Positions 1 through 64,000 of a DNA stretch of 64,000 nucleotides are shown piece after piece. This DNA comes from Terriglobia bacterium (lineage in GTDB: Bacteria; Acidobacteriota; Terriglobia; Acidiferrales; UBA7541): the NCBI GenBank assembly GCA_963695545.1, contig OY968796.1:3744001-3808000 (forward strand), given 5' to 3'. A program made the translations under genes and the position numbers. The notes beneath the pieces were generated by a model. The model made no database searches, was not told where the DNA came from, and saw only the letters and a list, made by a program, of their open reading frames with translations. The number at the start of each line of letters is the position of its first letter. Within the stretch, counting starts at the first letter, position 1.

Positions 1-855
1 TCCTCGTCCCGCACCACGCCCACCGACGACCGCTACGTCCGCGCCCTCGAATCCGGCCAAGTCCTCTTTTTCCCCACTCCTCCCATCGATCTCCCCAACG
101 CGGACCGCGATTTCCTGGTCGCACAGCGCCGCGGCGATTCCGCCGTCCACAAAAACGTTTCCTTCCGCCCCTCCACCGGCATTCTCCGCGGCTGGTCCGG
201 CGACCGCGACACCCGCGACCGCCTCTGCGCCGTCCTCGGCGAATTCTCCGCCCGCGCCCGCGCTTTCGTCTGTGCCTTCCTCCCCGCCTACGCCGCCGGC
301 CTCCAAATGGACTACACCAGCTTCCGCCCCCTCGAAGAAGCAGGCCGCCAATTGCCTCTCCACAAACGCAACGATCTCCTGCACGTTGACGCCTTCCCCA
401 GCCGCCCCACGCGCGGCGGACGCATCCTGCGCTTCTTCATCAATCTTCATCCCGAAAAAAAACGCGTCTGGAACGTCGGCCAGCCCTTCGACATTCTGGC
501 GCGGCAATACGCCGCCGACGCCGGCCTCGAAAAAATCGCCGGCAATCGCGGCGGCTCGATCTGGCGCCGTTTCGCCATAGGCCGCGCCCGCTATTCCGCC
601 TACGACCGCTTCATGCTCCACTTTCACGATTACCTCAAAGAAAATTCCGCCTATCAATCCACCGGCGAAAAAACGCGTCTCGAATTTCCTCCCGGCTCCG
701 CCTGGCTCGCCTACACCGACGGCGTCCCCCATGCCGTGCTCTCCGGCCAGCACGCCATCGAACAAACCTTCATCATTCCCCCCGCGTCCCTCGTCGCCCC
801 CGAGCACGCCCCCATCCGCGTCCTCGAATCCCTCGCCGGCCACCCCCTCGCCTAA
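1..855 (+). CDS. Kdo hydroxylase family protein (KdoO-like Fe(II)/2OG dioxygenase), 5' end outside window
   Basis: Frame 1 is open from base 1 to TAA at 855; motifs LHVDAFPSRPTRGGRILRFFINLHP, YDRFMLHFHDYLK and TDGVPHAVLSGQHAIEQTF match this family. Confidence 0.85.
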   Translation, partial: SSSRTTPTDDRYVRALESGQVLFFPTPPIDLPNADRDFLVAQRRGDSAVHKNVSFRPSTGILRGWSGDRDTRDRLCAVLGEFSARARAFVCAFLPAYAAGLQMDYTSFRPLEEAGRQLPLHKRNDLLHVDAFPSRPTRGGRILRFFINLHPEKKRVWNVGQPFDILARQYAADAGLEKIAGNRGGSIWRRFAIGRARYSAYDRFMLHFHDYLKENSAYQSTGEKTRLEFPPGSAWLAYTDGVPHAVLSGQHAIEQTFIIPPASLVAPEHAPIRVLESLAGHPLA

Positions 856-1041
856 GTCATTGCCGAATTAATTTCCGCCCCTCGCTCGTCATCTCTTCGC
901 GCGTTGCCCTCTCTTAAGGATGGAGGAACTTCAGCCCGTGTAAAAAAACGTCCCTACATTCGTGGCGCCTTAGCCCCCGAAGCGTTCCGCAGTACAGCGG
1001 CCCAGTACCTGTACCGGCATCCCGCGCACCCCTCCGTTCAA

Positions 1042-1111
1042 TGTATTCGAATACAGTAAACATCATTTTCTTGTTGACACTCTGGTAAGCAACGTGCTAA
1101 TCTCTCGCATG
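1042..1111 (+). promoter_or_regulatory. sigma70-type promoter with upstream palindrome (dispersed element copy A)
   Basis: Perfect palindrome TGTATTCGAATACA 1042-1055; TTGACA 1074-1079, 18 nt, TGc-TAATCT 1098-1103, then GCATG; same layout at copies B and C. Confidence 0.65.
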
Positions 1112-1170
1112 ACACACCGGCAATCCATCCCGTTTGACGCCGGCATCCGTCCCGGTTCCTCGTTTTTCGC

Positions 1171-1276
1171 CGCAACGCTTGTGTTTTCAATCGATTCCAA
1201 ACTGCTCGTGCACACATTTCTCGCAACTCACGTATTTACATCGCATTACGAACTGCCTACCCGGGGTACCCCCCCT
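1171..1276 (+). repeat. Core of dispersed repeat element, copy A
   Basis: 1185-1276 aligns ungapped to 52351-52442 (73/92 by manual count) and to the reverse complement of 26896-26987; two internal 35-bp units at 1171 and 1222. Confidence 0.85.
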
Positions 1277-1301
1277 TATCTCACCTAGAATGGAGCCTCA
1301 C

Positions 1302-1814
1302 ATGACCAAGAAAAACGCGAACTCCCGCACCATCCTCAAGTTGTCTCGCTGCCTGCGCCGCTTCCCCAACGGCAGCCGTTGCCGTCTCCCCATCGCCGAC
1401 CAATCCTCCTACTATTGCGAGCGCCACGCCCATCTTTCACAACCCGGCGAAGCTCCTCTCGATCTCTTCCGCGAACTCAGCGCCGACGTCGATGAATTCA
1501 CGTCTGCCTCCGACGTCAATCAATTTCTCTCCAATCTTCTGCGCCTTCTCTCGCAGGATCGCATCTCCCCGCGCCGTGGCGCCGTCCTCGCCTACACCTG
1601 CAATCTCCTCCTCCACACCCTCCGCGCCATCCAGCACGAACTCGAAGCAGCCGATAGCGCCGCGAATCAAACCACACAAATCATCTTTGACATGCCCCGC
1701 CCCGACTGCGAAAGGCAAGCTCCCATGGCGGCGGAGCCCGACTCCGTCCGTCTCGCCCCGGCGAGAGACATTCGCGCGTCCGAGCCCGGAGGAAAATCGA
1801 GTCAATCAGGTTAA
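1302..1814 (+). CDS. Hypothetical CCCH zinc-finger protein (paralogue of 26440..26871)
   Basis: GGAG RBS at 1292-1295, ATG 1302; C-x9-C-x11-C-x2-H motif; about two-thirds identical to the second copy. Confidence 0.8.
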   Translation: MTKKNANSRTILKLSRCLRRFPNGSRCRLPIADQSSYYCERHAHLSQPGEAPLDLFRELSADVDEFTSASDVNQFLSNLLRLLSQDRISPRRGAVLAYTCNLLLHTLRAIQHELEAADSAANQTTQIIFDMPRPDCERQAPMAAEPDSVRLAPARDIRASEPGGKSSQSG

Positions 1815-1847
1815 GATGTGCCCGCAGATTGAGCGCTTGGAGAAACA

Positions 1848-3200
1848 ATGGCGCGAGAACGACTACTAGTCATCGGAGGCGTGGCGGCCGGAATGAGCGC
1901 GGCGAGCCGCGCTCGCCGCCACGATTCCAATCTCGAAATCGTGGTCCTCGAGCAAGGCTCGGACGTCTCCTACGGCGCGTGCGGACTTCCCTACTACATT
2001 TCCGGCCGCGTAGCCGAGGCGCACGACCTCGTAGTCTACACGGCCGATTTTTTCCGCAAGAATCGCGAGATCGACGTCCGCTTGCGCCACAAAGCCGTCG
2101 GCATCGAACCCGGCCGCCGCGCCGTGCAAGTGGAAGCCGAACACGGCCAAAAACTCGAATTGCATTACGACACCCTAGTGCTCGCGACCGGCGGCGCCGC
2201 GAAGGAAACCGTGCCCGGCTCTGAGCGCGAGAACGTATTCACGTGCGGCGATCTCGCTTCCGCCGTTCGCCTGCGCGATTTTCTCGACGCGAAAAAGCCG
2301 CGCCGCGCCGCAATCATCGGCTCGGGTTACATCGGCCTTGAAATCGCCGATGCCCTCGTATCGCGCGGCCTTGAAGTCACCATCCTCGAGCGCTCGGACG
2401 CCGTAATTGACGGGCTCGAGCCCGAGATCGCCGCCGAAATCGAGCGCGTGCTCGCCACGCACGGCGTCGCTCTTCTGAAACGCGCGCCGGCCAAGCAAAT
2501 CACGGGCTCCGCCGGCGGCGTGGCGACAACCGTGCAGCACGGCTTGGCGGGAACTCTGCCGACGGACCTTGTGATTCTCGCCACCGGAATCCGTCCGCGC
2601 ACGGCGTTAGCGGTAGCGGCTGGAATCGCTCTGGGCCGCACCAGCGCCATCGCCGTGGACGACGCGATGCGCACAAATATCAACGGAATATACGCGGCTG
2701 GCGATTGCACCGAAGTGCAGCACTTGGTTGCAGGCACGGCCGCATATCTTCCCCTCGGCACCACGGCGAATAAGCAAGGCCGCGTCGCCGGAGAAAACGC
2801 CGCCGGCGGACGCGCGCGATTTCCAGGCGTGGTCGGAACGCTCGTGACGCATCTGTTTGAACTTGAGATCGGCAAAACGGGGCTGTCGTTCGAGCAGGCT
2901 CGCGGCTACGGATTCGATGCCGCAACCGTCGCCATCACCACGGTCTCGCGCGCGAAATATTTCGGCGGCAAACCGCTCCTCGCGAAAATCGTGTGGGATA
3001 AACCCACAGGTCGCTTCCTGGGCGCCCAGTTCGCTGGACAAGACGGCGCCGCGAAGCGCGTCGACGCCGCGGCGATGGCCTTGCAAGCGCGAATGCGCGT
3101 AGCCGATCTTTTATATTCCGACCTCGGCTACGCGCCGCCCTTTGCGGGAGTGTGGGAAGCGCTGCTAATCGCCGCGAATGAAGCGATGAAGCAAAAGTAG
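1848..3200 (+). CDS. FAD-dependent pyridine nucleotide-disulfide oxidoreductase, CoA-disulfide reductase/NADH oxidase family
   Basis: GGVAAG FAD motif, SYGACGLPY redox Cys motif, GSGYIG NAD(P)H motif, IYAAGD, DLGYAPPF. Confidence 0.9.
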   Translation: MARERLLVIGGVAAGMSAASRARRHDSNLEIVVLEQGSDVSYGACGLPYYISGRVAEAHDLVVYTADFFRKNREIDVRLRHKAVGIEPGRRAVQVEAEHGQKLELHYDTLVLATGGAAKETVPGSERENVFTCGDLASAVRLRDFLDAKKPRRAAIIGSGYIGLEIADALVSRGLEVTILERSDAVIDGLEPEIAAEIERVLATHGVALLKRAPAKQITGSAGGVATTVQHGLAGTLPTDLVILATGIRPRTALAVAAGIALGRTSAIAVDDAMRTNINGIYAAGDCTEVQHLVAGTAAYLPLGTTANKQGRVAGENAAGGRARFPGVVGTLVTHLFELEIGKTGLSFEQARGYGFDAATVAITTVSRAKYFGGKPLLAKIVWDKPTGRFLGAQFAGQDGAAKRVDAAAMALQARMRVADLLYSDLGYAPPFAGVWEALLIAANEAMKQK

Positions 3201-3237
3201 CGCGCAGTCCGCCGCGATGCCGACCGCGCGGAGGCAA

Positions 3238-3420
3238 CTAGATTTGATCCCTGAGCCAGGACTCGCGATGTTTCGGGGCCTTGCGCCGCCTGTCGGGGAT
3301 CACGCGCTCGGCCGGAGGCGAGCCGGCGGCCTCTCGGGCTCGCCGGCGCGCTTCCGCGCCAACCGTGAATTTAGGTTTGGTTCGAGCTACTTTGCGCGCG
3401 CTCGGTTTCTTTCGCGCCAT
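3238..3420 (-). CDS. Small basic hypothetical protein
   Basis: 60-aa Arg/Lys-rich ORF directly downstream of and co-directional with Bcp. Confidence 0.6.
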   Translation of the reverse strand: MARKKPSARKVARTKPKFTVGAEARRRAREAAGSPPAERVIPDRRRKAPKHRESWLRDQI

Positions 3421-3459
3421 GATTCCACTCGGCGTCGGGCTAATCGTTCCGCCCGCGGC

Positions 3460-4068
3460 CTAGTTCGCGCGCGAGAACGCCGGAACGTAGAGCGACGCTG
3501 TTTTTTGCAGATCGGCGAGCGCTGCCAGCACTTGCTGGCTGTGCCCCGTGGGATTAACGGCGATGAATTCTTTGACGATCACGCCCTCAGGATTGATGAT
3601 GAAGGTGTTCCGCGAGGCGTGCACGAAAGTGCCGTTGGTGGCAAGCGAACCGTATTTGGCGGAGACTTCATGCGCGACATCAGCGAGGAGCTTGAAGTTC
3701 AGGCCCTCCTTCGCGCAGAAATCTTTGTGCGAGTCAGACGTATCCACGCTGACGCCGATGACCACGGCGTTGATCTTCGCGTACTGGTCGATGTCGGTCT
3801 GGAAGCTGTGCGCTTCAATCGTGCAGCCGGTGGTGAAATCTTTGGGATAGAAATAGAGCACCACCCACTTGCCGCGAAAATCTTTTAGCGAAGTGGGCGT
3901 GCCGTCCTGCGAATTTAGAGTGAATTCGGGCGCCTTGGTGCCCTCGGCGGGAGGCGCGGCGGTGGGTTGATCGTCGGCGCGAACGACAGCGAAAGCGAAC
4001 AGCAACAGCGCTGCGGACAGCGCCGACAACACAGCGGCTCGTGCGCCGCGGCTTGAAACGTTAGTCAT
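3460..4068 (-). CDS. bcp: Peroxiredoxin (Bcp/PrxQ type) with signal peptide
   Basis: VVLYFYPKDFTTGCTIEA peroxidatic motif; AGGAG RBS before ATG 4068; hydrophobic N-terminus ending VRA. Confidence 0.88.
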   Translation of the reverse strand: MTNVSSRGARAAVLSALSAALLLFAFAVVRADDQPTAAPPAEGTKAPEFTLNSQDGTPTSLKDFRGKWVVLYFYPKDFTTGCTIEAHSFQTDIDQYAKINAVVIGVSVDTSDSHKDFCAKEGLNFKLLADVAHEVSAKYGSLATNGTFVHASRNTFIINPEGVIVKEFIAVNPTGHSQQVLAALADLQKTASLYVPAFSRAN

Positions 4069-4101
4069 AGAAGTTCTCCTTTGCGCCAATAGTATGGACC
4101 T

Positions 4102-7100
4102 TCACCAGAGCAGTTTCAAACCGAACTGAATCTGGCGCGAGGTCGTGGTGGTCGAGGAGATGACTCCGGCGGTGGGCGAAAGCGCCGTGGCCGATGTGAA
4201 GATCACTGGGTTGGGCTCGTTGAAATTGGCGTGATTCAGAATGTTGAAAAATTCGGCGCGGAATTGCAGCGCCAGCCGCTCTTTGATTGGGAACTTGCGG
4301 TCGATGGAAAAATCGAGCGACGTGAGGCCCGGACCCGTGAGCGAATCGCGCCCGGCGTCGCCGTAAGTGCCAGCGACCGGAGCAGAGTACGCTGCGGGAT
4401 TGAAATATTCGTTGGGCTCGCCGAGGATCTTGGAGCCGGAGAACGACGGATTGATGTTGGACCGCACAGGGTTGCGCGTATCGCCGTCGTTCGTCGGGTT
4501 GTAGCCGAGTTGCGGCGTGAACGGAAAGCCGCTCTGAATGGTCAGGATGCCGCTCGCCGACCAATCTTCGGCGAGGCGATCGAGGAGAGCGTGCGCGGCG
4601 TCTGCGGCTCCGGCCGCATGCTTGAACGGCAGCGCCCATGTGCCATTCAAGACGGCCGAATGCGTGGCGTCGAAAGTAGACCGGCTCCAATCGGCGCTGG
4701 GATCGAGCGGATTCGCCGTGAACGCAGGCGAGCTGGTGGAAATGCTGGTGTTCACGGTGTCGCCGTCGTCCTCGCTTTTTGAATAGGTGTAAACCCCGCG
4801 GAATTGCAGGCCGTGACTGAAATTGCGGCGCAGATCCACTTGCAGCGCGTTGTAAGAGCTGTCGCCTTCGGAGAACCACGACGTGGTGTTGGCCACGGCG
4901 GAATTCGCGAGCGGCGAGCCGGCGGCGATGTATTCGGTTCCCGCGGGGAGCGATGCGCAAGCAGCGACGGCGGAGTCTGGGCAGAAGACCGGAACCGGAA
5001 CGTTGGCGTCGATCGAAAGCAATTCGTGATAGCCGTGCGAGCCGACGTAACCGACGCTGAGCGAGGTGCTGAGCGAAAGTTGCTGCTCGATTTTCAGCGA
5101 GTAGGATTCGACGGTCGGCGTCAAAAGATTTGGCTGAACGCCGGAAGGCGAGATCAGCGCGCCGGCGGGTAACGCGCCGCCCGGCATGATGGGAGTGTCA
5201 CTCGAAAGCGGCTTGCTCTTGATGGTGTACACGGTGTTGTACGGCCCGTTCTGATCGGCGCGATAACTCAAATTATCGAGCAGCGCGTCGTAGACGCCGA
5301 AGCCGCCATCCACCACGGTTTTGTGCGAGCCGAAAGGAGACCAGGAGATTCCCACGCGAGGCTCGGGCAGGAATTTTGCGTTGTTCACCGCGAGCAGAGA
5401 ATTTCCGACCGTGGGAGTGGAATCGATCACGCCGTCGGTGAAATCATAATTCGAGGCGCGGCCGCCCTGTTCGTTCCACCCGTTGGTCGATTCGGCGCGA
5501 AACGCCAGGCGCACTTCGAGATTTGGACGCAGCTTGATCACGTCTTGCGCGTAGTACGCCGCTTCCAGCGAGCGCCAGCCAAGCGGCGTGGGAGTGGGCG
5601 CGACGACGAAACTCGAAACCGTGCCCTGCAGGAAAGTGGTGAGCGAGGTGAACGTCGCCGAGCCGTATTGATCTTGAGCGAGTTCATCGTTGGCCTGAAG
5701 ACGCTCGAACCACACGCCGAGCTCGATCAGATGATTTCCGTGAGTGATCGTCACCTGATCTTCCTCGGTGAACAGATTGCGCACGGCGTGCAGATTGTCT
5801 CCGGCGTTGGTTCCAGCCGAGGTGATTGCCGACGGAGAATTCGGCGCCGTGCTGCCGCCGACGACCACGACGCCAATCGGCTCGCCGGTGACGAAGCCGG
5901 GCAGATCGATGAGCGAATCGCCATTGAAATAAAACGCGGCGCGAGAAAAGCCGACGGTCGCTTTGTTGAGAACGGACGGAGAAAACAAATGCGTTTCGGA
6001 AAGACTCAGCACTTGCTCGCGCAGCGATTCGGTGTCGTAACTGAGCGGATCGGCGGTGGGCGTGTTGTCCGCGCTATCGTCAATTGTGTAGACGATGTCG
6101 GAACTGTCCTTGGCCGAAGACGTGTGGTCCAAACGCGCGGTGCCGAAATCTTCGCGAATGGCCTGCAAAGGATGGCTGAAATCTTCGGCGATGCCGCAAC
6201 CGAGATCGGGTCCATTGGCGACGGGCCAAAGTGCGAGCAGCGGCGCGACGCTTGGGGCGACGCCGACGTGCGTCAGCGATGTAGACGACGTGCTGGGGCA
6301 AGCGGAAGGAACGTAACCCTGCAGCGCTTCGGCGTCGGGAACGAATGTGACGTCGCTCACGCCGAGGTGCTGGCGGAAACCTTCGTAGTTGGCGAAGAAG
6401 AAAGTTTTGTCTTTTTGGATCGGGCCGCCCAGCGCGCCGCCGAAAACGTTGCGCTCGAACGGCGGAATCGCGCCCTGATCGAAAAAGTTGCGCGCGTCGA
6501 GATCGCTGTTGCGCAGAAATTCGTAGACGCTGCCGTGCAGTTCATTCGCGCCGGATTCGGTGACGATGTTCACTTGCGCGCCGGGCCGCTTGCCGTACTC
6601 AGCACCGTACGTGTCGGTGACCACGGCGAATTCGCGCACGCCATCGACGCCCAGCAATTGGCCGCTTGCGCCGCCGGGAGTGTTGTCGATTTCGGATGCG
6701 CCGGTGAATTCGACGCCGTTCAGCAGGAATAGATTTTCCTGCGGCCTGCGGCCCGAGACGGCGAACATGTTGCCGACGACGGAGTTCGATGTGCCGACGG
6801 TGCCAGAGCGCTCGGCGGAATAATTCACGATGCCGGGGTTGAGAGTGATTAACTGATCGTAGCTGCGGCCGTTCAGCGGCAGATCCTTCACTTGTCGCTC
6901 GCCGACCAAACCCGATGGCTCGTCGGTCGATACGCTGACGACAGGATTGGTATCTTGAACTTTTACAACTTGCTGAACCGCGCCGACGGCGAGCGCCACG
7001 GTGACTTCACGGCGCTGGCCGACGACGAGCGTGATGCCCGAGCGGTCTTCAGGCTTGAAGCCCGGCTTCGTGATCGTGACTTCATAGTTGCCGACCGCCA

Positions 7101-7383
7101 GCGCCGGAGCGTCATAACGGCCCGAGCCATCCGTAATGAGATTGCGCGCAACGCCGGTCTCAAGGTCCGTGACCGTGACAGTTGCGCCCGGCACCGCGGC
7201 GCCAGTGGAATCGGTAACCGCGCCCCAGATCGAAGACTCGCCGACCTGGGCGCCCGCGCCCGTGGCCCAGCCGAAAAGCAGCGCCAGGAGAGCGAGCAAA
7301 ACCGCGACAATTTGCAGCTGATCTACTCTTGTTTCTCTGCTGCTGCGACGACTTCCATTGAATCTTATAGTTCTCGCGCTCAT
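4102..7383 (-). CDS. TonB-dependent receptor, Oar-like, with N-terminal carboxypeptidase regulatory-like domain
   Basis: GAVTDSTGAAVPGATVTV, DLPLNGRSY, C-terminal RQIQFGLKLLW; AGGAGA SD before ATG 7383. Confidence 0.92.
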   Translation of the reverse strand: MSARTIRFNGSRRSSRETRVDQLQIVAVLLALLALLFGWATGAGAQVGESSIWGAVTDSTGAAVPGATVTVTDLETGVARNLITDGSGRYDAPALAVGNYEVTITKPGFKPEDRSGITLVVGQRREVTVALAVGAVQQVVKVQDTNPVVSVSTDEPSGLVGERQVKDLPLNGRSYDQLITLNPGIVNYSAERSGTVGTSNSVVGNMFAVSGRRPQENLFLLNGVEFTGASEIDNTPGGASGQLLGVDGVREFAVVTDTYGAEYGKRPGAQVNIVTESGANELHGSVYEFLRNSDLDARNFFDQGAIPPFERNVFGGALGGPIQKDKTFFFANYEGFRQHLGVSDVTFVPDAEALQGYVPSACPSTSSTSLTHVGVAPSVAPLLALWPVANGPDLGCGIAEDFSHPLQAIREDFGTARLDHTSSAKDSSDIVYTIDDSADNTPTADPLSYDTESLREQVLSLSETHLFSPSVLNKATVGFSRAAFYFNGDSLIDLPGFVTGEPIGVVVVGGSTAPNSPSAITSAGTNAGDNLHAVRNLFTEEDQVTITHGNHLIELGVWFERLQANDELAQDQYGSATFTSLTTFLQGTVSSFVVAPTPTPLGWRSLEAAYYAQDVIKLRPNLEVRLAFRAESTNGWNEQGGRASNYDFTDGVIDSTPTVGNSLLAVNNAKFLPEPRVGISWSPFGSHKTVVDGGFGVYDALLDNLSYRADQNGPYNTVYTIKSKPLSSDTPIMPGGALPAGALISPSGVQPNLLTPTVESYSLKIEQQLSLSTSLSVGYVGSHGYHELLSIDANVPVPVFCPDSAVAACASLPAGTEYIAAGSPLANSAVANTTSWFSEGDSSYNALQVDLRRNFSHGLQFRGVYTYSKSEDDGDTVNTSISTSSPAFTANPLDPSADWSRSTFDATHSAVLNGTWALPFKHAAGAADAAHALLDRLAEDWSASGILTIQSGFPFTPQLGYNPTNDGDTRNPVRSNINPSFSGSKILGEPNEYFNPAAYSAPVAGTYGDAGRDSLTGPGLTSLDFSIDRKFPIKERLALQFRAEFFNILNHANFNEPNPVIFTSATALSPTAGVISSTTTTSRQIQFGLKLLW

Positions 7384-7512
7384 GATCCCCGGTCTCCTTG
7401 GGCGTCCGTAGCGCACACGTTCGAGTGTGCGGATCGTTACAGCTTGGCTTTTGGTTTGCGGCAGGCCCTTGGGGTCTGCCAACTTCGGACGGACTACTTA
7501 ACTAGAGGAGAC
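7384..7512 (-). promoter_or_regulatory. Structured 5' leader able to sequester the receptor SD
   Basis: Nested pairings: 7512-7506 with SD 7398-7392, 7494-7489 with 7409-7404, hairpins 7480-7460 and 7431-7412. Confidence 0.65.
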
Positions 7513-7588
7513 AACGACAACAGCAACAACAACAGGCCGAGGTTGCCTGCCGGAGAGAAGAAACGCGGGAAGTGGATATACGTATCAT
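7502..7588 (-). CDS. Polycysteine leader peptide, 28 aa, MIRISTSRVSSLRQATSACCCCCCRCLL
   Basis: ATG 7588 to TAG 7502; codons TGT TGT TGT TGC TGT TGT CGT TGT; lies between promoter and receptor gene. Confidence 0.8.
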   Translation of the reverse strand: MIRISTSRVSSLRQATSACCCCCCRCLL

Positions 7589-7607
7589 CGCAGCAATCTA
7601 CAAAATA

Positions 7608-7636
7608 ATTTTACGGAGCGTCGAAGTTGTAGTCAA
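7608..7636 (-). promoter_or_regulatory. sigma70-type promoter for leader peptide and receptor
   Basis: TTGACT (7636-7631), 17 nt, TAAAAT (7613-7608). Confidence 0.7.
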
Positions 7637-7701
7637 CCGATATTTCGGGCGCTCCATCGCGAGGTGAAAATGTCCGGACAGGAGATCACAAATTCAAACT
7701 G

Positions 7702-10176
7702 CTAGGCTCTGCGGACGGCCATGCCGGTGTGCGCGTCGACGAGCTCAAAGACTTTAGGATTGGCGCAGACTTCGTAGTAGGCGCGCGCGCTGGCGGGGCC
7801 GATGCGGCCGTCCGGCAAGAGCTGGCGAACCTGGCCTTTGCGGATGACGATGGGCTCGAGGCCATCGCCGATGGGAACTTCGCCCCAATAGAGCGTGATG
7901 CGCTCGCGGGCCCACGGCATTGCGCAATCGATTTCGGCGGGCGTTAGCGCAATCTCTTCACTGAGCTTTTGGAATCCTTCTTCATTCAGCTCGATGCCGT
8001 TCAGATTGAAGCGAATCAATAGTTCATCGGCTTCTTCTTCGACCGCGCCTTCGAGAACGGTTTGAAACAGGAACAGATTGAACAGCGACGCTTGGTGCGC
8101 GAGCAGCCGGCGCGCGAGTTTCGAGCAACTTGAGAGGCGATCGGAAAGATTGAGTGCGCGGGAAATCATGATGCGCGAATCGGCGTCCACCCAATAGGTC
8201 GGCGCAGAACCCTGATAGGCGATGCCCACGCCGAGCTCAAGGCGCGGAAGTTCTTTCGACTGCGCTTTGTCGTTATAGGCCTGGAGCACGGCCAGAATCT
8301 GGCGCGCCAAACCGCAGGACTTGGATACGGCACGTTGGCTCGAGCGATTGGCCTCGGTTTCAAAAATGGCCAGCACCAGCGCGTCGCCTTCGACGAAAAC
8401 TTTCGCGGCGCCGTAGCGATCGAGGATGCGCTTCACCGGCTCGTACAAGTTTATGCTGAACAGCGACGCGGGATTGAGGCCGCGCTCGATCAGCTCGGCC
8501 GTGATTTTCGTCGAGCCGCGCACGTCGGCCTTGATGATCGTGTGGGAAACGACCTTGTCTTCGACCGGACCGACTTCCTGCGGGAGCAGAAATTCAAACA
8601 GGCTGTTGTTCATGCGCGAAATCTCGCGCGTTTTTTCGCTGCGCACCAGATTGACGCGCTCCATGGCCGCGGTCAGGCGGTCGTAATTCCTGAGGTCGCC
8701 GCGCAGGCGCATAAAATCCTCGGCGAAGCGCAGCGCAATGGTGCGGGCTTCTTCGCGCGAAGTTTTGCGCAGTTTCTTCGCGAGATCCTCGATGCGCTGG
8801 ACGGAAAACTGGCGCGCGGGAAATTGCTTGAGGATGTCCGCGACACGCTTCATTTCCTCGCGCGCGACGAGCGCTTTTTTGAGCTGCTGCAAGTGAATGG
8901 GCGGGCAGTAATCGTGATACAGATTCCGCAGCTGATAGCTGGCCAGGATATGAATCAGAAGATCGCGCTGCTCGAGACGCTCGATCCACTGATCGAGCAG
9001 TTTTCCGCGCATTTCCGCGCCACCGGGTCCATCGCCAGTGTAGCCAACGTCAAAAAGCCGCCGCGCGTTCTCCGATTGATTCAGAAAATCGCCCAGGCGG
9101 CCCTGATACTGTTCGGAAAGAAAATCGCTTCGGCGCTTGGCAGCGTCGATTTGGGGCGAGAGCGATTCGAGGCGCTCGCCGAGGCTGGTGATACGCCGCT
9201 CGACGTCGAGAAGCTCTGTGCGCGTGTCGGCCGGTGCGGAGCGCAGCCCCACACGCGAAAGCAAGCCATCGCCGCGATCGAACTTGCGGGCGAGCGAAGC
9301 GCGTTCCTGATCGAGACGCGCGAGCTCGGCGCGCGTGGTCAATGCAGCGTCCACCAGAGCTTGATTCTGCTTCAGCGCCTCGCCCAACTCTTCGCCCTGA
9401 TCGCCGGCCAGCACCGATTCGCGCAGGAAATCGAGCAGCAACGCATCGAAAGTCTCCATGCGATCTTGGTCGCGGAGGTAGTTGCCGAGCAGAACGTAAT
9501 GATCCAGGAACATCACATCGTCGCGGCCGCCTTCGACGAACGCGAGGCGATTGTTCAGAATTTCGTAGGCACTGGAATCTTCGCCGCCAAACAGGGCGCG
9601 GCGGGATTTCGAGAGCATGGATTCGTCAATTTCGGCCAGCACGGTGTAGAGATGCTGCCCGGCCTGGCGAAAGGTGTTGCGGCGGCCTGCCTGTAGTTCG
9701 GCCAAGCGCGCTTTCATCACGTGGGCCTGCTCGCTGCGCTCGAAATATTCGCCGCGGCTGCGAATCCACTCTTTGCCTTCGAGCACCAGATTGGCGAACT
9801 GCGCGGAGATTTCCTGGGTGAGGAACTTCACGATGGCCACGCGGGCCAGAACGTCGATCTCGATATTCTTTTCGTACTTGGCGCGGGTGAGCGCGGCTTG
9901 CAGCAGATCGGTGAGCTGCTTTTTCCAGGCGCCGGTTTCAAGAGGACGAACGGCGCGGCGGTCCGTTTGAGCCAGGAACGCGAGCTGCGTGCTTTGGCGG
10001 ATGAATTCGAGAAGGTAGGCGGCGGACGTTTCGATGAAGCGCGGGCTCAGGAAAACATCATGATGAATATTATCGACACCAACGGCGAGCGAGCCGAGCG
10101 TGAGATCTGCGGTATAGGGAATCAGATTGATTCGCGCAGGGTTCAGGCCCGCGGTTAGAGACATATTTTCGGGCAT
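7702..10176 (-). CDS. Large soluble protein with coiled-coil region and C-terminal class III nucleotidyl cyclase-like domain
   Basis: IIKADVRGSTKI, FVEGDALVL, LELGVGI and ALNLSDRL resemble class III cyclase motifs. Confidence 0.7.
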   Translation of the reverse strand: MPENMSLTAGLNPARINLIPYTADLTLGSLAVGVDNIHHDVFLSPRFIETSAAYLLEFIRQSTQLAFLAQTDRRAVRPLETGAWKKQLTDLLQAALTRAKYEKNIEIDVLARVAIVKFLTQEISAQFANLVLEGKEWIRSRGEYFERSEQAHVMKARLAELQAGRRNTFRQAGQHLYTVLAEIDESMLSKSRRALFGGEDSSAYEILNNRLAFVEGGRDDVMFLDHYVLLGNYLRDQDRMETFDALLLDFLRESVLAGDQGEELGEALKQNQALVDAALTTRAELARLDQERASLARKFDRGDGLLSRVGLRSAPADTRTELLDVERRITSLGERLESLSPQIDAAKRRSDFLSEQYQGRLGDFLNQSENARRLFDVGYTGDGPGGAEMRGKLLDQWIERLEQRDLLIHILASYQLRNLYHDYCPPIHLQQLKKALVAREEMKRVADILKQFPARQFSVQRIEDLAKKLRKTSREEARTIALRFAEDFMRLRGDLRNYDRLTAAMERVNLVRSEKTREISRMNNSLFEFLLPQEVGPVEDKVVSHTIIKADVRGSTKITAELIERGLNPASLFSINLYEPVKRILDRYGAAKVFVEGDALVLAIFETEANRSSQRAVSKSCGLARQILAVLQAYNDKAQSKELPRLELGVGIAYQGSAPTYWVDADSRIMISRALNLSDRLSSCSKLARRLLAHQASLFNLFLFQTVLEGAVEEEADELLIRFNLNGIELNEEGFQKLSEEIALTPAEIDCAMPWARERITLYWGEVPIGDGLEPIVIRKGQVRQLLPDGRIGPASARAYYEVCANPKVFELVDAHTGMAVRRA

Positions 10177-10296
10177 GAATGCGCTCGGGAGACCTCAATC
10201 GAGCGTAACAAGCCACGGAAGGCAGGGCAAGACGGCGGCGCTAAGTCGTTAACAGCGGCGTTGTTACGATGAAAGCGGCGGTGGGGAGGCGCGGCG

Positions 10297-10773
10297 TTAT
10301 GGCCTGCGCACGGTGATGCGGCGCGCATCAGCGCCCAGGTGTTCGAGCGAGATTTCCAGGCGCGGCCAGTCGTTCGCGAGGTGAAATTTCTCGGACCATT
10401 CGACGATGAGGATGGCCGATTCGGAAAGGGCGTCCTCAAGGCCGAGGGTTTCGAGATCGTGGAAATTCTCGATGCGGTAAAGATCGGCGTGATAGACCTT
10501 GGTGGGTTTTTCAGAATCGCCGGCGTGCGCGGAGCGGGACGCGTTTTGAAACACGTGGACCAGCGTGAAGGTGGGGCTGGTGACTTCTTCCTCGCGCGCG
10601 GCACCGAGTCCGCTGATGATTCCTTTGGCCAATGTGGTTTTGCCGCTGCCGAGATCGCCGTAGAGCAGCACCAGGAGCGGCGGCTTCATTCCGGCAGCTA
10701 ATTCCCTGCCGTGCGCGATGGTTTCTTCCGCGGATTGCGTGACGAAGGCTGCTGGCCGCGATTCAGCAGGCAC
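10297..10773 (-). CDS. tsaE: tRNA threonylcarbamoyladenosine biosynthesis ATPase TsaE
   Basis: GDLGSGKTT P-loop, VTSPTFTL, YHADLYR, IVEW; GTG start overlapping nnr stop. Confidence 0.93.
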   Translation of the reverse strand: MPAESRPAAFVTQSAEETIAHGRELAAGMKPPLLVLLYGDLGSGKTTLAKGIISGLGAAREEEVTSPTFTLVHVFQNASRSAHAGDSEKPTKVYHADLYRIENFHDLETLGLEDALSESAILIVEWSEKFHLANDWPRLEISLEHLGADARRITVRRP

Positions 10774-12379
10774 GGTCGCGCTCCGCGAGGAGTTGGCGGA
10801 ACGCCGCAGGCAGCGCATCCAGCAGATCGCTCGCGACGAGCGGAATTTCGCCCACGCTGGACGCCGCGATATCTCCGGCGAGGCCATGCAGGTACACGCC
10901 GAGGCCCACGACGCGCAGCCAGTCTTCAACGCCGAATTGAGCGGTGAGACCCGCGAGAATTCCGGTCAGTGCGTCGCCGGTTCCGGCGGTGGCCATGCCG
11001 GGATTGCCGGTGGTGTTCACGAAGGCGCGGCCATCGGGCGCGGCCACGATGGTGTGAAAACCTTTAAGCACCACGATCGCGCCCCAACGATTCGCGGCTT
11101 CGAGTGCGGTGTCGAGGCGGCGCGCTTGAATTTCCGAAATTGTGCGACCGAGGAGGCGCGCCATTTCGCCGGGGTGAGGAGTGAGCGTGAGCGAGGGCAT
11201 TTTGCGATCGCTCAGTTGATCGGCGCAACCGTCGTAGGCGTTCAAGCCGTCGGCATCGAGAATTATTGGAACTTCGGAGCGCTCGACGACGGTGTGCACG
11301 AAGTCTCGAGTCTCCGGGTTTGTCGAGAGGCCCGGCCCAATCGCAAGCACGGATTTTTTCGCGGCGATCTCGGCGAAGCGGCCGTAATCGAGGGCGTGAA
11401 GTCCGATCGAGCCCGTGTCGGTGGAGACCATGGGCACGGTCATGATTTCGGGCATGCCGCCGGCAACGATGGGCAACGCCTCGGCGGCCGTGGCCACGGT
11501 GACCAGGCCCGCGCCCGCGCGCAATGCGCCGCGCGACGATAAAATCGCCGCGCCGGACTTGCCGAGCGAGCCGGCGACGATCAGCGCGTGGCCGTAGCTG
11601 CCTTTGTTCGATTCCAGCGGGCGGATCAGCGGGATGGAGCGAAATTCACCGGGTTCGAGCCAATGCAATTTCAAATGCGCGTCTGAATCGAGCAGCTCGC
11701 GCGGCGTGCCGATCTGGCGAACCACAAGGCGGCCGACGTGGTCCGCGCGCGGTGAAACAAGTTGGCCGACCTTCGGCGCGGTGAAGGTTACGGTGCAATC
11801 GGCCTTTACGACCGGGCCATCGATATCGTGCGCGTCGGAGCCGAGGCCGGATGGCATGTCGACAGCGAGAATGAAAGGCGGACGCTCGCCCGGCGGCCGT
11901 TGCGCAGCGCGCGTGGCGTTGAGGTCGTCAATTACGCTCGCGAGGAAACCGGTGACCGGGCCGCGCAGGCCAGTTCCGAGCAGCGCATCGACAATGATTC
12001 CGGCGCCTTGGAGCGCGGAGCGCGCGGCCTGCCATTCAGATTCGCTTGCGGCCAGTTGCAGATCGCCGAGGCTCTGGCGCCAGCGCTTGAGATTTGCGGC
12101 AGCGTCGCCCGAGAGGGATTCAGGATCGGCACAAAGCACGACAAGCGGCGCGAGGCCGCGTTCGCGAAGAACGCGCGCGACAACCAATCCATCGCCGCCG
12201 TTATTTCCTTTGCCGCAGAAGATCACGATTTTGCGCGCTTCGAGATCGGGGCATGCTTCGCGCAAAAAGTCGGCGACGGCCGTGCCTGCGCGGTCCATTA
12301 GCGTGAGGCTGGGAATTCCGTAGCGCTCGGTGGTGAGCCGGTCGGCTTCGCGCATTTGCTCGGCGGTGAGGAGTTTCAT
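10763..12379 (-). CDS. nnr: Bifunctional NAD(P)H-hydrate epimerase/dehydratase
   Basis: CGKGNNGGDG, DALLGTG, AVDMPSG, LDADGLN, TPHPGEMARL, GMATAGTGD. Confidence 0.95.
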   Translation of the reverse strand: MKLLTAEQMREADRLTTERYGIPSLTLMDRAGTAVADFLREACPDLEARKIVIFCGKGNNGGDGLVVARVLRERGLAPLVVLCADPESLSGDAAANLKRWRQSLGDLQLAASESEWQAARSALQGAGIIVDALLGTGLRGPVTGFLASVIDDLNATRAAQRPPGERPPFILAVDMPSGLGSDAHDIDGPVVKADCTVTFTAPKVGQLVSPRADHVGRLVVRQIGTPRELLDSDAHLKLHWLEPGEFRSIPLIRPLESNKGSYGHALIVAGSLGKSGAAILSSRGALRAGAGLVTVATAAEALPIVAGGMPEIMTVPMVSTDTGSIGLHALDYGRFAEIAAKKSVLAIGPGLSTNPETRDFVHTVVERSEVPIILDADGLNAYDGCADQLSDRKMPSLTLTPHPGEMARLLGRTISEIQARRLDTALEAANRWGAIVVLKGFHTIVAAPDGRAFVNTTGNPGMATAGTGDALTGILAGLTAQFGVEDWLRVVGLGVYLHGLAGDIAASSVGEIPLVASDLLDALPAAFRQLLAERDRAC

Positions 12380-12409
12380 GGGATCGCCCGCGGCGGGAAC
12401 GCCTTCGGC

Positions 12410-13919
12410 TCAGTCTGCGTCTTGCGGCAGCCGCGGCTTGCCCAGGCGGCTGTGATGCCGGCTGTAGCTGAAATAAATGATCAGGCCGACTACCAGCCAC
12501 ACGAAGAGGCGCAGCCAGTTCGCGGCGGGCAACGAAAACATCAGCATCAGGCAGCACAAAATGCCGAGGATCGGCACGATCGGACCGAACGGCGCGCGAA
12601 ACGGACGATGCACTTCCGGATGCGTGCGCCGCATGATCATCACCGCCGCGCAGACGATCACGAACGCCAGCAGCGTGCCGATATTTACCAGCTCGGCGAG
12701 AACGCGCAGCGGAAGAAACGCGGCCATGATCGCCACGCACGTGCCGGTCAAAATTGTGGACTTCCAAGGCGTGCGAAACTTTTCGTGCACCGCTGCGAAA
12801 AATTTGGGCGGCAGCAAGCCGTCGCGCGCCATGGCCAGAAAAATTCGCGCCTGGCTCAGCATCATTACAAGCAGCACCGAAGTGATGCCCGCGATGGCCC
12901 CGATCGAAACCAGGAACTGACGCCCACGGCAGACCGACCTGACGAAATGCGTACCGAAACCGGAGCGTCAATATTGAGCTTGTTGTAGGGAACCATTCCG
13001 GTGAGCACAATGGCCATCGCAATATAGAGGACCGTGCAGAGAATCAGGGAGGTCATGATCCCGATGGGCACATCGCGGGAGGGATTTTTGGCCTCCTCGG
13101 CGTGCGTCGAAATCGAATCGAATCCGATGTAGGCGAAGAAAACGATGGCTGCGCCCGCGAGCATGCCCAGCGGCGAACCGGTGGGTCCGGTCTGCCCGAT
13201 CAGGGTGTGGCCGAAGAATGCGAAACCCGCCATGCCGAAGGGCGCGAACGGCTTCCAATTTGCGGGGTTCACATACCGCGCGCCGACGATGATGACCAAG
13301 AAAGACGATCGCGAGTTTCAGAATCACGATGCCGGCGTTGAATGCAGGCGCTTTCGCTGATGCCCTTGACGAGAATCATGGTGATCAGCAAGGTGATGGC
13401 AATCGCCGGCAGGTCGAACCAGGTCCCGGTGAGCACGAGTTTTCCGCTGACCGGATTGTAATCGAACGGCGCGTTCGAGTAGTGGTGCGGCACATGCACG
13501 TGGAAAAATGTAATGAAGTCCTGAAAATAATGCGACCAGCCGTGGGCCACGGTTGAGGATGCGACGGCGTATTCCAGAATCAGATCCCAGCCGATGATCC
13601 AGGCGAATAATTCGCCCAGCGTCGCATAGGCGTACGTATACGCCGATCCGGCCACCGGCACCATCGAAGCGAACTCGGCATAGCACAGCGCCGCAAAAAC
13701 GCAGGTCATTCCCGCGACGACAAACGAAAGCATCAGAGCCGGGCCCGCGCAGTCATGCGCAGCGACTCCCACGAGCACGAAAATTCCCGTGCCGATGATC
13801 GCGCCCACGCCGAGGCTCGTGAGTTGAACGGGACCGAGCACGCGCTTCAGGCGGCTGTGGTCGCGAAGCTCTTCCATCAGCGTTTCGTGAGATTTGGTGG
13901 CGAACAGTTGGTTTGCCAT
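12410..13919 (-). pseudogene. APC-family amino acid permease split by four +1 frameshifts (pseudogene or sequence errors)
   Basis: LGVGAIIGTGIF, GSAYTYAY, FFAYIGFD and RPFRAP lie in successive frames; removing one base near 13346, 13302, 12953 and 12920 gives a 501-aa ORF. Confidence 0.8.
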
Positions 13920-14012
13920 GTTCCCTTTCAATTGCGCGATGCCAGGTTGCGCGCAATCGCCGCAGCCCACAAAATTCAGCGCATCGCTCGCCGGATCAGG
14001 CGCCGCGCAAGA

Positions 14013-15594
14013 CTAATCGGCCGCGGGCGCTGCCGAGCGCTTGCGCCATATCCAGTATACCGGCGCGCCGCACAAGACGATCACGAGACCCGGCCAGGCT
14101 GTCTGCGTGTTATACAACAGCAGAGCCACCAAGATGACGCAGGCCGCAAGAATATATAGCGCAGGAATCACGGGATAACCGAACGCCCGGTAGGGGCGCT
14201 CGGCATCCGGCTTGAGGCGCCGCAGGCGGAACAGGCCGAGAATCGTCAACACGTAGAAGATCAGAACGGCGAAGACCACGTAGTCGAGCAGATCGCTATA
14301 GAGATTGCCATAGGTGACCGCGCCGGTGAGCGGATCGAGCCGCCGCGTGCGCAAGAGCACTAGGATTGCGGCCCAGAGTCCTTGGAGACGCAACCCCATC
14401 GCGGGAACGTGCTTGCGATTGAGGCGACCGATGCCGCGAAAAAACAGGCCGTCGCGCGCCATGGCATAATACACGCGCGAGCCGGCGAGTATCAAACCGT
14501 TGGCGCAGCCGAACGTCGAAATCATGATGCCGAGCGCCATGATGCCCGCGCCGGCGGAGCCGAAAATCACTCCGAGCGTGGCGGTCGCGACGCGATCGTC
14601 GGGTGCGGTTTGAATTTGGGCCAGCGAGAGCGTCATCAAATACGCGAGATTGGCCAGCAGATAGAGTGTGATAACGATGCAGGTGCCGAGCGCGAGCGAG
14701 AGAGGAACGTCGCGTCGCGGATTTTTCACTTCGCCGGCGGTGAAAGTGATGTTGTTCCAGGCGTCGGCGGAGAAAAGCGAACCGACTTGCGCCACGCCAA
14801 ACACGATGACTAGCGCGTAAATTCCGCCCGTGGCGGAGACGGAAGGAATGTAGCGCGCGAGGAACGACGCGCCGGGCGCGATGGTTTGCGGATTGTGCAG
14901 CGCCCAGAGCGACGAAAAGTTTGCGTGCATGGCCGCGGCGCTGCGTCCCCATAAAATTCCCAGAAGAATCAGGCCGGCGAGGGCCAGCGTCTTCGCCGAT
15001 GTGAAAACGTTCTGGATAATCTTGCCCAGACTGATGCCGCGCGTGTTGACCCAAGTGAGCAACACAATCAGCGCGACTCCCACGAGCTGTTGCCGCGAGA
15101 GGCTGATTGCGTATTTCGCGGACAGCCGCAGCGGAGGAACGATCCAGGCCACTGGAGAAATCGAGGGCGCAAGCACGCCGAGATATCGCGCGAAGCCCAC
15201 AGCAACGGCGGCGATCGTGCCCGTCTGAATCACGAGGAAAAGCTGTCCAACCGTAGAGGAAACCCCAGAGAGGCGAATAGCTTTCGCGCAAATAAACGTA
15301 CTGTCCGCCGGCCTTGGGCATCATCGCGGCGAGTTCGCCGTACGAGAGGGCCGCGGCGATGGTCAGCGCTCCGGTGACGACCCAGGTGAGCAGCAGGCCG
15401 CCGACCGAGCCGGTTAAACGCGAAATGTCAGCCGAGACAATGAAAATGCCCGAGCCGATCATCGAGCCGACGACGAGCATTGTGGAATCGAACAGGCCGA
15501 GGCTGCGAACGAATCCGACAGTCGAAGTGGATTGTGCGTCGAGTGTGCTTGCGGCAGCATCGCGCTCAGGATTCTTTGGGCTCATCTCGCTCAT
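14013..15594 (-). pseudogene. APC-family (LAT-like) amino acid permease with one +1 frameshift
   Basis: GSMIGSGIF and AGGQYVYL in one frame, IQTGTIAAVA and FSADAWNN in another; shift near 15240. Confidence 0.8.
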
Positions 15595-16235
15595 CGGGGC
15601 GCACCGATCGTTTCGGCTGCGATCGCCAAATACTCTTCCGCGCGCGCGCCGGAATTTTGGGCGCGAAGCAGATCGCTTGCGACCGCCAGCGAATCGGCGC
15701 CGAATCGATAGACATCGCGCGCGCGCGCTAGCGTGATGCCGCCAATGGCCACGAGCGGCTTGCGCGTGAGCGCGCGAGCGGCGCGCAAGCCGTCGAGGCC
15801 GACAAGCGCGTCAGGTTTCGATTTTGTTGTAGTGGGAAAAATCGGACCGAAAGCGATGTAATCGGCCGACGTGCGATCCGCCGCGCGCACTTGATCCAGC
15901 GTGTGCGTTGAAACTCCGATCCATAGCGAGGGCCCACAAATCGCGCGCGCCCGTTCGACATCGAGATCCTGCTGGCCGACGTGCACGCCGCCCGCGCCCG
16001 CGAGCAGCGCGATATCCACGCGATCGTTGACGATCAATCGCACGCGCGTGGAATCGAGAGAACGCGCAAGCTCGGTTGCGATTTCGAGTTGAGCGCGCGA
16101 GTCGGATTGCTTGGCGCGGACTTGCATGAGCCGGCAGCCGGATTCGGCAAGTGTTTCGGCAAGCGCGACCCAACGCGCGGGGTCGTCGCTTGCGATCAGC
16201 GCGTCATCCAGGACGGCGTAGAGCGTCGGGAACAC
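15591..16235 (-). CDS. thiE: Thiamine-phosphate synthase
   Basis: LIVNDRVDIA, GVHVGQQD, GVSTH, GPIFPTTTK, VAIGGI. Confidence 0.93.
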   Translation of the reverse strand: MFPTLYAVLDDALIASDDPARWVALAETLAESGCRLMQVRAKQSDSRAQLEIATELARSLDSTRVRLIVNDRVDIALLAGAGGVHVGQQDLDVERARAICGPSLWIGVSTHTLDQVRAADRTSADYIAFGPIFPTTTKSKPDALVGLDGLRAARALTRKPLVAIGGITLARARDVYRFGADSLAVASDLLRAQNSGARAEEYLAIAAETIGAPR

Positions 16236-16245
16236 GTGCGCCCCC

Positions 16246-17601
16246 CTAGCGATGCCCCGCGGTTACGGACGCGTAGCGGTCCATGAAATGAGTGTCGAGC
16301 CGGCCGGCCTCGAAATCCGGATCGGCGAGTATGCGACGATGAAGCGGGATCGAGGTTTTGATCCCTTCGATGACGAACATTTCAAGAGCGCGGCGCATGC
16401 GCGCAATGGCTTCGCCGCGATCGCGCCCGCGCACGATGAGTTTCGCGACGAGCGAATCGTAATAGGGCGGAATCACGGCGTCGGCATACACAGCGGTGTC
16501 CACGCGAATGCCCGTGCCGCCGGGCTGCTGGAAGACGGTGATGCGCCCGGGCGAGGGCGCGAACGTGTCCGGATCCTCGGCGTTGACGCGGCATTCGATG
16601 CTGTGGCCGCGCGCCTGGAGCTTGCCGACTACATTTTCAAGATGTTCGCCGGCCGCCACGCGCACCTGCGATTTGACCAGGTCGACGTTGGTGACCATTT
16701 CCGTGACGGGATGCTCGACCTGAATGCGCGCGTTCATTTCGATGAAATAAAACGCGCCGTCTTCGTCCATCAGGAATTCCACGGTGCCGGCGCCGCAATA
16801 TCCGATACCTTCGAGAGCGCGCACCACCTGCGCGCCCAACTCCTCGCGCCGCCCGGGGCCAATGGCCGTCGACGGCGATTCCTCGATCAGCTTCTGGTGG
16901 CGGCGCTGGATGCTGCACTCGCGTTCGCCGAGATGCATCACGCGGCCATGCATATCTCCCATCACCTGAAATTCGATGTGGCGTGGACGCTCGATGAATC
17001 GCTCGAGATAAACATCGGGCACGCCAAAAGCCTGCTGCGCTTCGGCGCGCGCGGTGGCGAAATGCGCAGGCAGCTCGTCTTTGCCGCGCACCACGCGCAT
17101 TCCGCGACCGCCGCCGCCGGCGGAAGCTTTGATGATCACGGGGTAGCCGATGCGCTCGGCCTCAGTCAGAGCCGCGGCTTCATCGGCCAGGATTCCGTCC
17201 GAACCGGGAACGATCGGCAGTCCCGCGGCGGACATCTCGCGCCGCGCCTGCTCCTTTTCACCCATCAGGCGCAGGATGTCGGGCGAAGGACCGATGAAGG
17301 CGATGTGCGAAGCTTCGCAAACTTCCGCGAAATTCGCGTTCTCCGAAAGAAAGCCATAACCGGGATGGATGGCGTCGACGTTGGTGATTTCCGCGGCGCT
17401 GATCACGTGAGGAATATTGAGATAGCTTTCTGACGAGCGCGGCGGTCCGATGCACACGGCTTCGTCAGCGAAGCGAACGTGCAGCGAATTTCGATCCGCT
17501 TCGGAGTAGACGGCGACGGTCTTGATGCCGAGTTCCTTGCAGGCGCAGATCACCCGCAAAGCGATTTCACCGCGATTGGCAATGAGAATTTTTCGGAACA
17601 T
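16246..17601 (-). CDS. accC: Acetyl-CoA carboxylase biotin carboxylase subunit
   Basis: [49 protein letters not shown]. Confidence 0.96.
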
Positions 17602-17630
17602 GTTGCCCTGGGGCCCGGATCGGACCGAAC

Positions 17631-18254
17631 TTACTTCTTCCCAGCCGGACGAAGCGAAAACAGCGGTTCGCCGTATTCCACCGGCTGGCCGTTCTCGACG
17701 AACACGCGAACCACTTCGCCGCCGACGTCTGCTTCAATTTCGTTCATCAACTTCATGGCCTCGATGATACACACCACTTGGCCCACAGCAACCGCGTCGC
17801 CTACCTTCACGAACGCGTTCGCGTCTGGACTTGGCGCGGAATAATAGGTGCCGACGATCGGAGATTTTATGACGTGAAGGTTTGCGTCTTCATCCGGATC
17901 CGCCGGTTCGGAAGGATCCGGCGATCGGCGCGGCGCCTCCTTGCGGCGTTCGGCGCTTGAGTCCTGCTCCCACGGCGCGGGCGGATTGGCCGATGGCTCG
18001 CGCGGAACCACGATTTCCGGGCGCGGGGGCAACGAGCGAGGCGCTGAATTGGAATCGGTGAACGCTTTCTTCAGGCGGATACGCAAATCGCCGCTGGCGT
18101 ATTCAAATTCTTCGAGGCCGTTCTGCGACATGAACGCCAACAACTGTTCGAGCTGCCGCAGGTCCACACCGGGCACGGCAAGCGCTTTGCTGTCGGATGA
18201 TGTCTTGCCCGCGTCTTTCGGGGCCGACGATCTCTTCGGTTTGTTCCGTTTCAT
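17631..18254 (-). CDS. accB: Biotin carboxyl carrier protein
   Basis: [17 protein letters not shown] biotinylation motif; adjacent to accC. Confidence 0.95.
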
Positions 18255-18260
18255 CTGGCG

Positions 18261-19343
18261 TTAGAGTTCCAACAGGTCCCGCCCTAGAGTGGTGAGCAAC
18301 TCCGAGCCACTCGGCGTGACCCAGGCGTCGTCTTCAATGCGGATGCCGCCAACTCCTTCGATGTAAACCCCGGGCTCGATGGTCACAACCGATCCGGCCT
18401 GAAGCCGCGTTTGCTGGCCCCGGCCGAGCCGTGGCGCTTCGTGAATCTCAAGGCCCAGGCCGTGCCCGGTGCTGTGTACGAAATAACGTCCGAGCTTATT
18501 TCGCGTCAAGACTTGCCGCGCGGCGTGGTCGATATCCTGCGCCTGCGCGCCGGGATGCAACGCGTCACAGGCTGCCCCGTGGGCATCTTGCACCGCCTGA
18601 TACCACCGTCGCACTCTCGCGGGAGCGCGTCCCACGAAAACCGTCCGCGTCAAATCGCTGCAATAGCGGCGCAGTATAGCACCCAGGTCTAACACGACCA
18701 ACTCATTTTTGCCGATGCGGCGCTCGGTTGGCCGCGCGTGAGGCAGCGCCGAGCGCGGGCCTGACGCGACGATGGCGTCAAAGGATTCGCCCGTAGCTCC
18801 TTTGCGGCGAAAACGATAGCCGATTTCGGCGGCGAGGTCCAGTTCGCGCACGCCGGGCCGGACCAGACCAATTACCTCTTGCATGACCTGGACAGCAAGC
18901 TTGCCGGCCTCGCGAATTGTCGCGACCTCGGCCGCGCTCTTGATGGCCCGGAGATCCTCGACGATGCCCTCCGCGGCGTGCCAGCGCACCTTTGAGCCGG
19001 CGGCCTTATGCAGGGCGTGCCAGGTCGAAAGCGTGAGGTGCGTAGGGGAATACGCTACCGTGAGCTTCAAGCGGGAGAGACGCGTTCCAACAGTCGACGT
19101 CAGGGAGCCGCGCTGGATTACGAGCTTGGCCCCGGGAGCTTCCTCATGCGCCTGAACCGTAAAGCGCCCATCGGTGAACAGGGTGGTGCGGTGTTCTTCC
19201 ACGAGTAGATAACCGGAGTCTCCGGTGAACCCGCAAAGATAGACGATGTTCGGAGGATGGGTGACCAGCAGCGCATCCGCGCGCTTTGCGTGCAGCGCGG
19301 CGCGAACTTGAGCAATTCTCTTGGCGTAGAAAGGAGCGTCCAT
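18261..19343 (-). CDS. Xaa-Pro aminopeptidase (M24 family)
   Basis: SDLTRT, HSTGHGLGLEIHE, TIEPGVY, GIRIEDD. Confidence 0.93.
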   Translation of the reverse strand: MDAPFYAKRIAQVRAALHAKRADALLVTHPPNIVYLCGFTGDSGYLLVEEHRTTLFTDGRFTVQAHEEAPGAKLVIQRGSLTSTVGTRLSRLKLTVAYSPTHLTLSTWHALHKAAGSKVRWHAAEGIVEDLRAIKSAAEVATIREAGKLAVQVMQEVIGLVRPGVRELDLAAEIGYRFRRKGATGESFDAIVASGPRSALPHARPTERRIGKNELVVLDLGAILRRYCSDLTRTVFVGRAPARVRRWYQAVQDAHGAACDALHPGAQAQDIDHAARQVLTRNKLGRYFVHSTGHGLGLEIHEAPRLGRGQQTRLQAGSVVTIEPGVYIEGVGGIRIEDDAWVTPSGSELLTTLGRDLLEL

Positions 19344-19417
19344 GATCCTGGCGGGCTGAGAGGAGAGCCCGTATGCGTACCCTGACGCGCTCTAATTATC
19401 GCCCGCGCCCGGGCAAG

Positions 19418-19443
19418 AAAAAGGGGGGCGACTCGCGCCCCCC
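19418..19443 (-). terminator. Rho-independent terminator after pilQ
   Basis: Minus strand GGGGGGCG-CGAGT-CGCCCCCC-TTTTT. Confidence 0.8.
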
Positions 19444-19472
19444 GATTCAAATTCCGTCGTTTGGATCCCGGA

Positions 19473-21443
19473 CTAGTCGGGCAAAATCCGGGGAGTTACG
19501 AAGAACAGCAGCTCCTGCGAGGAGACGCTCACAGAAGTTTCCTTAAACAGATGCCCGATCAGCGGAATGCTGCCGATTATCGGCACCTGGTTGACGTTGT
19601 TTTCCTGGCTCGACACGATCACGCCGCCGATCACGACGGTTCCGCCGTCGCGAATCAGCACTTTGGTGGTGGCCGATTGCGTATCGAGGGCCGGGATGCC
19701 GGAGATGCGCGGTATGCCGTTATCGATCTGCGTATTCTCGACGTCCACGTCGAGGAACACCGTGCCGTCAGCGGTGATCTGCGGAGTGACTTCGAGCTTC
19801 AGCACGGCGTCCACGTATTGCACGGAGATCGTGTCATTGATGGTAGTCTGAATCGGAATCTCTTCGCCCTGCTTCACCGTCAGCTTCTCGTTGTTCTGCG
19901 TGACGCCTTCGGGTTCGGAGAGCAATTTGCCCACGCCCTTGTTCTCCATCGCCGTAATCACGTAGTCGAGTGCGTAGTTCGCGGCGGTGCGAGCGAAGGC
20001 GATGCCCGAGGTCGGAGCCACGGCCGGGAAATTGGTCAGCAACGGCAGAATATCCGTAGTGCCCGCGGCGGTGATTGGAAGCGTGGCACCGGTATGCGTG
20101 ATGGTGCTTGCTACGCCGCTGCCGCCGCCGATGACGTTTGAGCCGCCTGCACCATAGCCGATGCCGAGGCCAAGCTGACTGCCAATATCTCGCGCGAATG
20201 CACGTGAGGCTTCGACCACGCGGGCTTCGATCTCGACTTGCTGCGATTTGCGGTCCAGTTGGCGGAGAAGATCGTCAATCGTGGGCAACACGGCCGGAAC
20301 GTCTCGGATGATCAAGCTGTTCGAGCGATCGTCGGCCAGGATGTCACCGCGCGGCGAAAGGAAGCGCTTGAGCGTGGTGGCCATGGTGGCGGCCTTGGCG
20401 TAGCTGAGCACGCGCGTGACGGTCACCAACTCCACGGACGCCGCCTGGGCATTGGCCAGGGTGCGCTTGGCTTCGGCCTCTTTGCGCACGGTGTCCTGCG
20501 TCGCGATGCGCAAAACGTTTCCATCAATTTGGCTGGTCAGATCGTTGTTTTGCAGCACGATGTCCAGCGCCTGATCCCACGGCACTTCATCAAGCACCAG
20601 GGTGACCGTGCCGTGAACGGCAGGGTCCACCACGATGTTCAGGCCGCTGATCTCGTGAATCAAACGGAAGAAGTCTTTGAGGTCGACGTCTTTCAGGTTC
20701 ACCGAAATCGGCTCGCCCGTATATTTCTTCTCCGCGGGAGCCATCGGCCCCGCGCCTGTGCCTTGAATCGGAGTCGGATCGCCGGGCTCAAGCTTGGCTT
20801 CGACGACGGCAAACGGCGGAGCGGCTTGCTGCGATGGAGATTGGACTTGCGACGCAGATTGCGTTTGTGCGGCGGCTTGCTGCGGCGCCGGCGCCGGAGG
20901 ATCGTTTGTAGGTGCGGCGAACGAAGAGGCGTCGGTCGTCAGCCAAGTGGGCAGTGACATTTGCGGAACGTTGTTCACCGCGGCCGGAGAAGCGGACGCT
21001 CGATGCGAATCGCTTTCAGCTGTGTCGCTTGAAAACGTGATGGTCAGGCCGGAGGCGTCGGTTTGCACTCGATCGGCCACCACGTGATCAAGATCGATTA
21101 CCAGGCGAACTGCGCCGGCGGTAGATTGCCCCAGGCGTATTCCGCGAACGGGTTCGATCGTGTTCGCGACGGGACGATTTGAGGTCATGAGGCGCGCATT
21201 CGAGAAGTCCAGCACGAGCCGCGGCGGATTCTCGAGCCGCGTCTGCTGATAGACGAGCGGCGCGCCGGCGTCCACGCGCACGGTGATCTCGCGGCCCGAT
21301 TGCGCAATGTGCACGGCGGAGATGGCGGGCGTGTTGGCGTTGCTCGTAGGCAATGTTCCGGCTCCGGCCCACACCGTCGCCACGGCGGCGCTGAAAACGA
21401 ATATCAGGCAGGCGAGCCGGGAACCCGGCCAGTGATTCTTCAT
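19473..21443 (-). CDS. pilQ: Type IV pilus secretin PilQ with AMIN domain
   Basis: LENPPRLVLD, YTGEPISVNLKD, VPWDQALD, QVEIEARVV, ELLFFVTPRI. Confidence 0.95.
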   Translation of the reverse strand: MKNHWPGSRLACLIFVFSAAVATVWAGAGTLPTSNANTPAISAVHIAQSGREITVRVDAGAPLVYQQTRLENPPRLVLDFSNARLMTSNRPVANTIEPVRGIRLGQSTAGAVRLVIDLDHVVADRVQTDASGLTITFSSDTAESDSHRASASPAAVNNVPQMSLPTWLTTDASSFAAPTNDPPAPAPQQAAAQTQSASQVQSPSQQAAPPFAVVEAKLEPGDPTPIQGTGAGPMAPAEKKYTGEPISVNLKDVDLKDFFRLIHEISGLNIVVDPAVHGTVTLVLDEVPWDQALDIVLQNNDLTSQIDGNVLRIATQDTVRKEAEAKRTLANAQAASVELVTVTRVLSYAKAATMATTLKRFLSPRGDILADDRSNSLIIRDVPAVLPTIDDLLRQLDRKSQQVEIEARVVEASRAFARDIGSQLGLGIGYGAGGSNVIGGGSGVASTITHTGATLPITAAGTTDILPLLTNFPAVAPTSGIAFARTAANYALDYVITAMENKGVGKLLSEPEGVTQNNEKLTVKQGEEIPIQTTINDTISVQYVDAVLKLEVTPQITADGTVFLDVDVENTQIDNGIPRISGIPALDTQSATTKVLIRDGGTVVIGGVIVSSQENNVNQVPIIGSIPLIGHLFKETSVSVSSQELLFFVTPRILPD

Positions 21444-22114
21444 TGCGAGTCTCCTGAACTGCTGGGATTCAGTCGTTTCGTCAATTCGCGGTCGACGGGC
21501 TTGCCGAATGCGTCCGTGCCCGTCTGGTGGAAGGTGACGGCGTCAAGCACGATGTGCGTCACCGCGCCGTCGTACAGCTTGTCTCCATCGCGCAGGAAAT
21601 AAACGCGAGCTTGCGGATTCTCCACGATGGCGATCATTCCGTTGGGACCTTGTACGATTCCATCGATGCGCAGCGTGTCCACCATCAGGCCGGCTTTTCC
21701 AGGCGGCAAATTCTCCGGGTGGTTGGACCCCGAATTCGGCGCCTGGAGCAAAGGTGTGAAAGGATCGCGCCGGCCGGCGGTCTCAGCGCCGCTCGAAGGA
21801 GCCGCAGGCGCGGCCGACGGAGCGGCTGGAGCGGAAGCAGCGTTTGCTGCGGCGTTCGCGGCCTTGTGTCCTCTGTGGGGCTTGGCCGGAGACTGCTGCG
21901 CGGCCGCGCTCGATTGGTTTGCGGGCGCGGAGGGCGTCGCGTCCGTGTCTGCGGACGGCGACGAGGCCATCGCGTGATTCATTTGAGTGCGCATCTGGCC
22001 CGGCATGGCCGGAGACTCCTGCGCGCGGACCGGCAGAATTGCTAGGCCAGCCAAAGCCAGAATGGCGGCGAGCGAACGGCAGAACCGAAATTCGATTGGC
22101 AATCGCATCGTCAA
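21440..22114 (-). CDS. pilP: PilP-like pilus assembly protein
   Basis: RRDPFTP motif; position between pilO and pilQ. Confidence 0.75.
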   Translation of the reverse strand: MTMRLPIEFRFCRSLAAILALAGLAILPVRAQESPAMPGQMRTQMNHAMASSPSADTDATPSAPANQSSAAAQQSPAKPHRGHKAANAAANAASAPAAPSAAPAAPSSGAETAGRRDPFTPLLQAPNSGSNHPENLPPGKAGLMVDTLRIDGIVQGPNGMIAIVENPQARVYFLRDGDKLYDGAVTHIVLDAVTFHQTGTDAFGKPVDRELTKRLNPSSSGDSQ

Positions 22115-22115
22115 C

Positions 22116-22781
22116 TCAGTCGCCCCTTCCCTGCGAGCGAGCCGGTGGGCTGCCCGGCGCCGGGGTTGTCCCCGCCGCGGTTGTCGCAGCTTGGCTTGGC
22201 TTGCTGAAGAATGTGGTCACGGTGCAGGTGCCGCTGACGCTGGTGCCCGGACGCACGGGATAGCCGGTGCCCTTTGTCGGATCCACGGCCGTGAACGTCA
22301 GGTCACCCACATTGATGATTCGGGAGAGGCGGCTCAAGCGCGCGAAGAAGTCCTCGATCGCGTAGTACGGGCCGTCCACTTGAATGTCAAACGGCATCTC
22401 GAAATGGTAGTCGTGCGGGATGATGGCGTCTGCCGTGAGCCGGCGAATCTGCACGCCGGAAGCCGAGGCCGCGCCTTGTAGCATGCGCATAAATTCGTCA
22501 ACCTGCTTGTCCTCAGGGACGATGGCCTGCAGAGTCTCCAGTTGTTTTTGCAGCGCGTTCATTTCCTGGTTGAACGTGGCGTACTGCCGCTCGTAGACCT
22601 GGAGCTGCTGCACTTCCTGCTTCAACTGCCTGTCCTGATCGGTGAGCTGGGTCACCTGAGTGCGTGCCGTGGCCACCGGAGACATGGGAATGTAAATTCC
22701 GGCGACGATCACGATCACCGCCAGGGCCACGAACACCAGCGCCTGGATGTACCACGGAAATTCGCGGAACGATATCGCCAT
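22116..22781 (-). CDS. pilO: Type IV pilus assembly protein PilO
   Basis: N-terminal TM, coiled coil, GPYYAIEDFFARLSRLSRIINV; operon order. Confidence 0.9.
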   Translation of the reverse strand: MAISFREFPWYIQALVFVALAVIVIVAGIYIPMSPVATARTQVTQLTDQDRQLKQEVQQLQVYERQYATFNQEMNALQKQLETLQAIVPEDKQVDEFMRMLQGAASASGVQIRRLTADAIIPHDYHFEMPFDIQVDGPYYAIEDFFARLSRLSRIINVGDLTFTAVDPTKGTGYPVRPGTSVSGTCTVTTFFSKPSQAATTAAGTTPAPGSPPARSQGRGD

Positions 22782-22789
22782 GGCTCTCC

Positions 22790-23446
22790 CTACTCCTTCA
22801 CCGCGGGATGGCCCGCGGGCGGTGCGGCCATCGGAGCGGGACTCGCGCTAGCGGCGGCTGGAGCCGCAACATTTCTGGCTTCCGGAAGCGCAAACTGCGC
22901 CGTCAGCTCGAAAACGAACGTCTGCACGACCTTCTCGCTCGGATCCTGATGCGATTCCTTGATTTCGATCTGATCGAAATATCCAGAGCGCTTCAGCTCG
23001 GTAATGAAATTGGCCACTGCGTTGATCGATGCGGCTTCGCCGGTAATGGCCAGCGAGTCGCCCTTGCGCCCCACCGACGTCAGCCACAATGTATCGGTGC
23101 GCACCACCGTGTTGGCCAGCGCATCCATCAATTCCTGGCCGCCGGTGCGGTTGCGCTGCAACTGTTCGATCACGTCAATGCGTTGCTGCAGGACGTCTTT
23201 TTCGCGCTGGAAATTCTCTACTTGAGTTTTCAGGTTCTCCAAGCGCGCTTTTTCGCCCTGCTGTTTCTGGATGTCGGCCTGAAGCGTGTGCGTTTCGCCG
23301 TCGAGTTGCGCCCAGTAGTACCAGAGCACTCCTACTGAAATCGCGAGAGCCGCGACCAGCAGGATCACCTGGAGCGTGGATTCGAGCGGCACCGTTTGGC
23401 GCGCCGCTTTGGGCCGGACTCTGCCAAGCAGATTGATGCGAATCAT
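22790..23446 (-). CDS. pilN: Type IV pilus assembly protein PilN
   Basis: MIRINLL PilM-binding motif, TM, coiled coil. Confidence 0.92.
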   Translation of the reverse strand: MIRINLLGRVRPKAARQTVPLESTLQVILLVAALAISVGVLWYYWAQLDGETHTLQADIQKQQGEKARLENLKTQVENFQREKDVLQQRIDVIEQLQRNRTGGQELMDALANTVVRTDTLWLTSVGRKGDSLAITGEAASINAVANFITELKRSGYFDQIEIKESHQDPSEKVVQTFVFELTAQFALPEARNVAAPAAASASPAPMAAPPAGHPAVKE

Positions 23447-24495
23447 GGTTGGTCGAAGCTCCTCAGCGCCAAGCCCACCGCAATTGCCAGGCGTGGCGCC
23501 AACTCGCGAATCTGATCCTCGTTATGCCGCCCCGGGTTGATGACGATCTTGCGGAACGGGTAAAACTCTTCCACCGGCATCGCAAACTCTTCGCGCAGCA
23601 ATTCCACAAGTCCGGGCACGCGCGCCGTGCCGCCGGCCACGCAAATCTTCTGGATGTTTTCGCCGCTGGCCGTGGCGCGGAAGAAATCGAAGGTCTTCTG
23701 GATTTCGAGCAGCAAGATATCCGAGACGGACCGCAGAATCTGCGCCTTGTGCTCGTCGGCCACGCCCGCGATGGCTTCGCCCTTCTTCAGGCGCTCCGCG
23801 TCCTCAAAACTCAGATCGAGTTCCTTCTGCAGCGCGTCGGTGTACTGATTGCCGCCCACCGAAACGTCGCGCGTGAATAGCGGGATGCCGCCGCGGATGA
23901 TGTTGATGTTCATCACGCTCGCCCCGATGTTCAGCAGAGCAATCGTCTGGCTGGGGTCCGGGTCGTAATTGACCTCGTAGCAGTTCTGCAGCGCGAAGGC
24001 GTCGATATCCACCACGGTCGGGTTCTTGCCCGCCTGCGCCAGCACGTTCGTGTGGTTCAGAATCTTATCTTTCTTCACAGCCACAAGCAGCACGTCCATC
24101 TGCGAATCCACGGATTCCAGAAGCTGGTAATCGAGATTCACGTCGGCGATATCGAACGGGATGTGCTGGCTAGCCTCGCTCTGAATGCGATCGAAGAGCT
24201 CTTCCTGCGTCATTTGCGGCAGCGTGACCCGCTTCACGATTACGGAATGCCCGGAGACTGAGGTGGCCACGTTTTTCGTTTTGGTCTTCTGCGCGTCGAA
24301 AACGCCGCTGATCGCGCCGGCCACAAGCGGCGCGTCCATAATGGCGCCGTCTACCACAGTGTCTTGTGCCAACGGCTCCAGGCCGAAGCTCACAAGTTCA
24401 TAGCCCTGCTTGGACTCTTTCAGCTCAACCGATTTGACCGAGCTCGACCCGATGTCGAGGCCAACCACGGCAACCTGCTTGGGCTTTCCAAACAT
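23443..24495 (-). CDS. pilM: Type IV pilus assembly protein PilM
   Basis: VGLDIGSSSVK actin-like motif, VDIDAFAL, AVGLALR. Confidence 0.94.
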   Translation of the reverse strand: MFGKPKQVAVVGLDIGSSSVKSVELKESKQGYELVSFGLEPLAQDTVVDGAIMDAPLVAGAISGVFDAQKTKTKNVATSVSGHSVIVKRVTLPQMTQEELFDRIQSEASQHIPFDIADVNLDYQLLESVDSQMDVLLVAVKKDKILNHTNVLAQAGKNPTVVDIDAFALQNCYEVNYDPDPSQTIALLNIGASVMNINIIRGGIPLFTRDVSVGGNQYTDALQKELDLSFEDAERLKKGEAIAGVADEHKAQILRSVSDILLLEIQKTFDFFRATASGENIQKICVAGGTARVPGLVELLREEFAMPVEEFYPFRKIVINPGRHNEDQIRELAPRLAIAVGLALRSFDQP

Positions 24496-24858
24496 TCTGT
24501 GACCCTTTCGGCTTTCCCGTGCGCGCTGCTTCGGACTGATTTTGCTGCGCCGCTCGCCCGGTGCTCTCGATTCGCCCTCAAAACGCTCGTACCAGTTCCA
24601 AACGAGGGTCCTAGTACCTGTCGGCGAGTTTGTGGTCCCTTATCGGAAGTGTCAAGCAAGGTAAAACTTGGTGTTGTCTTAAGAATACGTGGGCTGAACG
24701 ACTGTCCAGCGGTGGCCGCCGGGACAGGCATGCTTCCCTCAACTGCGTGAAAACACAGTGCTGAGGCCCTGAAACGCCACTTTCGTGCGGCGGAAACCGC
24801 GAGGCGCATGGGGAACGCCGGGGACTGTACCGCCGGGGGTGCTGCGAAGGAAACTGCC

Positions 24859-26313
24859 TCAGCGAGATAGCCCCAACTTGTTCCAAATTGAGTCCACGCG
24901 CGCGCGGGTTTTGTCGTCCATTTTGATTTCGTCGGGCCAGGGGCGCAAAAAACCTTCGCTGGCCCACTTGCGCGTGGCGTCGATTCCCATTTTCGAGCCG
25001 AAATCCTGAATGCGCGCGGCGTGATCGAGAGTGTCGGATGGACCGAGAACGAATTGAACGTCGCGCTCGGGATCGATCGCGCACAGCGCCTTCCACACCA
25101 CTTCGCGAAAATCCTGAACGTTCACGTCATGATCCACCACCACGATCACCTTGGTGAACATCGCCTGACCGAGCGACCAAATCGCATTCATAATTTTTCG
25201 CGCGTGGCCGGGATAGGACTTGCGAATCGAAACGATCATCAAGTTGTGAAAAATGCCCTCGGCCGGCATGGCCACGTCGACGATCTCGGGATACTGCAAT
25301 TTCATCACCGGCAAGAACACGCGCTCCACAACGTGGCCCATGAAAAAATCCTCTTGCGGCGGCGGGCCAACGACCGTGGTCATATATATAGGATCGCGGC
25401 GGTGCGTGACGCAGGTCACGTGAAACACCGGGAATTCACCTTCGAGCGAATAGAAGCCGGTGTGATCGCCGAACGGCCCTTCCGTGCGCAGCTCGCCCAA
25501 CTCGACGTAGCCTTCGAGCACGATCTCCGCGTTGGCCGGTACTTCAAGCGAGCACGTTTCGCACGGCACCATCTCCACCGGCTCGCGCCGCAAAAATCCG
25601 GCGAACATCATTTCATCGAGATCCGGCGGAACCGGCAAAATACCCGCGAGGCATGTGGCAGGATCGGAGCCGATCGCGACAGCCACTTCGATGCGTCCCA
25701 GCGGATCGGCCGCGCGCGCGCGCCGGAAATGTTCCGCGCCGTGCTTCTGCGTTTGCCAGTGCATTCCTGTGGTGCGATCGTCGAAGACTTGCATGCGGTA
25801 GACGCCGACGTTACGCTTGCCCGTTTCCGGATTCTTGGTGATCACCAGCGGCCAGGTGATGAAGCGCCCCGCGTCCTGCGGCCAGCATTGCAGGATCGGA
25901 AATTCCGAAAGCGAAAACCCGTCGCGACGAATCACTTCTTTGCACGGACCGGAGCGCACCGTCTTCGGGAAAAACGATCCGAGCTCCGCGAGCTTCGGCA
26001 GCATCTTGATTTTCTCGAACAATCCTTGCGGCGATTGAAAGTCGATGAACGAGCGAATGCGATCGGCGACTTCTTCCACGCGGTCGACTTCGAGCGCCAT
26101 GTTCATGCGCCGCTCGCTCGCAAGCAAATTGATCGCGAGGGGAACACGCGAGCCTTTCGGATGCTCGAATAGCAGCGCGGGGCCGCCGGCGCGCAAAACG
26201 CGCTGCGCGACTTCGGTGATTTCCAGCACCGGATCCACTTCCGCGGAAACTCGGCGCAGCTCGCCTTCCTTTTCGAGGCGGGCGATAAATTCCCGCAAAT
26301 CGCGATACGCCAA
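24859..26313 (-). CDS. UbiD-family decarboxylase (menaquinone futalosine-pathway type)
   Basis: YRDLREFI, RNVGVYR, EGPFGDHTGFY, KMGIDATRK. Confidence 0.92.
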   Translation of the reverse strand: MAYRDLREFIARLEKEGELRRVSAEVDPVLEITEVAQRVLRAGGPALLFEHPKGSRVPLAINLLASERRMNMALEVDRVEEVADRIRSFIDFQSPQGLFEKIKMLPKLAELGSFFPKTVRSGPCKEVIRRDGFSLSEFPILQCWPQDAGRFITWPLVITKNPETGKRNVGVYRMQVFDDRTTGMHWQTQKHGAEHFRRARAADPLGRIEVAVAIGSDPATCLAGILPVPPDLDEMMFAGFLRREPVEMVPCETCSLEVPANAEIVLEGYVELGELRTEGPFGDHTGFYSLEGEFPVFHVTCVTHRRDPIYMTTVVGPPPQEDFFMGHVVERVFLPVMKLQYPEIVDVAMPAEGIFHNLMIVSIRKSYPGHARKIMNAIWSLGQAMFTKVIVVVDHDVNVQDFREVVWKALCAIDPERDVQFVLGPSDTLDHAARIQDFGSKMGIDATRKWASEGFLRPWPDEIKMDDKTRARVDSIWNKLGLSR

Positions 26314-26439
26314 AGTATTTCTCCTCGCTGGACTCGTCCGCGTCCTTTAGCTGCTTCGTGTCGCAGGAAACGGAAGCGCTCACTCTAACACGAACCACTC
26401 GTGCCCCGAGGTTCCGGCCGCCGGGGCTTCGCCGGTGAC

Positions 26440-26871
26440 TCAGGCTGGTGGCGGATCGTTCTCGCGGTCGGGACCCGGGATATCCCAGATGATTGGTAAG
26501 TCCTCTTTCTCGCCAAATTTTGGATCGCGTTCGCGCTCGATGGCGCGGAGGGTATGGAGGAGAAGATTGCAGCCGTAGATCAAGACGGCGCCGCGGCGCG
26601 GGGAGATGCGGTCCTGTGCCAGCAGGTGGACAAGTTTGGAGAGAAATTGGTTGACGTCGGAAGCGGAAGTGAATTCCTCGACGCCGGGCATGAGCTGGCG
26701 AGCGAGATCGAGCGGGGTTTCGTCGCCAGGTGGGGGGAGATGGGCGTGGCGTTTGCAGAAGAAGGATGAGTTCTTGGAGATGGGAAGGCGGCATCGGCGA
26801 CCTGTGGGGAAACGGCGCATGCAGCGAGTCAACTCATTGGCAGAGCGGGACTTCGGATTATTCTTGGTCAT
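26440..26871 (-). CDS. Hypothetical CCCH zinc-finger protein (paralogue of 1302..1814)
   Basis: GGAG RBS; C-x9-C-x11-C-x2-H; shared blocks EFTSASDVNQFLS, QDRISPRRGAVL, CNLLLHTLRAI. Confidence 0.82.
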   Translation of the reverse strand: MTKNNPKSRSANELTRCMRRFPTGRRCRLPISKNSSFFCKRHAHLPPPGDETPLDLARQLMPGVEEFTSASDVNQFLSKLVHLLAQDRISPRRGAVLIYGCNLLLHTLRAIERERDPKFGEKEDLPIIWDIPGPDRENDPPPA

Positions 26872-26895
26872 GGGCGTCTCCAGTCGAGCTGAGAT

Positions 26896-27033
26896 AGGGG
26901 GTACACCCCCGGGTATGTTTTGCGTAAGAGATTCATAAGGCGGGACTTGCAGAAAAAGAGTGACAAAGAGTGCGTAACGGATTGAAAACAGTCGATTTGC
27001 AACTGTTTATTTTCAACGAGATGCGCACTCTTT
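26896..27033 (-). repeat. Core of dispersed repeat element, copy B
   Basis: Reverse complement TTTCAATC...GCAAGTCCCG...TACCCGGGGGTGTACCCCCT matches copies A and C; 10-bp inverted repeat 26965-26974/27024-27033. Confidence 0.8.
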
Positions 27034-27057
27034 TGCAATGCATTGAACATGAATAAT

Positions 27058-27428
27058 TTAGAGCGACGGATTTGTACGAGTGAGCGCGTTTCGGTTGAAT
27101 TGTATCGATGATATTTGGTAGGCGAGATGAGGCAGGACGAAGAGGGGTCCTTCGGCTCGTCCGCCTCTGCGGACTCGCTCAGGACTCGCATCCTTGGCCG
27201 GATGCTCGGCTTAGAGCGACGGATTTGTACGAGTGAGCGCGATTCGATTGAAATGTATCGATGATATTTGGTAGGCGAGATGAGGCAGGACGAGGAGGGG
27301 TCCTTCGGCTCGTCCGCCTCTGCGGACTCGCTCAGGACTCGCATCCTTGGCCGGATGCGCGGCTTAGAGCGACAGATTTGTACAAGCAAGCGCGATTCGA
27401 TCGAATTGTATCGATGATATTTGGTAGG
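27058..27428. repeat. 153-bp tandem repeat, about 2.4 units, containing REP-like hairpins
   Basis: Units start TTAGAGCGAC at 27058, 27211 and 27364; first two differ at about 5 positions; hairpins GTCCGC-CTCT-GCGGAC and GCATCC-TTGGCC-GGATGC. Confidence 0.95.
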
Positions 27429-27533
27429 GCGGGCACGACGGGCGGAGGCGATGTTGCCACGGCGAGCAGGCTCCGCCGCTAGATACCGAAAATTCTTCGC
27501 GACAACGAGAGGCGGGCGTATACGCTTCCAGTT

Positions 27534-27624
27534 CATGCGGAAGCATAGCACCATTGTTAACTATATGTCAATAATAACGCGTGGGGTATTCTGTTCGAAT
27601 GGCTGTGGAAATTATTTCGAACAG
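27534..27624 (-). promoter_or_regulatory. sigma70-type promoter (dispersed element copy B)
   Basis: Minus strand TTGACA 27571-27566, 18 nt, TGc-TATGCT 27547-27542, then GCATG; inverted repeat CTGTTCGAA/TTCGAACAG 27591-27624. Confidence 0.65.
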
Positions 27625-27691
27625 TGGAAAACGGCGGGCCGAGGGTGACAAGCAGGCCGCGCGGGGCTGCGCATTGCGCAGGCACAAGGGC

Positions 27692-27720
27692 TTGACTTGT
27701 GTAACCTGAGTAGTTACACT
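27692..27720 (+). promoter_or_regulatory. higBA promoter with operator palindrome
   Basis: TTGACT-17-TACACT overlapped by GTGTAAC-N7-GTTACAC (27699-27719). Confidence 0.75.
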
Positions 27721-27728
27721 ACACGAAG

Positions 27729-28007
27729 ATGATCCTGCGCTTTCGTCATAAGGGGCTGGAACGGCTCTTTGCCTCGGGCGACACGCGAGGGGTGAACCCT
27801 CAACACGCGAAGCGTTTGCGTCGTCTGCTGGCGTCGCTTTCGACTGCGACGATCCCGCTGAACATGAACATTGCCGGCTATCAGCTGCATCCGCTCGCGG
27901 GCGAGCGCAAGGGCGAGTGGGCCGTCTCGGTGTCGGGCAATTGGCGGCTGGTGTTTCGCTTCGACGGTGAAAACGCGACCGATGTTGATTTGGTGGACTA
28001 CCACTAG
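27729..28007 (+). CDS. higB: HigB toxin (RelE/ParE superfamily)
   Basis: FRHKGLERLF, LHPLAG, VSGNWRLVFRF, VDLVDYH. Confidence 0.93.
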   Translation: MILRFRHKGLERLFASGDTRGVNPQHAKRLRRLLASLSTATIPLNMNIAGYQLHPLAGERKGEWAVSVSGNWRLVFRFDGENATDVDLVDYH

Positions 28008-28025
28008 CAAGAGGAGAAAAGGCAC

Positions 28026-28322
28026 ATGGATATGTACAATCCCCCGCACCCCGGTGAGATCGTTCGGGAGGACTGCCTGAAGGCGCTCGATCTGACCGTG
28101 ACCGAGGCGGCGAAGGGCTTAGGCGTCACGCGCAAGACGCTCTCGTCGATTCTCAACGGGCGCTCCGGCGTCACGGCCGAAATGGCGCTGCGGCTGTCGA
28201 AGGCGTTCGGGAGCACGCCGGAGCACTGGTTGCAGATGCAGCTCGCCTACGATCTGTGGCAAGCGAAGCGGCGCGCCAAGAAGCTGCGCGTCAAGCAGTT
28301 CGTCGCCACGGCGCCGGGGTAG
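28026..28322 (+). CDS. higA: HigA antitoxin (HTH)
   Basis: PPHPGEI, VTAEMALRLSKAFG, WLQMQLAYDLW. Confidence 0.94.
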   Translation: MDMYNPPHPGEIVREDCLKALDLTVTEAAKGLGVTRKTLSSILNGRSGVTAEMALRLSKAFGSTPEHWLQMQLAYDLWQAKRRAKKLRVKQFVATAPG

Positions 28323-28561
28323 CGGGCGGCCTTACGGTTGCCAGGCGCGACGGAGCGATGACAGCAAGGCCGCGCTGACGCCGGGGATGGCGCTGCGCAT
28401 TGGGGCGGTCACACAGACGACAGTGAAAGAGTTGGACGTGCACGGTATAGCCATGCATAGCGGAATCACGAAGGGACGAGTTTTCATCGTCTAGAGGACG
28501 GCCGAGGAGAGGATCGGGTGTAGCCACAATTTAAGTCTCTGCTCTACGCTCACGGTACCGC

Positions 28562-29824
28562 ATGCGAAACGTCTTCGATCAATATCGCCATCCAGAAAAC
28601 CGACTTACGCACGCGCTCGCCTCCTCGCTAGAGGCTGACCGTCGTTTGCTTCATCGATTTGTTCGGTGGGTGACGGGTCGCGCCGACAAAGTTCCTCACG
28701 ATCTGGAGATTGTGGAGCAGCAACTCCCTGGCGAAGAAGAAGTGCGGGATGAGGACGAGACCGAGCGCCGCGGCCTGCCGGATGCTTGGATTCACGATGA
28801 CGATACGTGGGCTCTCATTATAGAAAGCAAAATCCAAGCCCGTCTTACAAAGGGGCAACTTGATCGTCATCGTCGTACCGCCGAGCTTCGCGGATTCTCA
28901 GACATCAATCTTGTCGCCTTCGTTTCGCAGCGCCCACAACGACCCGTCTCCGACCGCGTGAAAATTGTCGAGTGGACGAAGCTCTATTCCTGGATGCGGG
29001 GCGAAGGGGCATCAGAATGGGCGCGTCGATTAACGGCGTACATGGAAGTGCTTGAGCGAAAGCTTGTCGAGGACGATTATCTAAAGGAGGGAACAATTAC
29101 CGTGTTTTCTGGCGTTCCTTTTGGTCGAGACTATCCCTACAACTATCATGAGGCCAGGCGACTGATACGCCTCGCTCTCAGTGAGCTGAGAGGGAGACGT
29201 GACTTGCGGCAAGACGCCTGGTTGAATCCTGGAGGCAAGGGGCGACCTGCCATTACGGGACGGGATGGTTCTTCCGTATGGGATCTCCTTCCGCTCGCAA
29301 GAGCGCAATCTGCGAAGAATTTCACGGAATATCCCCACCTGTCTCTTGGCATTAATCGAAAATATATGGACGCGGGCGTCACGATTCCGGACGGGATTCG
29401 GCGGAAATTTCGCCGTAACCTTCTCGCGGGAGGCAGGGAAGGATTCTTGGAACTGTTTGGGGAGGTCCACAACAATCTACGGAGGTCGCTCGCAGCAGTC
29501 GAAGGCGCGGCGCCGCACGCCGAAATCGTCCAGCGTCACTTTCCTTCGCGGCGTGCTGCGCCCATCATCGACGCCAAACTCCAGTTTGATCTACGGACTG
29601 CGTTCACTAGCCCCAAGGGCTGGCGAGAATCGGTTAAACAGCAGCCCGAATGGCTTGAAGCAGTCTACGAAGTGCTTTCCGGAAAGCAGTCAAATATCCA
29701 GTTTACGGTGGGCGCAGTTTTTCCGTATAAGCGATGCCGTGCCGTAAACACGCCGATGATCTTGGATCACGTCGCCCGCGTCTGGCTCGCGTGCAGACCG
29801 CTGATCAGAAAAATGTTGGAATAG
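28562..29824 (+). CDS. Hypothetical protein with N-terminal PD-(D/E)XK nuclease-like domain
   Basis: ENRLTHAL helix followed by PDAWI...IIESKI and GQL; more A/T-rich than flanks by eye. Confidence 0.7.
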   Translation: MRNVFDQYRHPENRLTHALASSLEADRRLLHRFVRWVTGRADKVPHDLEIVEQQLPGEEEVRDEDETERRGLPDAWIHDDDTWALIIESKIQARLTKGQLDRHRRTAELRGFSDINLVAFVSQRPQRPVSDRVKIVEWTKLYSWMRGEGASEWARRLTAYMEVLERKLVEDDYLKEGTITVFSGVPFGRDYPYNYHEARRLIRLALSELRGRRDLRQDAWLNPGGKGRPAITGRDGSSVWDLLPLARAQSAKNFTEYPHLSLGINRKYMDAGVTIPDGIRRKFRRNLLAGGREGFLELFGEVHNNLRRSLAAVEGAAPHAEIVQRHFPSRRAAPIIDAKLQFDLRTAFTSPKGWRESVKQQPEWLEAVYEVLSGKQSNIQFTVGAVFPYKRCRAVNTPMILDHVARVWLACRPLIRKMLE

Positions 29825-29940
29825 CCCGATGTGCCCGCGCTAACTGGCTGATCAGGAGGCAGAAATTGTGCCCGGTTTAATCAAAACTCCCGGCTTTCGG
29901 CCTCAGGCACGCTATGTCTGCTTCTGTGCTGCCGCCTCAT

Positions 29941-30240
29941 CTATGCGCGGCGCTTGGGGCTGACCGGTTTTCGTTTCTTCCTCTTCAGCGACGCGAGCAT
30001 CTCGTCCACGGAATCGAAGGGGCCATAGTAAGGCCCATCGCGTGCGGTCGCGAGGCGTGCATCGATGGCCCGACGCTGCGCGGGCGCGTATTCGTCGTCC
30101 GCCGCTGGAAGCTTCGGGATGATGTTTATTACGCCCCCCGAAACCTTGAATTCAACCTGATCGCCGCTTCTGAGACCGGCTCTGCGGCGTACGCTTGGCG
30201 GTACGACAAGGTCAGCTTTCTTTTTGACGGTGACGGTCAT
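29941..30240 (-). CDS. AbrB/MazE/SpoVT-family antitoxin-like protein
   Basis: LVVPPSVRRRAGLRSGDQVEFKV swapped-hairpin signature. Confidence 0.8.
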   Translation of the reverse strand: MTVTVKKKADLVVPPSVRRRAGLRSGDQVEFKVSGGVINIIPKLPAADDEYAPAQRRAIDARLATARDGPYYGPFDSVDEMLASLKRKKRKPVSPKRRA

Positions 30241-30619
30241 GGCGGATGATCTTTTTAGAATTGAAGCTGCACTTCGGACTAGCGGCGTCCGCAGAGCGCG
30301 TCAACGCAAATGAGGCCCGCAAAACCAAAGCGATGATTTGCGGCATTCGCGGCATTCGCGGCATTGCCGATGCTATCGGGTTAACAGCTCCGATTGCGGT
30401 TACAAAATCTGGAGGCGAAGGAGGAGGGTCGGAAAAGTGTGTGAGAAACGGGTTCGAGAAGTCCTATGCGGGGCCTTGGGATTTTCACGTAACCGCCGAA
30501 AAGGCTATGCAGTGGAGAACCTGGCGGGAGCGTTGAAAACTGGAGCAATCAGATATAAGGTATCGGTCGCGCGGGAGTAAAAAATCGATATTCCGGCTTA
30601 GAACTGGGGAAGGCGACAG

Positions 30620-33100
30620 ATGACGACTCTCTGGCGGGATGTGCGGTACGCCGGGCGGATGATCGCGAAAACTCCCGGGCTTTCGGTGATCATCATTCTG
30701 ACGCTGGCGCTCGGGATCGGAGCCACCACAGTCGTCTTCAGCATCGCCAATACCCTGATGTTCCAGCCGCTGCCTGTTCCGCACGCTTCTCGGATTATGG
30801 CGGTCGGGTTTCAGCAGAAGGGGAATCCGCTCGGCCTGGGGAGTCTTTCCTATGTGGAGTTGGGCGATTTCCAGTCTCAATCGGGCGACGTTTTCGCGGG
30901 CTTATTCGGAAGCCTGGTCAGGCTCTCCGGCTTCGGGCTGGAAGGTCATCCGTCCGAGCAGCTGCTCTCCAATTACGTGACCGGGAATTTCTTTACCGGG
31001 CTGGGCGTCAAGCCGGTGCTAGGGCGTCTGTTTGCCCCTGGCGAAGGCGAGCAAATCGGCGCGCCGCGTACAGCGATTCTCAGCTATGCGTTCTGGAAAT
31101 CGCATCTCGGCGGCGATCCCGGCGTGGTGGGCCGGTCGGCGCTGGTCAATGGAAAACCGACCGAGATCATCGGCATCGCCCCCGAAGGATTCCACGGCGC
31201 GGTGCCTTCGCTGATTGACATGCAGTTGTACCTTCCGCTGAGCATCGTGGCCGAAGACCAGGCCGCTACTCCCGGCGCGTTCGCGGGCGGAAATCTGTTC
31301 ACGAACCGCACGGACCGCGAACTCTCCGTGCTCGGCATGTTGAAGCCCGGCGCGAGCGCAGCCCAGGCGCAAAGCCTGGTTCGCGTGATCCAGGAACGGC
31401 TCGCCAGCCAGTATTCCAAAGACGAGAATGGACTGGTAATGGAAGCCATTTCTGCTCCCAGCGGCGTGCCGGAAACCGGCATTTTGCGTGTGATCGCGGC
31501 CTTATTTGTCGGGCTTTCGGGGATGGTTCTGCTGCTCTCGTGCATGAACGTGGCCAACGTACTGCTGGCGCGTGCGACGACGCGGCAGCAGGAGATGGCT
31601 ATCCGTGCGGCCCTGGGCGCGCCGCGAAGCCGGCTGATCCGTCAGATGCTCACCGAACCTGTGCTGCTCGCGCTGCTCGGCGCCGCTGCTGGGGTGCTGG
31701 CGGCCCGTTGGACCATGGCCGCCATCTTCGCCCTGCCTGCCTGGGCCGCGCGGCGGGCAGACTTCGTGATCCTCCAATTTAGTTTCGATTGGCGCGTGTT
31801 CCTGGTGGCCTTCGGCGGCGCGATTGTGGGCGGAGTCGCTGCGGGAATGTGGCCGGCCATTCAAGCCGGCAGGACCAATCTGAATCTGGTGCTGCACGGG
31901 GCCGGCCGCAGCGATTCGGCCGGGGCCGGGCGCCATCGCCTGCGCAATATCCTGGTTGTCGCGCAGGTGGCCGGCTCGCTTGCGTTGCTGATCGCCGCCG
32001 GCTTCTTCGTCCAAACCCTGCGCCGGGCCGAACATGCCTATCTCGGCTTCGATCCCAACCATCTGGTGATCTGCACGATGGACCCCCACGAAATCGGCTA
32101 CGACCACGCGCGCACCACGCAGTTTTATCGAGAGCTACAGACCCGCGTGGCCGCCCTGCCCGGGGTGCAATCGGTAAGCCTCTCGTTCGGGGCGCCCTTC
32201 CTCGGAATCGAATACGCTGTCAATGTTTACCCCGAAAATTACATCATTCCCCCGGGCCAGCAGGCGCCGTTCATTTTCCACAACGTCGTGAGCCCCGAGT
32301 ACTTCTCAAACCTGCGCATTCCGCTGCTTCGGGGGCGGGCCTTCACGGAATCCGACAATGATCAAGCCCCGCTGGTGGCGATCGTAAACCAAACCATGGC
32401 CCGCCAGCTCTGGCCCGGCGAGGATCCCATTGGGAAGCGCTTCCGGACGGTGGAGGACTTAAACCCGCTGATCGAAGTGGTGGGCCTGGCGGGCGATGGA
32501 AAGTATCAGAACATTATGGAGGACGCGCAGCCGTGGTTCTACGTCCCGCTGGACCAGGAATTTCAGTCGCTTCGCACGATTGTGGTGCGTTCCTCTGCGC
32601 CTCCGGAAGATCTGATCGGGGAAGTCGAGGGCGAAATCCGCACTCTGGCTCCTGGCATGCCGCTTTTCAATAGCGCCACAATGGAGCAGATATTGGACCA
32701 AGCGCAGTTCATCTTCAGGCTGGGCGTGGACCTGGCGGGAGGCACGGGTTTGCTGGGCCTGTTCATCGCCGTAGTGGGCGTCTATGGAGTGGTGTCGTAC
32801 GCGGCGGCGCAGCGGACGCGCGAAGTGGGGATTCGCATCGCGTTGGGAGCGACCCCAGCGGACGTGCGGAAGCTGATTCTGAGCCAGGGATTGCTGCTGA
32901 TCGCGGCGGGGGTGGCCGTGGGGTTGATTCTCGGCTTGATGGTGACGCGCGGAATCGGCCACATCTTCCATGGCGAATCGGGCGTGCTGGTGTTCGCGGC
33001 GGCGCCCGTGCTGCTTGGCGTCACGGGATTCTGGGCGTGCTACATCCCTGCCCGACGGGCGATGCGCATGGACCCAATGACGGCGCTCCGGCACGAGTAG
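30620..33100 (+). CDS. ADOP-type duplicated ABC permease (two MacB/FtsX halves)
   Basis: DVRYAGRMI, TLALGIGATT, EMAIRAALGA, QRTREVGIRIALGA, PARRAMRMDPMTALRHE. Confidence 0.93.
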   Translation: MTTLWRDVRYAGRMIAKTPGLSVIIILTLALGIGATTVVFSIANTLMFQPLPVPHASRIMAVGFQQKGNPLGLGSLSYVELGDFQSQSGDVFAGLFGSLVRLSGFGLEGHPSEQLLSNYVTGNFFTGLGVKPVLGRLFAPGEGEQIGAPRTAILSYAFWKSHLGGDPGVVGRSALVNGKPTEIIGIAPEGFHGAVPSLIDMQLYLPLSIVAEDQAATPGAFAGGNLFTNRTDRELSVLGMLKPGASAAQAQSLVRVIQERLASQYSKDENGLVMEAISAPSGVPETGILRVIAALFVGLSGMVLLLSCMNVANVLLARATTRQQEMAIRAALGAPRSRLIRQMLTEPVLLALLGAAAGVLAARWTMAAIFALPAWAARRADFVILQFSFDWRVFLVAFGGAIVGGVAAGMWPAIQAGRTNLNLVLHGAGRSDSAGAGRHRLRNILVVAQVAGSLALLIAAGFFVQTLRRAEHAYLGFDPNHLVICTMDPHEIGYDHARTTQFYRELQTRVAALPGVQSVSLSFGAPFLGIEYAVNVYPENYIIPPGQQAPFIFHNVVSPEYFSNLRIPLLRGRAFTESDNDQAPLVAIVNQTMARQLWPGEDPIGKRFRTVEDLNPLIEVVGLAGDGKYQNIMEDAQPWFYVPLDQEFQSLRTIVVRSSAPPEDLIGEVEGEIRTLAPGMPLFNSATMEQILDQAQFIFRLGVDLAGGTGLLGLFIAVVGVYGVVSYAAAQRTREVGIRIALGATPADVRKLILSQGLLLIAAGVAVGLILGLMVTRGIGHIFHGESGVLVFAAAPVLLGVTGFWACYIPARRAMRMDPMTALRHE

Positions 33101-33275
33101 GCGGGTGGGTCAGGCTTTGAGCGGATTTGAATTTGCGGGGCGGACGGTCGATTACGACGCTGGGCGTTTTCGCGGTCAAAAATGGAAATCCTGGTGTAAA
33201 TCCCGTTGCGCGCGCAAGAAAATGGCGGTCGCGCAACCAATTTAATAGGGCCGCAAGGGATTTGGTGGGAGTGAA

Positions 33276-35537
33276 ATGCGAGGACATGGTTTCCCTACTT
33301 CCCGGTTGAGATCCTTTTGTTGCTGGTTCCCCGCCCTCGCACTCGCATTCGTGGCAGTGGGCTGCGGCGGAGGCGGATCTTCGGTCGCTCCCCCGCCGCC
33401 ACCGGCTCCGCCTGCGGCGGCGACACCTGTGCTGTGGCCGGTGCCGGGCTCGTACAGTCAGACGCAGGCGGGGCAGACAATCACGCTAGCGGACAGCACT
33501 CCAAGCGCAACGATCTACTACACGACCGATGGAACGACGCCGACAGCTTCTTCAACTCAATACAAGAATGCGATCACGATCACGTCGACAACCACGATCC
33601 AGGCAATCGCCACGGCCCAGGGCTATTCGCAGAGTGGATTGGCAACAGGAAGTTACGCACTCACACCTCCCGGAAACGGCCCGGCGGTTTCGATCGTAGT
33701 GACAACCAACGACCAGACGATGCAGTTGACGCCACAAACATCCGTGAGTTTCTCGACCGCGAGCGGCGGCAGCAATGTGGTTTATCTCGATGAATCGCAG
33801 GTGTATCAAACGATCGAAGGATTTGGGGCCGCGACGACAGATTCCGCGATGTATCTTCTGAATGAGGTCGCGCAGCCGGCCCAACTCTCGCAAGCCATGA
33901 ACAACTTGTTTACTCGTCAAGGCAACGGCATCGGGCTCAGTTTCCTGCGCAATCCGATGGGCGCCTCGGACCTGGCGCGGAGCGTATATTCGTTCGACGA
34001 CAATAACGGCCAAGCGGACCCGACACTGGCGCATTTTTCGATTGCGCACGACCAGGTGGATATTATCCCGCTGATCCTGCGGGCCAAGCAGCTGAACCCG
34101 CAACTCAAGATTATGGCAAATCCATGGAGCCCTCCGGGTTGGATGAAAGACTCGGGTTCCATGATTGGCGGATCCCTTCTCTCCAGCATGTACACTCCTT
34201 TCGCCAAGTATTTTGTCGACTACCTCCAAGCGTATGCGGCCGCAGGCGTAAACGTCGACTATATTTCCCTACAGAACGAACCGCTGTACATTCCCACCAA
34301 CTATCCGGGGATGTGCATGCCTGCGGTGCTTTCTTCCACCGATTGCCCAACATCGCAAACCAATCAGGCGACGGCTTTGTTCAGTTACGTAGCGCCTGCG
34401 CTGACTGCGGCGGGCCTTAATACGAAGGTGCTGGTTTACGACCACAATTGGGACAGGCCGGATTATCCGGAAAATGTTCTTTCGAACCAAAATCTGAGCC
34501 AGATCGCTGGTGTCGCCTGGCACGGCTATGCTTCCACGCCGGGAGCAATGACCCCCATTCAAAATATGTTTCCGAGTGTAGGTACCTATGAAACGGAGCA
34601 CTCCGGCTTGATAACGAATTCCGACCAGACAAGATTAGACTTCGAGGAGATTACACAGTGTATGCGGAACTGGGCCAGGGCTTACGTGAAGTGGAGTTTG
34701 GCACTGGACGAGAATAATGGCCCGCACACGGGCGGTTGCAGCACGTGCACTTCAATCGTAACCGTGAACAGTACTTCCGGAAATATCACTTACGGCAGCG
34801 AATATTACACCATGGGCAATTTCAGCAAATACGTTCTGCCTGGCGCGAATCGTATTTATTCCAGCGATGCCGCGGGCATGGTGACGTTGGCATTCGTGAA
34901 TCCACCTCCCGACAACTCCAGGATAGTGGTGGCCTTCAACGATTCGAGCCAGACCCAGACGTTTCAGGTGCAATGGGGGGCGCAATCGTTTAGCTACACG
35001 CTTCCGTCTCTGGCCGGAGCAACCTTCACTTGGGCTGGAACCCAAAGCGCCGAAACTCCTGCATACACCGTCAGCGCAGCGTCGCAGATTCAGGCCTCCA
35101 GCTTTAATAGCACTGCGGGCAACAACACTCCGGGGAACTACCTGACTTGGGGACTTGAGACAGAGGTCACTTCAGACACCAATGGCGGGTATGACGTCGG
35201 ATTCGCGAGCGATGGAGACTACGCGGTTTACAAGAATGTTGACTTCGGCACAGGGGTTTCTACCGTTGCTGTCCGGCTCGCTTGCCTTCAAGACAACGGA
35301 CAAGGCAACGGGGGAGGCCATTGCGGGGGAGCCCTCGAGTTCCACTTGGACAGCAACACCGGGACCCTGGTAGCTTCCGTCACTGTGCCTTCCACCGGAG
35401 GATGGGAAACATGGCAAACGACTTCGCCAGCAAACGTGTCCGGGGCAAGTGGCGTTCACGACTTGTACGTGGTCTTCAGCGCCCCTGCGAGCGGCACCAC
35501 TAGCTTGGGGAATATAAATTGGTTCCGGTTCAATTGA
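33276..35537 (+). CDS. GH30 glycoside hydrolase lipoprotein with Fn3-associated domain and C-terminal CBM6
   Basis: AVGC lipobox; IYYTTDGTTP; PWSPPGWMK, LQNEP, YDHNWD; YKNVDFG...TGGW...HDLYVVF...NINWFRF. Confidence 0.88.
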   Translation: MRGHGFPTSRLRSFCCWFPALALAFVAVGCGGGGSSVAPPPPPAPPAAATPVLWPVPGSYSQTQAGQTITLADSTPSATIYYTTDGTTPTASSTQYKNAITITSTTTIQAIATAQGYSQSGLATGSYALTPPGNGPAVSIVVTTNDQTMQLTPQTSVSFSTASGGSNVVYLDESQVYQTIEGFGAATTDSAMYLLNEVAQPAQLSQAMNNLFTRQGNGIGLSFLRNPMGASDLARSVYSFDDNNGQADPTLAHFSIAHDQVDIIPLILRAKQLNPQLKIMANPWSPPGWMKDSGSMIGGSLLSSMYTPFAKYFVDYLQAYAAAGVNVDYISLQNEPLYIPTNYPGMCMPAVLSSTDCPTSQTNQATALFSYVAPALTAAGLNTKVLVYDHNWDRPDYPENVLSNQNLSQIAGVAWHGYASTPGAMTPIQNMFPSVGTYETEHSGLITNSDQTRLDFEEITQCMRNWARAYVKWSLALDENNGPHTGGCSTCTSIVTVNSTSGNITYGSEYYTMGNFSKYVLPGANRIYSSDAAGMVTLAFVNPPPDNSRIVVAFNDSSQTQTFQVQWGAQSFSYTLPSLAGATFTWAGTQSAETPAYTVSAASQIQASSFNSTAGNNTPGNYLTWGLETEVTSDTNGGYDVGFASDGDYAVYKNVDFGTGVSTVAVRLACLQDNGQGNGGGHCGGALEFHLDSNTGTLVASVTVPSTGGWETWQTTSPANVSGASGVHDLYVVFSAPASGTTSLGNINWFRFN

Positions 35538-35815
35538 AGAGTGACGCGGCGAAAACGCGGGAGCGATCGCGGGGCATCTCGATCAAGCGGTACGTTCCGG
35601 CCTGGGGGCGGTGGCGCCGCCAGCGGGCGGGACTAATCTGAGGCGCGGGACTTGACGGAGCAAAATCTGAAAGTTGAGGGGCTGCGGCGGCGCCCGTGAC
35701 GCCTCGTGTTTCGCGTCGCTCGCCGGAGGCACGTTCCACAAAATTACCCGAAAAACCAAAACGAGCATTTGCGCCAATCGGACGCTAGAATAGGTGCGGG
35801 GAGCATCAAACAGCT

Positions 35816-38149
35816 GTGAGCGAGAAACCGCCAGAATCGCCATCATCTATATCTACATCCGCCGCGGGAGCGACGGACGCGCCGAGCGCGAAGACCGCGG
35901 GCGGCGGAAAAGCCGTCGCACAGCTCGATCCGTTTCAAGCGGAGATGGAATTGCTGGTTCGCGGCGAATCGGGCGATCCGAATCACACGCTGGGGCCGCA
36001 TTACGTGGGAGATCCCGCCAAGCGCCAGGTCGTGGTTCGCGCGTTCATTCCGCGATCGAGCCGCGTGACGCTGATTCTCGATGCGTCGCCGGAAGCGCCG
36101 ATCATGGCCGAACGCATTCACCCTGCGGGAATTTACGCGGCGACGCTTCCGGGCGAGCGCGAACTGCCGATCGCGCCAAATTCTTACCGCTGGCACATTC
36201 GAGAACAAGGTTACCCCGATCGCGAATTCCGCGATCCGTACGCTTTCGCGCCGCTGCTGACCGATTTCGATTTGCACCTCTTTAGCGAGGGCACGCACAC
36301 CGAGGCTTACGAAAAACTTGGCGCGCACGTTCTCGAAGTGCAGGGCGTCGCGGGCGTCTCGTTTGGCGTGTGGGCGCCGAACGCGCAGCGCGTGAGCGTG
36401 GTGGGCGATTTCAATCAGTGGGACGGGCGCACGCATCCGATGCGCAGCCGCGGCTCAACGGGACTGTGGGAATTGTTCGTGCCGGGCCTCGCGGAAGGCG
36501 CGATTTACAAATACGAAATCCGCACGCGGCAAGGCGGTCTGCCGTTTCTGAAGGCCGATCCTTACGGCTTCCGCGCCGAGTTGCGTCCGCGCACCGGCTC
36601 GATCGTCGCGCGCCTGGACAAACACAAGTGGAACGACGCGCCGTGGATCGCCGAGCGCGCGAAACACAATTGGCTGGCCTCGCCGATCACGATTTACGAA
36701 ATGCATCTCGGCTCGTGGCGGCGCGACGTGGAGCACGGCAATCGGTGGCTCACTTACGGCGAGACCGCCGATCAACTGATTCCCTACTTGCAGAAAATGG
36801 GCTTCACGCACATCGAGCTGATGCCCGTGATGGAGCATCCCTTCGACGGCTCGTGGGGCTACCAAACCGTCGGCTACTTTGCACCCACCAGCCGCTACGG
36901 GACGCCCGACGATTTCATGGAGTTCGTGGATCGCCTGCACCAGGCCGGCATCGGCGTGCTTCTCGATTGGACGCCGGCGCATTTCCCGCGCGACGCCCAC
37001 GGCCTGGCGGAATTCGACGGCACTCATCTTTACGAGCACGCCGATCCGCGCCAAGGCACGCAGCCGGATTGGGGCACGCTGGTATTCAATTACGGCCGCA
37101 CTGAAGTGCAAAATTTCCTGATCGCCAACGCGCTTTTCTGGATGGACAAGTATCACATCGACGGGCTGCGGGTGGATGCGGTGGCCTCGATGCTCTATCT
37201 CGATTATTCGCGACGTCCCGGGGAATGGGTGCCCAACGAATTCGGCGGGCGCGAAAATCTCGGCGCGATCGCGCTGCTGAAGCGCTTGAGCGAAACGGTG
37301 CACAGCCGGTTCCCCGGCACGCTGAGCATCGCCGAAGAATCGACGGCGTGGCCCGCCGTGTCGCGTCCCACTTATCTGGGCGGGCTCGGCTTCGATCTGA
37401 AATGGAACATGGGCTGGATGAACGACACGCTGAAATATTTTTCGCTCGACCCCATCTACCGCAAATTCCAGCACAATCGCATGACCTTCTCGATGCTCTA
37501 CGCGTTCACCGAAAATTTCGTGCTTCCGCTTTCGCACGACGAAGTGGTTCACGGCAAACTTTCTCTGCTGCACAAAATGCCCGGCGACAGCTGGCAACAA
37601 TTCGCGAATCTCCGGCTGCTCTTCGGCTACATGTACGCGCATCCCGGAAAAAAACTTCTTTTCATGGGCGGCGAATTCGGCCAGCGCGAAGAGTGGAATC
37701 ACGACGCAAGCCTCGAGTGGAATCTGCTGGAATACGCGCCGCACCAGGGCGTGCAGCGCCTGGTGGCCGACCTGAACGCGCTGTGTCGCCGCGAGCCGGC
37801 GCTGCACCAAGTCGATTTTGAATGGCAGGGCTTCGAATGGCTCGATTGCACGGACGCCGAAGACAGCGTCTTGAGTTTCGTGCGCCGCGCGCGCGACGAT
37901 CACAACAATATCCTGATCGTGGTCGCGAATTTCACGCCGGTGGTCCGCGAAAATTATCGCGTCGGCGTTCCTGAGCCGGGCTTGTATCGCGAAATCCTGA
38001 ACACCGACTCCGCCACGTACGGCGGCAGCAACGTCGGCAACCTGGGCGGCGCGCAGTCCGAGCCGCTCCCTTGGTCGAGTCTGCCGAATTCGCTCAATCT
38101 CCGGCTGCCGCCGCTCGCGGTGACAATTTTCAAGCTCGATCGCCACTAA
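35816..38149 (+). CDS. glgB: 1,4-alpha-glucan branching enzyme
   Basis: [39 protein letters not shown]. Confidence 0.96.
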
Positions 38150-38281
38150 CGCGCGTCCGCTTCGCGAATCTTCTGGTCCTTTTCACCCCCTCACTCCAAT
38201 TTGGAAGTACAGGTATTGCATGGGTCACCGCTCCCGGATGATTGCGGGCACGGCAGCGGCAACCCACGTACGATAATCTTG

Positions 38282-39839
38282 ATGAGCCATATCCTGCTAA
38301 TTCGGCCGCCTTCCGTGTTTTCGGCTTCCACGTACAGCGCCCCGGTCACCATGCCGCTGGCCAACGCCTATTTGAGCGCGAGTCTGCTGAAACACGGGCA
38401 TCGCGTGACCAACATCGACGCGCTCGGCGAAGACATCAATCACATCGACGTCTCCTATCATCCGCACGTTCGGTATCGCGGGCTCTCGACGGAAAAAATT
38501 CTCGAGCGCATCACCGAGCGGCCGGACGGAATTGGGATCTCCGTGATGTTCTCGCAGGACTGGCCGCACATCGAGGACATGATCAACGCGATTCACGCCA
38601 AGTTCCCCGATGTCCCGATTCTTGCGGGCGGCGAACATCCGACAGCGGCCGGCGAATACGTGCTGAGAAGCTGCCGGGCTGTCTCCCACGTCGCGCTCGG
38701 CGAAGGCGAGAACACCATCGTCGAATGGGCCGAACGGCTCGACGGCAAGCGCCCGCTGGAAGACGTTGGCGGAATCCAGTACCTCGACGTCTTTGGAAAC
38801 GTCAGGACAAATCCCGCGCGCCAGCGCATTCGCGATCTCGACGAAATCCCCTGGCCCGCGTGGCAGCTGTTCAATCTGGATCCATATTTCAGCGTTGGCG
38901 AAGGTCACGGCGTTGAGCGCGGACGCAGCATGCCGATCGTGGCCACGCGCGGATGCCCTTATCAATGCACGTTCTGCCTCGAGTCCATCGATGTGGACCA
39001 CGCGCTACGCGTTGCGCTCGATTCCCGACGTGGTCGACGAAATCGAGCTGTACATGAAAACTTATCGCGCGGACAACATCGACTTTTTCGATCTAACGGC
39101 GATCATCAAGAAGGATTGGATCCTCAGCTTCTGTGCGGAAATCATGCGCCGCGGACTGAAGCTGACCTGGCAATTGCCGAGCGGCACACGTTCGGAAGCG
39201 ATGGACGCGGAAGTAATGAAGGCCATGGCTTCCGCCGGATGCACCAACGTGACCTATGCGCCCGAAAGCGGTTCGCAGCGCATGCTTGACGCGATCAAGA
39301 AAAAGGTCAAGCTTCCGCGCCTGTTCGAATCGATTCGCTACGCGCGGCAAAACGGAATCTTCGTGAAGTGCAACCTGATCGTCGGCTTCCCGCGCGAAAC
39401 GCGCTGGGACATGCTGCAAACGCTTTGGGTCGCGATTCGCTTCGCGGTGCTCGGCGTCGATGACGCCGGAATGTACGCCTATTCGCCCTATCCCGGAACC
39501 GAGCTGTACAAGTATCTCCGCAGCACGGGCGCGATCCCCCAGATGGACCGCAATTATTTCACTTCGCTGATGACCTTTATGGATTTGAAGCAGTCGTCGA
39601 ATTACTGCGAGAACGTCGGCGAGACAGAAATTTCGATCTATCGCGTGGTTGGCATGTCCGCGTTCTACGGCATCTCCTATTTATTGCGGCCCGGGCGCGT
39701 TCTCCGCACCATCCGTAATTACCGCGCACACAGATCGGACACGGTTTTTGAAGAGCGGCTGTTCGCGTTCCTGCGCCGCAAGAAAATCGAGCGCGACGCC
39801 AAGACCGTAGATACGCGCCCGCAGCAAATTCCCGCGTAG
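38282..39839 (+). pseudogene. B12-binding radical SAM protein with one +1 frameshift
   Basis: GGEHPT, GEGE, TRGCPYQCTFC; removing one C near 38977 continues as SSPSMW...APESGS...IVGFPRET. Confidence 0.8.
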
Positions 39840-40116
39840 ACGGATATTGCGAACGCTTCATCGCGCGAGGCATCACACAGCCCCGCCGTGCGTCCACGTG
39901 ACAACCCTCAAGCGACCACGCCGCCAACGCTCCCATGCGCCTTTCCCCGCGCGCAGATTGATCGCACAATACGGAACCGCGCAACGATCCTCGTAGCTTT
40001 CCGCGAGCACCGTGCATCCGCGGCAGCAAACGTAGTAGTATCGGGCGCCCAAGTGATCGCGCGATGGGCAGAAATCGCCGGGCGCAAGTTCGAGCGCCGC
40101 TTCCGAGGGAACGCAA

Positions 40117-40695
40117 ATGAAAACCCTTCTCGCAATTATCCTCCTGACAATCGCAGCGCCGGCCATTGCGCACGCCCAGGCGACTATCCCGCCGCCCACC
40201 GGTCCGCAAGTCACGGCCACTGGTCCGCAATCTGCCTCCGGATGCGGCTCGCCCAAAGAAGAATGGGACGTTACCACTGACGAAAAAAACCATCCCACCG
40301 CCGCGGCCGAAACCGCGAAGGCCCACCTCTATTTTATTCAAGACGATGCGCAGTACATACCGCACCCCCGCCCCACCACACGCTTCGGCGTTGACGGGGA
40401 ATGGGCCGGCGCAACCCACAGCAATTCCTATTTTTTCGCCGCCGTCGATCCCGGGGAACATCGCGTCTGCGTCAGTCGGCAAGGAATGAACGGCGCCGGC
40501 GGCGCACGCAGGGAATCCTCGCTCGATTTCACCGCCGAAGCCGGAACCGATTATTACTTCAGCGCCCGCGATATTTTCAGCGGCCCGCCTAACCCCGGTC
40601 CGCCGCCTATCGTGGTGTTCAGGCAAATCAACAGCGACGAGGCGCTGGGATTGATGAGCAAGTTCGCATTCGCGACGTCGACTCCGAAGAAGTGA
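40117..40695 (+). CDS. Exported hypothetical protein (DUF2846-like)
   Basis: Signal peptide ending AHA; VDGEWAGAT...YF...VDPGEH...AEAGTDYY pattern. Confidence 0.7.
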   Translation: MKTLLAIILLTIAAPAIAHAQATIPPPTGPQVTATGPQSASGCGSPKEEWDVTTDEKNHPTAAAETAKAHLYFIQDDAQYIPHPRPTTRFGVDGEWAGATHSNSYFFAAVDPGEHRVCVSRQGMNGAGGARRESSLDFTAEAGTDYYFSARDIFSGPPNPGPPPIVVFRQINSDEALGLMSKFAFATSTPKK

Positions 40696-40723
40696 ATCTG
40701 CCGGCGCGCGTCGCGCCAACCAC

Positions 40724-43700
40724 TCAAAATTCCACGCGGGCTTGAAACGCGATCATTCGCGGCGTGCTGTCGCCGCCCAATCCCACGCCGAGCAATCCGG
40801 TCGGCGGGGATGTGGTGTACCCGAGCGCGCCAAATCCGCTCTCGGTCGACGCGTTTCCGGGCACGCCGGCCAGCACCATCGTTGGCAGTCCGAAGTTCGG
40901 ATGGTTGAAGATATTGAAAAATTGCGCTTCAAATCGCAAATTCACCTGCTCGCTCAGCGGAAACAATTTCGTCAGATAAAAATCGCTCCAGACGAAATCG
41001 GGGCCGCGTAGCGCGTTGCGCCCCAGCGTTCCGAACTGGCAATTTTGCGGAGTATCGCCGCCGTAGCATGCGCCGGTGCTCGGATCGACGGCGGATACAA
41101 AAGCATTTGGATTGAGCCACTGGATCGTGCCCGGTTGCGTGACGCCCGGAATCGGATTGTGATCGTAGAGCGGCACGCCCAGAACGACGCTCGCGAATTG
41201 CGGTCCGCCGCCATTCACAATTCCCTCTCCGTTCGCGGAATACGGCGTGCTCAGCACGGAAAACGGAATGCCGCTGTGCACGAACAATGTACCGGAGATC
41301 TGCCAGCCATTCAGCGCGTGGCCAAGCAGGCGGCTGCGCACGTTGATCGGCAAATGGTAAACGTACTGCGCGTTCAAATTGTGCCGGATGTCGTAATCGC
41401 AAGGTCCGTGATCGCGCTCGAGCTCGCCCGGCAGCGGCGAAAGAATTCCGCCCGCGGAAAATTGCAAAAATCCGCCGTTCGAGACTTCGTCCATGCAGCG
41501 GCTGAACGTGTAGTTCACCTGCCCTTCGAGACCGTGCCCCAAGCGCTTCATCGCCGTCAGCTGCAGACCATCGTAGTGGCTGTTCGCGCCGGTCGAAAGT
41601 TGCGTCACCGCGCCGAATCGCGGATCGGTCGGCCGCTCATAAGGAAACGGCGCGAAGCAGCCATCGCAAACCGTCTGATAACCATTTGCCTGGGTCAAAT
41701 AAGGTTGATTGACGGCGCGCGTGCCGACGTATTGCGCGTGCACGCTCACTGTGCTTCCAAACTGATGCTCGATACCTGCGCTCCACTCCATGAAATACGG
41801 CGCGCGAAGCGTGCCATTCGGCACCGCCGTGATCGCCACGGGCGGCAAGCACGCCGAAGGATTCGCCGCGGGCGATGCGCATGACAACTCGCTCGCGGCG
41901 AATCCCGAATTAAATGCCTGATGCGCGGCCACAGTCGCATCGACCGCGCTGTTTGGCACGACCGGTGCAATCGCCGTCCCGCCGACGGTGCCCAGCAATC
42001 CGCCCTCGAACGTCTGCACATACGGCGGATTGACGCCGATGACGTCGGCGATACTGCCCGGCAAAATGTCGCTGAAAATTCCGAAACCAGTTCGCAACAC
42101 CGTGTCACGCGCGAATTGCCAGGCGATCGCGGTTCTCGGCTGCCAGATCGCGAGCGGCGTGGATGAAAATATGTTGCCGAGATGCGTATCGATCGCAAGA
42201 TCGAGCGGCTGATTCGCGTTGTGGGAAATCGAATCGAATGCGCTCGCCAGTCGCGCGATTTCGTCGTGTGGATTGAGCGGATTGGAATTGAACGTATCGC
42301 GAATCCCAATCGTCCACGTCAGTTTGCTGTTCACTTTCCAGGTGTCCTGCGCGTACAGATCGAGATTGAGGAAGTTGAACGGCTCGTTCGCCGACGTCGG
42401 AAACGATTCGCTCGCCGTGGATGCCGCGCCAAAAATATATTGCGCGAGCGTGGAGTAGGTCACCGTCGGAACCGAGCCTTCGCCGAAATCATAATCGTTC
42501 AGCCGCAGAATTCGGGTGTTGGTTCCAAAGCGCAGCTCGTGCGCGCCGCGGCTCCAGGCCAAATTGTCGTTGATAAAAACGCGCGATGCCCGCCGACCCT
42601 GAATCCAGGTATTGTCCAGTCCTCCGACCGTCGAGAATGGATTCGGACCTGTGCCTTCGAGCACGATGGGAAACGCGGCGAGCGTCGCGTCGAAATTGCT
42701 CGGACCGAATAAGCTCTCGTACCAGGAAAACGCCGGATTGAAATAATTCACCAGGCTCTGCGAAAACACATGCGTGTACCCCGCGGCAAACGAATAGAGC
42801 GGCTGCGGAGACACCGCGTCGAACAACGGGTTGATCGAATCCGTGTACGCGGCTTGCACGCCGGTGTCGGACTGCAAGCGCAGCCATGCGGTATCCTTCG
42901 CGTTGATGTTGTAGTCGATTCGGACAGTCTGCACCTGCTCGTGGTCGTCGCTCGATTGCGAAACGCTCTGCTTATTCGCGCAGCCGTCTCCGTCCGGCGA
43001 AGCGCCGCCCAGCAAAGCGCCGCCGGCATCGAGCGGACAACCAAGCATGGTCACGGGCGTCCCACTCGTGTTGCGGTATAACGAAAACATTTTCTGGTAA
43101 AACGGCACCAGCGCCGGCTCCGCCGGATAGCACGATCCCGCCGTGCAGCCGCTCGTTTGCCCCAGTGGAAGTTGCTGCAACACATAGTTCTGAAATGCAA
43201 CCGTCGGAACGGTGACCGGCGTAACGATCGGCAGCGCGATCCGTACCCACTCGCTATCGAAAAAGAAAAAGAGTTTGTTGTGCACGATCGGTCCGCCCAA
43301 ACTGCCGCCGAAATGGTTCACGGTCGATCGCGGCTTGTGATCTCCCGGCGCGGCGTCCGTGAAATAATCCGCCGCATTCAGCACGGAGCCGTTCCACAGT
43401 TCGTAAAGATTCCCGTGAAACTGGTTCGTGCCGGATTTCGTGACGTAATTCACCTGCGACGCTCCGTAGCGCCCCTGGTCCACGGCATAGGAAAGAGTGT
43501 TCACCGTCACTTCCGCGATCGAATTGAGGCCCAGAACCAGGTTCGTCGATAGACCGCTATTCAGATTTGTCAGCGGGTCATTCGTCTCGAGTCCGTCGAC
43601 GATGTATCCATTCGAGAGCGCCGGCAATCCATTGAACTCCACGTTACCGTACCCATTCGAGCTGCCCACGAAATCATTCCCGCTTCCCGCCGTATTGATC

Positions 43701-44233
43701 AGGGCGCCCGCCGAAAATTGCAGCGGATACGTCAAGTCGTTGCCCGGATTTGGGAGATTTTCGATCGCCGGAGCATTCAGATTCGTCGAGGTGTTCGGAT
43801 TCTCCGGATTGATCAGCGCGGCCTCGGCGCTCACAACTACAGACTGTTTTGACGCCGCGATTCTCAGCGCGAAATTGACCGTCTGCCGCTGTCCCAGCCC
43901 CGCCGTGAGATTGTCCGTCTCCTGCGTGGCAAACCCCGCCGCGTCCACCTTCACCGAGTAAGGCCCCGGCTTAAGCTGCGGAAAATCGAACCGGCCGGAA
44001 GCGTCGGTCGTAGCACTGCGCTCGAGTCCGGTCTCCTGATTCGTCACGCTCACCGTCGCGCCCGGCACCGCCCCTCCGTTCGCGTCGGTCACCTGCCCCA
44101 CAATCGCGCTGGTAGTTTCGCCCTGCGCCCGAGCCGGAGCCGCTGCCACAAAGAAGCGCGCGCCGAACACGAAGACGAACAAGATAAATCGCGTCACCGT
44201 GCCGGCAATTCCGAACTTGAAAGTGCTACGCAT
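40724..44233 (-). CDS. TonB-dependent receptor, Oar-like
   Basis: Signal peptide, GQVTDANGGAVPGATV, TKSGTNQFHG, C-terminal FQARVEF. Confidence 0.92.
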   Translation of the reverse strand: MRSTFKFGIAGTVTRFILFVFVFGARFFVAAAPARAQGETTSAIVGQVTDANGGAVPGATVSVTNQETGLERSATTDASGRFDFPQLKPGPYSVKVDAAGFATQETDNLTAGLGQRQTVNFALRIAASKQSVVVSAEAALINPENPNTSTNLNAPAIENLPNPGNDLTYPLQFSAGALINTAGSGNDFVGSSNGYGNVEFNGLPALSNGYIVDGLETNDPLTNLNSGLSTNLVLGLNSIAEVTVNTLSYAVDQGRYGASQVNYVTKSGTNQFHGNLYELWNGSVLNAADYFTDAAPGDHKPRSTVNHFGGSLGGPIVHNKLFFFFDSEWVRIALPIVTPVTVPTVAFQNYVLQQLPLGQTSGCTAGSCYPAEPALVPFYQKMFSLYRNTSGTPVTMLGCPLDAGGALLGGASPDGDGCANKQSVSQSSDDHEQVQTVRIDYNINAKDTAWLRLQSDTGVQAAYTDSINPLFDAVSPQPLYSFAAGYTHVFSQSLVNYFNPAFSWYESLFGPSNFDATLAAFPIVLEGTGPNPFSTVGGLDNTWIQGRRASRVFINDNLAWSRGAHELRFGTNTRILRLNDYDFGEGSVPTVTYSTLAQYIFGAASTASESFPTSANEPFNFLNLDLYAQDTWKVNSKLTWTIGIRDTFNSNPLNPHDEIARLASAFDSISHNANQPLDLAIDTHLGNIFSSTPLAIWQPRTAIAWQFARDTVLRTGFGIFSDILPGSIADVIGVNPPYVQTFEGGLLGTVGGTAIAPVVPNSAVDATVAAHQAFNSGFAASELSCASPAANPSACLPPVAITAVPNGTLRAPYFMEWSAGIEHQFGSTVSVHAQYVGTRAVNQPYLTQANGYQTVCDGCFAPFPYERPTDPRFGAVTQLSTGANSHYDGLQLTAMKRLGHGLEGQVNYTFSRCMDEVSNGGFLQFSAGGILSPLPGELERDHGPCDYDIRHNLNAQYVYHLPINVRSRLLGHALNGWQISGTLFVHSGIPFSVLSTPYSANGEGIVNGGGPQFASVVLGVPLYDHNPIPGVTQPGTIQWLNPNAFVSAVDPSTGACYGGDTPQNCQFGTLGRNALRGPDFVWSDFYLTKLFPLSEQVNLRFEAQFFNIFNHPNFGLPTMVLAGVPGNASTESGFGALGYTTSPPTGLLGVGLGGDSTPRMIAFQARVEF

Positions 44234-44499
44234 CGAGATTTCCCGCTCACCGAAGACACTCTCAAAATGTCCCGTTGCGGAACATCGAGGTCCGCAATAG
44301 TTAAGCGCAGGTGATGAGCGATAGTAATCTAAGTTAACTACGGAAGTAAAGCGTGGTTTATTCGATGCGTTGCGCGCGCGAAACAGCGATCCAATGTGAT
44401 CCTGGTGAAGGAAACTGGCAAACGAAACGGAGGACGCTTGCCTTCAGATGGCGAGGGGCAAGCAGCTGACAATTGGCAAGAAGCGCAGCGGCGCGAGCC

Positions 44500-45297
44500 T
44501 CACTCCGCTGTCTGCTGTTGCTCCGGAGTTTCCTTGCTGGGGATGAAATAGACTTCTTCCTTCATCTGGTCCTTCTGCCAGCCGCGCCGGTGCAGGATCC
44601 CCTTGCCGTTCTCGATCATCGTCGGATGACCGCACAAGTAGATGCTCGTGTTTTCGGGCGTCAATCCCCAGGAATCCGTGTACTTGCGGATCAAATCATC
44701 GACGCGCCCCGTTTCTCCGCGCCACGCCGTGTCTTCCCACGGCCGGCTCACGCTCGGCACGTATGTGAGCCACGGCGCCTCGGCCGCGTACCGCTCAATC
44801 TCCGCGCTGTAACCGAACTCCCACGAACGGCTCGCGCCATTCAGCAGAAACAGTTTGTGCTCGCCCGCGAATTTGCCGTCCTTCCAATCGCGATACAGCG
44901 TACGCGCGTAACTCACGAACGGCGCGATCCCCGTCACCGTGGAAACGCACAGATGATTCGGCCGCCCGCTCTTGGTGTCCAGAGTGAATCGCCCTTTGGC
45001 CGCCTTGCGGCAACTCAGCGTGTCGCCGACATTCAATTTGTAGAGCAGCGGCGTCAGCGCGCCCTGCGGCACAAGCTCGACGAAAAATTCCAGCTGCGGC
45101 TCATAAGGCGAGGAAACGATCGAGTACGCACGCTCAATCAGCTTGTCCGACCCCTCAACGCCGAGCGTGGCGTATTGCCCGGCCGCGAACCGGAATTCCC
45201 CGCCCGGGTCTACTCGCACCATCCACAGGTCCGAGGCAAACTCTTTCCGCTCGACGACGCGCGCCTGGTAGAACTTATCGGGCGCTGAAGCCATCAC
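44500..45297 (-). CDS. fpr: Ferredoxin--NADP+ reductase (bacterial type)
   Basis: RAYSIVS, GALTPLL, TVTGIAPF, YLCGHP. Confidence 0.88.
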   Translation of the reverse strand: MMASAPDKFYQARVVERKEFASDLWMVRVDPGGEFRFAAGQYATLGVEGSDKLIERAYSIVSSPYEPQLEFFVELVPQGALTPLLYKLNVGDTLSCRKAAKGRFTLDTKSGRPNHLCVSTVTGIAPFVSYARTLYRDWKDGKFAGEHKLFLLNGASRSWEFGYSAEIERYAAEAPWLTYVPSVSRPWEDTAWRGETGRVDDLIRKYTDSWGLTPENTSIYLCGHPTMIENGKGILHRRGWQKDQMKEEVYFIPSKETPEQQQTAE

Positions 45298-45368
45298 GCA
45301 TCTCCTCTAGTTTTGTGAAAAACGACGTCTCAGGCCATCGCCCCCGGAAGGCGGCCGGACGCGCGGGT

Positions 45369-46088
45369 TTAATGCTGGGGCGGCCCGCCCATGCCACCCA
45401 TATTGGGCATCTGCATCTTGACCGGCGTGCCAGTGATCATGTCCTTCGCGTCGGTGAGGACCTTATTGAGCACCATGGTCGTGCCCGTGTGGTCTGTCAT
45501 CTTCACCAGGCCCCACGGCGAGACCTTGGTCGAAACCCAGACGTCGTCGCCGGCATTGGTCCGATAGTGCTCGCACGCGAACGTTCCGGCAGGCACGGTC
45601 ACGCTTTCAATTCCCATGTCCTGCCCTTCTTTGCTGATGTCGGCCGATTGCGGCGGCGGCGTGCGACCACTCATCGCCTGCATCGACTGTATATCCATTT
45701 CCATCGGCGGCTGCGGCGGCATCTGCATAATCATTGTTGTGCTCGCCATGTTCATTCCGTCAATCACGGTCAGCATCTTCATATACATGGTGCCGCCGGA
45801 GCGGGGGTTCTGCGTGGTGATCTCGAGCCAGTAGCCGGTCTTGCCGTTCACGTCTTCCTTGCCGACCACGGCGATATCCATGGTGTTCGGCGCCGGCTGA
45901 TTCGCTCTCGTGATCACGTACTCGCCGCCCTGCCCGATTACTGGATTGAAGATTCCTTTAAATTGCGAAGCCGCGCCGCCGCCCATCATGCCGCCCATTT
46001 GTGCAGAAGCCGTCGCCGCGCCGGCCAGAACCAGCGCCGCGCATACCGCACACATCCATATTTTCCCCAGGTGATTTGAAATTCGCAT
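45369..46088 (-). CDS. Exported Met-rich hypothetical protein
   Basis: Signal peptide ending ASA; ESVTVPAGTFAC motif; GGAG RBS. Confidence 0.75.
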   Translation of the reverse strand: MRISNHLGKIWMCAVCAALVLAGAATASAQMGGMMGGGAASQFKGIFNPVIGQGGEYVITRANQPAPNTMDIAVVGKEDVNGKTGYWLEITTQNPRSGGTMYMKMLTVIDGMNMASTTMIMQMPPQPPMEMDIQSMQAMSGRTPPPQSADISKEGQDMGIESVTVPAGTFACEHYRTNAGDDVWVSTKVSPWGLVKMTDHTGTTMVLNKVLTDAKDMITGTPVKMQMPNMGGMGGPPQH

Positions 46089-46129
46089 CGCTTGGCTCCC
46101 TTGCGAAAGAATGCGCGCGTGGCGCGGGC

Positions 46130-46840
46130 CTAAAGATCCAAACCGCTCTGTCCGGTCATTTTCGTGAAGTCGAAGTGCGTCTTGAGCTCGAATCTGCCGA
46201 CCTTACACACGAAATCGACGCCCTTCGCGTTCGCCGGGAAGGCGGGCGTCCCGTCTGGGTTCGTTTTCGCAAAATGAAACGTCATCGCCTGCACTGTTTT
46301 TCCATCCGGCCCGCGGCCCAGATCCACTTTTACCGCAGTGAACGTTTGTCCCGCGTCCTTGTTCACGAGCGTCGTGCCCTGTCGCACCTTGTCGATCGCG
46401 TCGGTGGTATCGAGCGGGCCAAACGGCGTCATGTCGCCGATCAGCGCGATGTCGTAGGTGTCCGACACGGTGTTCGCGTACTTTTCCGCGTCGTCCATGC
46501 TCCCCGCATTGTGGAATTCGGCGTTGCGAGCCACAGCGTGGTGCACCGTAACCGCCGAAGTCCAGCGCACCGTGAACGTCGAGGTCGAGCCGACGGCGCC
46601 GGTCGGCGGTGGCGGCCCGCCCTCGCTCGCCGCGCCGCTCGCGCCCGGAGCAGCGGGCGTCGTCCAATACTTCCCGATTTCAACCGATTTCACCCAAGGC
46701 GAATCGTTCAGGATTTTGTCGACGTCCTTCGCGTCCCACTGCTTATAATCCTTCACTCTCCAAACGTCTGTCGCCAGCGCCGTGCCGGCCATCGCCAGCG
46801 CGATCAAAAACGCAGCCGTCCGCGCATACGTCTTCGACAC
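46130..46840 (-). CDS. Exported hypothetical protein
   Basis: GAGGAGG RBS, GTG start, signal peptide ending ALA. Confidence 0.75.
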   Translation of the reverse strand: MSKTYARTAAFLIALAMAGTALATDVWRVKDYKQWDAKDVDKILNDSPWVKSVEIGKYWTTPAAPGASGAASEGGPPPPTGAVGSTSTFTVRWTSAVTVHHAVARNAEFHNAGSMDDAEKYANTVSDTYDIALIGDMTPFGPLDTTDAIDKVRQGTTLVNKDAGQTFTAVKVDLGRGPDGKTVQAMTFHFAKTNPDGTPAFPANAKGVDFVCKVGRFELKTHFDFTKMTGQSGLDL

Positions 46841-46921
46841 TCATCCTCCTCGATTCCCTGCTCAGACCGACCAGCGTTGTATCAGATTCCCGACAACCGG
46901 CGCAACCAACCCTCGCGCCGC

Positions 46922-48034
46922 CTATTCGTAAGCCAACGCGTCCACCGGATCGCTCGCCGCGGCTCGCAGCGCCGGAAAAAGCGCTCCCGCGAAGGCTCCC
47001 AAGATCGTCAGCCCGATGGCGCGCAACACCCACACCGGCGCGATCAGCACCGGCAGCGTCGGCGAGGTGTGCCGCAACACTTCCAGAATCACGCCCGTAA
47101 GCACCAGACCCACCGCCACCGCGAGGCCCGCCATCACCAGCGCCTCCACCGCAATCAGCCCGCATACTTCCGTCTTCGAGAAGCCCAGCGCCTTCATGAT
47201 CCCGATCTCCCGCGTCCGCTCCAGCACCAGCGTGTGCATCGTCAGCAGCACCACCAAAAAACTAATTGCCACTCCCAGCCCCACGAACGACCGGATAAAC
47301 GGATTTAGCCCCGGCAGGTTGGTCGACGAGATCAGCGTCAAATACTCCGCCATAGACTGCACTTTGGAATCCGGCACCAGCTTCACGATTTCCGCGCGCA
47401 CTGCGTCCGTATTCCCGTCGCTGCGCACGTAAAACATCGAAGCGCGTCCTTCCGCGTTCTGAATGTACTGCGCCGTCGCCAACGGAATGAAGAATCGCGC
47501 CCCTTTGCCGTGCAGCACGATTCCGCAGACTACGAATTGATGGTCCACCAGACTCACCACGCTGCCCACTTTCAAATGCTTCGCGCGCGCCACCAGATCG
47601 TCGGCCAGCACTTGATTCGGCGCCGTGAAGGGACCGCCGGAAATAAACTTGAATCCCTGGCTCAGCCCCGCAAACCGGTCGTAGTCAATGCCATCGATGA
47701 TCACCAGGTTCCCTTCGCCCACCGCGTTCACGATCAGCACCGGAGCGACATCGGCCACGCCCGGAAGGTGCGCGATCTTATCGCCGAGCGATTCCGGCAT
47801 CACCGCGCTCGAAAACGCGAAAAATATCGACGAGTTCGGCGGCTGCACGATGATGTCCGCGCCCACGCCTTCCTGGCGCGTCCGCCAATCCGACAGCATG
47901 CCCGACGTAAATCCCACAATGAATAGGATCAGAAAGACCTGCAAGGACATAGCCGCCACGCTCAGCGTCGAGCGCAACGGCCGCACGCCCAAATTGTTCC
48001 ACACCAGCCGCCAGTAGAGGAATCGGGAGTCCAT
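46922..48034 (-). CDS. ABC transporter permease (FtsX/MacB family)
   Basis: ERTREIGIMKALG, PALRAAASDPVDALAYE. Confidence 0.9.
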   Translation of the reverse strand: MDSRFLYWRLVWNNLGVRPLRSTLSVAAMSLQVFLILFIVGFTSGMLSDWRTRQEGVGADIIVQPPNSSIFFAFSSAVMPESLGDKIAHLPGVADVAPVLIVNAVGEGNLVIIDGIDYDRFAGLSQGFKFISGGPFTAPNQVLADDLVARAKHLKVGSVVSLVDHQFVVCGIVLHGKGARFFIPLATAQYIQNAEGRASMFYVRSDGNTDAVRAEIVKLVPDSKVQSMAEYLTLISSTNLPGLNPFIRSFVGLGVAISFLVVLLTMHTLVLERTREIGIMKALGFSKTEVCGLIAVEALVMAGLAVAVGLVLTGVILEVLRHTSPTLPVLIAPVWVLRAIGLTILGAFAGALFPALRAAASDPVDALAYE

Positions 48035-48374
48035 TCGTTTCGATCGAAGAAAAATCCTGCAATCAGGTCGGCAGGTACTCTAGCATTGCGCCGCGAGCCG
48101 GTCAAAGTTCGCGCCGCCGCAATCGGCGGGCCAACCTGTGCCGCAGTCCGCGCGCCGCCGCATATTAATTTTCGATGATTTCAACAGTTGTGTTGAAAAG
48201 TTTGTGGAAAAGAATCCCATCCGCCGCGTAACCGAGCGTAGCTTCTCGCGTTTACGCAAATTGCACACAGATGGTGCAGCTAACGCCGCCGCGGCTCGGC
48301 TAAGATCTCGCCAGGAAAAAACGGATGTGCGCGTAGGAAAAAATTTGCAGCAAGCCGCCGCAACTTCAATGCGA

Positions 48375-48911
48375 TCAATACCAACGCGGAGGCCGCACCA
48401 GCTGGATGTCGATTGTCTGCTGATCGGAATCGACATCGTAGTACTCGCCGAACGTTTTCCAGCCCGTAGCCACGATCTGAATCAGCACTTTGCCCTGCGG
48501 AATGTCCGGCGCGCGCGCCACGCCCTCTTGATTCGTCTTCAAATCGAACTCGAGCTTCTGATCCCGTAGCCTTTTGCGAACCACCGTGAACTTCACATAC
48601 ACGCTCGCCTCTTGTACCGGCACCTTGTCGGTGCCGCCCACCACATCGATATTCAACCACGACGCGATCACCACAGGCGCGTCGTCTTTAGGTGTCTTCT
48701 CTTTCTTGCTCTTAGCATCGTCAGGGGCTGGCGCCGCAGTAGAACCCCCCGGCGGCGCGGATGTGCTGCCCGAGGAATCCGCCGCGGGCGGTGGCGCCTG
48801 CGTCGCCGCGGGAGCCTGCGCCCGCGCCGAAATGGAAAACAACGCGACGATCAGCGCCAGCAAATGCACTTTCGCCGATCGCCCCGTCAGCCTTCGCTCG
48901 CCGCCTCGCAT
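48375..48911 (-). CDS. Exported protein with carboxypeptidase regulatory-like domain
   Basis: Signal peptide ending ARA, Pro/Ala linker, KTNQEGVA...IPQGKVLIQIVATGWKT; start uncertain. Confidence 0.7.
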   Translation of the reverse strand: MRGGERRLTGRSAKVHLLALIVALFSISARAQAPAATQAPPPAADSSGSTSAPPGGSTAAPAPDDAKSKKEKTPKDDAPVVIASWLNIDVVGGTDKVPVQEASVYVKFTVVRKRLRDQKLEFDLKTNQEGVARAPDIPQGKVLIQIVATGWKTFGEYYDVDSDQQTIDIQLVRPPRWY

Positions 48912-49100
48912 CACTCTCGATTGACTGCGGCAATCGCCTGCGCTAACTTCGATTCGCACGTTTCGCACTCTGCGGCACCGCCATTTCTCTTACGCCGCCC
49001 AGAAAATTTGTGCAAGAGGATTCCGCGCGCGCCCGAGGCCAAGCCCGATGCGCACCGGAGTTCCAAGGTTTTCCAGGCGGGGGCGCGCATCTGCCCGCCG

Positions 49101-49116
49101 CGCCGAAGCTTCGGCG
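49101..49116. repeat. 16-bp perfect palindrome (REP-like)
   Basis: CGCCGAAGCTTCGGCG. Confidence 0.55.
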
Positions 49117-49152
49117 AAGGCCGACCCGCTTTTCCGCTAAAGGAGACTCCGC

Positions 49153-50292
49153 ATGGGTTTTGCAACCGATGCGATTCACGTCGGACAAGAACCGGACCCC
49201 GCCACCGGCGCCATCGTCGCTCCCATTTACCAGACCTCGACCTTCGTGCAGGACTCGTTCGGTCAGAACAAAGGCTACGACTACGCCCGCACCACCCATC
49301 CGAACCGCCAGGCTCTCGAGCGCACCATGGCGCGCCTCGAAGGCGGCACGGCAGCCTATGTTTTCACGTCGGGCATGGCCGGAATCGACGCCGTCTTTCG
49401 CCTGCTGCGCCCCGGCGATCACGCCATCATTTCCGAATCGGTTTACGGCGGCGTCTTTCGCCTGACCACTCAATTCCTCGTTCAATTCGGCCTCGAATTC
49501 AGCTTTGTCGACACTTCTTCGCCCGAAGCCGTCGAGCGCGCCATCAAGCCCGCCACGCGCATGATCTATGTCGAAACTCCCACCAATCCCACCATGAAAG
49601 TCACCGACATCGCGGCCATCGCGCAGATTGCCACCGCGCACAAATTGATCCTCGTCGTGGACAACACCTTCCTCAGCCCCTACTTCCAGCAACCCATCAA
49701 GCTCGGCGCGCGCATCGTGGTCCATTCCATGACCAAATATCTAAATGGCCACACGGACGCCGTCGGCGGCGCGGTCGTGCTCACGCAGCCTGACGACGCC
49801 GAACGCATCTATTTCGTGCAGCGCTCCGCCGGCGCGGGCCTCGCGCCCATGGATTGCTTCCTCGTTTCGCGCGGCATCAAAACGCTCGCCGTGCGCATGG
49901 CGCAGCACGAAGCCAACGGCATCGCGCTCGCCCGCTTCCTTGAAAATCATCCCAAGGTGCAGCGCGTTCTCTATCCCGGACTTCCCGGCCATCCCCAGCA
50001 CGAAATCGCGCGACGCCAGCAGACCGGCTTCGGCGGCATGATCTCTTTCGACGTCACCACCCTGCCCGCCGCGCGCACGCTCCTCAATCACGTCAAGCTC
50101 TGCTCGCTTGCCGAAAGCCTCGGCGGCGTCGAAACCCTGATTTCCCATCCCGCCAGCATGACCCATTCCTCGATTCCCATCGAGGTGCGCAATCAGATCG
50201 GCATCACCGAGGGCCTCATCCGCCTCTCCGTCGGCATCGAAGACGTAGAAGACCTGGTCGCCGATCTCGATCAAGCCCTTTCGCACGTCTAG
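49153..50292 (+). CDS. Cystathionine gamma-lyase/synthase (Cys/Met metabolism PLP enzyme)
   Basis: PIYQTSTF, ETPTNP, VDNTF, HSMTKYLNGH, AESLGGVETL, RLSVGIED. Confidence 0.93.
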   Translation: MGFATDAIHVGQEPDPATGAIVAPIYQTSTFVQDSFGQNKGYDYARTTHPNRQALERTMARLEGGTAAYVFTSGMAGIDAVFRLLRPGDHAIISESVYGGVFRLTTQFLVQFGLEFSFVDTSSPEAVERAIKPATRMIYVETPTNPTMKVTDIAAIAQIATAHKLILVVDNTFLSPYFQQPIKLGARIVVHSMTKYLNGHTDAVGGAVVLTQPDDAERIYFVQRSAGAGLAPMDCFLVSRGIKTLAVRMAQHEANGIALARFLENHPKVQRVLYPGLPGHPQHEIARRQQTGFGGMISFDVTTLPAARTLLNHVKLCSLAESLGGVETLISHPASMTHSSIPIEVRNQIGITEGLIRLSVGIEDVEDLVADLDQALSHV

Positions 50293-50342
50293 CGACGCTG
50301 CGCTTGGAGGCCGACAAAAACAGTGCTAGGCTGGAAAGTGTT

Positions 50343-50630
50343 ATGAGCAAACAGCAATATACGATTCAGATTCCGGCGTCGGTCGGCCGACGTGTCGTGC
50401 GTAGAGCCCGGCAAGAGAAACGAAACCCGTCCGAACTTGCCGTCGAAGCGCTCCAGCGATACATCGCCTTGCCGAACTTTCCAGAAGAGACGCCCACGCC
50501 CGCCGAACTGACTGCGATCCGCCGAGGCGAAGCTGCGATCAAGCGCGGCGACTTCACTACCCTAGATGAACTCCGCCGAAAAGAAGCCGTGGCGCGTCGT
50601 CCTCGCCGGACCCGCGCAAAAGTCTCTTAG
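50343..50630 (+). CDS. Putative antitoxin (ribbon-helix-helix-like N-terminus)
   Basis: YTIQIP...PSELAVEALQRY; directly upstream of and overlapping a RelE-like gene. Confidence 0.7.
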   Translation: MSKQQYTIQIPASVGRRVVRRARQEKRNPSELAVEALQRYIALPNFPEETPTPAELTAIRRGEAAIKRGDFTTLDELRRKEAVARRPRRTRAKVS

Positions 50631-50838
50631 GCGAATCCCGCCCCCGGACTTGGCGCGCGTGCGCGCTGCCTTGGACGAAATGGAGGCGGATCCTTTTTCC
50701 GGCGATATCAAATATCTGGCGGGCGCCCCCCGACTTCGGCGTCGCGTGGGTAATTGGCGCATCTTCTTTCGAGTCGAGCGCGCTGAAAATACGATCTACA
50801 TTTCTGCGATCGAGAGACGAACCACGACGACCTATTGA
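50566..50838 (+). CDS. RelE/ParE-family toxin
   Basis: AQKSLRRI, DPFSGDIKYL, RRRVGNWRIFF, IERRTTTTY. Confidence 0.85.
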   Translation: MNSAEKKPWRVVLAGPAQKSLRRIPPPDLARVRAALDEMEADPFSGDIKYLAGAPRLRRRVGNWRIFFRVERAENTIYISAIERRTTTTY

Positions 50839-50869
50839 TCTCGGTAGACGTCGCCATCAGCACATCGCT

Positions 50870-51034
50870 TCAACCGGAGCCCGCTCGCTCCCCCGCCGCA
50901 TGACGCTGCTCCTTATGCGCCTCGTACTCACGCGAAAGCTTCGCCGCGTCCACCGGATCTGGCCGAAAACGCAAATCGCAAATCGAACACGCGTACTCGC
51001 CGCTCCACACGATTTTCCCGTCTCGGTTCGCCAT
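50870..51034 (-). CDS. Small protein with C2H2-like zinc motif
   Basis: C-x2-C-x20-H-x4-H in a 54-aa ORF downstream of the hydrolase. Confidence 0.55.
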   Translation of the reverse strand: MANRDGKIVWSGEYACSICDLRFRPDPVDAAKLSREYEAHKEQRHAAGERAGSG

Positions 51035-51112
51035 CACGGCCCTGAGGTACGCTCTTTCCGCTGGCATAACGAAACTCTACACCGGCCGCATGGACGCCCG
51101 TCGCAACGCTTT

Positions 51113-51892
51113 CTATCGCGCGTGCGTCGCCGCTTCTTCGATCAAAGCCGCAACTGCCTTCGGCTGCGAGACGTACACCGAATGGCTCCCGTCCACAGCT
51201 TCAACCTTGTGGCTCCCAGCTCGCGCCGCATACCACCGTTCGAGCTCCGGATTGATGATTCTGTCTTTCGTCGGCACCATCATCCAGCTCGGTTTGCTTC
51301 TCCACGCCGGCGTGGTGATCACTCCATGAAAATTGGCATCGTTGATGAGCACCTGCGAGCGCGACTCGAAAGCGGCCTGCTCCGGAGACAAATCGGCCGC
51401 GAAGTATTCGCGAAACTGCGCGGGGTCAAGGTAATCGAATCCGTCCGCCGTCTTCTTCATTGCCGTAGACTTGCTCACGTCGCTCGGGAATCGCTTCCCG
51501 TCGTCCGCCTCGCTCTCTCCCGTATCCGGCATGTGCGCCGCGATGTACACCAACCCCACCACCGCTGGATCGGTTCCCGCTTCGGTAATCACCGATCCCC
51601 CATAACTGTGCGCCACAAGAATGCACGGCCCATCTTGCAGCGCGAGCACCCGCTTCGTCGCCGCCACGTCTTCCGCGAAAGAAGTCTCCGGCTCCTGCAC
51701 CATGCTCACGTTGTATCCATCCCTCACAAGAATGTCGTAAACGCCCCGCCACCCCGACCCATCCGCCCAAGCCCCGTGCACCAACACAATGTTCCGAACG
51801 CGATGCCCTCCGTCCTGCGCTCCAAGCGCGCAGCAGCCCAACATCAACACTACGATCCAAACCGGCTTCGCAACTCCTCGCGCGATTCGCAT
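51113..51892 (-). CDS. Exported alpha/beta hydrolase
   Basis: GGAGG RBS; VLVHGAWADG, AHSYGG nucleophile elbow, GSHS. Confidence 0.9.
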   Translation of the reverse strand: MRIARGVAKPVWIVVLMLGCCALGAQDGGHRVRNIVLVHGAWADGSGWRGVYDILVRDGYNVSMVQEPETSFAEDVAATKRVLALQDGPCILVAHSYGGSVITEAGTDPAVVGLVYIAAHMPDTGESEADDGKRFPSDVSKSTAMKKTADGFDYLDPAQFREYFAADLSPEQAAFESRSQVLINDANFHGVITTPAWRSKPSWMMVPTKDRIINPELERWYAARAGSHKVEAVDGSHSVYVSQPKAVAALIEEAATHAR

Positions 51893-52059
51893 TTGTACCT
51901 CCCACGACTCAGGATGTGATTTGATTCGACGCTCGACGCGTGGCCCCGCACTCTTCGATGTTCCGATCCTTAATTCCACTCGCGAATTGTAACGCCGGCA
52001 ACCTTCGTGGTGGCCCGAATTCGCGCCCCGCCTTGGCCTTGGCCTTAGCCTTGGCATTT

Positions 52060-52084
52060 GTAGGGGCGGAGCTTGCCTCCGCCC
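52060..52084 (+). repeat. GTAG-family REP element
   Basis: GTAG followed by GGGCGGAG-CTTGC-CTCCGCCC hairpin; preceded by GCCTTG hexamer run 52030-52059. Confidence 0.7.
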
Positions 52085-52110
52085 GTTTTTCCGCGCCCTG
52101 TGAATATTAT

Positions 52111-52167
52111 TTCGAATACTTAATTATTACTTGACACATCAATTTATCCATGCTAACCTTATGCATG
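52111..52167 (+). promoter_or_regulatory. sigma70-type promoter (dispersed element copy C)
   Basis: TTCGAA 52111-52116; TTGACA 52131-52136, 17 nt, TGc-TAACCT 52154-52159, then GCATG. Confidence 0.65.
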
Positions 52168-52297
52168 TTCGCGCAATCAATTCGAATTATTCGCGACCCC
52201 CACTTTTCCCGCGTCCGCCGCTGCGTGCAATGTCCCTTTAAGATCGTCGCAAAACGCCTCAACAACCCTTTCAGACCCCTCCGCACCCCTCCAGGGC

Positions 52298-52442
52298 AGT
52301 GCGCATCTCACTGAAAACATTCGACCAAGCAATTTCCGTATCTCTTTTCGTTTCAATCAAATACGAACTGCTCATGCACACTTTTCCCGCAAGTCCCGTA
52401 TTCCCATCATTTTACAAACTGGGTACCCGGGGTATACCCCCT
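52298..52442 (+). repeat. Core of dispersed repeat element, copy C (no zinc-finger gene)
   Basis: 73/92 ungapped match to copy A; AGTGCGCATCTCnnTGAAAA and GCAAGTCCCG shared with copy B. Confidence 0.85.
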
Positions 52443-52519
52443 CTCGCACCGCGAACGGAATCGTCTGCAGCAGAGCAATCCGCCAACTCCCCTGCAATCA
52501 TCAACTTCCCTCGCGAGCT

Positions 52520-52846
52520 CTAATCCCTGCCGACGTTCTCCCCGATCCACGCGAGATACTCAGCGAGGCCCGCCACAATCGGCATCGCCACAATCTCCGG
52601 CACATCGTAACTGTGCAATCGCCGAATCCCATCGCGCAGCTTCGGCCAACCGCGCCGCGTGGTCTTCAGCAGCAGCAACGTCTCTCGCGCTCGCTCCACC
52701 TTCCCCTTCCAGCGATAGATCGATTCGATCTTCCCCGGCAAAATGTTCGCGCACGCCGCACGTCGCGACGCGACCATCGCGCGCCCGATGCGCCGCGCCT
52801 CCGCCGAAGTTTTGCACGTGACGAATACCATGACGCAATCCGCCAT
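52520..52846 (-). CDS. cutA: Divalent-cation tolerance protein CutA
   Basis: AACANI, SIYRWKGKVE, LLLKT, HSYDVPEI. Confidence 0.93.
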   Translation of the reverse strand: MADCVMVFVTCKTSAEARRIGRAMVASRRAACANILPGKIESIYRWKGKVERARETLLLLKTTRRGWPKLRDGIRRLHSYDVPEIVAMPIVAGLAEYLAWIGENVGRD

Positions 52847-52966
52847 AATTCCACCTCGTCGTTTCCCAACGCCGTTACTCTTTCTCGCGCGCGGAATCCT
52901 TCGTCTCCTCGCGCCGCGCTCGCCGCGCTAGAATACCGCGCGGGGGCTGGACGCGACACGGCGTAC

Positions 52967-54433
52967 ATGAATTCACCGATTCACTTCGGCACTTCGGGCT
53001 GGCGCGCGATCATCGCTGGCGATTTCACCTTCGGCAACGTGCGCACCGCCGTCGCCGCCATCGCCGATCACGTCCGCAGGAAGAATCCCAATCCCACACT
53101 GCTCATCGGCTACGACACGCGCTTTTTCGGCGAGGAATTCTCGCTCGCGGCGGCCGCCGTCCTCCGCGAGCGCGGCGTCACCCCGCTTCTCTGCGACGCT
53201 CCAACGCCCACGCCGGCGATCGCCTACGAAATTCGGCGCCGCAAGCTCGATGGCGCCATCAATTTCACTGCCAGCCACAATCCGGCGGATTATCAAGGCC
53301 TGAAATTCTCCGGCGCTGACGGCGCGCCCGCCATGCCCGAGGTCACAAAGGACATCGAATCGCGCGCGAAAAAACTCGCCGAGCCGCCGCGCGTCCACGT
53401 CTCCGCCGATTCGTTCGAGCGCGTGAGCGTGCGCGAACCTTATCTCAAGCGCCTGGCCGAACTCGTAAACTTCGATTCCATTCGCAAAGCCGGCATCACG
53501 ATCGTCTACGACGCGCTGCACGGCTGCGGCGCCGGCTATCTCGATCGCGCGCTCGCGGATCACGGCATCGTCGCGCACACCATCCGCGCCGATCGAGACG
53601 TCCTGTTCGACGGCACCGGTCCCGACGTGGTCGAAACAAATCTCCAGCCGCTGGCCGATGCCATGTGCGCGCGCCGCGCGCAAATCGGCCTCGCCACCGA
53701 CGGCGACGCCGATCGCTTCGGCATCATCGACGCCGACGGCACGTGGTTCCAGCCGAACCACATTCTCGGCCTGGTCTACGATTACCTCATCACCACGCGC
53801 CAATGGAATTTGCCCTCAGCGCGCAGCGTCGCCACTTCGCACTTGCTTGACGCCGTCGCGCGCCATCACGGCACGACGGTCTCCAAGCGCGTCGCGGTCT
53901 TCGAGACTCCCGTCGGCTTCAAATATATCGGCGAATTGATTAAGCAAGACAAAATCGCAATGGGTGGCGAAGAAAGCGCGGGCCTCACCATCCGCGGCCA
54001 CGTCCCCGAAAAAGACGGCATCCTCGCCTGCCTGCTTGTTGCGGAAATGGTCGCCGCGCGCCGCGCCTCGCTTGGTGAGCAATTGAAAGATCTGTTCCGC
54101 CGCGTCGGCCGCGAATTCTGGCCCCTGCGCATCAACATGCATCTGCCCGGCGACGTCCAGGCGCACACCGTCGCGCGCCTAAAAAACAATTTCACCAAAT
54201 TCCTGGGCCGCCGCGTCGCGCGCACCGACCGCACCGATGGTCTGAAACTCGAATTCGACGACGGCTCGTGGGTTCTGATGCGCCTTTCGGGCACGGAACC
54301 TTTACTCCGAATTTACACCGAAGCCGCCACGCTCGAAGCTTCGCGCAAGATGGCCGAGCAAACCCGCGCGTGGGTCTTGGCCGAATCCGCAGAGAAAACT
54401 GTAGGACGCACCGCAGGAGGAACCGCAGCATGA
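52967..54433 (+). CDS. Phosphoglucomutase/phosphomannomutase
   Basis: FGTSGWR, TASHNP, DGDADR, GEESAG, RLSGTEP. Confidence 0.93.
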   Translation: MNSPIHFGTSGWRAIIAGDFTFGNVRTAVAAIADHVRRKNPNPTLLIGYDTRFFGEEFSLAAAAVLRERGVTPLLCDAPTPTPAIAYEIRRRKLDGAINFTASHNPADYQGLKFSGADGAPAMPEVTKDIESRAKKLAEPPRVHVSADSFERVSVREPYLKRLAELVNFDSIRKAGITIVYDALHGCGAGYLDRALADHGIVAHTIRADRDVLFDGTGPDVVETNLQPLADAMCARRAQIGLATDGDADRFGIIDADGTWFQPNHILGLVYDYLITTRQWNLPSARSVATSHLLDAVARHHGTTVSKRVAVFETPVGFKYIGELIKQDKIAMGGEESAGLTIRGHVPEKDGILACLLVAEMVAARRASLGEQLKDLFRRVGREFWPLRINMHLPGDVQAHTVARLKNNFTKFLGRRVARTDRTDGLKLEFDDGSWVLMRLSGTEPLLRIYTEAATLEASRKMAEQTRAWVLAESAEKTVGRTAGGTAA

Positions 54434-54840
54434 ATGAATCGCCAAACCGAATTTCAAACGGATCGAGCGCGACTTCCTGGGCCACACGCAACGCGCGCTC
54501 GCTGCTTCTGATCGCGCTCGCCGCGCTCGGCGTCCACGATATTTTCAGTGCGCACGGTTTCATCGCCATGCGCCGCACCGCTCGCGAAATAGACGCTGCG
54601 CGCGATGAAATCACCAAGCTCGACGATGAAAACCGCGCCCTGGCCGACCAAGTCGGCGCGCTCAAATCCGACCCGCGAATGATTGAACGCATCGCGCGCG
54701 AGGAAATGGGCCTGGCCCGCCCCGGCGAAATGATTTTCAAGGTCCCCGCCGATCCCGCTACGTCGGCGAGCGCCGACGGCAACTCCGCAGCCGGCGGCAA
54801 CGCGGGCACAAACAATGCGGGCGATAAACCGCAGCAGTAA
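54430..54840 (+). CDS. ftsB: Septum formation initiator (FtsB/DivIC family)
   Basis: TM, coiled coil, IERIAREEMGLARPGE; ATGA overlap with PGM. Confidence 0.85.
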   Translation: MNESPNRISNGSSATSWATRNARSLLLIALAALGVHDIFSAHGFIAMRRTAREIDAARDEITKLDDENRALADQVGALKSDPRMIERIAREEMGLARPGEMIFKVPADPATSASADGNSAAGGNAGTNNAGDKPQQ

Positions 54841-54895
54841 TTTTCAAGCCTTCGCGCGAGGATTGTTCCGTGTGTGCGCGCGGCGTGATCGCCGC

Positions 54896-56044
54896 CTAGC
54901 TCGTTCCGTGCGCCGAGCGCCTGAACCATGCCGCGATTTCCGCGCCGCGCCCCTTCCATTTCGTGCGCGCCATCGCGAGCAACGTCATGGCCACGAAAAT
55001 GACCGCCAACCCCAGCGTCGCTCTCCCAATTCCCGTGCGATGCTTGTGCGCGACCGAAAGATCGCCGTAAACAAATTCGATGTGCACCCAGTACACCAGC
55101 AACGACGCCTGTCCCATCGTCACCAACGGACTGAATCCGATTTCACCCGCGCCCCACCGGCACCACGCGTATCCCAAAAGCACAATCACCAGAATCACGC
55201 CAACGCGCATCAAAAACCAATTCGGGCTGGTATGCCAGAAATCGTACACCGCGTAAATTCGCACCGGCAGCGAATCGAACCACCACGCCGCGAAAAACAA
55301 CGCGACGCCAAGCGCCCCGAGCCACGCCACGGCGGAAACTTCGCGCTCGCGCGCCCGCGCGCCTGTGAGCACAAATCCCGCCGCCAATCCCGCGAAACCA
55401 AACGCCGCCCACGGAAAAATTGGAAACAGCCAGGTTTGCGGCACACCGTAAATGTGCACGCCGTTGACATACGATTCGAGCCACCACGGCAACCAGTTCG
55501 GCCGAGTCGTCGTCCACAGCGGAGGCGTAGCCAGCGCGATCGCAAGAGCCGCGCCGATTGCCGTCGCGATGTTCCATGCGCGCAGCCTCTCGCCAGAGGC
55601 GCCGCTTTGTTGCGCAGCGTAGCCCACGATCCAACACGCGATGGCCATCAGCACGAGCGTGACCGCGATCTCGTTAAGAATATCCACGCGCAGCAGATCG
55701 GTCCAAGGAGAGTGAAACCAGCTGAGCAAATATTCCTGCAGGCGAAACCCGAGCGCCAGCAGGAAAATTTCTCCGCCGCGCCGAATCGAGGCGCGCCCGG
55801 TGTCCGCGACGGACATTCCACGCTGCCGCGTGCGTTCGGTCGTGAAAGCCAGAGAAATTCCGGCCAGGAACAGGAACAGCGGCGCGGGCAGCGTGCCGCC
55901 CGCCTGCGACATGCGGAAGAAAAGCCCGCTGCGCGCCGCGGGAGAGAGCCACGAATCGTAGCAATGCGTCTGGAACATCACCACACACGCCAGTCCGCGC
56001 AGCCAATCAATGTAAGCGATCCGCGAACGTGCGTTTGATTTCAT
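54896..56044 (-). CDS. Membrane acyltransferase-like protein (DUF1624/HGSNAT-like)
   Basis: RIAYIDWLRGLA, PLFLFLAG, FPIFPW, GQASLLVYWVH. Confidence 0.8.
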   Translation of the reverse strand: MKSNARSRIAYIDWLRGLACVVMFQTHCYDSWLSPAARSGLFFRMSQAGGTLPAPLFLFLAGISLAFTTERTRQRGMSVADTGRASIRRGGEIFLLALGFRLQEYLLSWFHSPWTDLLRVDILNEIAVTLVLMAIACWIVGYAAQQSGASGERLRAWNIATAIGAALAIALATPPLWTTTRPNWLPWWLESYVNGVHIYGVPQTWLFPIFPWAAFGFAGLAAGFVLTGARAREREVSAVAWLGALGVALFFAAWWFDSLPVRIYAVYDFWHTSPNWFLMRVGVILVIVLLGYAWCRWGAGEIGFSPLVTMGQASLLVYWVHIEFVYGDLSVAHKHRTGIGRATLGLAVIFVAMTLLAMARTKWKGRGAEIAAWFRRSAHGTS

Positions 56045-56100
56045 TAGATAAATCGATTAGTTCGATTGAGTTTTGATGCAGCTACGATACACTAACGAAT

Positions 56101-57090
56101 GTGACTTCGGAACGCCCCCGGCCACTTCCCCTTTCCATTGCGATCGCCGTTTGGGCCGCTGTCGGTTTGGCGGCTGCATTGTACGGCAGCTGGCAAGGAT
56201 ATGGCGGCCGCCGCTACGCGATCATGGTCATCGTGACGCTGTGGCTGCTCGGCACGGAAGTCATTCTCGCTTCGGGCGGAATGGTAGAACGCATATCGAA
56301 GCGCCTCTCGCCGCCCGTCGCCGCAATCCTCGGTGCGGTGCCGCTTCTCACGTACATCGTCTACGCAGTCGGAACGGGAAGTTTCGAGTGGAGAAATGTG
56401 GCGCTCGTCGCGGGCATGGCGCTGGTACCCACGGCGCTGACGGCTTCGGCCGGCGGCGCGCCTTTCGGCGCGTGGCAGGATTACGCGGCGATGGCTGCGC
56501 TGTTCATTCCTTTCTGGCTCGGATGGGTGCAATACCTTTGGCCGTTTCCTACGCCGAAAGTCACTTACGCGATGTCCGTGCTACTGATCATTCAAGTCGG
56601 CGTGATCGCTTTCTTGTTGGTGCGGCGCGCGCCGGACGTCGGCTATTCCCTTGCTTGGTCCCGCAAATGGATTCTGACCGTGGCCGCGTGCTTCATCGGC
56701 ATCGCGCTGATCGATATTCCGCTCGCGCTCAAGATTCGCTTCCTGCGCTTCGACCCGAGCAACGGGCATCACAAGCAGATACTGCTCGAATTTCTGGGGA
56801 CGTTTTTCTTCACAGCGTGGGCCGAGGAGTTTTTCTTTCGCGGATTGCTACAGAACGCGCTCTCACGCACGTTACGCAGCGACGCTGGGGGCTGGATCGT
56901 GGCCTCGATCGTGTTCGGCTTTTCGCATATCAATCACGAGCACTTTCCGAATTGGAGATACGTTCTGTTGGCCACCATTGCAGGCTTCTTCTACGGCTTC
57001 GCGTGGAAAAAAACGAAATCGATGACCGGCAGCGGCGTGATTCACGCCGCCGTGGACGTCACGATGCATCAATTATTTCGCGTGATCTAG
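56101..57090 (+). CDS. CPBP/CAAX family intramembrane metalloprotease
   Basis: EEFFFRG, FGFSH, IHAAVD; multiple TM segments. Confidence 0.88.
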   Translation: MTSERPRPLPLSIAIAVWAAVGLAAALYGSWQGYGGRRYAIMVIVTLWLLGTEVILASGGMVERISKRLSPPVAAILGAVPLLTYIVYAVGTGSFEWRNVALVAGMALVPTALTASAGGAPFGAWQDYAAMAALFIPFWLGWVQYLWPFPTPKVTYAMSVLLIIQVGVIAFLLVRRAPDVGYSLAWSRKWILTVAACFIGIALIDIPLALKIRFLRFDPSNGHHKQILLEFLGTFFFTAWAEEFFFRGLLQNALSRTLRSDAGGWIVASIVFGFSHINHEHFPNWRYVLLATIAGFFYGFAWKKTKSMTGSGVIHAAVDVTMHQLFRVI

Positions 57091-57143
57091 GCGCGCGAGC
57101 GAACGGTAATTTCCACTTCTTAGCGGGTATCGTTCCGATCGGG

Positions 57144-57920
57144 CTAGCGAACCACGCCGGACACCGGGCTCGAAGCCGAAGCGTACAACTTTTTCGGCAT
57201 GCGTCCCGCGAGATACGCCTTGCGTCCAGCGGAGACCGCATCGCGCATGGCTTCGGCCATGAGCACGGCGTCCTGCGCTTCCGCGATCGCCGTGTTCATC
57301 AGGATTCCATCAGCGCCAAGTTCCATGGCGATCGCCGCATCCGAAGCGGTGCCAACGCCCGCGTCCACGATCAGCGGCACTTCGGTGACGCGCTCGCGCA
57401 AGATGCGCAGTGCCGCTCGATTCTGAATGCCGAGTCCCGAACCGATTGGCGCGGCGAGAGGCATCACGGCGGCTGCGCCGGCGTCAATCAGTTTTCGCGC
57501 GACGATCAAATCGTCGCTGGTGTAGGGCAAAACGATGAAGCCTTCCTTCACGAGCACGCGCGTGGCCTTCACCAATTCTTCGGTTTCCGGAAACAACGTC
57601 TGCTGATCGCCGATCACTTCGAGCTTCACCCATTCCGAAAGTCCCGCTTCCCTGCCCAGGCGCGCGGCGCGAATGGCTTCATCGGCGGTGTAACAGCCGG
57701 CGGTGTTCGGCAGGATAAAAACTTTTTCGCGATCGATGTAATCGAGCAGCGATTCTTTGGTGCGATCGGAAAGATTCACGCGGCGCACTGCAACCGTAAC
57801 CATCGCGGCGCCCGACGCGGCGTGCGCGCGCGCCATTTCCGCAAGCGAGCGATATTTCCCAGTGCCTACGATCAAGCGCGAGCTGAAAGCGCGGCCGGCA
57901 ATTACGAGTTGATCGTTCAT
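57144..57920 (-). CDS. thiG: Thiazole synthase
   Basis: [40 protein letters not shown]. Confidence 0.96.
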
Positions 57921-57992
57921 CGCGTGAACCCCCAGTACACTCCGCAAACGATTGTACCGCGCGGGCGGGACGAGCAAAACCGGCGCGGCGCT

Positions 57993-59822
57993 TTAGTCCG
58001 TGACGGTCGAGTGCTGCTCGGCGTCGGCGTAGATGCGCTCGATCTGCGCCGCGTATTTCTGCTCGATGACGCGGCGCTTGAGCTTCATCGTGTAGGTCAA
58101 TTCGCCTCGCTCGAACGTGAAATCATCGGGCAACAGCGCGAATCGCTTGACGCTTTCGTAGTGCGCGAGCGGCGCGCACAAGCGATTCACTTCTCGCTCG
58201 ATCTCTTCGCGCACCCACGGCGCGGCGGCCGTTTCTTCATGCGAGCCTACGGGCAGTTTCCGTTCGCGCGCGAGTTTTTCCAGGCTCTCAAAGTTCGGGA
58301 CGATCAGCGCGGCCACAAATCTTCGCCGGTCGCCGACCACGGCGACGCTTGAAATGTAGGGACTGGCTTTCAAAAGATTTTCGACCATTTGCGGAGCGAC
58401 GAATTTTCCGCCGGCGGTTTTCAGCAATTCTTTTTTGCGATCGGTGACGTAGAGAAATCCGTCTTCATCGAGGCGCCCGATATCGCCAGTGGAAAGCCAG
58501 CCGTCGGGCGAAATTGCCGCGCGCGTATCCTCCGGACGCTGATAATAGCCGCGCATCACGCACGGACCGCGAGCTTCGATTTCTCCGTCGGCGGCGATGC
58601 GCACTTCGACGTGCGGAATGATCGGTCCAACGCTGCCGGTGCGATTCTTTGCCGGAATGTTCGTCGAAATGATCGGCGAGGCCTCCGTCAAGCCATAGCC
58701 TTGATAAATCTTTATGCCCACGGCCCAGAAAAATTCGATCAAGTCCTTCGCGAGCGGCGCGCTGCCGCAGGAGACCAAACGAAATCTGCCGCCGGTGGCG
58801 GCGCGAATCTTGTGAAACACCAGGCGATCGGCGACGCGCCACTTGAAACGCAACAGCGCCGAAGGGCGCGCGCCGTAGGCTTTCCATGGGACGGCTTGGC
58901 GCGCCACGCGCAAGGCACGATCGAAAATCGCGCGCTTTATTCTCGGACAGGCGCGGCCCTGCTCGACGATTCGCGCGTAAACTTTCTCGAAGAATCTCGG
59001 CACAGCGGCTACGATGGTCGGGCGGACTTCCAGAAGCGCGCGAGAAACGTCGTTCATATCGGGGACGTAGGCGACAGGCACGCCGTTGAACAAATATGCG
59101 TAGCCCATCACGCGCTCATACACATGCGAGAGCGGCAAAAACGAAAGGCCTTGATCGGTGCGATAGTCGAAATTGGTTCCGAAAAAGCCGTCGGTGACGT
59201 TCGAGCTCAAATTGTTGTGAGTGAGCATCACGCCTTTCGGTTCGCCTGTGGTGCCGGAGGTGTAGATCAGCGTGGCGAGTTGCTCAGGCACGTTCAATTC
59301 GGCGCGACGGCGATACGCCGCGATTTCCGCGGCGCCGTCCGGAGCGGTGCCCGCGGCAGGATCGACGATCGCTTCGTAGCGCAGCGGATCGGGGCCGGCA
59401 TCCTGCGCCGCGTCAAGGCAGATGACGTGCTGGACGGTCGGCACGCGGTCACGGATGCCGAGCAGGCGGCGCGTTTGCTCGGCGCCGGCGACGAACACCG
59501 CCTTGGCTTCGGAGTGATTCAGGATGTAAACCATCCGATCGGGAGATTCATTGAAGTAGATCGGCACGTTCACCGCGCCCAAACCGAGAATCGCGAAATC
59601 GGCCACGTGCCATTCGGGACGATTCGGCGAAAACACGCCGACGCGATCGCCGGACACGATGCCGAGTCGATCGAGCGCGGCCGATAAGCGCGCGACGCGA
59701 CGCAGCAATTCCGCGGAGGAGATTTCCTGCCATCCATTTTCGGCGCGAAACATCTGCGCGCGCGGCGACGGAAATTTGTCTACCGCGAGAAGCAAACGCT
59801 GCGTCAGTGGCGGGTATTCCAT
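57993..59822 (-). CDS. Long-chain fatty acid--CoA ligase
   Basis: YTSGTTGEPKG, QGYGLTE, TGDIG, ELTYTMKLKR. Confidence 0.92.
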   Translation of the reverse strand: MEYPPLTQRLLLAVDKFPSPRAQMFRAENGWQEISSAELLRRVARLSAALDRLGIVSGDRVGVFSPNRPEWHVADFAILGLGAVNVPIYFNESPDRMVYILNHSEAKAVFVAGAEQTRRLLGIRDRVPTVQHVICLDAAQDAGPDPLRYEAIVDPAAGTAPDGAAEIAAYRRRAELNVPEQLATLIYTSGTTGEPKGVMLTHNNLSSNVTDGFFGTNFDYRTDQGLSFLPLSHVYERVMGYAYLFNGVPVAYVPDMNDVSRALLEVRPTIVAAVPRFFEKVYARIVEQGRACPRIKRAIFDRALRVARQAVPWKAYGARPSALLRFKWRVADRLVFHKIRAATGGRFRLVSCGSAPLAKDLIEFFWAVGIKIYQGYGLTEASPIISTNIPAKNRTGSVGPIIPHVEVRIAADGEIEARGPCVMRGYYQRPEDTRAAISPDGWLSTGDIGRLDEDGFLYVTDRKKELLKTAGGKFVAPQMVENLLKASPYISSVAVVGDRRRFVAALIVPNFESLEKLARERKLPVGSHEETAAAPWVREEIEREVNRLCAPLAHYESVKRFALLPDDFTFERGELTYTMKLKRRVIEQKYAAQIERIYADAEQHSTVTD

Positions 59823-60031
59823 ACTCGACCGCCGACTCTACAGGATGGCGCGCCGCTGGCGCAATGGAGCGGCGTGGGTGAGCGAATTTAGCGCGAGACA
59901 AGATGGGAAGACAAAGTTCGAAAACCGCGCCCCGCTACGGCGGACCTTCGGGCTTAAGACCGAAGGGTGCGGCGCCCTGCGCTCGCGCTTGTAGAGGCCG
60001 TCGATTAGAATCCATGCGGGGAGACAATCTT

Positions 60032-61522
60032 GTGACGTCCGGTCCGCTCGATTCCACAACGCGCAAGCGCACGCCGATTCGCGCGCCGCGAGGCAACGTG
60101 CTTTCGTGCAAGGGGTGGCATCAGGAAGCGGCGCTTCGCATGTTGATGAATGCGCTCGATCCGGAAGTCGCGGAACGTCCCGACGAGATGATTGCGTGCG
60201 GCACGAACGGCAAGCCGGTGGAAGATTGGCAGAGCTATCTCGAAATCGCCGTCGCGCTGAAAACCCTGGACAGCGAGCAGACTTTGCTCGTGCAGCCCGG
60301 TAAACCGGCGGAAAGTTTTCGCACAAGCGCTCCGGCACCGCGCGTGCTGATCAAGCCTGTAACGACCGACGGCGAGGAGGCCGCGACAAGCTGGATGTAC
60401 GTGGGCACGCAGGGTGCGCTCCAAGAGACTTATGAAACTTTCCGCAGCGCGGCGAGGGTTCACTTCGGCGGCGACCTCGCCGGGCGGCTCGTAGTCTCCG
60501 CCGGCATGGGAAGCCTGGGCGGCGCGCAACCGCTCGCGGCGCAACTGAATGGCGCGGCGTTTCTCGGGATCGACGCCGATCCCGCGCGCATCAAGCGTCG
60601 CGTGAAGAGCGGATATTGCGACGTGATGGTAAGTTCGCTCGATGAAGCGCTGCGGATTCTGAAGAACGCGGTGCGCCAACGTGCGGCTCGTTCGGTCGGA
60701 TTGGTCGGCAATGCGGCGGACGTGATCAGCGAACTCGCGGAGCGGGGCTCGGTTCCCGATATCCTTACGGATCGCACGGCGGCGCAAGACCCGCTCTTGG
60801 GATATTGGCCGCAGGGGTTGAGCATGGCGGAGGCCTCGGATCTGCGCCGCAGTAACCCGGCGGAGGCGCGGCGCAAATCGCTCGAGTCCATCGCGGTACA
60901 GGTCCGCGCGATGATGGCGCTGCAGAAGCTTGGCGCGTCCGTCTTCGATTTCGGCAATCGCATCTTCGCCAAGGCACGCGAAGCCGGCGTCGCCGAGGCC
61001 TGCCCGGAGGCCCCACGCGAAGAGCATCGATCGGTTGATCGCGCGCCGATGCGCTGGATCGCGCTTTCGGGCGAGCCTGGCGATATCGATCGAATCGATC
61101 GGCTGGTGCTCGAGATGTTTTCTGGAGACGAAAATCTCGCGCGCTTCATTCGTCTCGCGCGAAAGCACGTTCGTGCGCAAGGACTGCCGGCGCGAGTTTG
61201 CTGGATGCGCAGCGCCGATCGCGCCCGATTCGGCGTGGCCGTGAACGAGCTGGTGGCTGACGGCGATTTGCGCGGGCCGGTGGTTCTGGGACGCGATTTT
61301 CTGGATTGCGGCGGCGCCGCCGAACGCCGTGCGCATCCGAGACTGGCAATTGCCCAGGGAGGCGAATTGCCGATCGGCGAGGAGTTGCTCGACGCGACGA
61401 ACGGGGCGTCCTGGGCCGCGATTCGGGGGAGCGGCGCTGATCCTGCGCGTCTCGCTCAAGCGATCGTGGCCGACGGGACGTCGGGTACGGCCGCGAGGAT
61501 CGAACAAGTAATGTCGCGATAG
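60032..61522 (+). CDS. hutU: Divergent urocanate hydratase-like protein
   Basis: IRAPRG..CKGWHQEAALRMLMN, SWMYVGTQG, GGAQPLA, RWIALSG, QGLPARVCW; several conserved blocks missing; start uncertain. Confidence 0.8.
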   Translation: MTSGPLDSTTRKRTPIRAPRGNVLSCKGWHQEAALRMLMNALDPEVAERPDEMIACGTNGKPVEDWQSYLEIAVALKTLDSEQTLLVQPGKPAESFRTSAPAPRVLIKPVTTDGEEAATSWMYVGTQGALQETYETFRSAARVHFGGDLAGRLVVSAGMGSLGGAQPLAAQLNGAAFLGIDADPARIKRRVKSGYCDVMVSSLDEALRILKNAVRQRAARSVGLVGNAADVISELAERGSVPDILTDRTAAQDPLLGYWPQGLSMAEASDLRRSNPAEARRKSLESIAVQVRAMMALQKLGASVFDFGNRIFAKAREAGVAEACPEAPREEHRSVDRAPMRWIALSGEPGDIDRIDRLVLEMFSGDENLARFIRLARKHVRAQGLPARVCWMRSADRARFGVAVNELVADGDLRGPVVLGRDFLDCGGAAERRAHPRLAIAQGGELPIGEELLDATNGASWAAIRGSGADPARLAQAIVADGTSGTAARIEQVMSR

Positions 61523-61671
61523 ACGCGGCGTGTGCGCGGAGCCGGCCGATCGCGACGGCGCGCGGGTGGAGATAGGCCGCAAATAGCGGTAACCTGGCGC
61601 TGCGCCGCGCATCGAAGAATACAGGCGTGCCACACGCGAATCGACGCGCCGCAAGGTAGAGGGAGAAAACC

Positions 61672-62574
61672 ATGATCGCAATCACTGGAGCCACGGGCCA
61701 CACGGGCCACGTTGCCGCAAAGACTTTGCTCGCACGCGGACAAAAAGTGCGGGTTTTGGGCCGCAGCGCCGAGAAGCTAGCGCCGCTGGTCGCTCTGGGC
61801 GCGGAACCTCGGGTATTCGAGTTTCACGACGAAGTGGCGATGACCGACGCCTTCACTGGCGCGGACGCAGTGTACGCCATGAATCCTCCGGACCTTACCG
61901 CCGAGGACGTGATCGGCCATTACGATCGCAATTCGGAAGCGCTGGTGGCCGCGATCAAGGGCTCTGGCGTGAAGCACGTGGTTACGCTCAGCAGCGTCGG
62001 AGCGCAACTGCCGGAAGGCTCGGGGCCGGTTCTCGGTCTGCGCCGCATGGAAGAAAAGATCAACACGATCCGGGATCTAAACGTTTTGCATCTGCGGCCG
62101 TGCTACTTCATGGAGAACACCCTGGCGCAGATTGGCGTGATTCAGAGATTTGGCGCGGTCGGGGGAATTATTACGTCAGACCTGAAATTCGCGACGATTG
62201 CCACGCGCGATATCGGAGTGGTGGCGGCGGATAGGCTCGAGCGGCGCGACTTCATCGGCATATCGACGCATGAACTCTTGGGCCCACGCGACGTTTCGAT
62301 GAATGAAATCGCAAAGATCATCGGCGCCGGCATCGGCCAGCCAGGACTATCCTATATGGAAGCGCCGGTTCCGATGTTCGTGATGGGACTGCGGCAAGCC
62401 GGTTTGTCGGCCAACTACGCGGAGCTGATCGCGGAGATGTGTCTGAGCATCAACTCCGGCGTGTTCAAGCCCGAAGAACCGCGCTCGCCGCGGAACACCA
62501 CGCCGACAACTTATGAAGCCTTTGTGGCGGAAGTCTTTGCGCCGGCGTTTCGGGGCAAAGCGGTTTCCGCCTGA
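61672..62574 (+). CDS. NmrA-family NAD(P)-binding protein
   Basis: ITGATGHTG, LSSVGA, LRPCYFMEN. Confidence 0.88.
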   Translation: MIAITGATGHTGHVAAKTLLARGQKVRVLGRSAEKLAPLVALGAEPRVFEFHDEVAMTDAFTGADAVYAMNPPDLTAEDVIGHYDRNSEALVAAIKGSGVKHVVTLSSVGAQLPEGSGPVLGLRRMEEKINTIRDLNVLHLRPCYFMENTLAQIGVIQRFGAVGGIITSDLKFATIATRDIGVVAADRLERRDFIGISTHELLGPRDVSMNEIAKIIGAGIGQPGLSYMEAPVPMFVMGLRQAGLSANYAELIAEMCLSINSGVFKPEEPRSPRNTTPTTYEAFVAEVFAPAFRGKAVSA

Positions 62575-62767
62575 ACGGCGACCGTGCCACATCGGCACAT
62601 TCGGGGTGGCGAGTAGGTCGCCGCAGCGGTTTGGAGTAGCCGCCGCCCCGAAACTTCATTAACATCGCAGTGTTCATCAAAGCGGGCAGTTGTGTATGCA
62701 TTCGGCCGCGGCCGCGGCTCATGCCTGCGCTGGCGTCGCTGATCGGACCGTTGTCCCAAAATACTTC

Positions 62768-63733
62768 ATGGAACGCCTTATCGAATGCGTACCGAATTTT
62801 TCCGAAGGGCGGGACATCGCCAAAATGGAGGCGCTCGCCGAGACCATGAGCGCCGTGCCGGGCGTGTGGGTTTTCGACCGTCATAGCGACGCGGATCACA
62901 ATCGCACGGTGATCACGTTCGCGGGAAGACCGGAGGCGGTGGCCGAAGCGGCGCTGCGCGGCGTGGGTCAGGCAGCGCGGCTGCTCGATTTGACGCAGCA
63001 TTCCGGCGCGCATCCGCGGCTGGGAGCGACGGACGTGCTGCCGTTCGTGCCGCTGGAAGGATGCACGATCGAAGATTGCGTGGGGATTGCGCATCGCGTG
63101 GGGCGCGAGATTTGGCGCCGGCATCGCATTCCGGTCTATTTCTACGAAGCGGCGGCGCTGCGGCCGGAGCGCGCGAATCTGGAAAACGTGCGCAAGGGAC
63201 AATTCGAGGGTCTGGTGGGCGCGGAACTCGAGCACGATGCGGCGAGGGCGCCCGACGTCGGCGAACCGAAACTGCACAGAACGGCGGGCGCAGTGGCCGT
63301 CGGCGCGCGCAAATTTCTGATCGCGTTCAACATCAATCTCGACACGCGCGAATTGAGTGTGGCGCAGAAAATCGCGCGCGCGGTGCGGGCGTCGAACGGC
63401 GGATTGCCGCACGTGAAAGCCATGGGCGTCGAACTGAAATCGCGCGGGCTGGCGCAAGTCTCGATGAATCTCACAGACTTCGAGCAGACGCCGCTCGATC
63501 GCGTATTCGGCGCGGTCCAAGCGGAGGCCGCGCGGTACGGTTGCCGGATCGCCGCGAGCGAAATCGTTGGCCTCGTGCCGCAGAAGGCCATCGAGATGAT
63601 CGGCGGATTCGATTTGCATCTCGAGAATTTCACGGGCGCGCAAATTCTGGAGAATCGGCTGGCGGATGCGCTGGCCGGTTCGCGCGCGAGCGCGGGCACG
63701 GCCGCGGCGCGAAAGAGCGCCGCGCGGCGTTAG
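62768..63733 (+). CDS. ftcd: Glutamate formimidoyltransferase
   Basis: IECVPNFSEGR, DADHNRTV, HPRLGATDV, GARKFLIAFN, QVSMNL, SEIVGL. Confidence 0.94.
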   Translation: MERLIECVPNFSEGRDIAKMEALAETMSAVPGVWVFDRHSDADHNRTVITFAGRPEAVAEAALRGVGQAARLLDLTQHSGAHPRLGATDVLPFVPLEGCTIEDCVGIAHRVGREIWRRHRIPVYFYEAAALRPERANLENVRKGQFEGLVGAELEHDAARAPDVGEPKLHRTAGAVAVGARKFLIAFNINLDTRELSVAQKIARAVRASNGGLPHVKAMGVELKSRGLAQVSMNLTDFEQTPLDRVFGAVQAEAARYGCRIAASEIVGLVPQKAIEMIGGFDLHLENFTGAQILENRLADALAGSRASAGTAAARKSAARR

Positions 63734-63923
63734 CAAAAGGTGGAAGCGTAGGGCGCGCGGCACTGGAGATTCGCGTTTCGATTGTATTGTTGAGGAAAGA
63801 CGCGAAGACGGACAACTCAAAACGCCGCCCGGCACGTCTATACTGGTACGGGAAGGCCGCGCAGCGAGATCGATGCGATTTGGAACGAGCACGCTGAGAA
63901 GCACGACAAACATGAGGATCACC

Positions 63924-64000
63924 ATGAAGAAAAATCGGAATCACCGCAGAATTCTGTGGACCGCCGCCGCACTCTTTCTCGCGACACTTGCGCTGGCGCT
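63924..64000 (+). CDS. Start of an exported protein, truncated by window edge
   Basis: GAGG RBS then MKKNRNHRRILWTAAALFLATLALA, signal-peptide-like. Confidence 0.55.
   Translation, partial: MKKNRNHRRILWTAAALFLATLALA

Follow-up and report, generated by a model that had tools for sequence, protein, structure and literature searches.

The 64,000-nt stretch of DNA analysed here (the window) belongs to a genome assembled as one contig of 4,159,512 bp, which will be referred to as G000. Three loci in the window, copies A (+), B (-), and C (+), share one layout, as had already been described by an earlier interpretation made from the letters alone (the sequence-only reading), and their features are collected in Table 1. 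The best ungapped match between the cores of A and C covers 92 bp with 73 identities, exactly as first counted. The core of copy B, which had been described as equally long with offsetting indels, does align with gaps, and its ungapped identity is 53/92 with A and 49/92 with C. The 92-bp match itself stands, but 92 bp is too short for the full core, which extends over ~150 bp. Copy C is spanned by short-read contigs of separate runs (window 49393-53152) with 0 other letters and one 6-base insertion and is therefore not an assembly artefact. Just 5' of this copy, at window 52060-52095, lies a short palindrome, GTAGGGGCGG...CCGCCC, which recurs elsewhere according to the reads. REP-like repeats are frequent in the flanks and leaders of the elements.

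Table 1. Features of the three element copies, with positions in the 64,000-nt window.
Feature	Position	Strand	Description
Copy A 5' module	1046..1111	+	TTCGAA box (1046), -35 TTGACA (1074), extended -10 TGnTAATCT, ATG at likely +1
Copy A core, short form	1165..1275	+	23-bp sites, then G-run at 1263
Copy A zinc-knuckle and helical-hairpin gene	1302..1814	+	170 aa, C-x9-C-x11-C-x2-H, tail IIFDMPRPD
Copy A skew domain	1..14000		C-rich to ~2 kb (G-C = -363 per 2 kb); G-rich from ~3-4 kb
Copy B 5' module	27530..27624	-	DnaA-box-like TTTCCACA between two TTCGAA boxes (27621 and 27599), then TTGACA (27571), -10
Copy B leader	27058..27428	-	153-bp tandem duplication, 95% identical
Copy B core	26895..27057	-	four 23-bp sites (one inverted), then G-run at 26911
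Copy B zinc-knuckle gene	26440..26871	-	143 aa, C-terminal PIIWDIPGPDRE; tail common to small phage-cluster gene
Copy C 5' module	52099..52170	+	TGTGAATA, TTCGAA (52111), TTGACA (52131), -10, ATG
Copy C core and G-run	52276..52442	+	G-run at 52421; gene-less; orthologous site in a relative (L014) holds an element
Copy C skew domain	38000..64000		C-rich 38-56 kb (down to -255 per 2 kb), flip ~57 kb, then G-rich

An HMM iterated from cores A, B, and C, with the reversed genome as control, finds 91 copies in G000 and 0 in the reversed genome. These copies will be called type I. With the promoter module alone as query, 21 further sites are recovered, 19 of which have a different core (type II), and a model of type II itself added a 20th copy of this type. 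The 4.16-Mb chromosome carries a total of 111 elements, 91 of type I and 20 of type II, and the copies are 70-85% alike. The zinc-knuckle gene is found on only 4 of the 111 (three type I and one type II, the latter from a different clade), which bears out the proposed multi-copy family with gene-bearing and gene-less forms. The mean gap between elements is 37 kb with a CV of 0.54; the minimum CV in 20,000 random trials is 0.70, and the spacing is therefore too even for chance. Type II copies end in an exact GGGNAGGG in 20/20 cases, while this KOPS octamer occurs in 0/91 type I copies. Two core-less promoter modules lie at G000 1,205,259 and 1,310,816. When the genome collection was searched for an exact 24-mer from the core, 13 stretches contained it, 12 of them in one Candidatus Acidiferrales bacterium record. 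The 13th (L003) belongs to a Bradyrhizobium bin, in which a 3.8-kb contig, probably mis-binned, carries a complete type I element.

The elements are built, in order, of TTCGAA boxes, a -35/-10 promoter, an ATG or GTG at the likely start, a variable leader, the core, and the G-run. The 5' module is linked to 85/91 type I copies and TTCGAATA lies upstream of 76/91 (1.7 at random). A DnaA-box-like 8-mer, usually as one box, is found upstream of 31/91 (2.3 at random). The variant of this box seen in copy B recurs at dnaA, where the locus holds several boxes. Identity with a DnaA-type oriC has been rejected because the elements lack a cluster of several DnaA boxes and typically have one box, in 31/91 copies. 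In nearly all copies the promoter lies ahead of the G-run, at a median distance of 258 nt. A 23-bp motif is repeated along the core, with 3 or 4 sites in 94/111 copies at positions ~-144, -102 (inverted), -78, and -42, and the type I core contains a long inverted repeat. The 23-bp motif resembles two overlapping half-matches to WATCAANNNNTTR, which we take to be the IHF consensus, and three IHF/HU genes are present in G000. A LexA-regulated promoter has also been considered and rejected, as lexA and recA carry TTCGCC-type repeats and the elements carry TTCGAA. The repeats at the lexA and recA promoters (G000 2,228,200-2,228,520 and 2,212,100-2,212,440) are a candidate SOS box of the lineage.

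GC skew at 4-fold sites turns from C-rich to G-rich ~4 kb downstream of the elements. When all copies are brought into one orientation, the element strand shows an excess of C between ~-14 kb and +4 kb and an excess of G between +5 and ~+25 kb. The effect is present in genes of either strand (-0.33 and +0.29 at 4-fold sites), so gene orientation has been rejected as its cause; convergent transcription has been rejected as the flip site since the flip position is independent of the next convergent gene junction. The skew is negative over the 6 kb upstream in 82/91 type I copies. When C-to-G flips were called without use of the elements, 82 were obtained, and an element pointing at the flip, that is, -1 to 11 kb away from it, was found for 74 (one element for 69, two for 5, none for 8). 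Rotation controls with shifts of more than 50 kb (n = 2000) give 25 ± 4 such flips with a maximum of 40, and reversing the strands leaves 4 flips matched compared with 65. Type II copies, which were found without use of the skew, are located at 13 of the 18 flips that lie far from any type I copy. The distance from element to flip is variable, from 0 to 9 kb. In three type II elements that are split by insertions of ~2.5-3.3 kb (G000 245,234-247,980; 343,398-346,894; 3,685,996-3,688,960), this distance goes with the 3' G-run half; the insertion at 343 kb encodes a transposase, presumably IS1595-like. Flips without an element, for example at G000 492,000, 755,000, 947,250, 1,441,750, and 2,238,750, are possibly lost copies or the sites of a further element type. 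Copy B has almost no skew domain. A toxin-antitoxin pair, presumably HigB/HigA-like, is located directly upstream of it at window 27729-28322, and the surroundings of this copy may be a recently inserted region.

Skew based on oriC is absent in G000 (0.00-0.01), while the dnaA-dnaN-gyrB-gyrA order, parS, a KOPS polarity of 67%, and a gene co-orientation of 55% are kept. Gene orientation does not follow the local forks (0.46-0.51), and C-to-G flips are sharper than G-to-C flips. The skew arms fade by ~25 kb even in gaps longer than 55 kb; where gaps are long, the skew is down to 0.04 at 25-30 kb and to 0.02 farther out, compared with 0.11-0.14 predicted by competing origins. An additive model of local kernels (centre 4.4 kb downstream, range ~16 kb, the arm on the element side being the stronger) has an R2 of 0.45 versus 0.36 for whole-chromosome competing origins (cross-validated 0.45/0.44 versus 0.40/0.32), a comparison that is not decisive because the competing-origin model used a coarse grid, equal efficiencies, and no background initiation. 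Contig-level read depth is flat and uninformative, and no excision joint was seen. The sign of the flips can be read from genome G261, in which the G-rich strand is leading to the right of dnaA in 5/6 samples and the left side is C-rich in 3/6. Since G-rich is the leading strand there, the flips have the sign of an origin, and a skew switch of this sign lies near the elements, offset by ~4 kb. The G-rich strand is also A-rich in G000; G261 instead shows a broad G+T skew. G261 (L174-L185) has very large skew domains, with 4-fold values up to +0.67 and -0.50 and no simple two-replichore pattern, and another genome, G149, has no skew in 6 samples.

The element model has matches in 28/120 family genomes. 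The mean over loci L002-L014, which includes a few internal inverted matches, shows the same flip at ~+4 kb, and in 20 matches from G001, G056, and G018 the mean skew rises from below to above zero between +1 and +4 kb, with a weak effect in G001. Among 400 class genomes, the type II end pattern is multi-copy almost exclusively in family f1. Genome G023, picked as an element-free control, has flips of its own and a type III element, in which the two 14-bp units of a direct repeat, TGTGGCGATTAGAA, are 65-67 bp apart and flank one similar site. The repeat has 49 matches in G023, 21 in G051, 17 in G099, and 12 in G490, and at 20 type III sites the left skew is below the right in 16, with 4-fold skew going from -0.15 to +0.17. 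The type III element (G023 L125-L139 and G051 L140-L144) sits at the flip itself, with no promoter or zinc-finger gene seen there. In family f11, for which the homologues bear Edaphobacter names, distant zinc-finger genes follow a similar G-run end. The skew test in this family rests on 7 loci: L187 has its flip 3.6 kb downstream, L186 has it between two copies that converge, and the other five loci are C-rich at the gene in 5/5 and G-rich within 1-7 kb in 4/5. The f11-type gene is present in 19/28 f11 genomes and in 0/273 other genomes searched with that query. The link between element and flip extends to other genera and to a second family.

Comparison of orthologous loci for empty sites, which the sequence-only reading had proposed, reveals gains and losses. 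For 18 foreign element loci, G000 has an element at the orthologous junction in six (L002, L006, L007, L010, L014, L046) and clean empty sites in three (L004, L013, L045); the remaining loci are rearranged or offset. At the site of copy A in G003 the element is present and the gene is absent. The empty sites are too diverged from the filled ones for a target duplication to be recognised. G/C differences in aligned columns mostly track the presence of the element (244 vs 94 in L008, 240 vs 142 in L012, 60 vs 21 in L047), weakly in L013 (266 vs 224), and go in the opposite direction in L045 and on the far side of L011; exceptions occur where an element of G000 itself is close by. The absence of terminal repeats and of an adjacent transposase, read early on, is upheld. 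An IS or MITE has been rejected as the two ends are unrelated, there are no terminal inverted repeats, and the carried gene has no catalytic family. In the comparison with REP/BIME and RAYT, the core is not a GTAG/CCAG hairpin and a Y1 motif regex found nothing. The element has no match in Rfam or Pfam and none to a catalogued IS end, and its copies are not limited to fixed syntenic positions.

The zinc-knuckle protein combines four invariant zinc ligands with a helical hairpin and ends in a WDxPxPD tail, and its family has 2121 representatives at E up to 0.001. The gene is present in 49/120 family genomes and in none of genera g6, g9, g12, g19, and g38. The DNA upstream of 16 family zinc-finger loci (5, plus 11 of a further 13) has the element end in 15 (one degenerate) and the promoter only in one. 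Among paralogues dN/dS is ~0.45-0.49 (~0.45 for copy A vs B). Searches in Pfam and PHROGs give no naming match, and the ESM Atlas returns only unnamed Acidobacteriota clusters, with DUF5763 at 0.84 as the nearest named one. An AlphaFold model (pLDDT 73) has no clear fold match and aligns with generic helical pairs (best Z 6.7, rmsd 2.9, 68 aligned). No longer or fused forms were found, which is weak evidence, and no relatives occur in the viral contigs, phages, or plasmids searched. In a six-frame translation of G000 the tail motif occurs 4 times, in three zinc-finger genes and in a 92-aa gene of a phage cluster. The similarity between the zinc-finger and 92-aa proteins is confined to 17 residues (hhalign 83% over 17 columns). 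We use the label "TerS-like" for the zinc-knuckle protein from what we take to be the usual layout of small terminases; it has no family match.

This phage cluster holds the one terminase large subunit (TerL) of G000, together with head and tail genes and a replication-initiator-like gene, at 3.384-3.419 Mb (L201, L202; E values of 5e-41 for TerL, 2e-6 for the major head protein, and 3e-4 for the initiator). An IS lies inside the cluster (G000 3,384,000-3,419,000), and an element at 3,423,030 (-) points into it. The capsid is found at one locus in 34/48 family genomes (61-92% identity; split into two matches in two of the 34) and in 3/212 other genomes, and its identity falls with kinship. The cluster is syntenic in G001, and its dN/dS of 0.10-0.23 indicates purifying selection. 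A motif regex detects one tyrosine recombinase, 55 kb from the cluster, and the phage initiator gene is kept. The initiator is present in 34/120 family genomes and in none of g6, g9, and g14. Homologues of the 92-aa gene occur in 18/120 genomes, 17 of them in genera with the zinc-finger gene; in G056 and G094 they precede the capsid by 8.4-8.6 kb and in G070 and G082 they lie within the cluster, several of them at a small-terminase-like position, and the gene is absent from the G001 cluster. The phage-derived head, terminase, and tail genes are chromosomal. A gene transfer agent would lack excision and self-replication, and its particles would package host DNA, be too small for their own genome, and carry DNA to cells. 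Mostly vertical inheritance and co-diversification with the host have been described as traits of gene transfer agents (GTAs) (PMC9662315). On the basis of its genes, the cluster is a candidate new GTA of Acidiferrales. The predicted complex of TerL with zinc-finger residues 60-143 scores 0.53 versus 0.00 for the best control (agreement between runs, 86% of contacts or more; partner pLDDT, 71 or higher), where the mark applied is reached by 51/78 solved and 2/108 mismatched pairs and where passes at 0.60 or below include 5/78 solved pairs and all 4 passing mismatches of 180. The model weakly suggests that the zinc-knuckle protein may bind TerL.

The pattern of elements and flips is strong and replicated. 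The earlier interpretation was right about a multi-copy family and missed both the skew flip and the link to the phage cluster, and its idea of a structured RNA finds no support. We tentatively propose that a GTA-like system uses the elements as start sites, either of run-off replication or of packaging in two directions, which is the explanation ranked first, with host auxiliary origins next. The element would be an oriented cis site by which a local DNA transaction, running both ways, is set off a few kilobases downstream, and ~110 such sites would tile the chromosome. The phage cluster may provide a GTA-like system and the zinc-knuckle protein may act as a small-terminase-like adaptor on the site array of its own element type, recruiting the large terminase via the WDxPGPD tail. 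On induction, run-off replication by the initiator of the cluster or headful packaging from a cut would start 0-9 kb downstream of the element and then proceed in both directions. The treated DNA would be passed to kin, and strand-biased mutations would thereby accumulate as skew. Most copies may have lost the gene and be served in trans, and the even spacing may reflect selection for coverage of the whole chromosome. Replication and packaging are not separable here; replication fits the sign directly if the G-rich strand is leading.

The GTA-linked start sites are favored by the near one-to-one relation between elements and flips (74/82), by the limited range of the skew and the better fit of the local kernel, by the tail common to the zinc-finger genes and the 92-aa cluster gene, and by a single-copy cluster under purifying selection with its capsid in 34/48 family genomes. 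The predicted complex with TerL would weakly point the same way, and the Bartonella and Dinoroseobacter GTAs (PMC2697382, PMC5786225) may serve as precedents by analogy. On the other hand, the flip, the elements, and the 11-12 zinc-finger genes of G018 are accompanied by no match for capsid or initiator; f11 has elements, zinc-finger genes, and flips with the capsid in 1/49; and type III genomes have capsid and flips with a zinc-finger match in 0/12 of g6 and 0/11 of g19. The limited occurrence of the initiator and of the 92-aa gene, the shortness of the protein similarity with no TerS family match, the lack of zinc-finger relatives in the viral contigs, phages, and plasmids, and the nearly domain-less copy B also count against this proposal, a skew of ±0.3 demands very frequent transfer, and the missing oriC skew is left unexplained. 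Because flips occur where no capsid is detectable (G018 and most of f11), host auxiliary origins stay close, although we regard them as somewhat unlikely. Here ~110 element-defined initiation zones would normally replicate the chromosome, with DnaA/IHF-type binding or a promoter R-loop ending at the G-run loading the replisome and oriC serving mainly segregation. Such origins need no capsid and would suit the absent oriC skew beside a retained dnaA operon, parS, and KOPS polarity, the sharper C-to-G flips, the dnaA-like box variant in 31/91 copies, the leading G-rich strand of G261, and the even spacing. They are at odds with arms that fade by ~25 kb in gaps of more than 55 kb and with the poorer, not decisive, fit of competing origins. 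Genes that do not follow the local forks and a flip 0-5 kb off the element also fit poorly, and the tail common with the phage cluster is left unexplained. An RNase H match is present as well, a short type-1-like domain, on which grounds RNase H loss has been rejected.

The other explanations are less probable. The element could load a translocase or nuclease at a KOPS/FtsK-like or oriT-like relaxase site, with cutting a few kilobases away and repair or conjugal transfer leaving the skew. This is improbable: the exact GGGNAGGG end of all type II copies, an offset of 0-9 kb that suits a travelling motor, and a G-rich strand that is also A-rich, unlike the G+T skew of G261, are in its favor, but type I copies lack the octamer, gap-filling repair would give the opposite sign if the G-rich strand is leading, and oriT acts one way, from the nick itself. 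Slightly less probable again is a non-autonomous mobile element that inserts in fixed orientation near pre-existing flips. Gains and losses at orthologous sites, copies such as B without a domain, and a general account of islands close to places where skew switches (PMC3148964) are compatible with such insertion. Against it, only 8 flips are empty where ~31 are expected (Poisson, independent insertion, 0.96 per flip) and 69/82 have exactly one element, the G/C differences track the element in L008, L012, and L047 (L013 weakly; L045 and the far side of L011 oppositely), terminal repeats and adjacent transposases are lacking, and flip positions are unrelated to convergent gene junctions. The alternative that the sequence-only reading had suggested, a structured RNA together with a protein that binds it, is hardly credible. 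The promoter ahead of the G-run and the long inverted repeat of type I would suit an RNA, but RNAalifold gives 0 consensus pairs, folding z-scores are alike on the two strands for type I (-1.6 and -1.2) and ~0 for type II, types II and III keep the skew link with a different core, and a trans-acting RNA would give no oriented local skew.

As to the wider meaning of the elements, we consider it fairly probable that parts of the Acidobacteriota have replaced or overlaid single-origin replication with a self-renewing, phage-derived, oriented network of ~100 modules, spaced ~37 kb, that copies or packages the whole chromosome in short two-way tracts. If true, this would give the first case of a bacterial chromosome whose multiple initiation zones are defined by sequence, as read directly from the mutation pattern, and it would explain the lack of normal skew in these abundant soil bacteria. 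Whether a bacterium can have many origins is a long-open question that has so far been argued from skew shape alone (PMC3269012), and the choice of start sites by GTAs is likewise open (no motif in PMC5786225). The available text of PMC8941118, PMC4148992, and PMC5900883 does not describe the pattern, and a literature search, with subscription journals and supplements outside its scope, found neither the element nor the saw-tooth described. The present analysis offers 111 mapped and oriented candidate sites, predicted start zones, a candidate adaptor protein, and a candidate machine. It also carries the warning that skew-based origin calls and coverage-based growth-rate estimates may fail for these bacteria.

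MITEs, REP/BIME elements, and IS are intergenic and multi-copy, have gene-bearing and gene-less forms, and are gained and lost, as are the elements described here. Unlike them, the present elements have no terminal inverted repeats or catalytic transposase and have under-dispersed spacing, an internal promoter, and a 25-kb compositional footprint. In the terS-pac modules of SaPI/PICI and in lateral transduction, a small-terminase-like gene lies beside a cis site and the terminase and capsid act in trans. In contrast to SaPI/PICI, the elements have no integrase, primase, or att sites, 107/111 copies are gene-less, and the cargo would be host DNA. In multi-origin archaea and in suggested bacterial cases, many changes of skew polarity have been reported, with an initiator-like gene beside some sites (PMC3269012); those bacterial cases rely on skew shape alone with no cis element, whereas here 82 flips have a defined element kilobases away. 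The Bartonella GTA (BaGTA) has a run-off replication origin and a domesticated phage cluster, with replication coupled to packaging, and the word "skew" is absent from the main text of that paper (PMC2697382). The likeness lies in a phage-derived, two-way, limited replication of the host chromosome, and the difference in a single origin beside its own helicase gene there as opposed to ~110 dispersed, evenly spaced cis elements without a replication gene, each with a skew domain, here. The Dinoroseobacter GTA (DsGTA) packages DNA non-randomly, with seven peaks for which no sequence motif was found (PMC5786225). It resembles the present system in having several regularly spaced start regions, for which two-way headful packaging has been proposed, but the sites described here are sequence-defined, oriented, and carry their own gene family.

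What the first reader, a model, noticed from the sequence alone, without database searches (positions are those of the whole stretch)
7502..7588. Polycysteine leader peptide upstream of a TonB-dependent receptor: candidate cysteine-sensing attenuator
Seen: a 28-codon minus-strand ORF too short for the ORF track, MIRISTSRVSSLRQATSACCCCCCRCLL. It has 7 Cys in 8 codons, six of them TGT in a genome that favours G/C third positions. It starts about 20 nt after a TTGACT-17-TAAAAT promoter and stops 118 nt before the receptor ATG. Known: amino-acid runs in leader peptides sense charged tRNA, and polycysteine short ORFs control sulfur genes in mycobacteria. Inference: this receptor imports a sulfur source and is induced by Cys limitation. 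I am not aware of this being described for an Acidobacteriota outer-membrane receptor.
Basis: partly seen in the sequence, partly recalled or inferred. Interest (0 to 1): 0.88.

Follow-up and report, generated by a model that had tools for sequence, protein, structure and literature searches.

The report
Cysteine-sensing leader controls outer-membrane transporter
A tiny cysteine-rich gene in front of an outer-membrane transporter looks like a ribosome-based cysteine sensor, and related sensors sit in front of the sulfur-assimilation genes of these soil bacteria, which points to the transporter being a sulfur-scavenging channel.

Summary
The 28-codon ORF (7588-7502) has 7 Cys in 8 codons and follows a TTGACT-17-TAAAAT promoter-like site. 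Only 2 of 12,813 intergenic short ORFs in the genome reach 5 Cys in 8 codons. The other precedes sat-tauE-cysH and has an intrinsic terminator. Cys leaders precede 18 of 24 receptors of this clade and 0 of 49 outside it. A search on that terminator alone gave 109 sites; 107 were read. Of these, 102 have a Cys-cluster frame and 81 precede sulfur assimilation or transport genes. Nine precede TonB-type receptors and nine porins. The four before aspartokinase carry Thr/Ile/Met/Lys leaders instead. This is a Cys-tRNA attenuation regulon in Terriglobia. The window's leader has no U-tract terminator. The likeliest switch is a stalled ribosome covering an anti-SD (GTCTCCT against AGGAGAC), but this 7-bp helix alone is no better than chance (p 0.15-0.47), so Rho-dependent control stays open. 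Translation and Cys response are untested. The logic is known from mycobacteria. The phylum, the terminator form, tandem leaders and a TonB-receptor target were not found in the searched literature.

The parts
7608..7636 (-). sigma70-type promoter-like site, -35 TTGACT, 17 nt, -10 TAAAAT
   Evidence: a TTGAC -35 with a -10-like hexamer at about this spacing in 11 of 13 leader rows; TSS not mapped
7502..7588 (-). Cys-run leader ORF, 28 aa (P0001), no SD in the 16 nt before its ATG
   Evidence: no Pfam hit
7511..7534 (-). sensor codons 19-26 (7 Cys, 6 TGT)
   Evidence: Cys run kept in all 5 same-genus orthologues while the N-terminal residues vary
7530..7552 (-). hairpin inside the leader ORF (CGGCAGG with CCTGTTG)
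   Evidence: in the RNAalifold consensus, 5-7 of 7 rows keep most pairs
7506..7512 (-). candidate anti-Shine-Dalgarno GTCTCCT, directly after the Cys run
   Evidence: longest Watson-Crick helix with the SD region in 3 close orthologues; shuffle p 0.12-0.15; inferred
7490..7497 (-). conserved GTAGTCCG-like motif after the stop codon, role unknown
   Evidence: G..GT.CG invariant in 11 leaders from two genera
7460..7480 (-). conserved hairpin GGCAG...CTGCC followed by an A/C-rich stretch, no U-tract
   Evidence: five outer pairs kept in 7 of 7, inner pairs with compensatory changes; model R1 finds it only before this receptor clade among strong hits
7413..7430 (-). second hairpin before the ribosome-binding site
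7392..7398 (-). receptor Shine-Dalgarno AGGAGAC
4102..7383 (-). TonB-dependent-transporter-fold outer-membrane protein, 1093 aa (CarboxypepD_reg + OMP_b-brl_4)
   Evidence: Pfam; AlphaFold pLDDT 86; Foldseek top hits FusA, YddB, PirA, Cir, FepA at about 10-12% identity
3460..4089 (-). BCP/PrxQ-like peroxiredoxin downstream, syntenic in the genus; may have its own promoter at 4119-4091

Best explanation
The ORF is a cis-acting leader that reads the level of charged tRNA-Cys and turns the TonB-type receptor on when cysteine is short. Shown by sequence: a promoter-like site, a short SD-less 5' end, an ATG, a TGT-rich Cys run, conserved downstream RNA elements, and the same kind of leader in front of sulfur genes across the family. 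Inferred: ribosomes start on the leader and stall on the Cys codons when Cys-tRNA is low. At this locus the stalled ribosome most likely covers the anti-SD next to the run and frees the receptor's SD (about 55% for this step). With ample Cys the ribosome leaves, the SD is paired, and the untranslated RNA may also be stopped by Rho. At sat, cysD, sulfite reductase and the receptor of another genus, the same sensor works through a terminator/antiterminator. The receptor most likely imports a sulfur source (about 75%); sulfonate, sulfate ester or thiosulfate-type compounds fit the neighbours.
For: Rarity: 2 of 12,813 intergenic short ORFs. Clade: 18 of 24 receptors in one branch with 99% local support carry a Cys leader, against 0 of 49 other rows; 3 more were found by the RNA model; the antisense control had 0 hits in 106 upstream regions. 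The peptides share little except the Cys cluster. Codon bias: TGT 53 to TGC 7 in 13 non-terminator leader rows and 393 to 181 in terminator-type leaders, against 1491 to 5608 in genes. One tRNA-Cys(GCA) gene was found. Independent selection: the terminator-only pattern matched 74 of 201 genomes with 0 control matches. Of 107 sites read, 102 have 3 or more Cys in 10 codons in a frame ending 21-41 nt before the terminator. Downstream genes: cysD/N 21, rhodanese 17, sat 11, sulfite reductase 10, cysG 7, SsuA-like 7, TauE 5, Sbp-like 3, porin 9, TonB-type receptor 9, aspartokinase 4, other 4. The 4 aspartokinase sites carry Thr/Ile/Met/Lys leaders, and a homoserine dehydrogenase site in another family carries a Thr-rich frame. 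In 9 of 10 terminator-type leaders modelled, antiterminator pairing is mostly 0.7-0.9 with the ribosome on the sensor codons and 0.1-0.5 once past them. Receptor context: downstream of cysH-tauE (L095, L097), upstream of sat (L090), upstream of porin-SsuA-SsuB-like genes with DUF2292 in front (L091), near SsuA (L094).
Against: No expression, TSS or ribosome data. The anti-SD helix in the window is no better than shuffled sequence (duplex p 0.47; 7-bp helix p 0.15). Only the L083/L084 lineage is significant (p 0.006-0.01), and L100 and L106 show no long helix. Modelled SD opening does not fall cleanly when the ribosome is on Cys: no clear drop for the window, 5.8 to 2.3-4.8 kcal/mol, no change for L081, and the SD stays open with the ribosome at the stop. 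Six of 24 clade members lack a leader. No named sulfur gene flanks the receptor in the window or in the same-genus loci. The fold search gives no substrate clue. Genomes are related, so counts are not independent events.
Confidence: 0.85

Rival explanations
1. Same Cys sensor, but at this locus the switch is Rho-dependent termination or an unrecognised pause/termination element, not SD pairing.
For: No U-tract after the conserved hairpin. The leader and the 100 nt after it have C over G in 13 of 13 rows for at least one of the two stretches. rho is present, over the TIGR00767 cut-off. The GTCCG motif and hairpin are better conserved than the anti-SD.
Against: The C excess is mild. In both lineages of the genus the longest leader-SD helix abuts the Cys run, after it in three orthologues and before it in two. 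In the tandem loci the element precedes an SD-led second short ORF.
Confidence: 0.3
2. The nascent or released Cys-rich peptide senses or binds metal or oxidants (CruR-like or metallothionein-like), so the receptor handles a metal.
For: Closest structures are iron, copper, B12 and PQQ transporters. A peroxiredoxin follows in the genus. CruR is a uORF that controls a TonB-dependent transporter (PMC9426467, abstract).
Against: No RAPP motif, no fixed Cys spacing, no Pfam hit. Cys number ranges from 3 to 8. The TGT bias points to decoding or RNA, not the peptide. Similar leaders sit on cysD, sat and sulfite reductase, and the sensed residue changes to Thr/Lys before aspartokinase.
Confidence: 0.07
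3. The TGT repeats are an untranslated RNA element (protein-binding or pairing) and the reading frame is incidental.
For: Near-pure TGT use; the run can pair with CGGCAG; the leader has no SD.
Against: ATG in the Cys frame only in 13 of 13 rows. Length changes keep the frame. TGC and interspersed codons are tolerated in terminator-type leaders.
Confidence: 0.06

Closest known systems
Mycobacterial polycysteine leaderless sORF attenuators, Ms5788A and the 'Cys ribulon' (Canestrari et al., bioRxiv 10.1101/834739; read: abstract, one Results section on the RNA duplex, Discussion)
   Same: Cys run near the C-terminus of a short first ORF, several independent sulfur loci, SD sequestration relieved by a stalled ribosome (shown there, proposed here).
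   Different: Different phylum; homology to the mycobacterial leaders was not tested. The ATG is 10-20 nt after the -10, so probably short-leadered, not strictly leaderless. The target is an outer-membrane TonB-type receptor. Sister loci use an intrinsic terminator, which the paper contrasts with its own mechanism.
Classical ribosome-mediated transcription attenuators, trp/his/thr type (established knowledge)
   Same: The sat-type loci have a leader ORF, sensor codons, an antiterminator strand in the ORF's 3' end and a GC hairpin with U-tract.
   Different: The sensed residue is Cys. The window's own leader lacks the U-tract terminator.
Predicted Cys leader peptides of Actinobacteria (Seliverstov et al. 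2005, PMC1262725; passages read)
   Same: Runs of Cys codons near the stop, upstream of cys genes, no terminator, Rho suggested.
   Different: No conserved hairpins were reported there; here a hairpin and motif are conserved, and a terminator form exists.
CruR-bfrG of Bordetella pertussis (Roy et al. 2022, PMC9426467; abstract read)
   Same: An upstream ORF controls a TonB-dependent transporter after transcription starts.
   Different: CruR is a DUF2946 protein with CXXC and a RAPP arrest motif and senses copper; none of these features is present here.

Membership tests
Mycobacterial polycysteine sORF attenuator | Two or more consecutive Cys codons in a short first ORF | tested here: met
   6 consecutive Cys plus one
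Mycobacterial polycysteine sORF attenuator | Leaderless start (AUG at the transcript 5' end) | tested here: inconclusive
   -10 ends 19 nt before the ATG, implying about 12 nt of UTR without SD; TSS not mapped, no RNA run listed
Mycobacterial polycysteine sORF attenuator | Duplex between the sORF and the downstream SD | tested here: inconclusive
   7-bp helix, p 0.15-0.47 in the window; 9-bp, p 0.006-0.01 in L083/L084
Mycobacterial polycysteine sORF attenuator | Linked to cysteine/sulfur genes at several loci | tested here: met
   81 of 107 terminator-type sites precede sulfur genes; own-genome sat operon
Mycobacterial polycysteine sORF attenuator | Expression responds to Cys through the Cys codons | not testable with these tools
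   needs reporter or Ribo-seq
Classical trp-type attenuator | Intrinsic terminator with U-tract after the leader, window locus | tested here: not met
   hairpin at 7480-7460 is followed by A/C-rich sequence; the scan's one terminator-like hit lies inside the ORF
Classical trp-type attenuator | Terminator plus ribosome-gated antiterminator, sat-type sister loci | tested here: met
   terminator in 15 of 15 aligned rows; modelled switch in 9 of 10; computation only
CruR/DUF2946 uORF | DUF2946 domain, CXXC and C-terminal RAPP | tested here: not met
   no Pfam hit; no RAPP in the 18 leaders printed
Rfam riboswitches and leaders | Match to an Rfam 15 model | tested here: not met
   0 matches to E 5 in 7000-8000
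TonB-dependent transporter | Plug plus large beta-barrel fold | tested here: met
   Foldseek E 3e-33 to FusA, 7e-32 to YddB; the listed hits are TonB-dependent transporters
TonB-dependent transporter | TonB box and TonB dependence | not tested
   not examined

The most novel reading that the evidence does not exclude
Terriglobia, mainly this Acidiferrales-like family, run sulfur assimilation and scavenging as a ribosome-read Cys regulon with three interchangeable leader designs on one receptor clade: terminator/antiterminator, terminator-less, and a tandem pair in which one Cys leader gates translation of a second SD-led Cys leader. The leaders mark an orphan TonB-type receptor clade and a Porin_5 clade as sulfur-uptake channels.
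Probability: 0.6. Interest if true: 0.82.

Novelty: new variant of a known kind. Interest (0 to 1): 0.74.

Why it matters
Acidobacteriota carry dozens of unassigned TonB-type receptors (26 paralogues by BLASTP in this genome), and a Cys leader gives one clade a testable job. It extends Cys attenuation, shown so far in mycobacteria in the papers found, to a Gram-negative soil phylum. It also offers a trp-style terminator attenuator for cysteine, which nine literature searches did not turn up. One receptor clade under three leader designs is a natural set for studying how attenuators are swapped.

Tried and rejected
Rfam: no match. RNA evidence: no RNA holder was listed, so no reads were laid; this says nothing about expression. 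Whole-leader folding is not unusual (z -1.19). A loose DNA pattern for the terminator-less leader matched 218 of 401 genomes with many control matches; none of the 30 loci inspected was leader-like, so it was dropped for a covariance model, whose weak hits (E above 0.002) were not counted. Anti-SD statistics and SD-opening scans were mixed. The maximum-likelihood tree did not finish; FastTree on 73 of 93 full-length rows was used, and L082 was left out as a duplicate of L001. L089 has a 4-Cys short ORF about 750 nt upstream and was scored as no leader. The more distant sat genes (below 55% identity) have no Cys leader in 19 of 19 (two with under 250 nt of flank), nor does L135. Four of five candidate 3-4-Cys short ORFs of the own genome that were looked at first led to genes with no evident sulfur role, judged from sequence by eye. 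One alignment had wrong coordinates for L081 and was redone. Lyubetsky et al. 2014 (PMID 24513779) is not held; it and Lopatovskaya et al. 2010 were seen only as titles in a reference list and may report Cys leaders in other phyla. No supplements were read.

Full report
Observation. The minus-strand ORF 7588-7502 encodes 28 residues with Cys at codons 19-24 and 26, six as TGT. A promoter-like TTGACT-17-TAAAAT ends 19 nt before the ATG. The stop lies 118 nt before the receptor's ATG at 7383, which has the SD AGGAGAC. No Rfam family matches. The receptor has CarboxypepD_reg and OMP_b-brl_4 domains. Its model (pLDDT 86) matches TonB-dependent transporters at about 10-12% identity, which confirms the fold and says nothing on substrate. 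The closest named relative is from a Candidatus Acidiferrales MAG at 85% identity.

Chance. With my own gene caller, 2 of 12,813 intergenic short ORFs in the genome have 5 or more Cys in 8 codons. One is this ORF. The other (G000 C1 210802-210924, 13 Cys) lies before sulfate adenylyltransferase, a TauE protein, a PAPS/APS reductase and a HemD-like gene. None of 25 paralogous receptors has such a leader.

Conservation. All 5 same-genus orthologues keep a promoter-like site, an ATG, a variable N-terminus and a terminal Cys run. On a FastTree of 73 receptors, one branch of 24 (99% local support) holds all 18 Cys leaders; 6 members have none; 0 of the 49 other rows were scored as having one. Two of those 49 have scattered 3-Cys ORFs at background level. 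The antisense control gave none in 106 regions. Only the Cys frame has an ATG in 13 of 13 rows. Weak 'CCC' leaders were assigned by a 3-in-8 threshold and by eye.

Three designs precede this receptor clade. First, terminator-less leaders (window, genus g1, part of g18) with a GTCCG motif, a GGCAG/CTGCC hairpin and an A/C-rich stretch; L095 and L097 end in CCC but lack the motif. A covariance model gave 15 strong hits in 151 genomes, all before this receptor, 11 of them training sequences. Second, tandem leaders in g18: after the first Cys leader comes an SD and a GTG-started ORF ending in Arg-Arg-Cys-Cys-type codons and a stop, intact in L092, L102 and L228-L230, frameshifted in L086 and extended in L101. 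Third, terminator leaders in g12, of the same type as the own-genome sat leader.

The regulon. A pattern for the terminator alone matched 74 of 201 family genomes, 109 sites, with no control match. I read 107; the two left out are in unpublished genomes, and one site counted (L215) is from unpublished G002. In 102 of 107 a frame ending 21-41 nt before the hairpin has 3 or more Cys in 10 codons (where several frames qualified I took the Cys-richest). Downstream genes: cysD/N 21, rhodanese 17, sat 11, sulfite reductase 10, cysG 7, SsuA-like 7, TauE 5, Sbp-like 3, Porin_5 9, TonB-type receptor 9, aspartokinase 4, other 4. The labels cysD, SsuA-like and Sbp-like rest on Pfam families plus recalled motifs, except L114's SsuA, which passes TIGR01728. 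Four of the five sites without Cys precede aspartokinase and carry Thr/Ile/Met/Lys-rich leaders, so the sensed residue follows the pathway; the fifth precedes cysD/N. In the class, the pattern hit 8 of 207 genomes outside the family, in two families: six Cys leaders before nitrite/sulfite reductases, one Cys-containing frame before a FadL-type protein, one Thr-rich frame before homoserine dehydrogenase. Folding with a ribosome footprint gives the trp-type switch in 9 of 10 leaders. These genomes are kin, so counts overstate independence.

Receptor context. In 5 of 24 clade members sulfur genes are neighbours on the fetched DNA: cysH-tauE directly upstream (L095, L097), sat directly downstream of a leaderless copy (L090), DUF2292 before and porin-SsuA-SsuB-like after (L091), SsuA about 7 kb away (L094). 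A second receptor lineage at 34% identity also follows a Cys leader and a DUF2292-like ORF (L296). In the window's genus the neighbour is a peroxiredoxin, with no named sulfur gene.

Mechanism here. No U-tract follows the conserved hairpin. The longest leader-SD helix is GTCTCCT/AGGAGAC just after the Cys run in three orthologues and a 9-bp helix just before it in two; both would lie under a stalled ribosome. The 9-bp helix beats shuffles (p 0.006-0.01); the window's does not (p 0.15, and 0.47 by duplex energy). Modelled SD opening drops on the Cys codons in some orthologues and not others. Rho is present. I put SD sequestration at about 55% and Rho or another termination route at about 30%; they can act together.

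Known systems. Cys-run attenuation by SD release is shown in Mycobacterium smegmatis (bioRxiv 10.1101/834739; abstract, one Results section, Discussion read) and was predicted without terminators in Actinobacteria (PMC1262725, passages). [quoted passage not shown] PMC2965389 and PMC4833913 (passages) name Acidobacteria only in general surveys. Searches listed no paper on Cys leaders in Acidobacteriota or before a TonB receptor. The library lacks most subscription papers, two relevant comparative papers were seen as titles only, and supplements were not read; genome-wide attenuator tables in such supplements could list some of these sites.

Verdict. A real and conserved feature that works like the mycobacterial Cys attenuators (85%), part of an apparently undescribed regulon with a terminator form and tandem form. 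New variant of a known kind; interest 0.74.

Noticed in passing
G000:C1:210802-210995 (L110, L130, L206): 13-Cys leader with antiterminator strand and intrinsic terminator before sat-tauE-cysH-hemD and a GAF-ANTAR gene; cysG-type genes nearby on the other strand.
   Followed up: yes
L197, L252, L255, L256, L326: The same terminator serves Thr/Ile/Met/Lys-rich leaders before aspartokinase and a Thr-rich frame before homoserine dehydrogenase.
   Followed up: partly
L092, L102, L228-L230: Tandem Cys leaders, the second with its own SD and a GTG start; its region weakly matches the first module's model in G096 (E 0.045).
   Followed up: partly
L218, L253, L257: Terminator-type Cys leaders before an M20 peptidase (leader also Lys-rich), a response regulator and a Mur ligase; link to sulfur unexplained.
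   Followed up: no
L273, L292, L295, L297, L302, L304, L308, L314, L316; L325: Porin_5 genes, and one FadL/TodX-type gene, under terminator-type leaders: candidate sulfur-uptake porins.
   Followed up: partly
window 7702-10176 (-): 824-aa protein with no Pfam or NCBIfam hit; its C-terminal part resembles a class III nucleotide cyclase by recalled motif only.
   Followed up: no
window 12410-13970 and 14013-15594 (-): Two amino-acid permease-like genes appear split across reading frames, possibly assembly indels.
   Followed up: no
window 1848-3200 (+) and 3460-4089 (-): CoA-disulfide-reductase-like oxidoreductase converging on the peroxiredoxin; the pair recurs beside the receptor in same-genus loci.
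   Followed up: partly
G000:C1:3169503-3170801: The only nitrite/sulfite-reductase match of the genome (35% to L201's) lies far from the sat operon and has no strong Cys leader in the genome scan.
   Followed up: no
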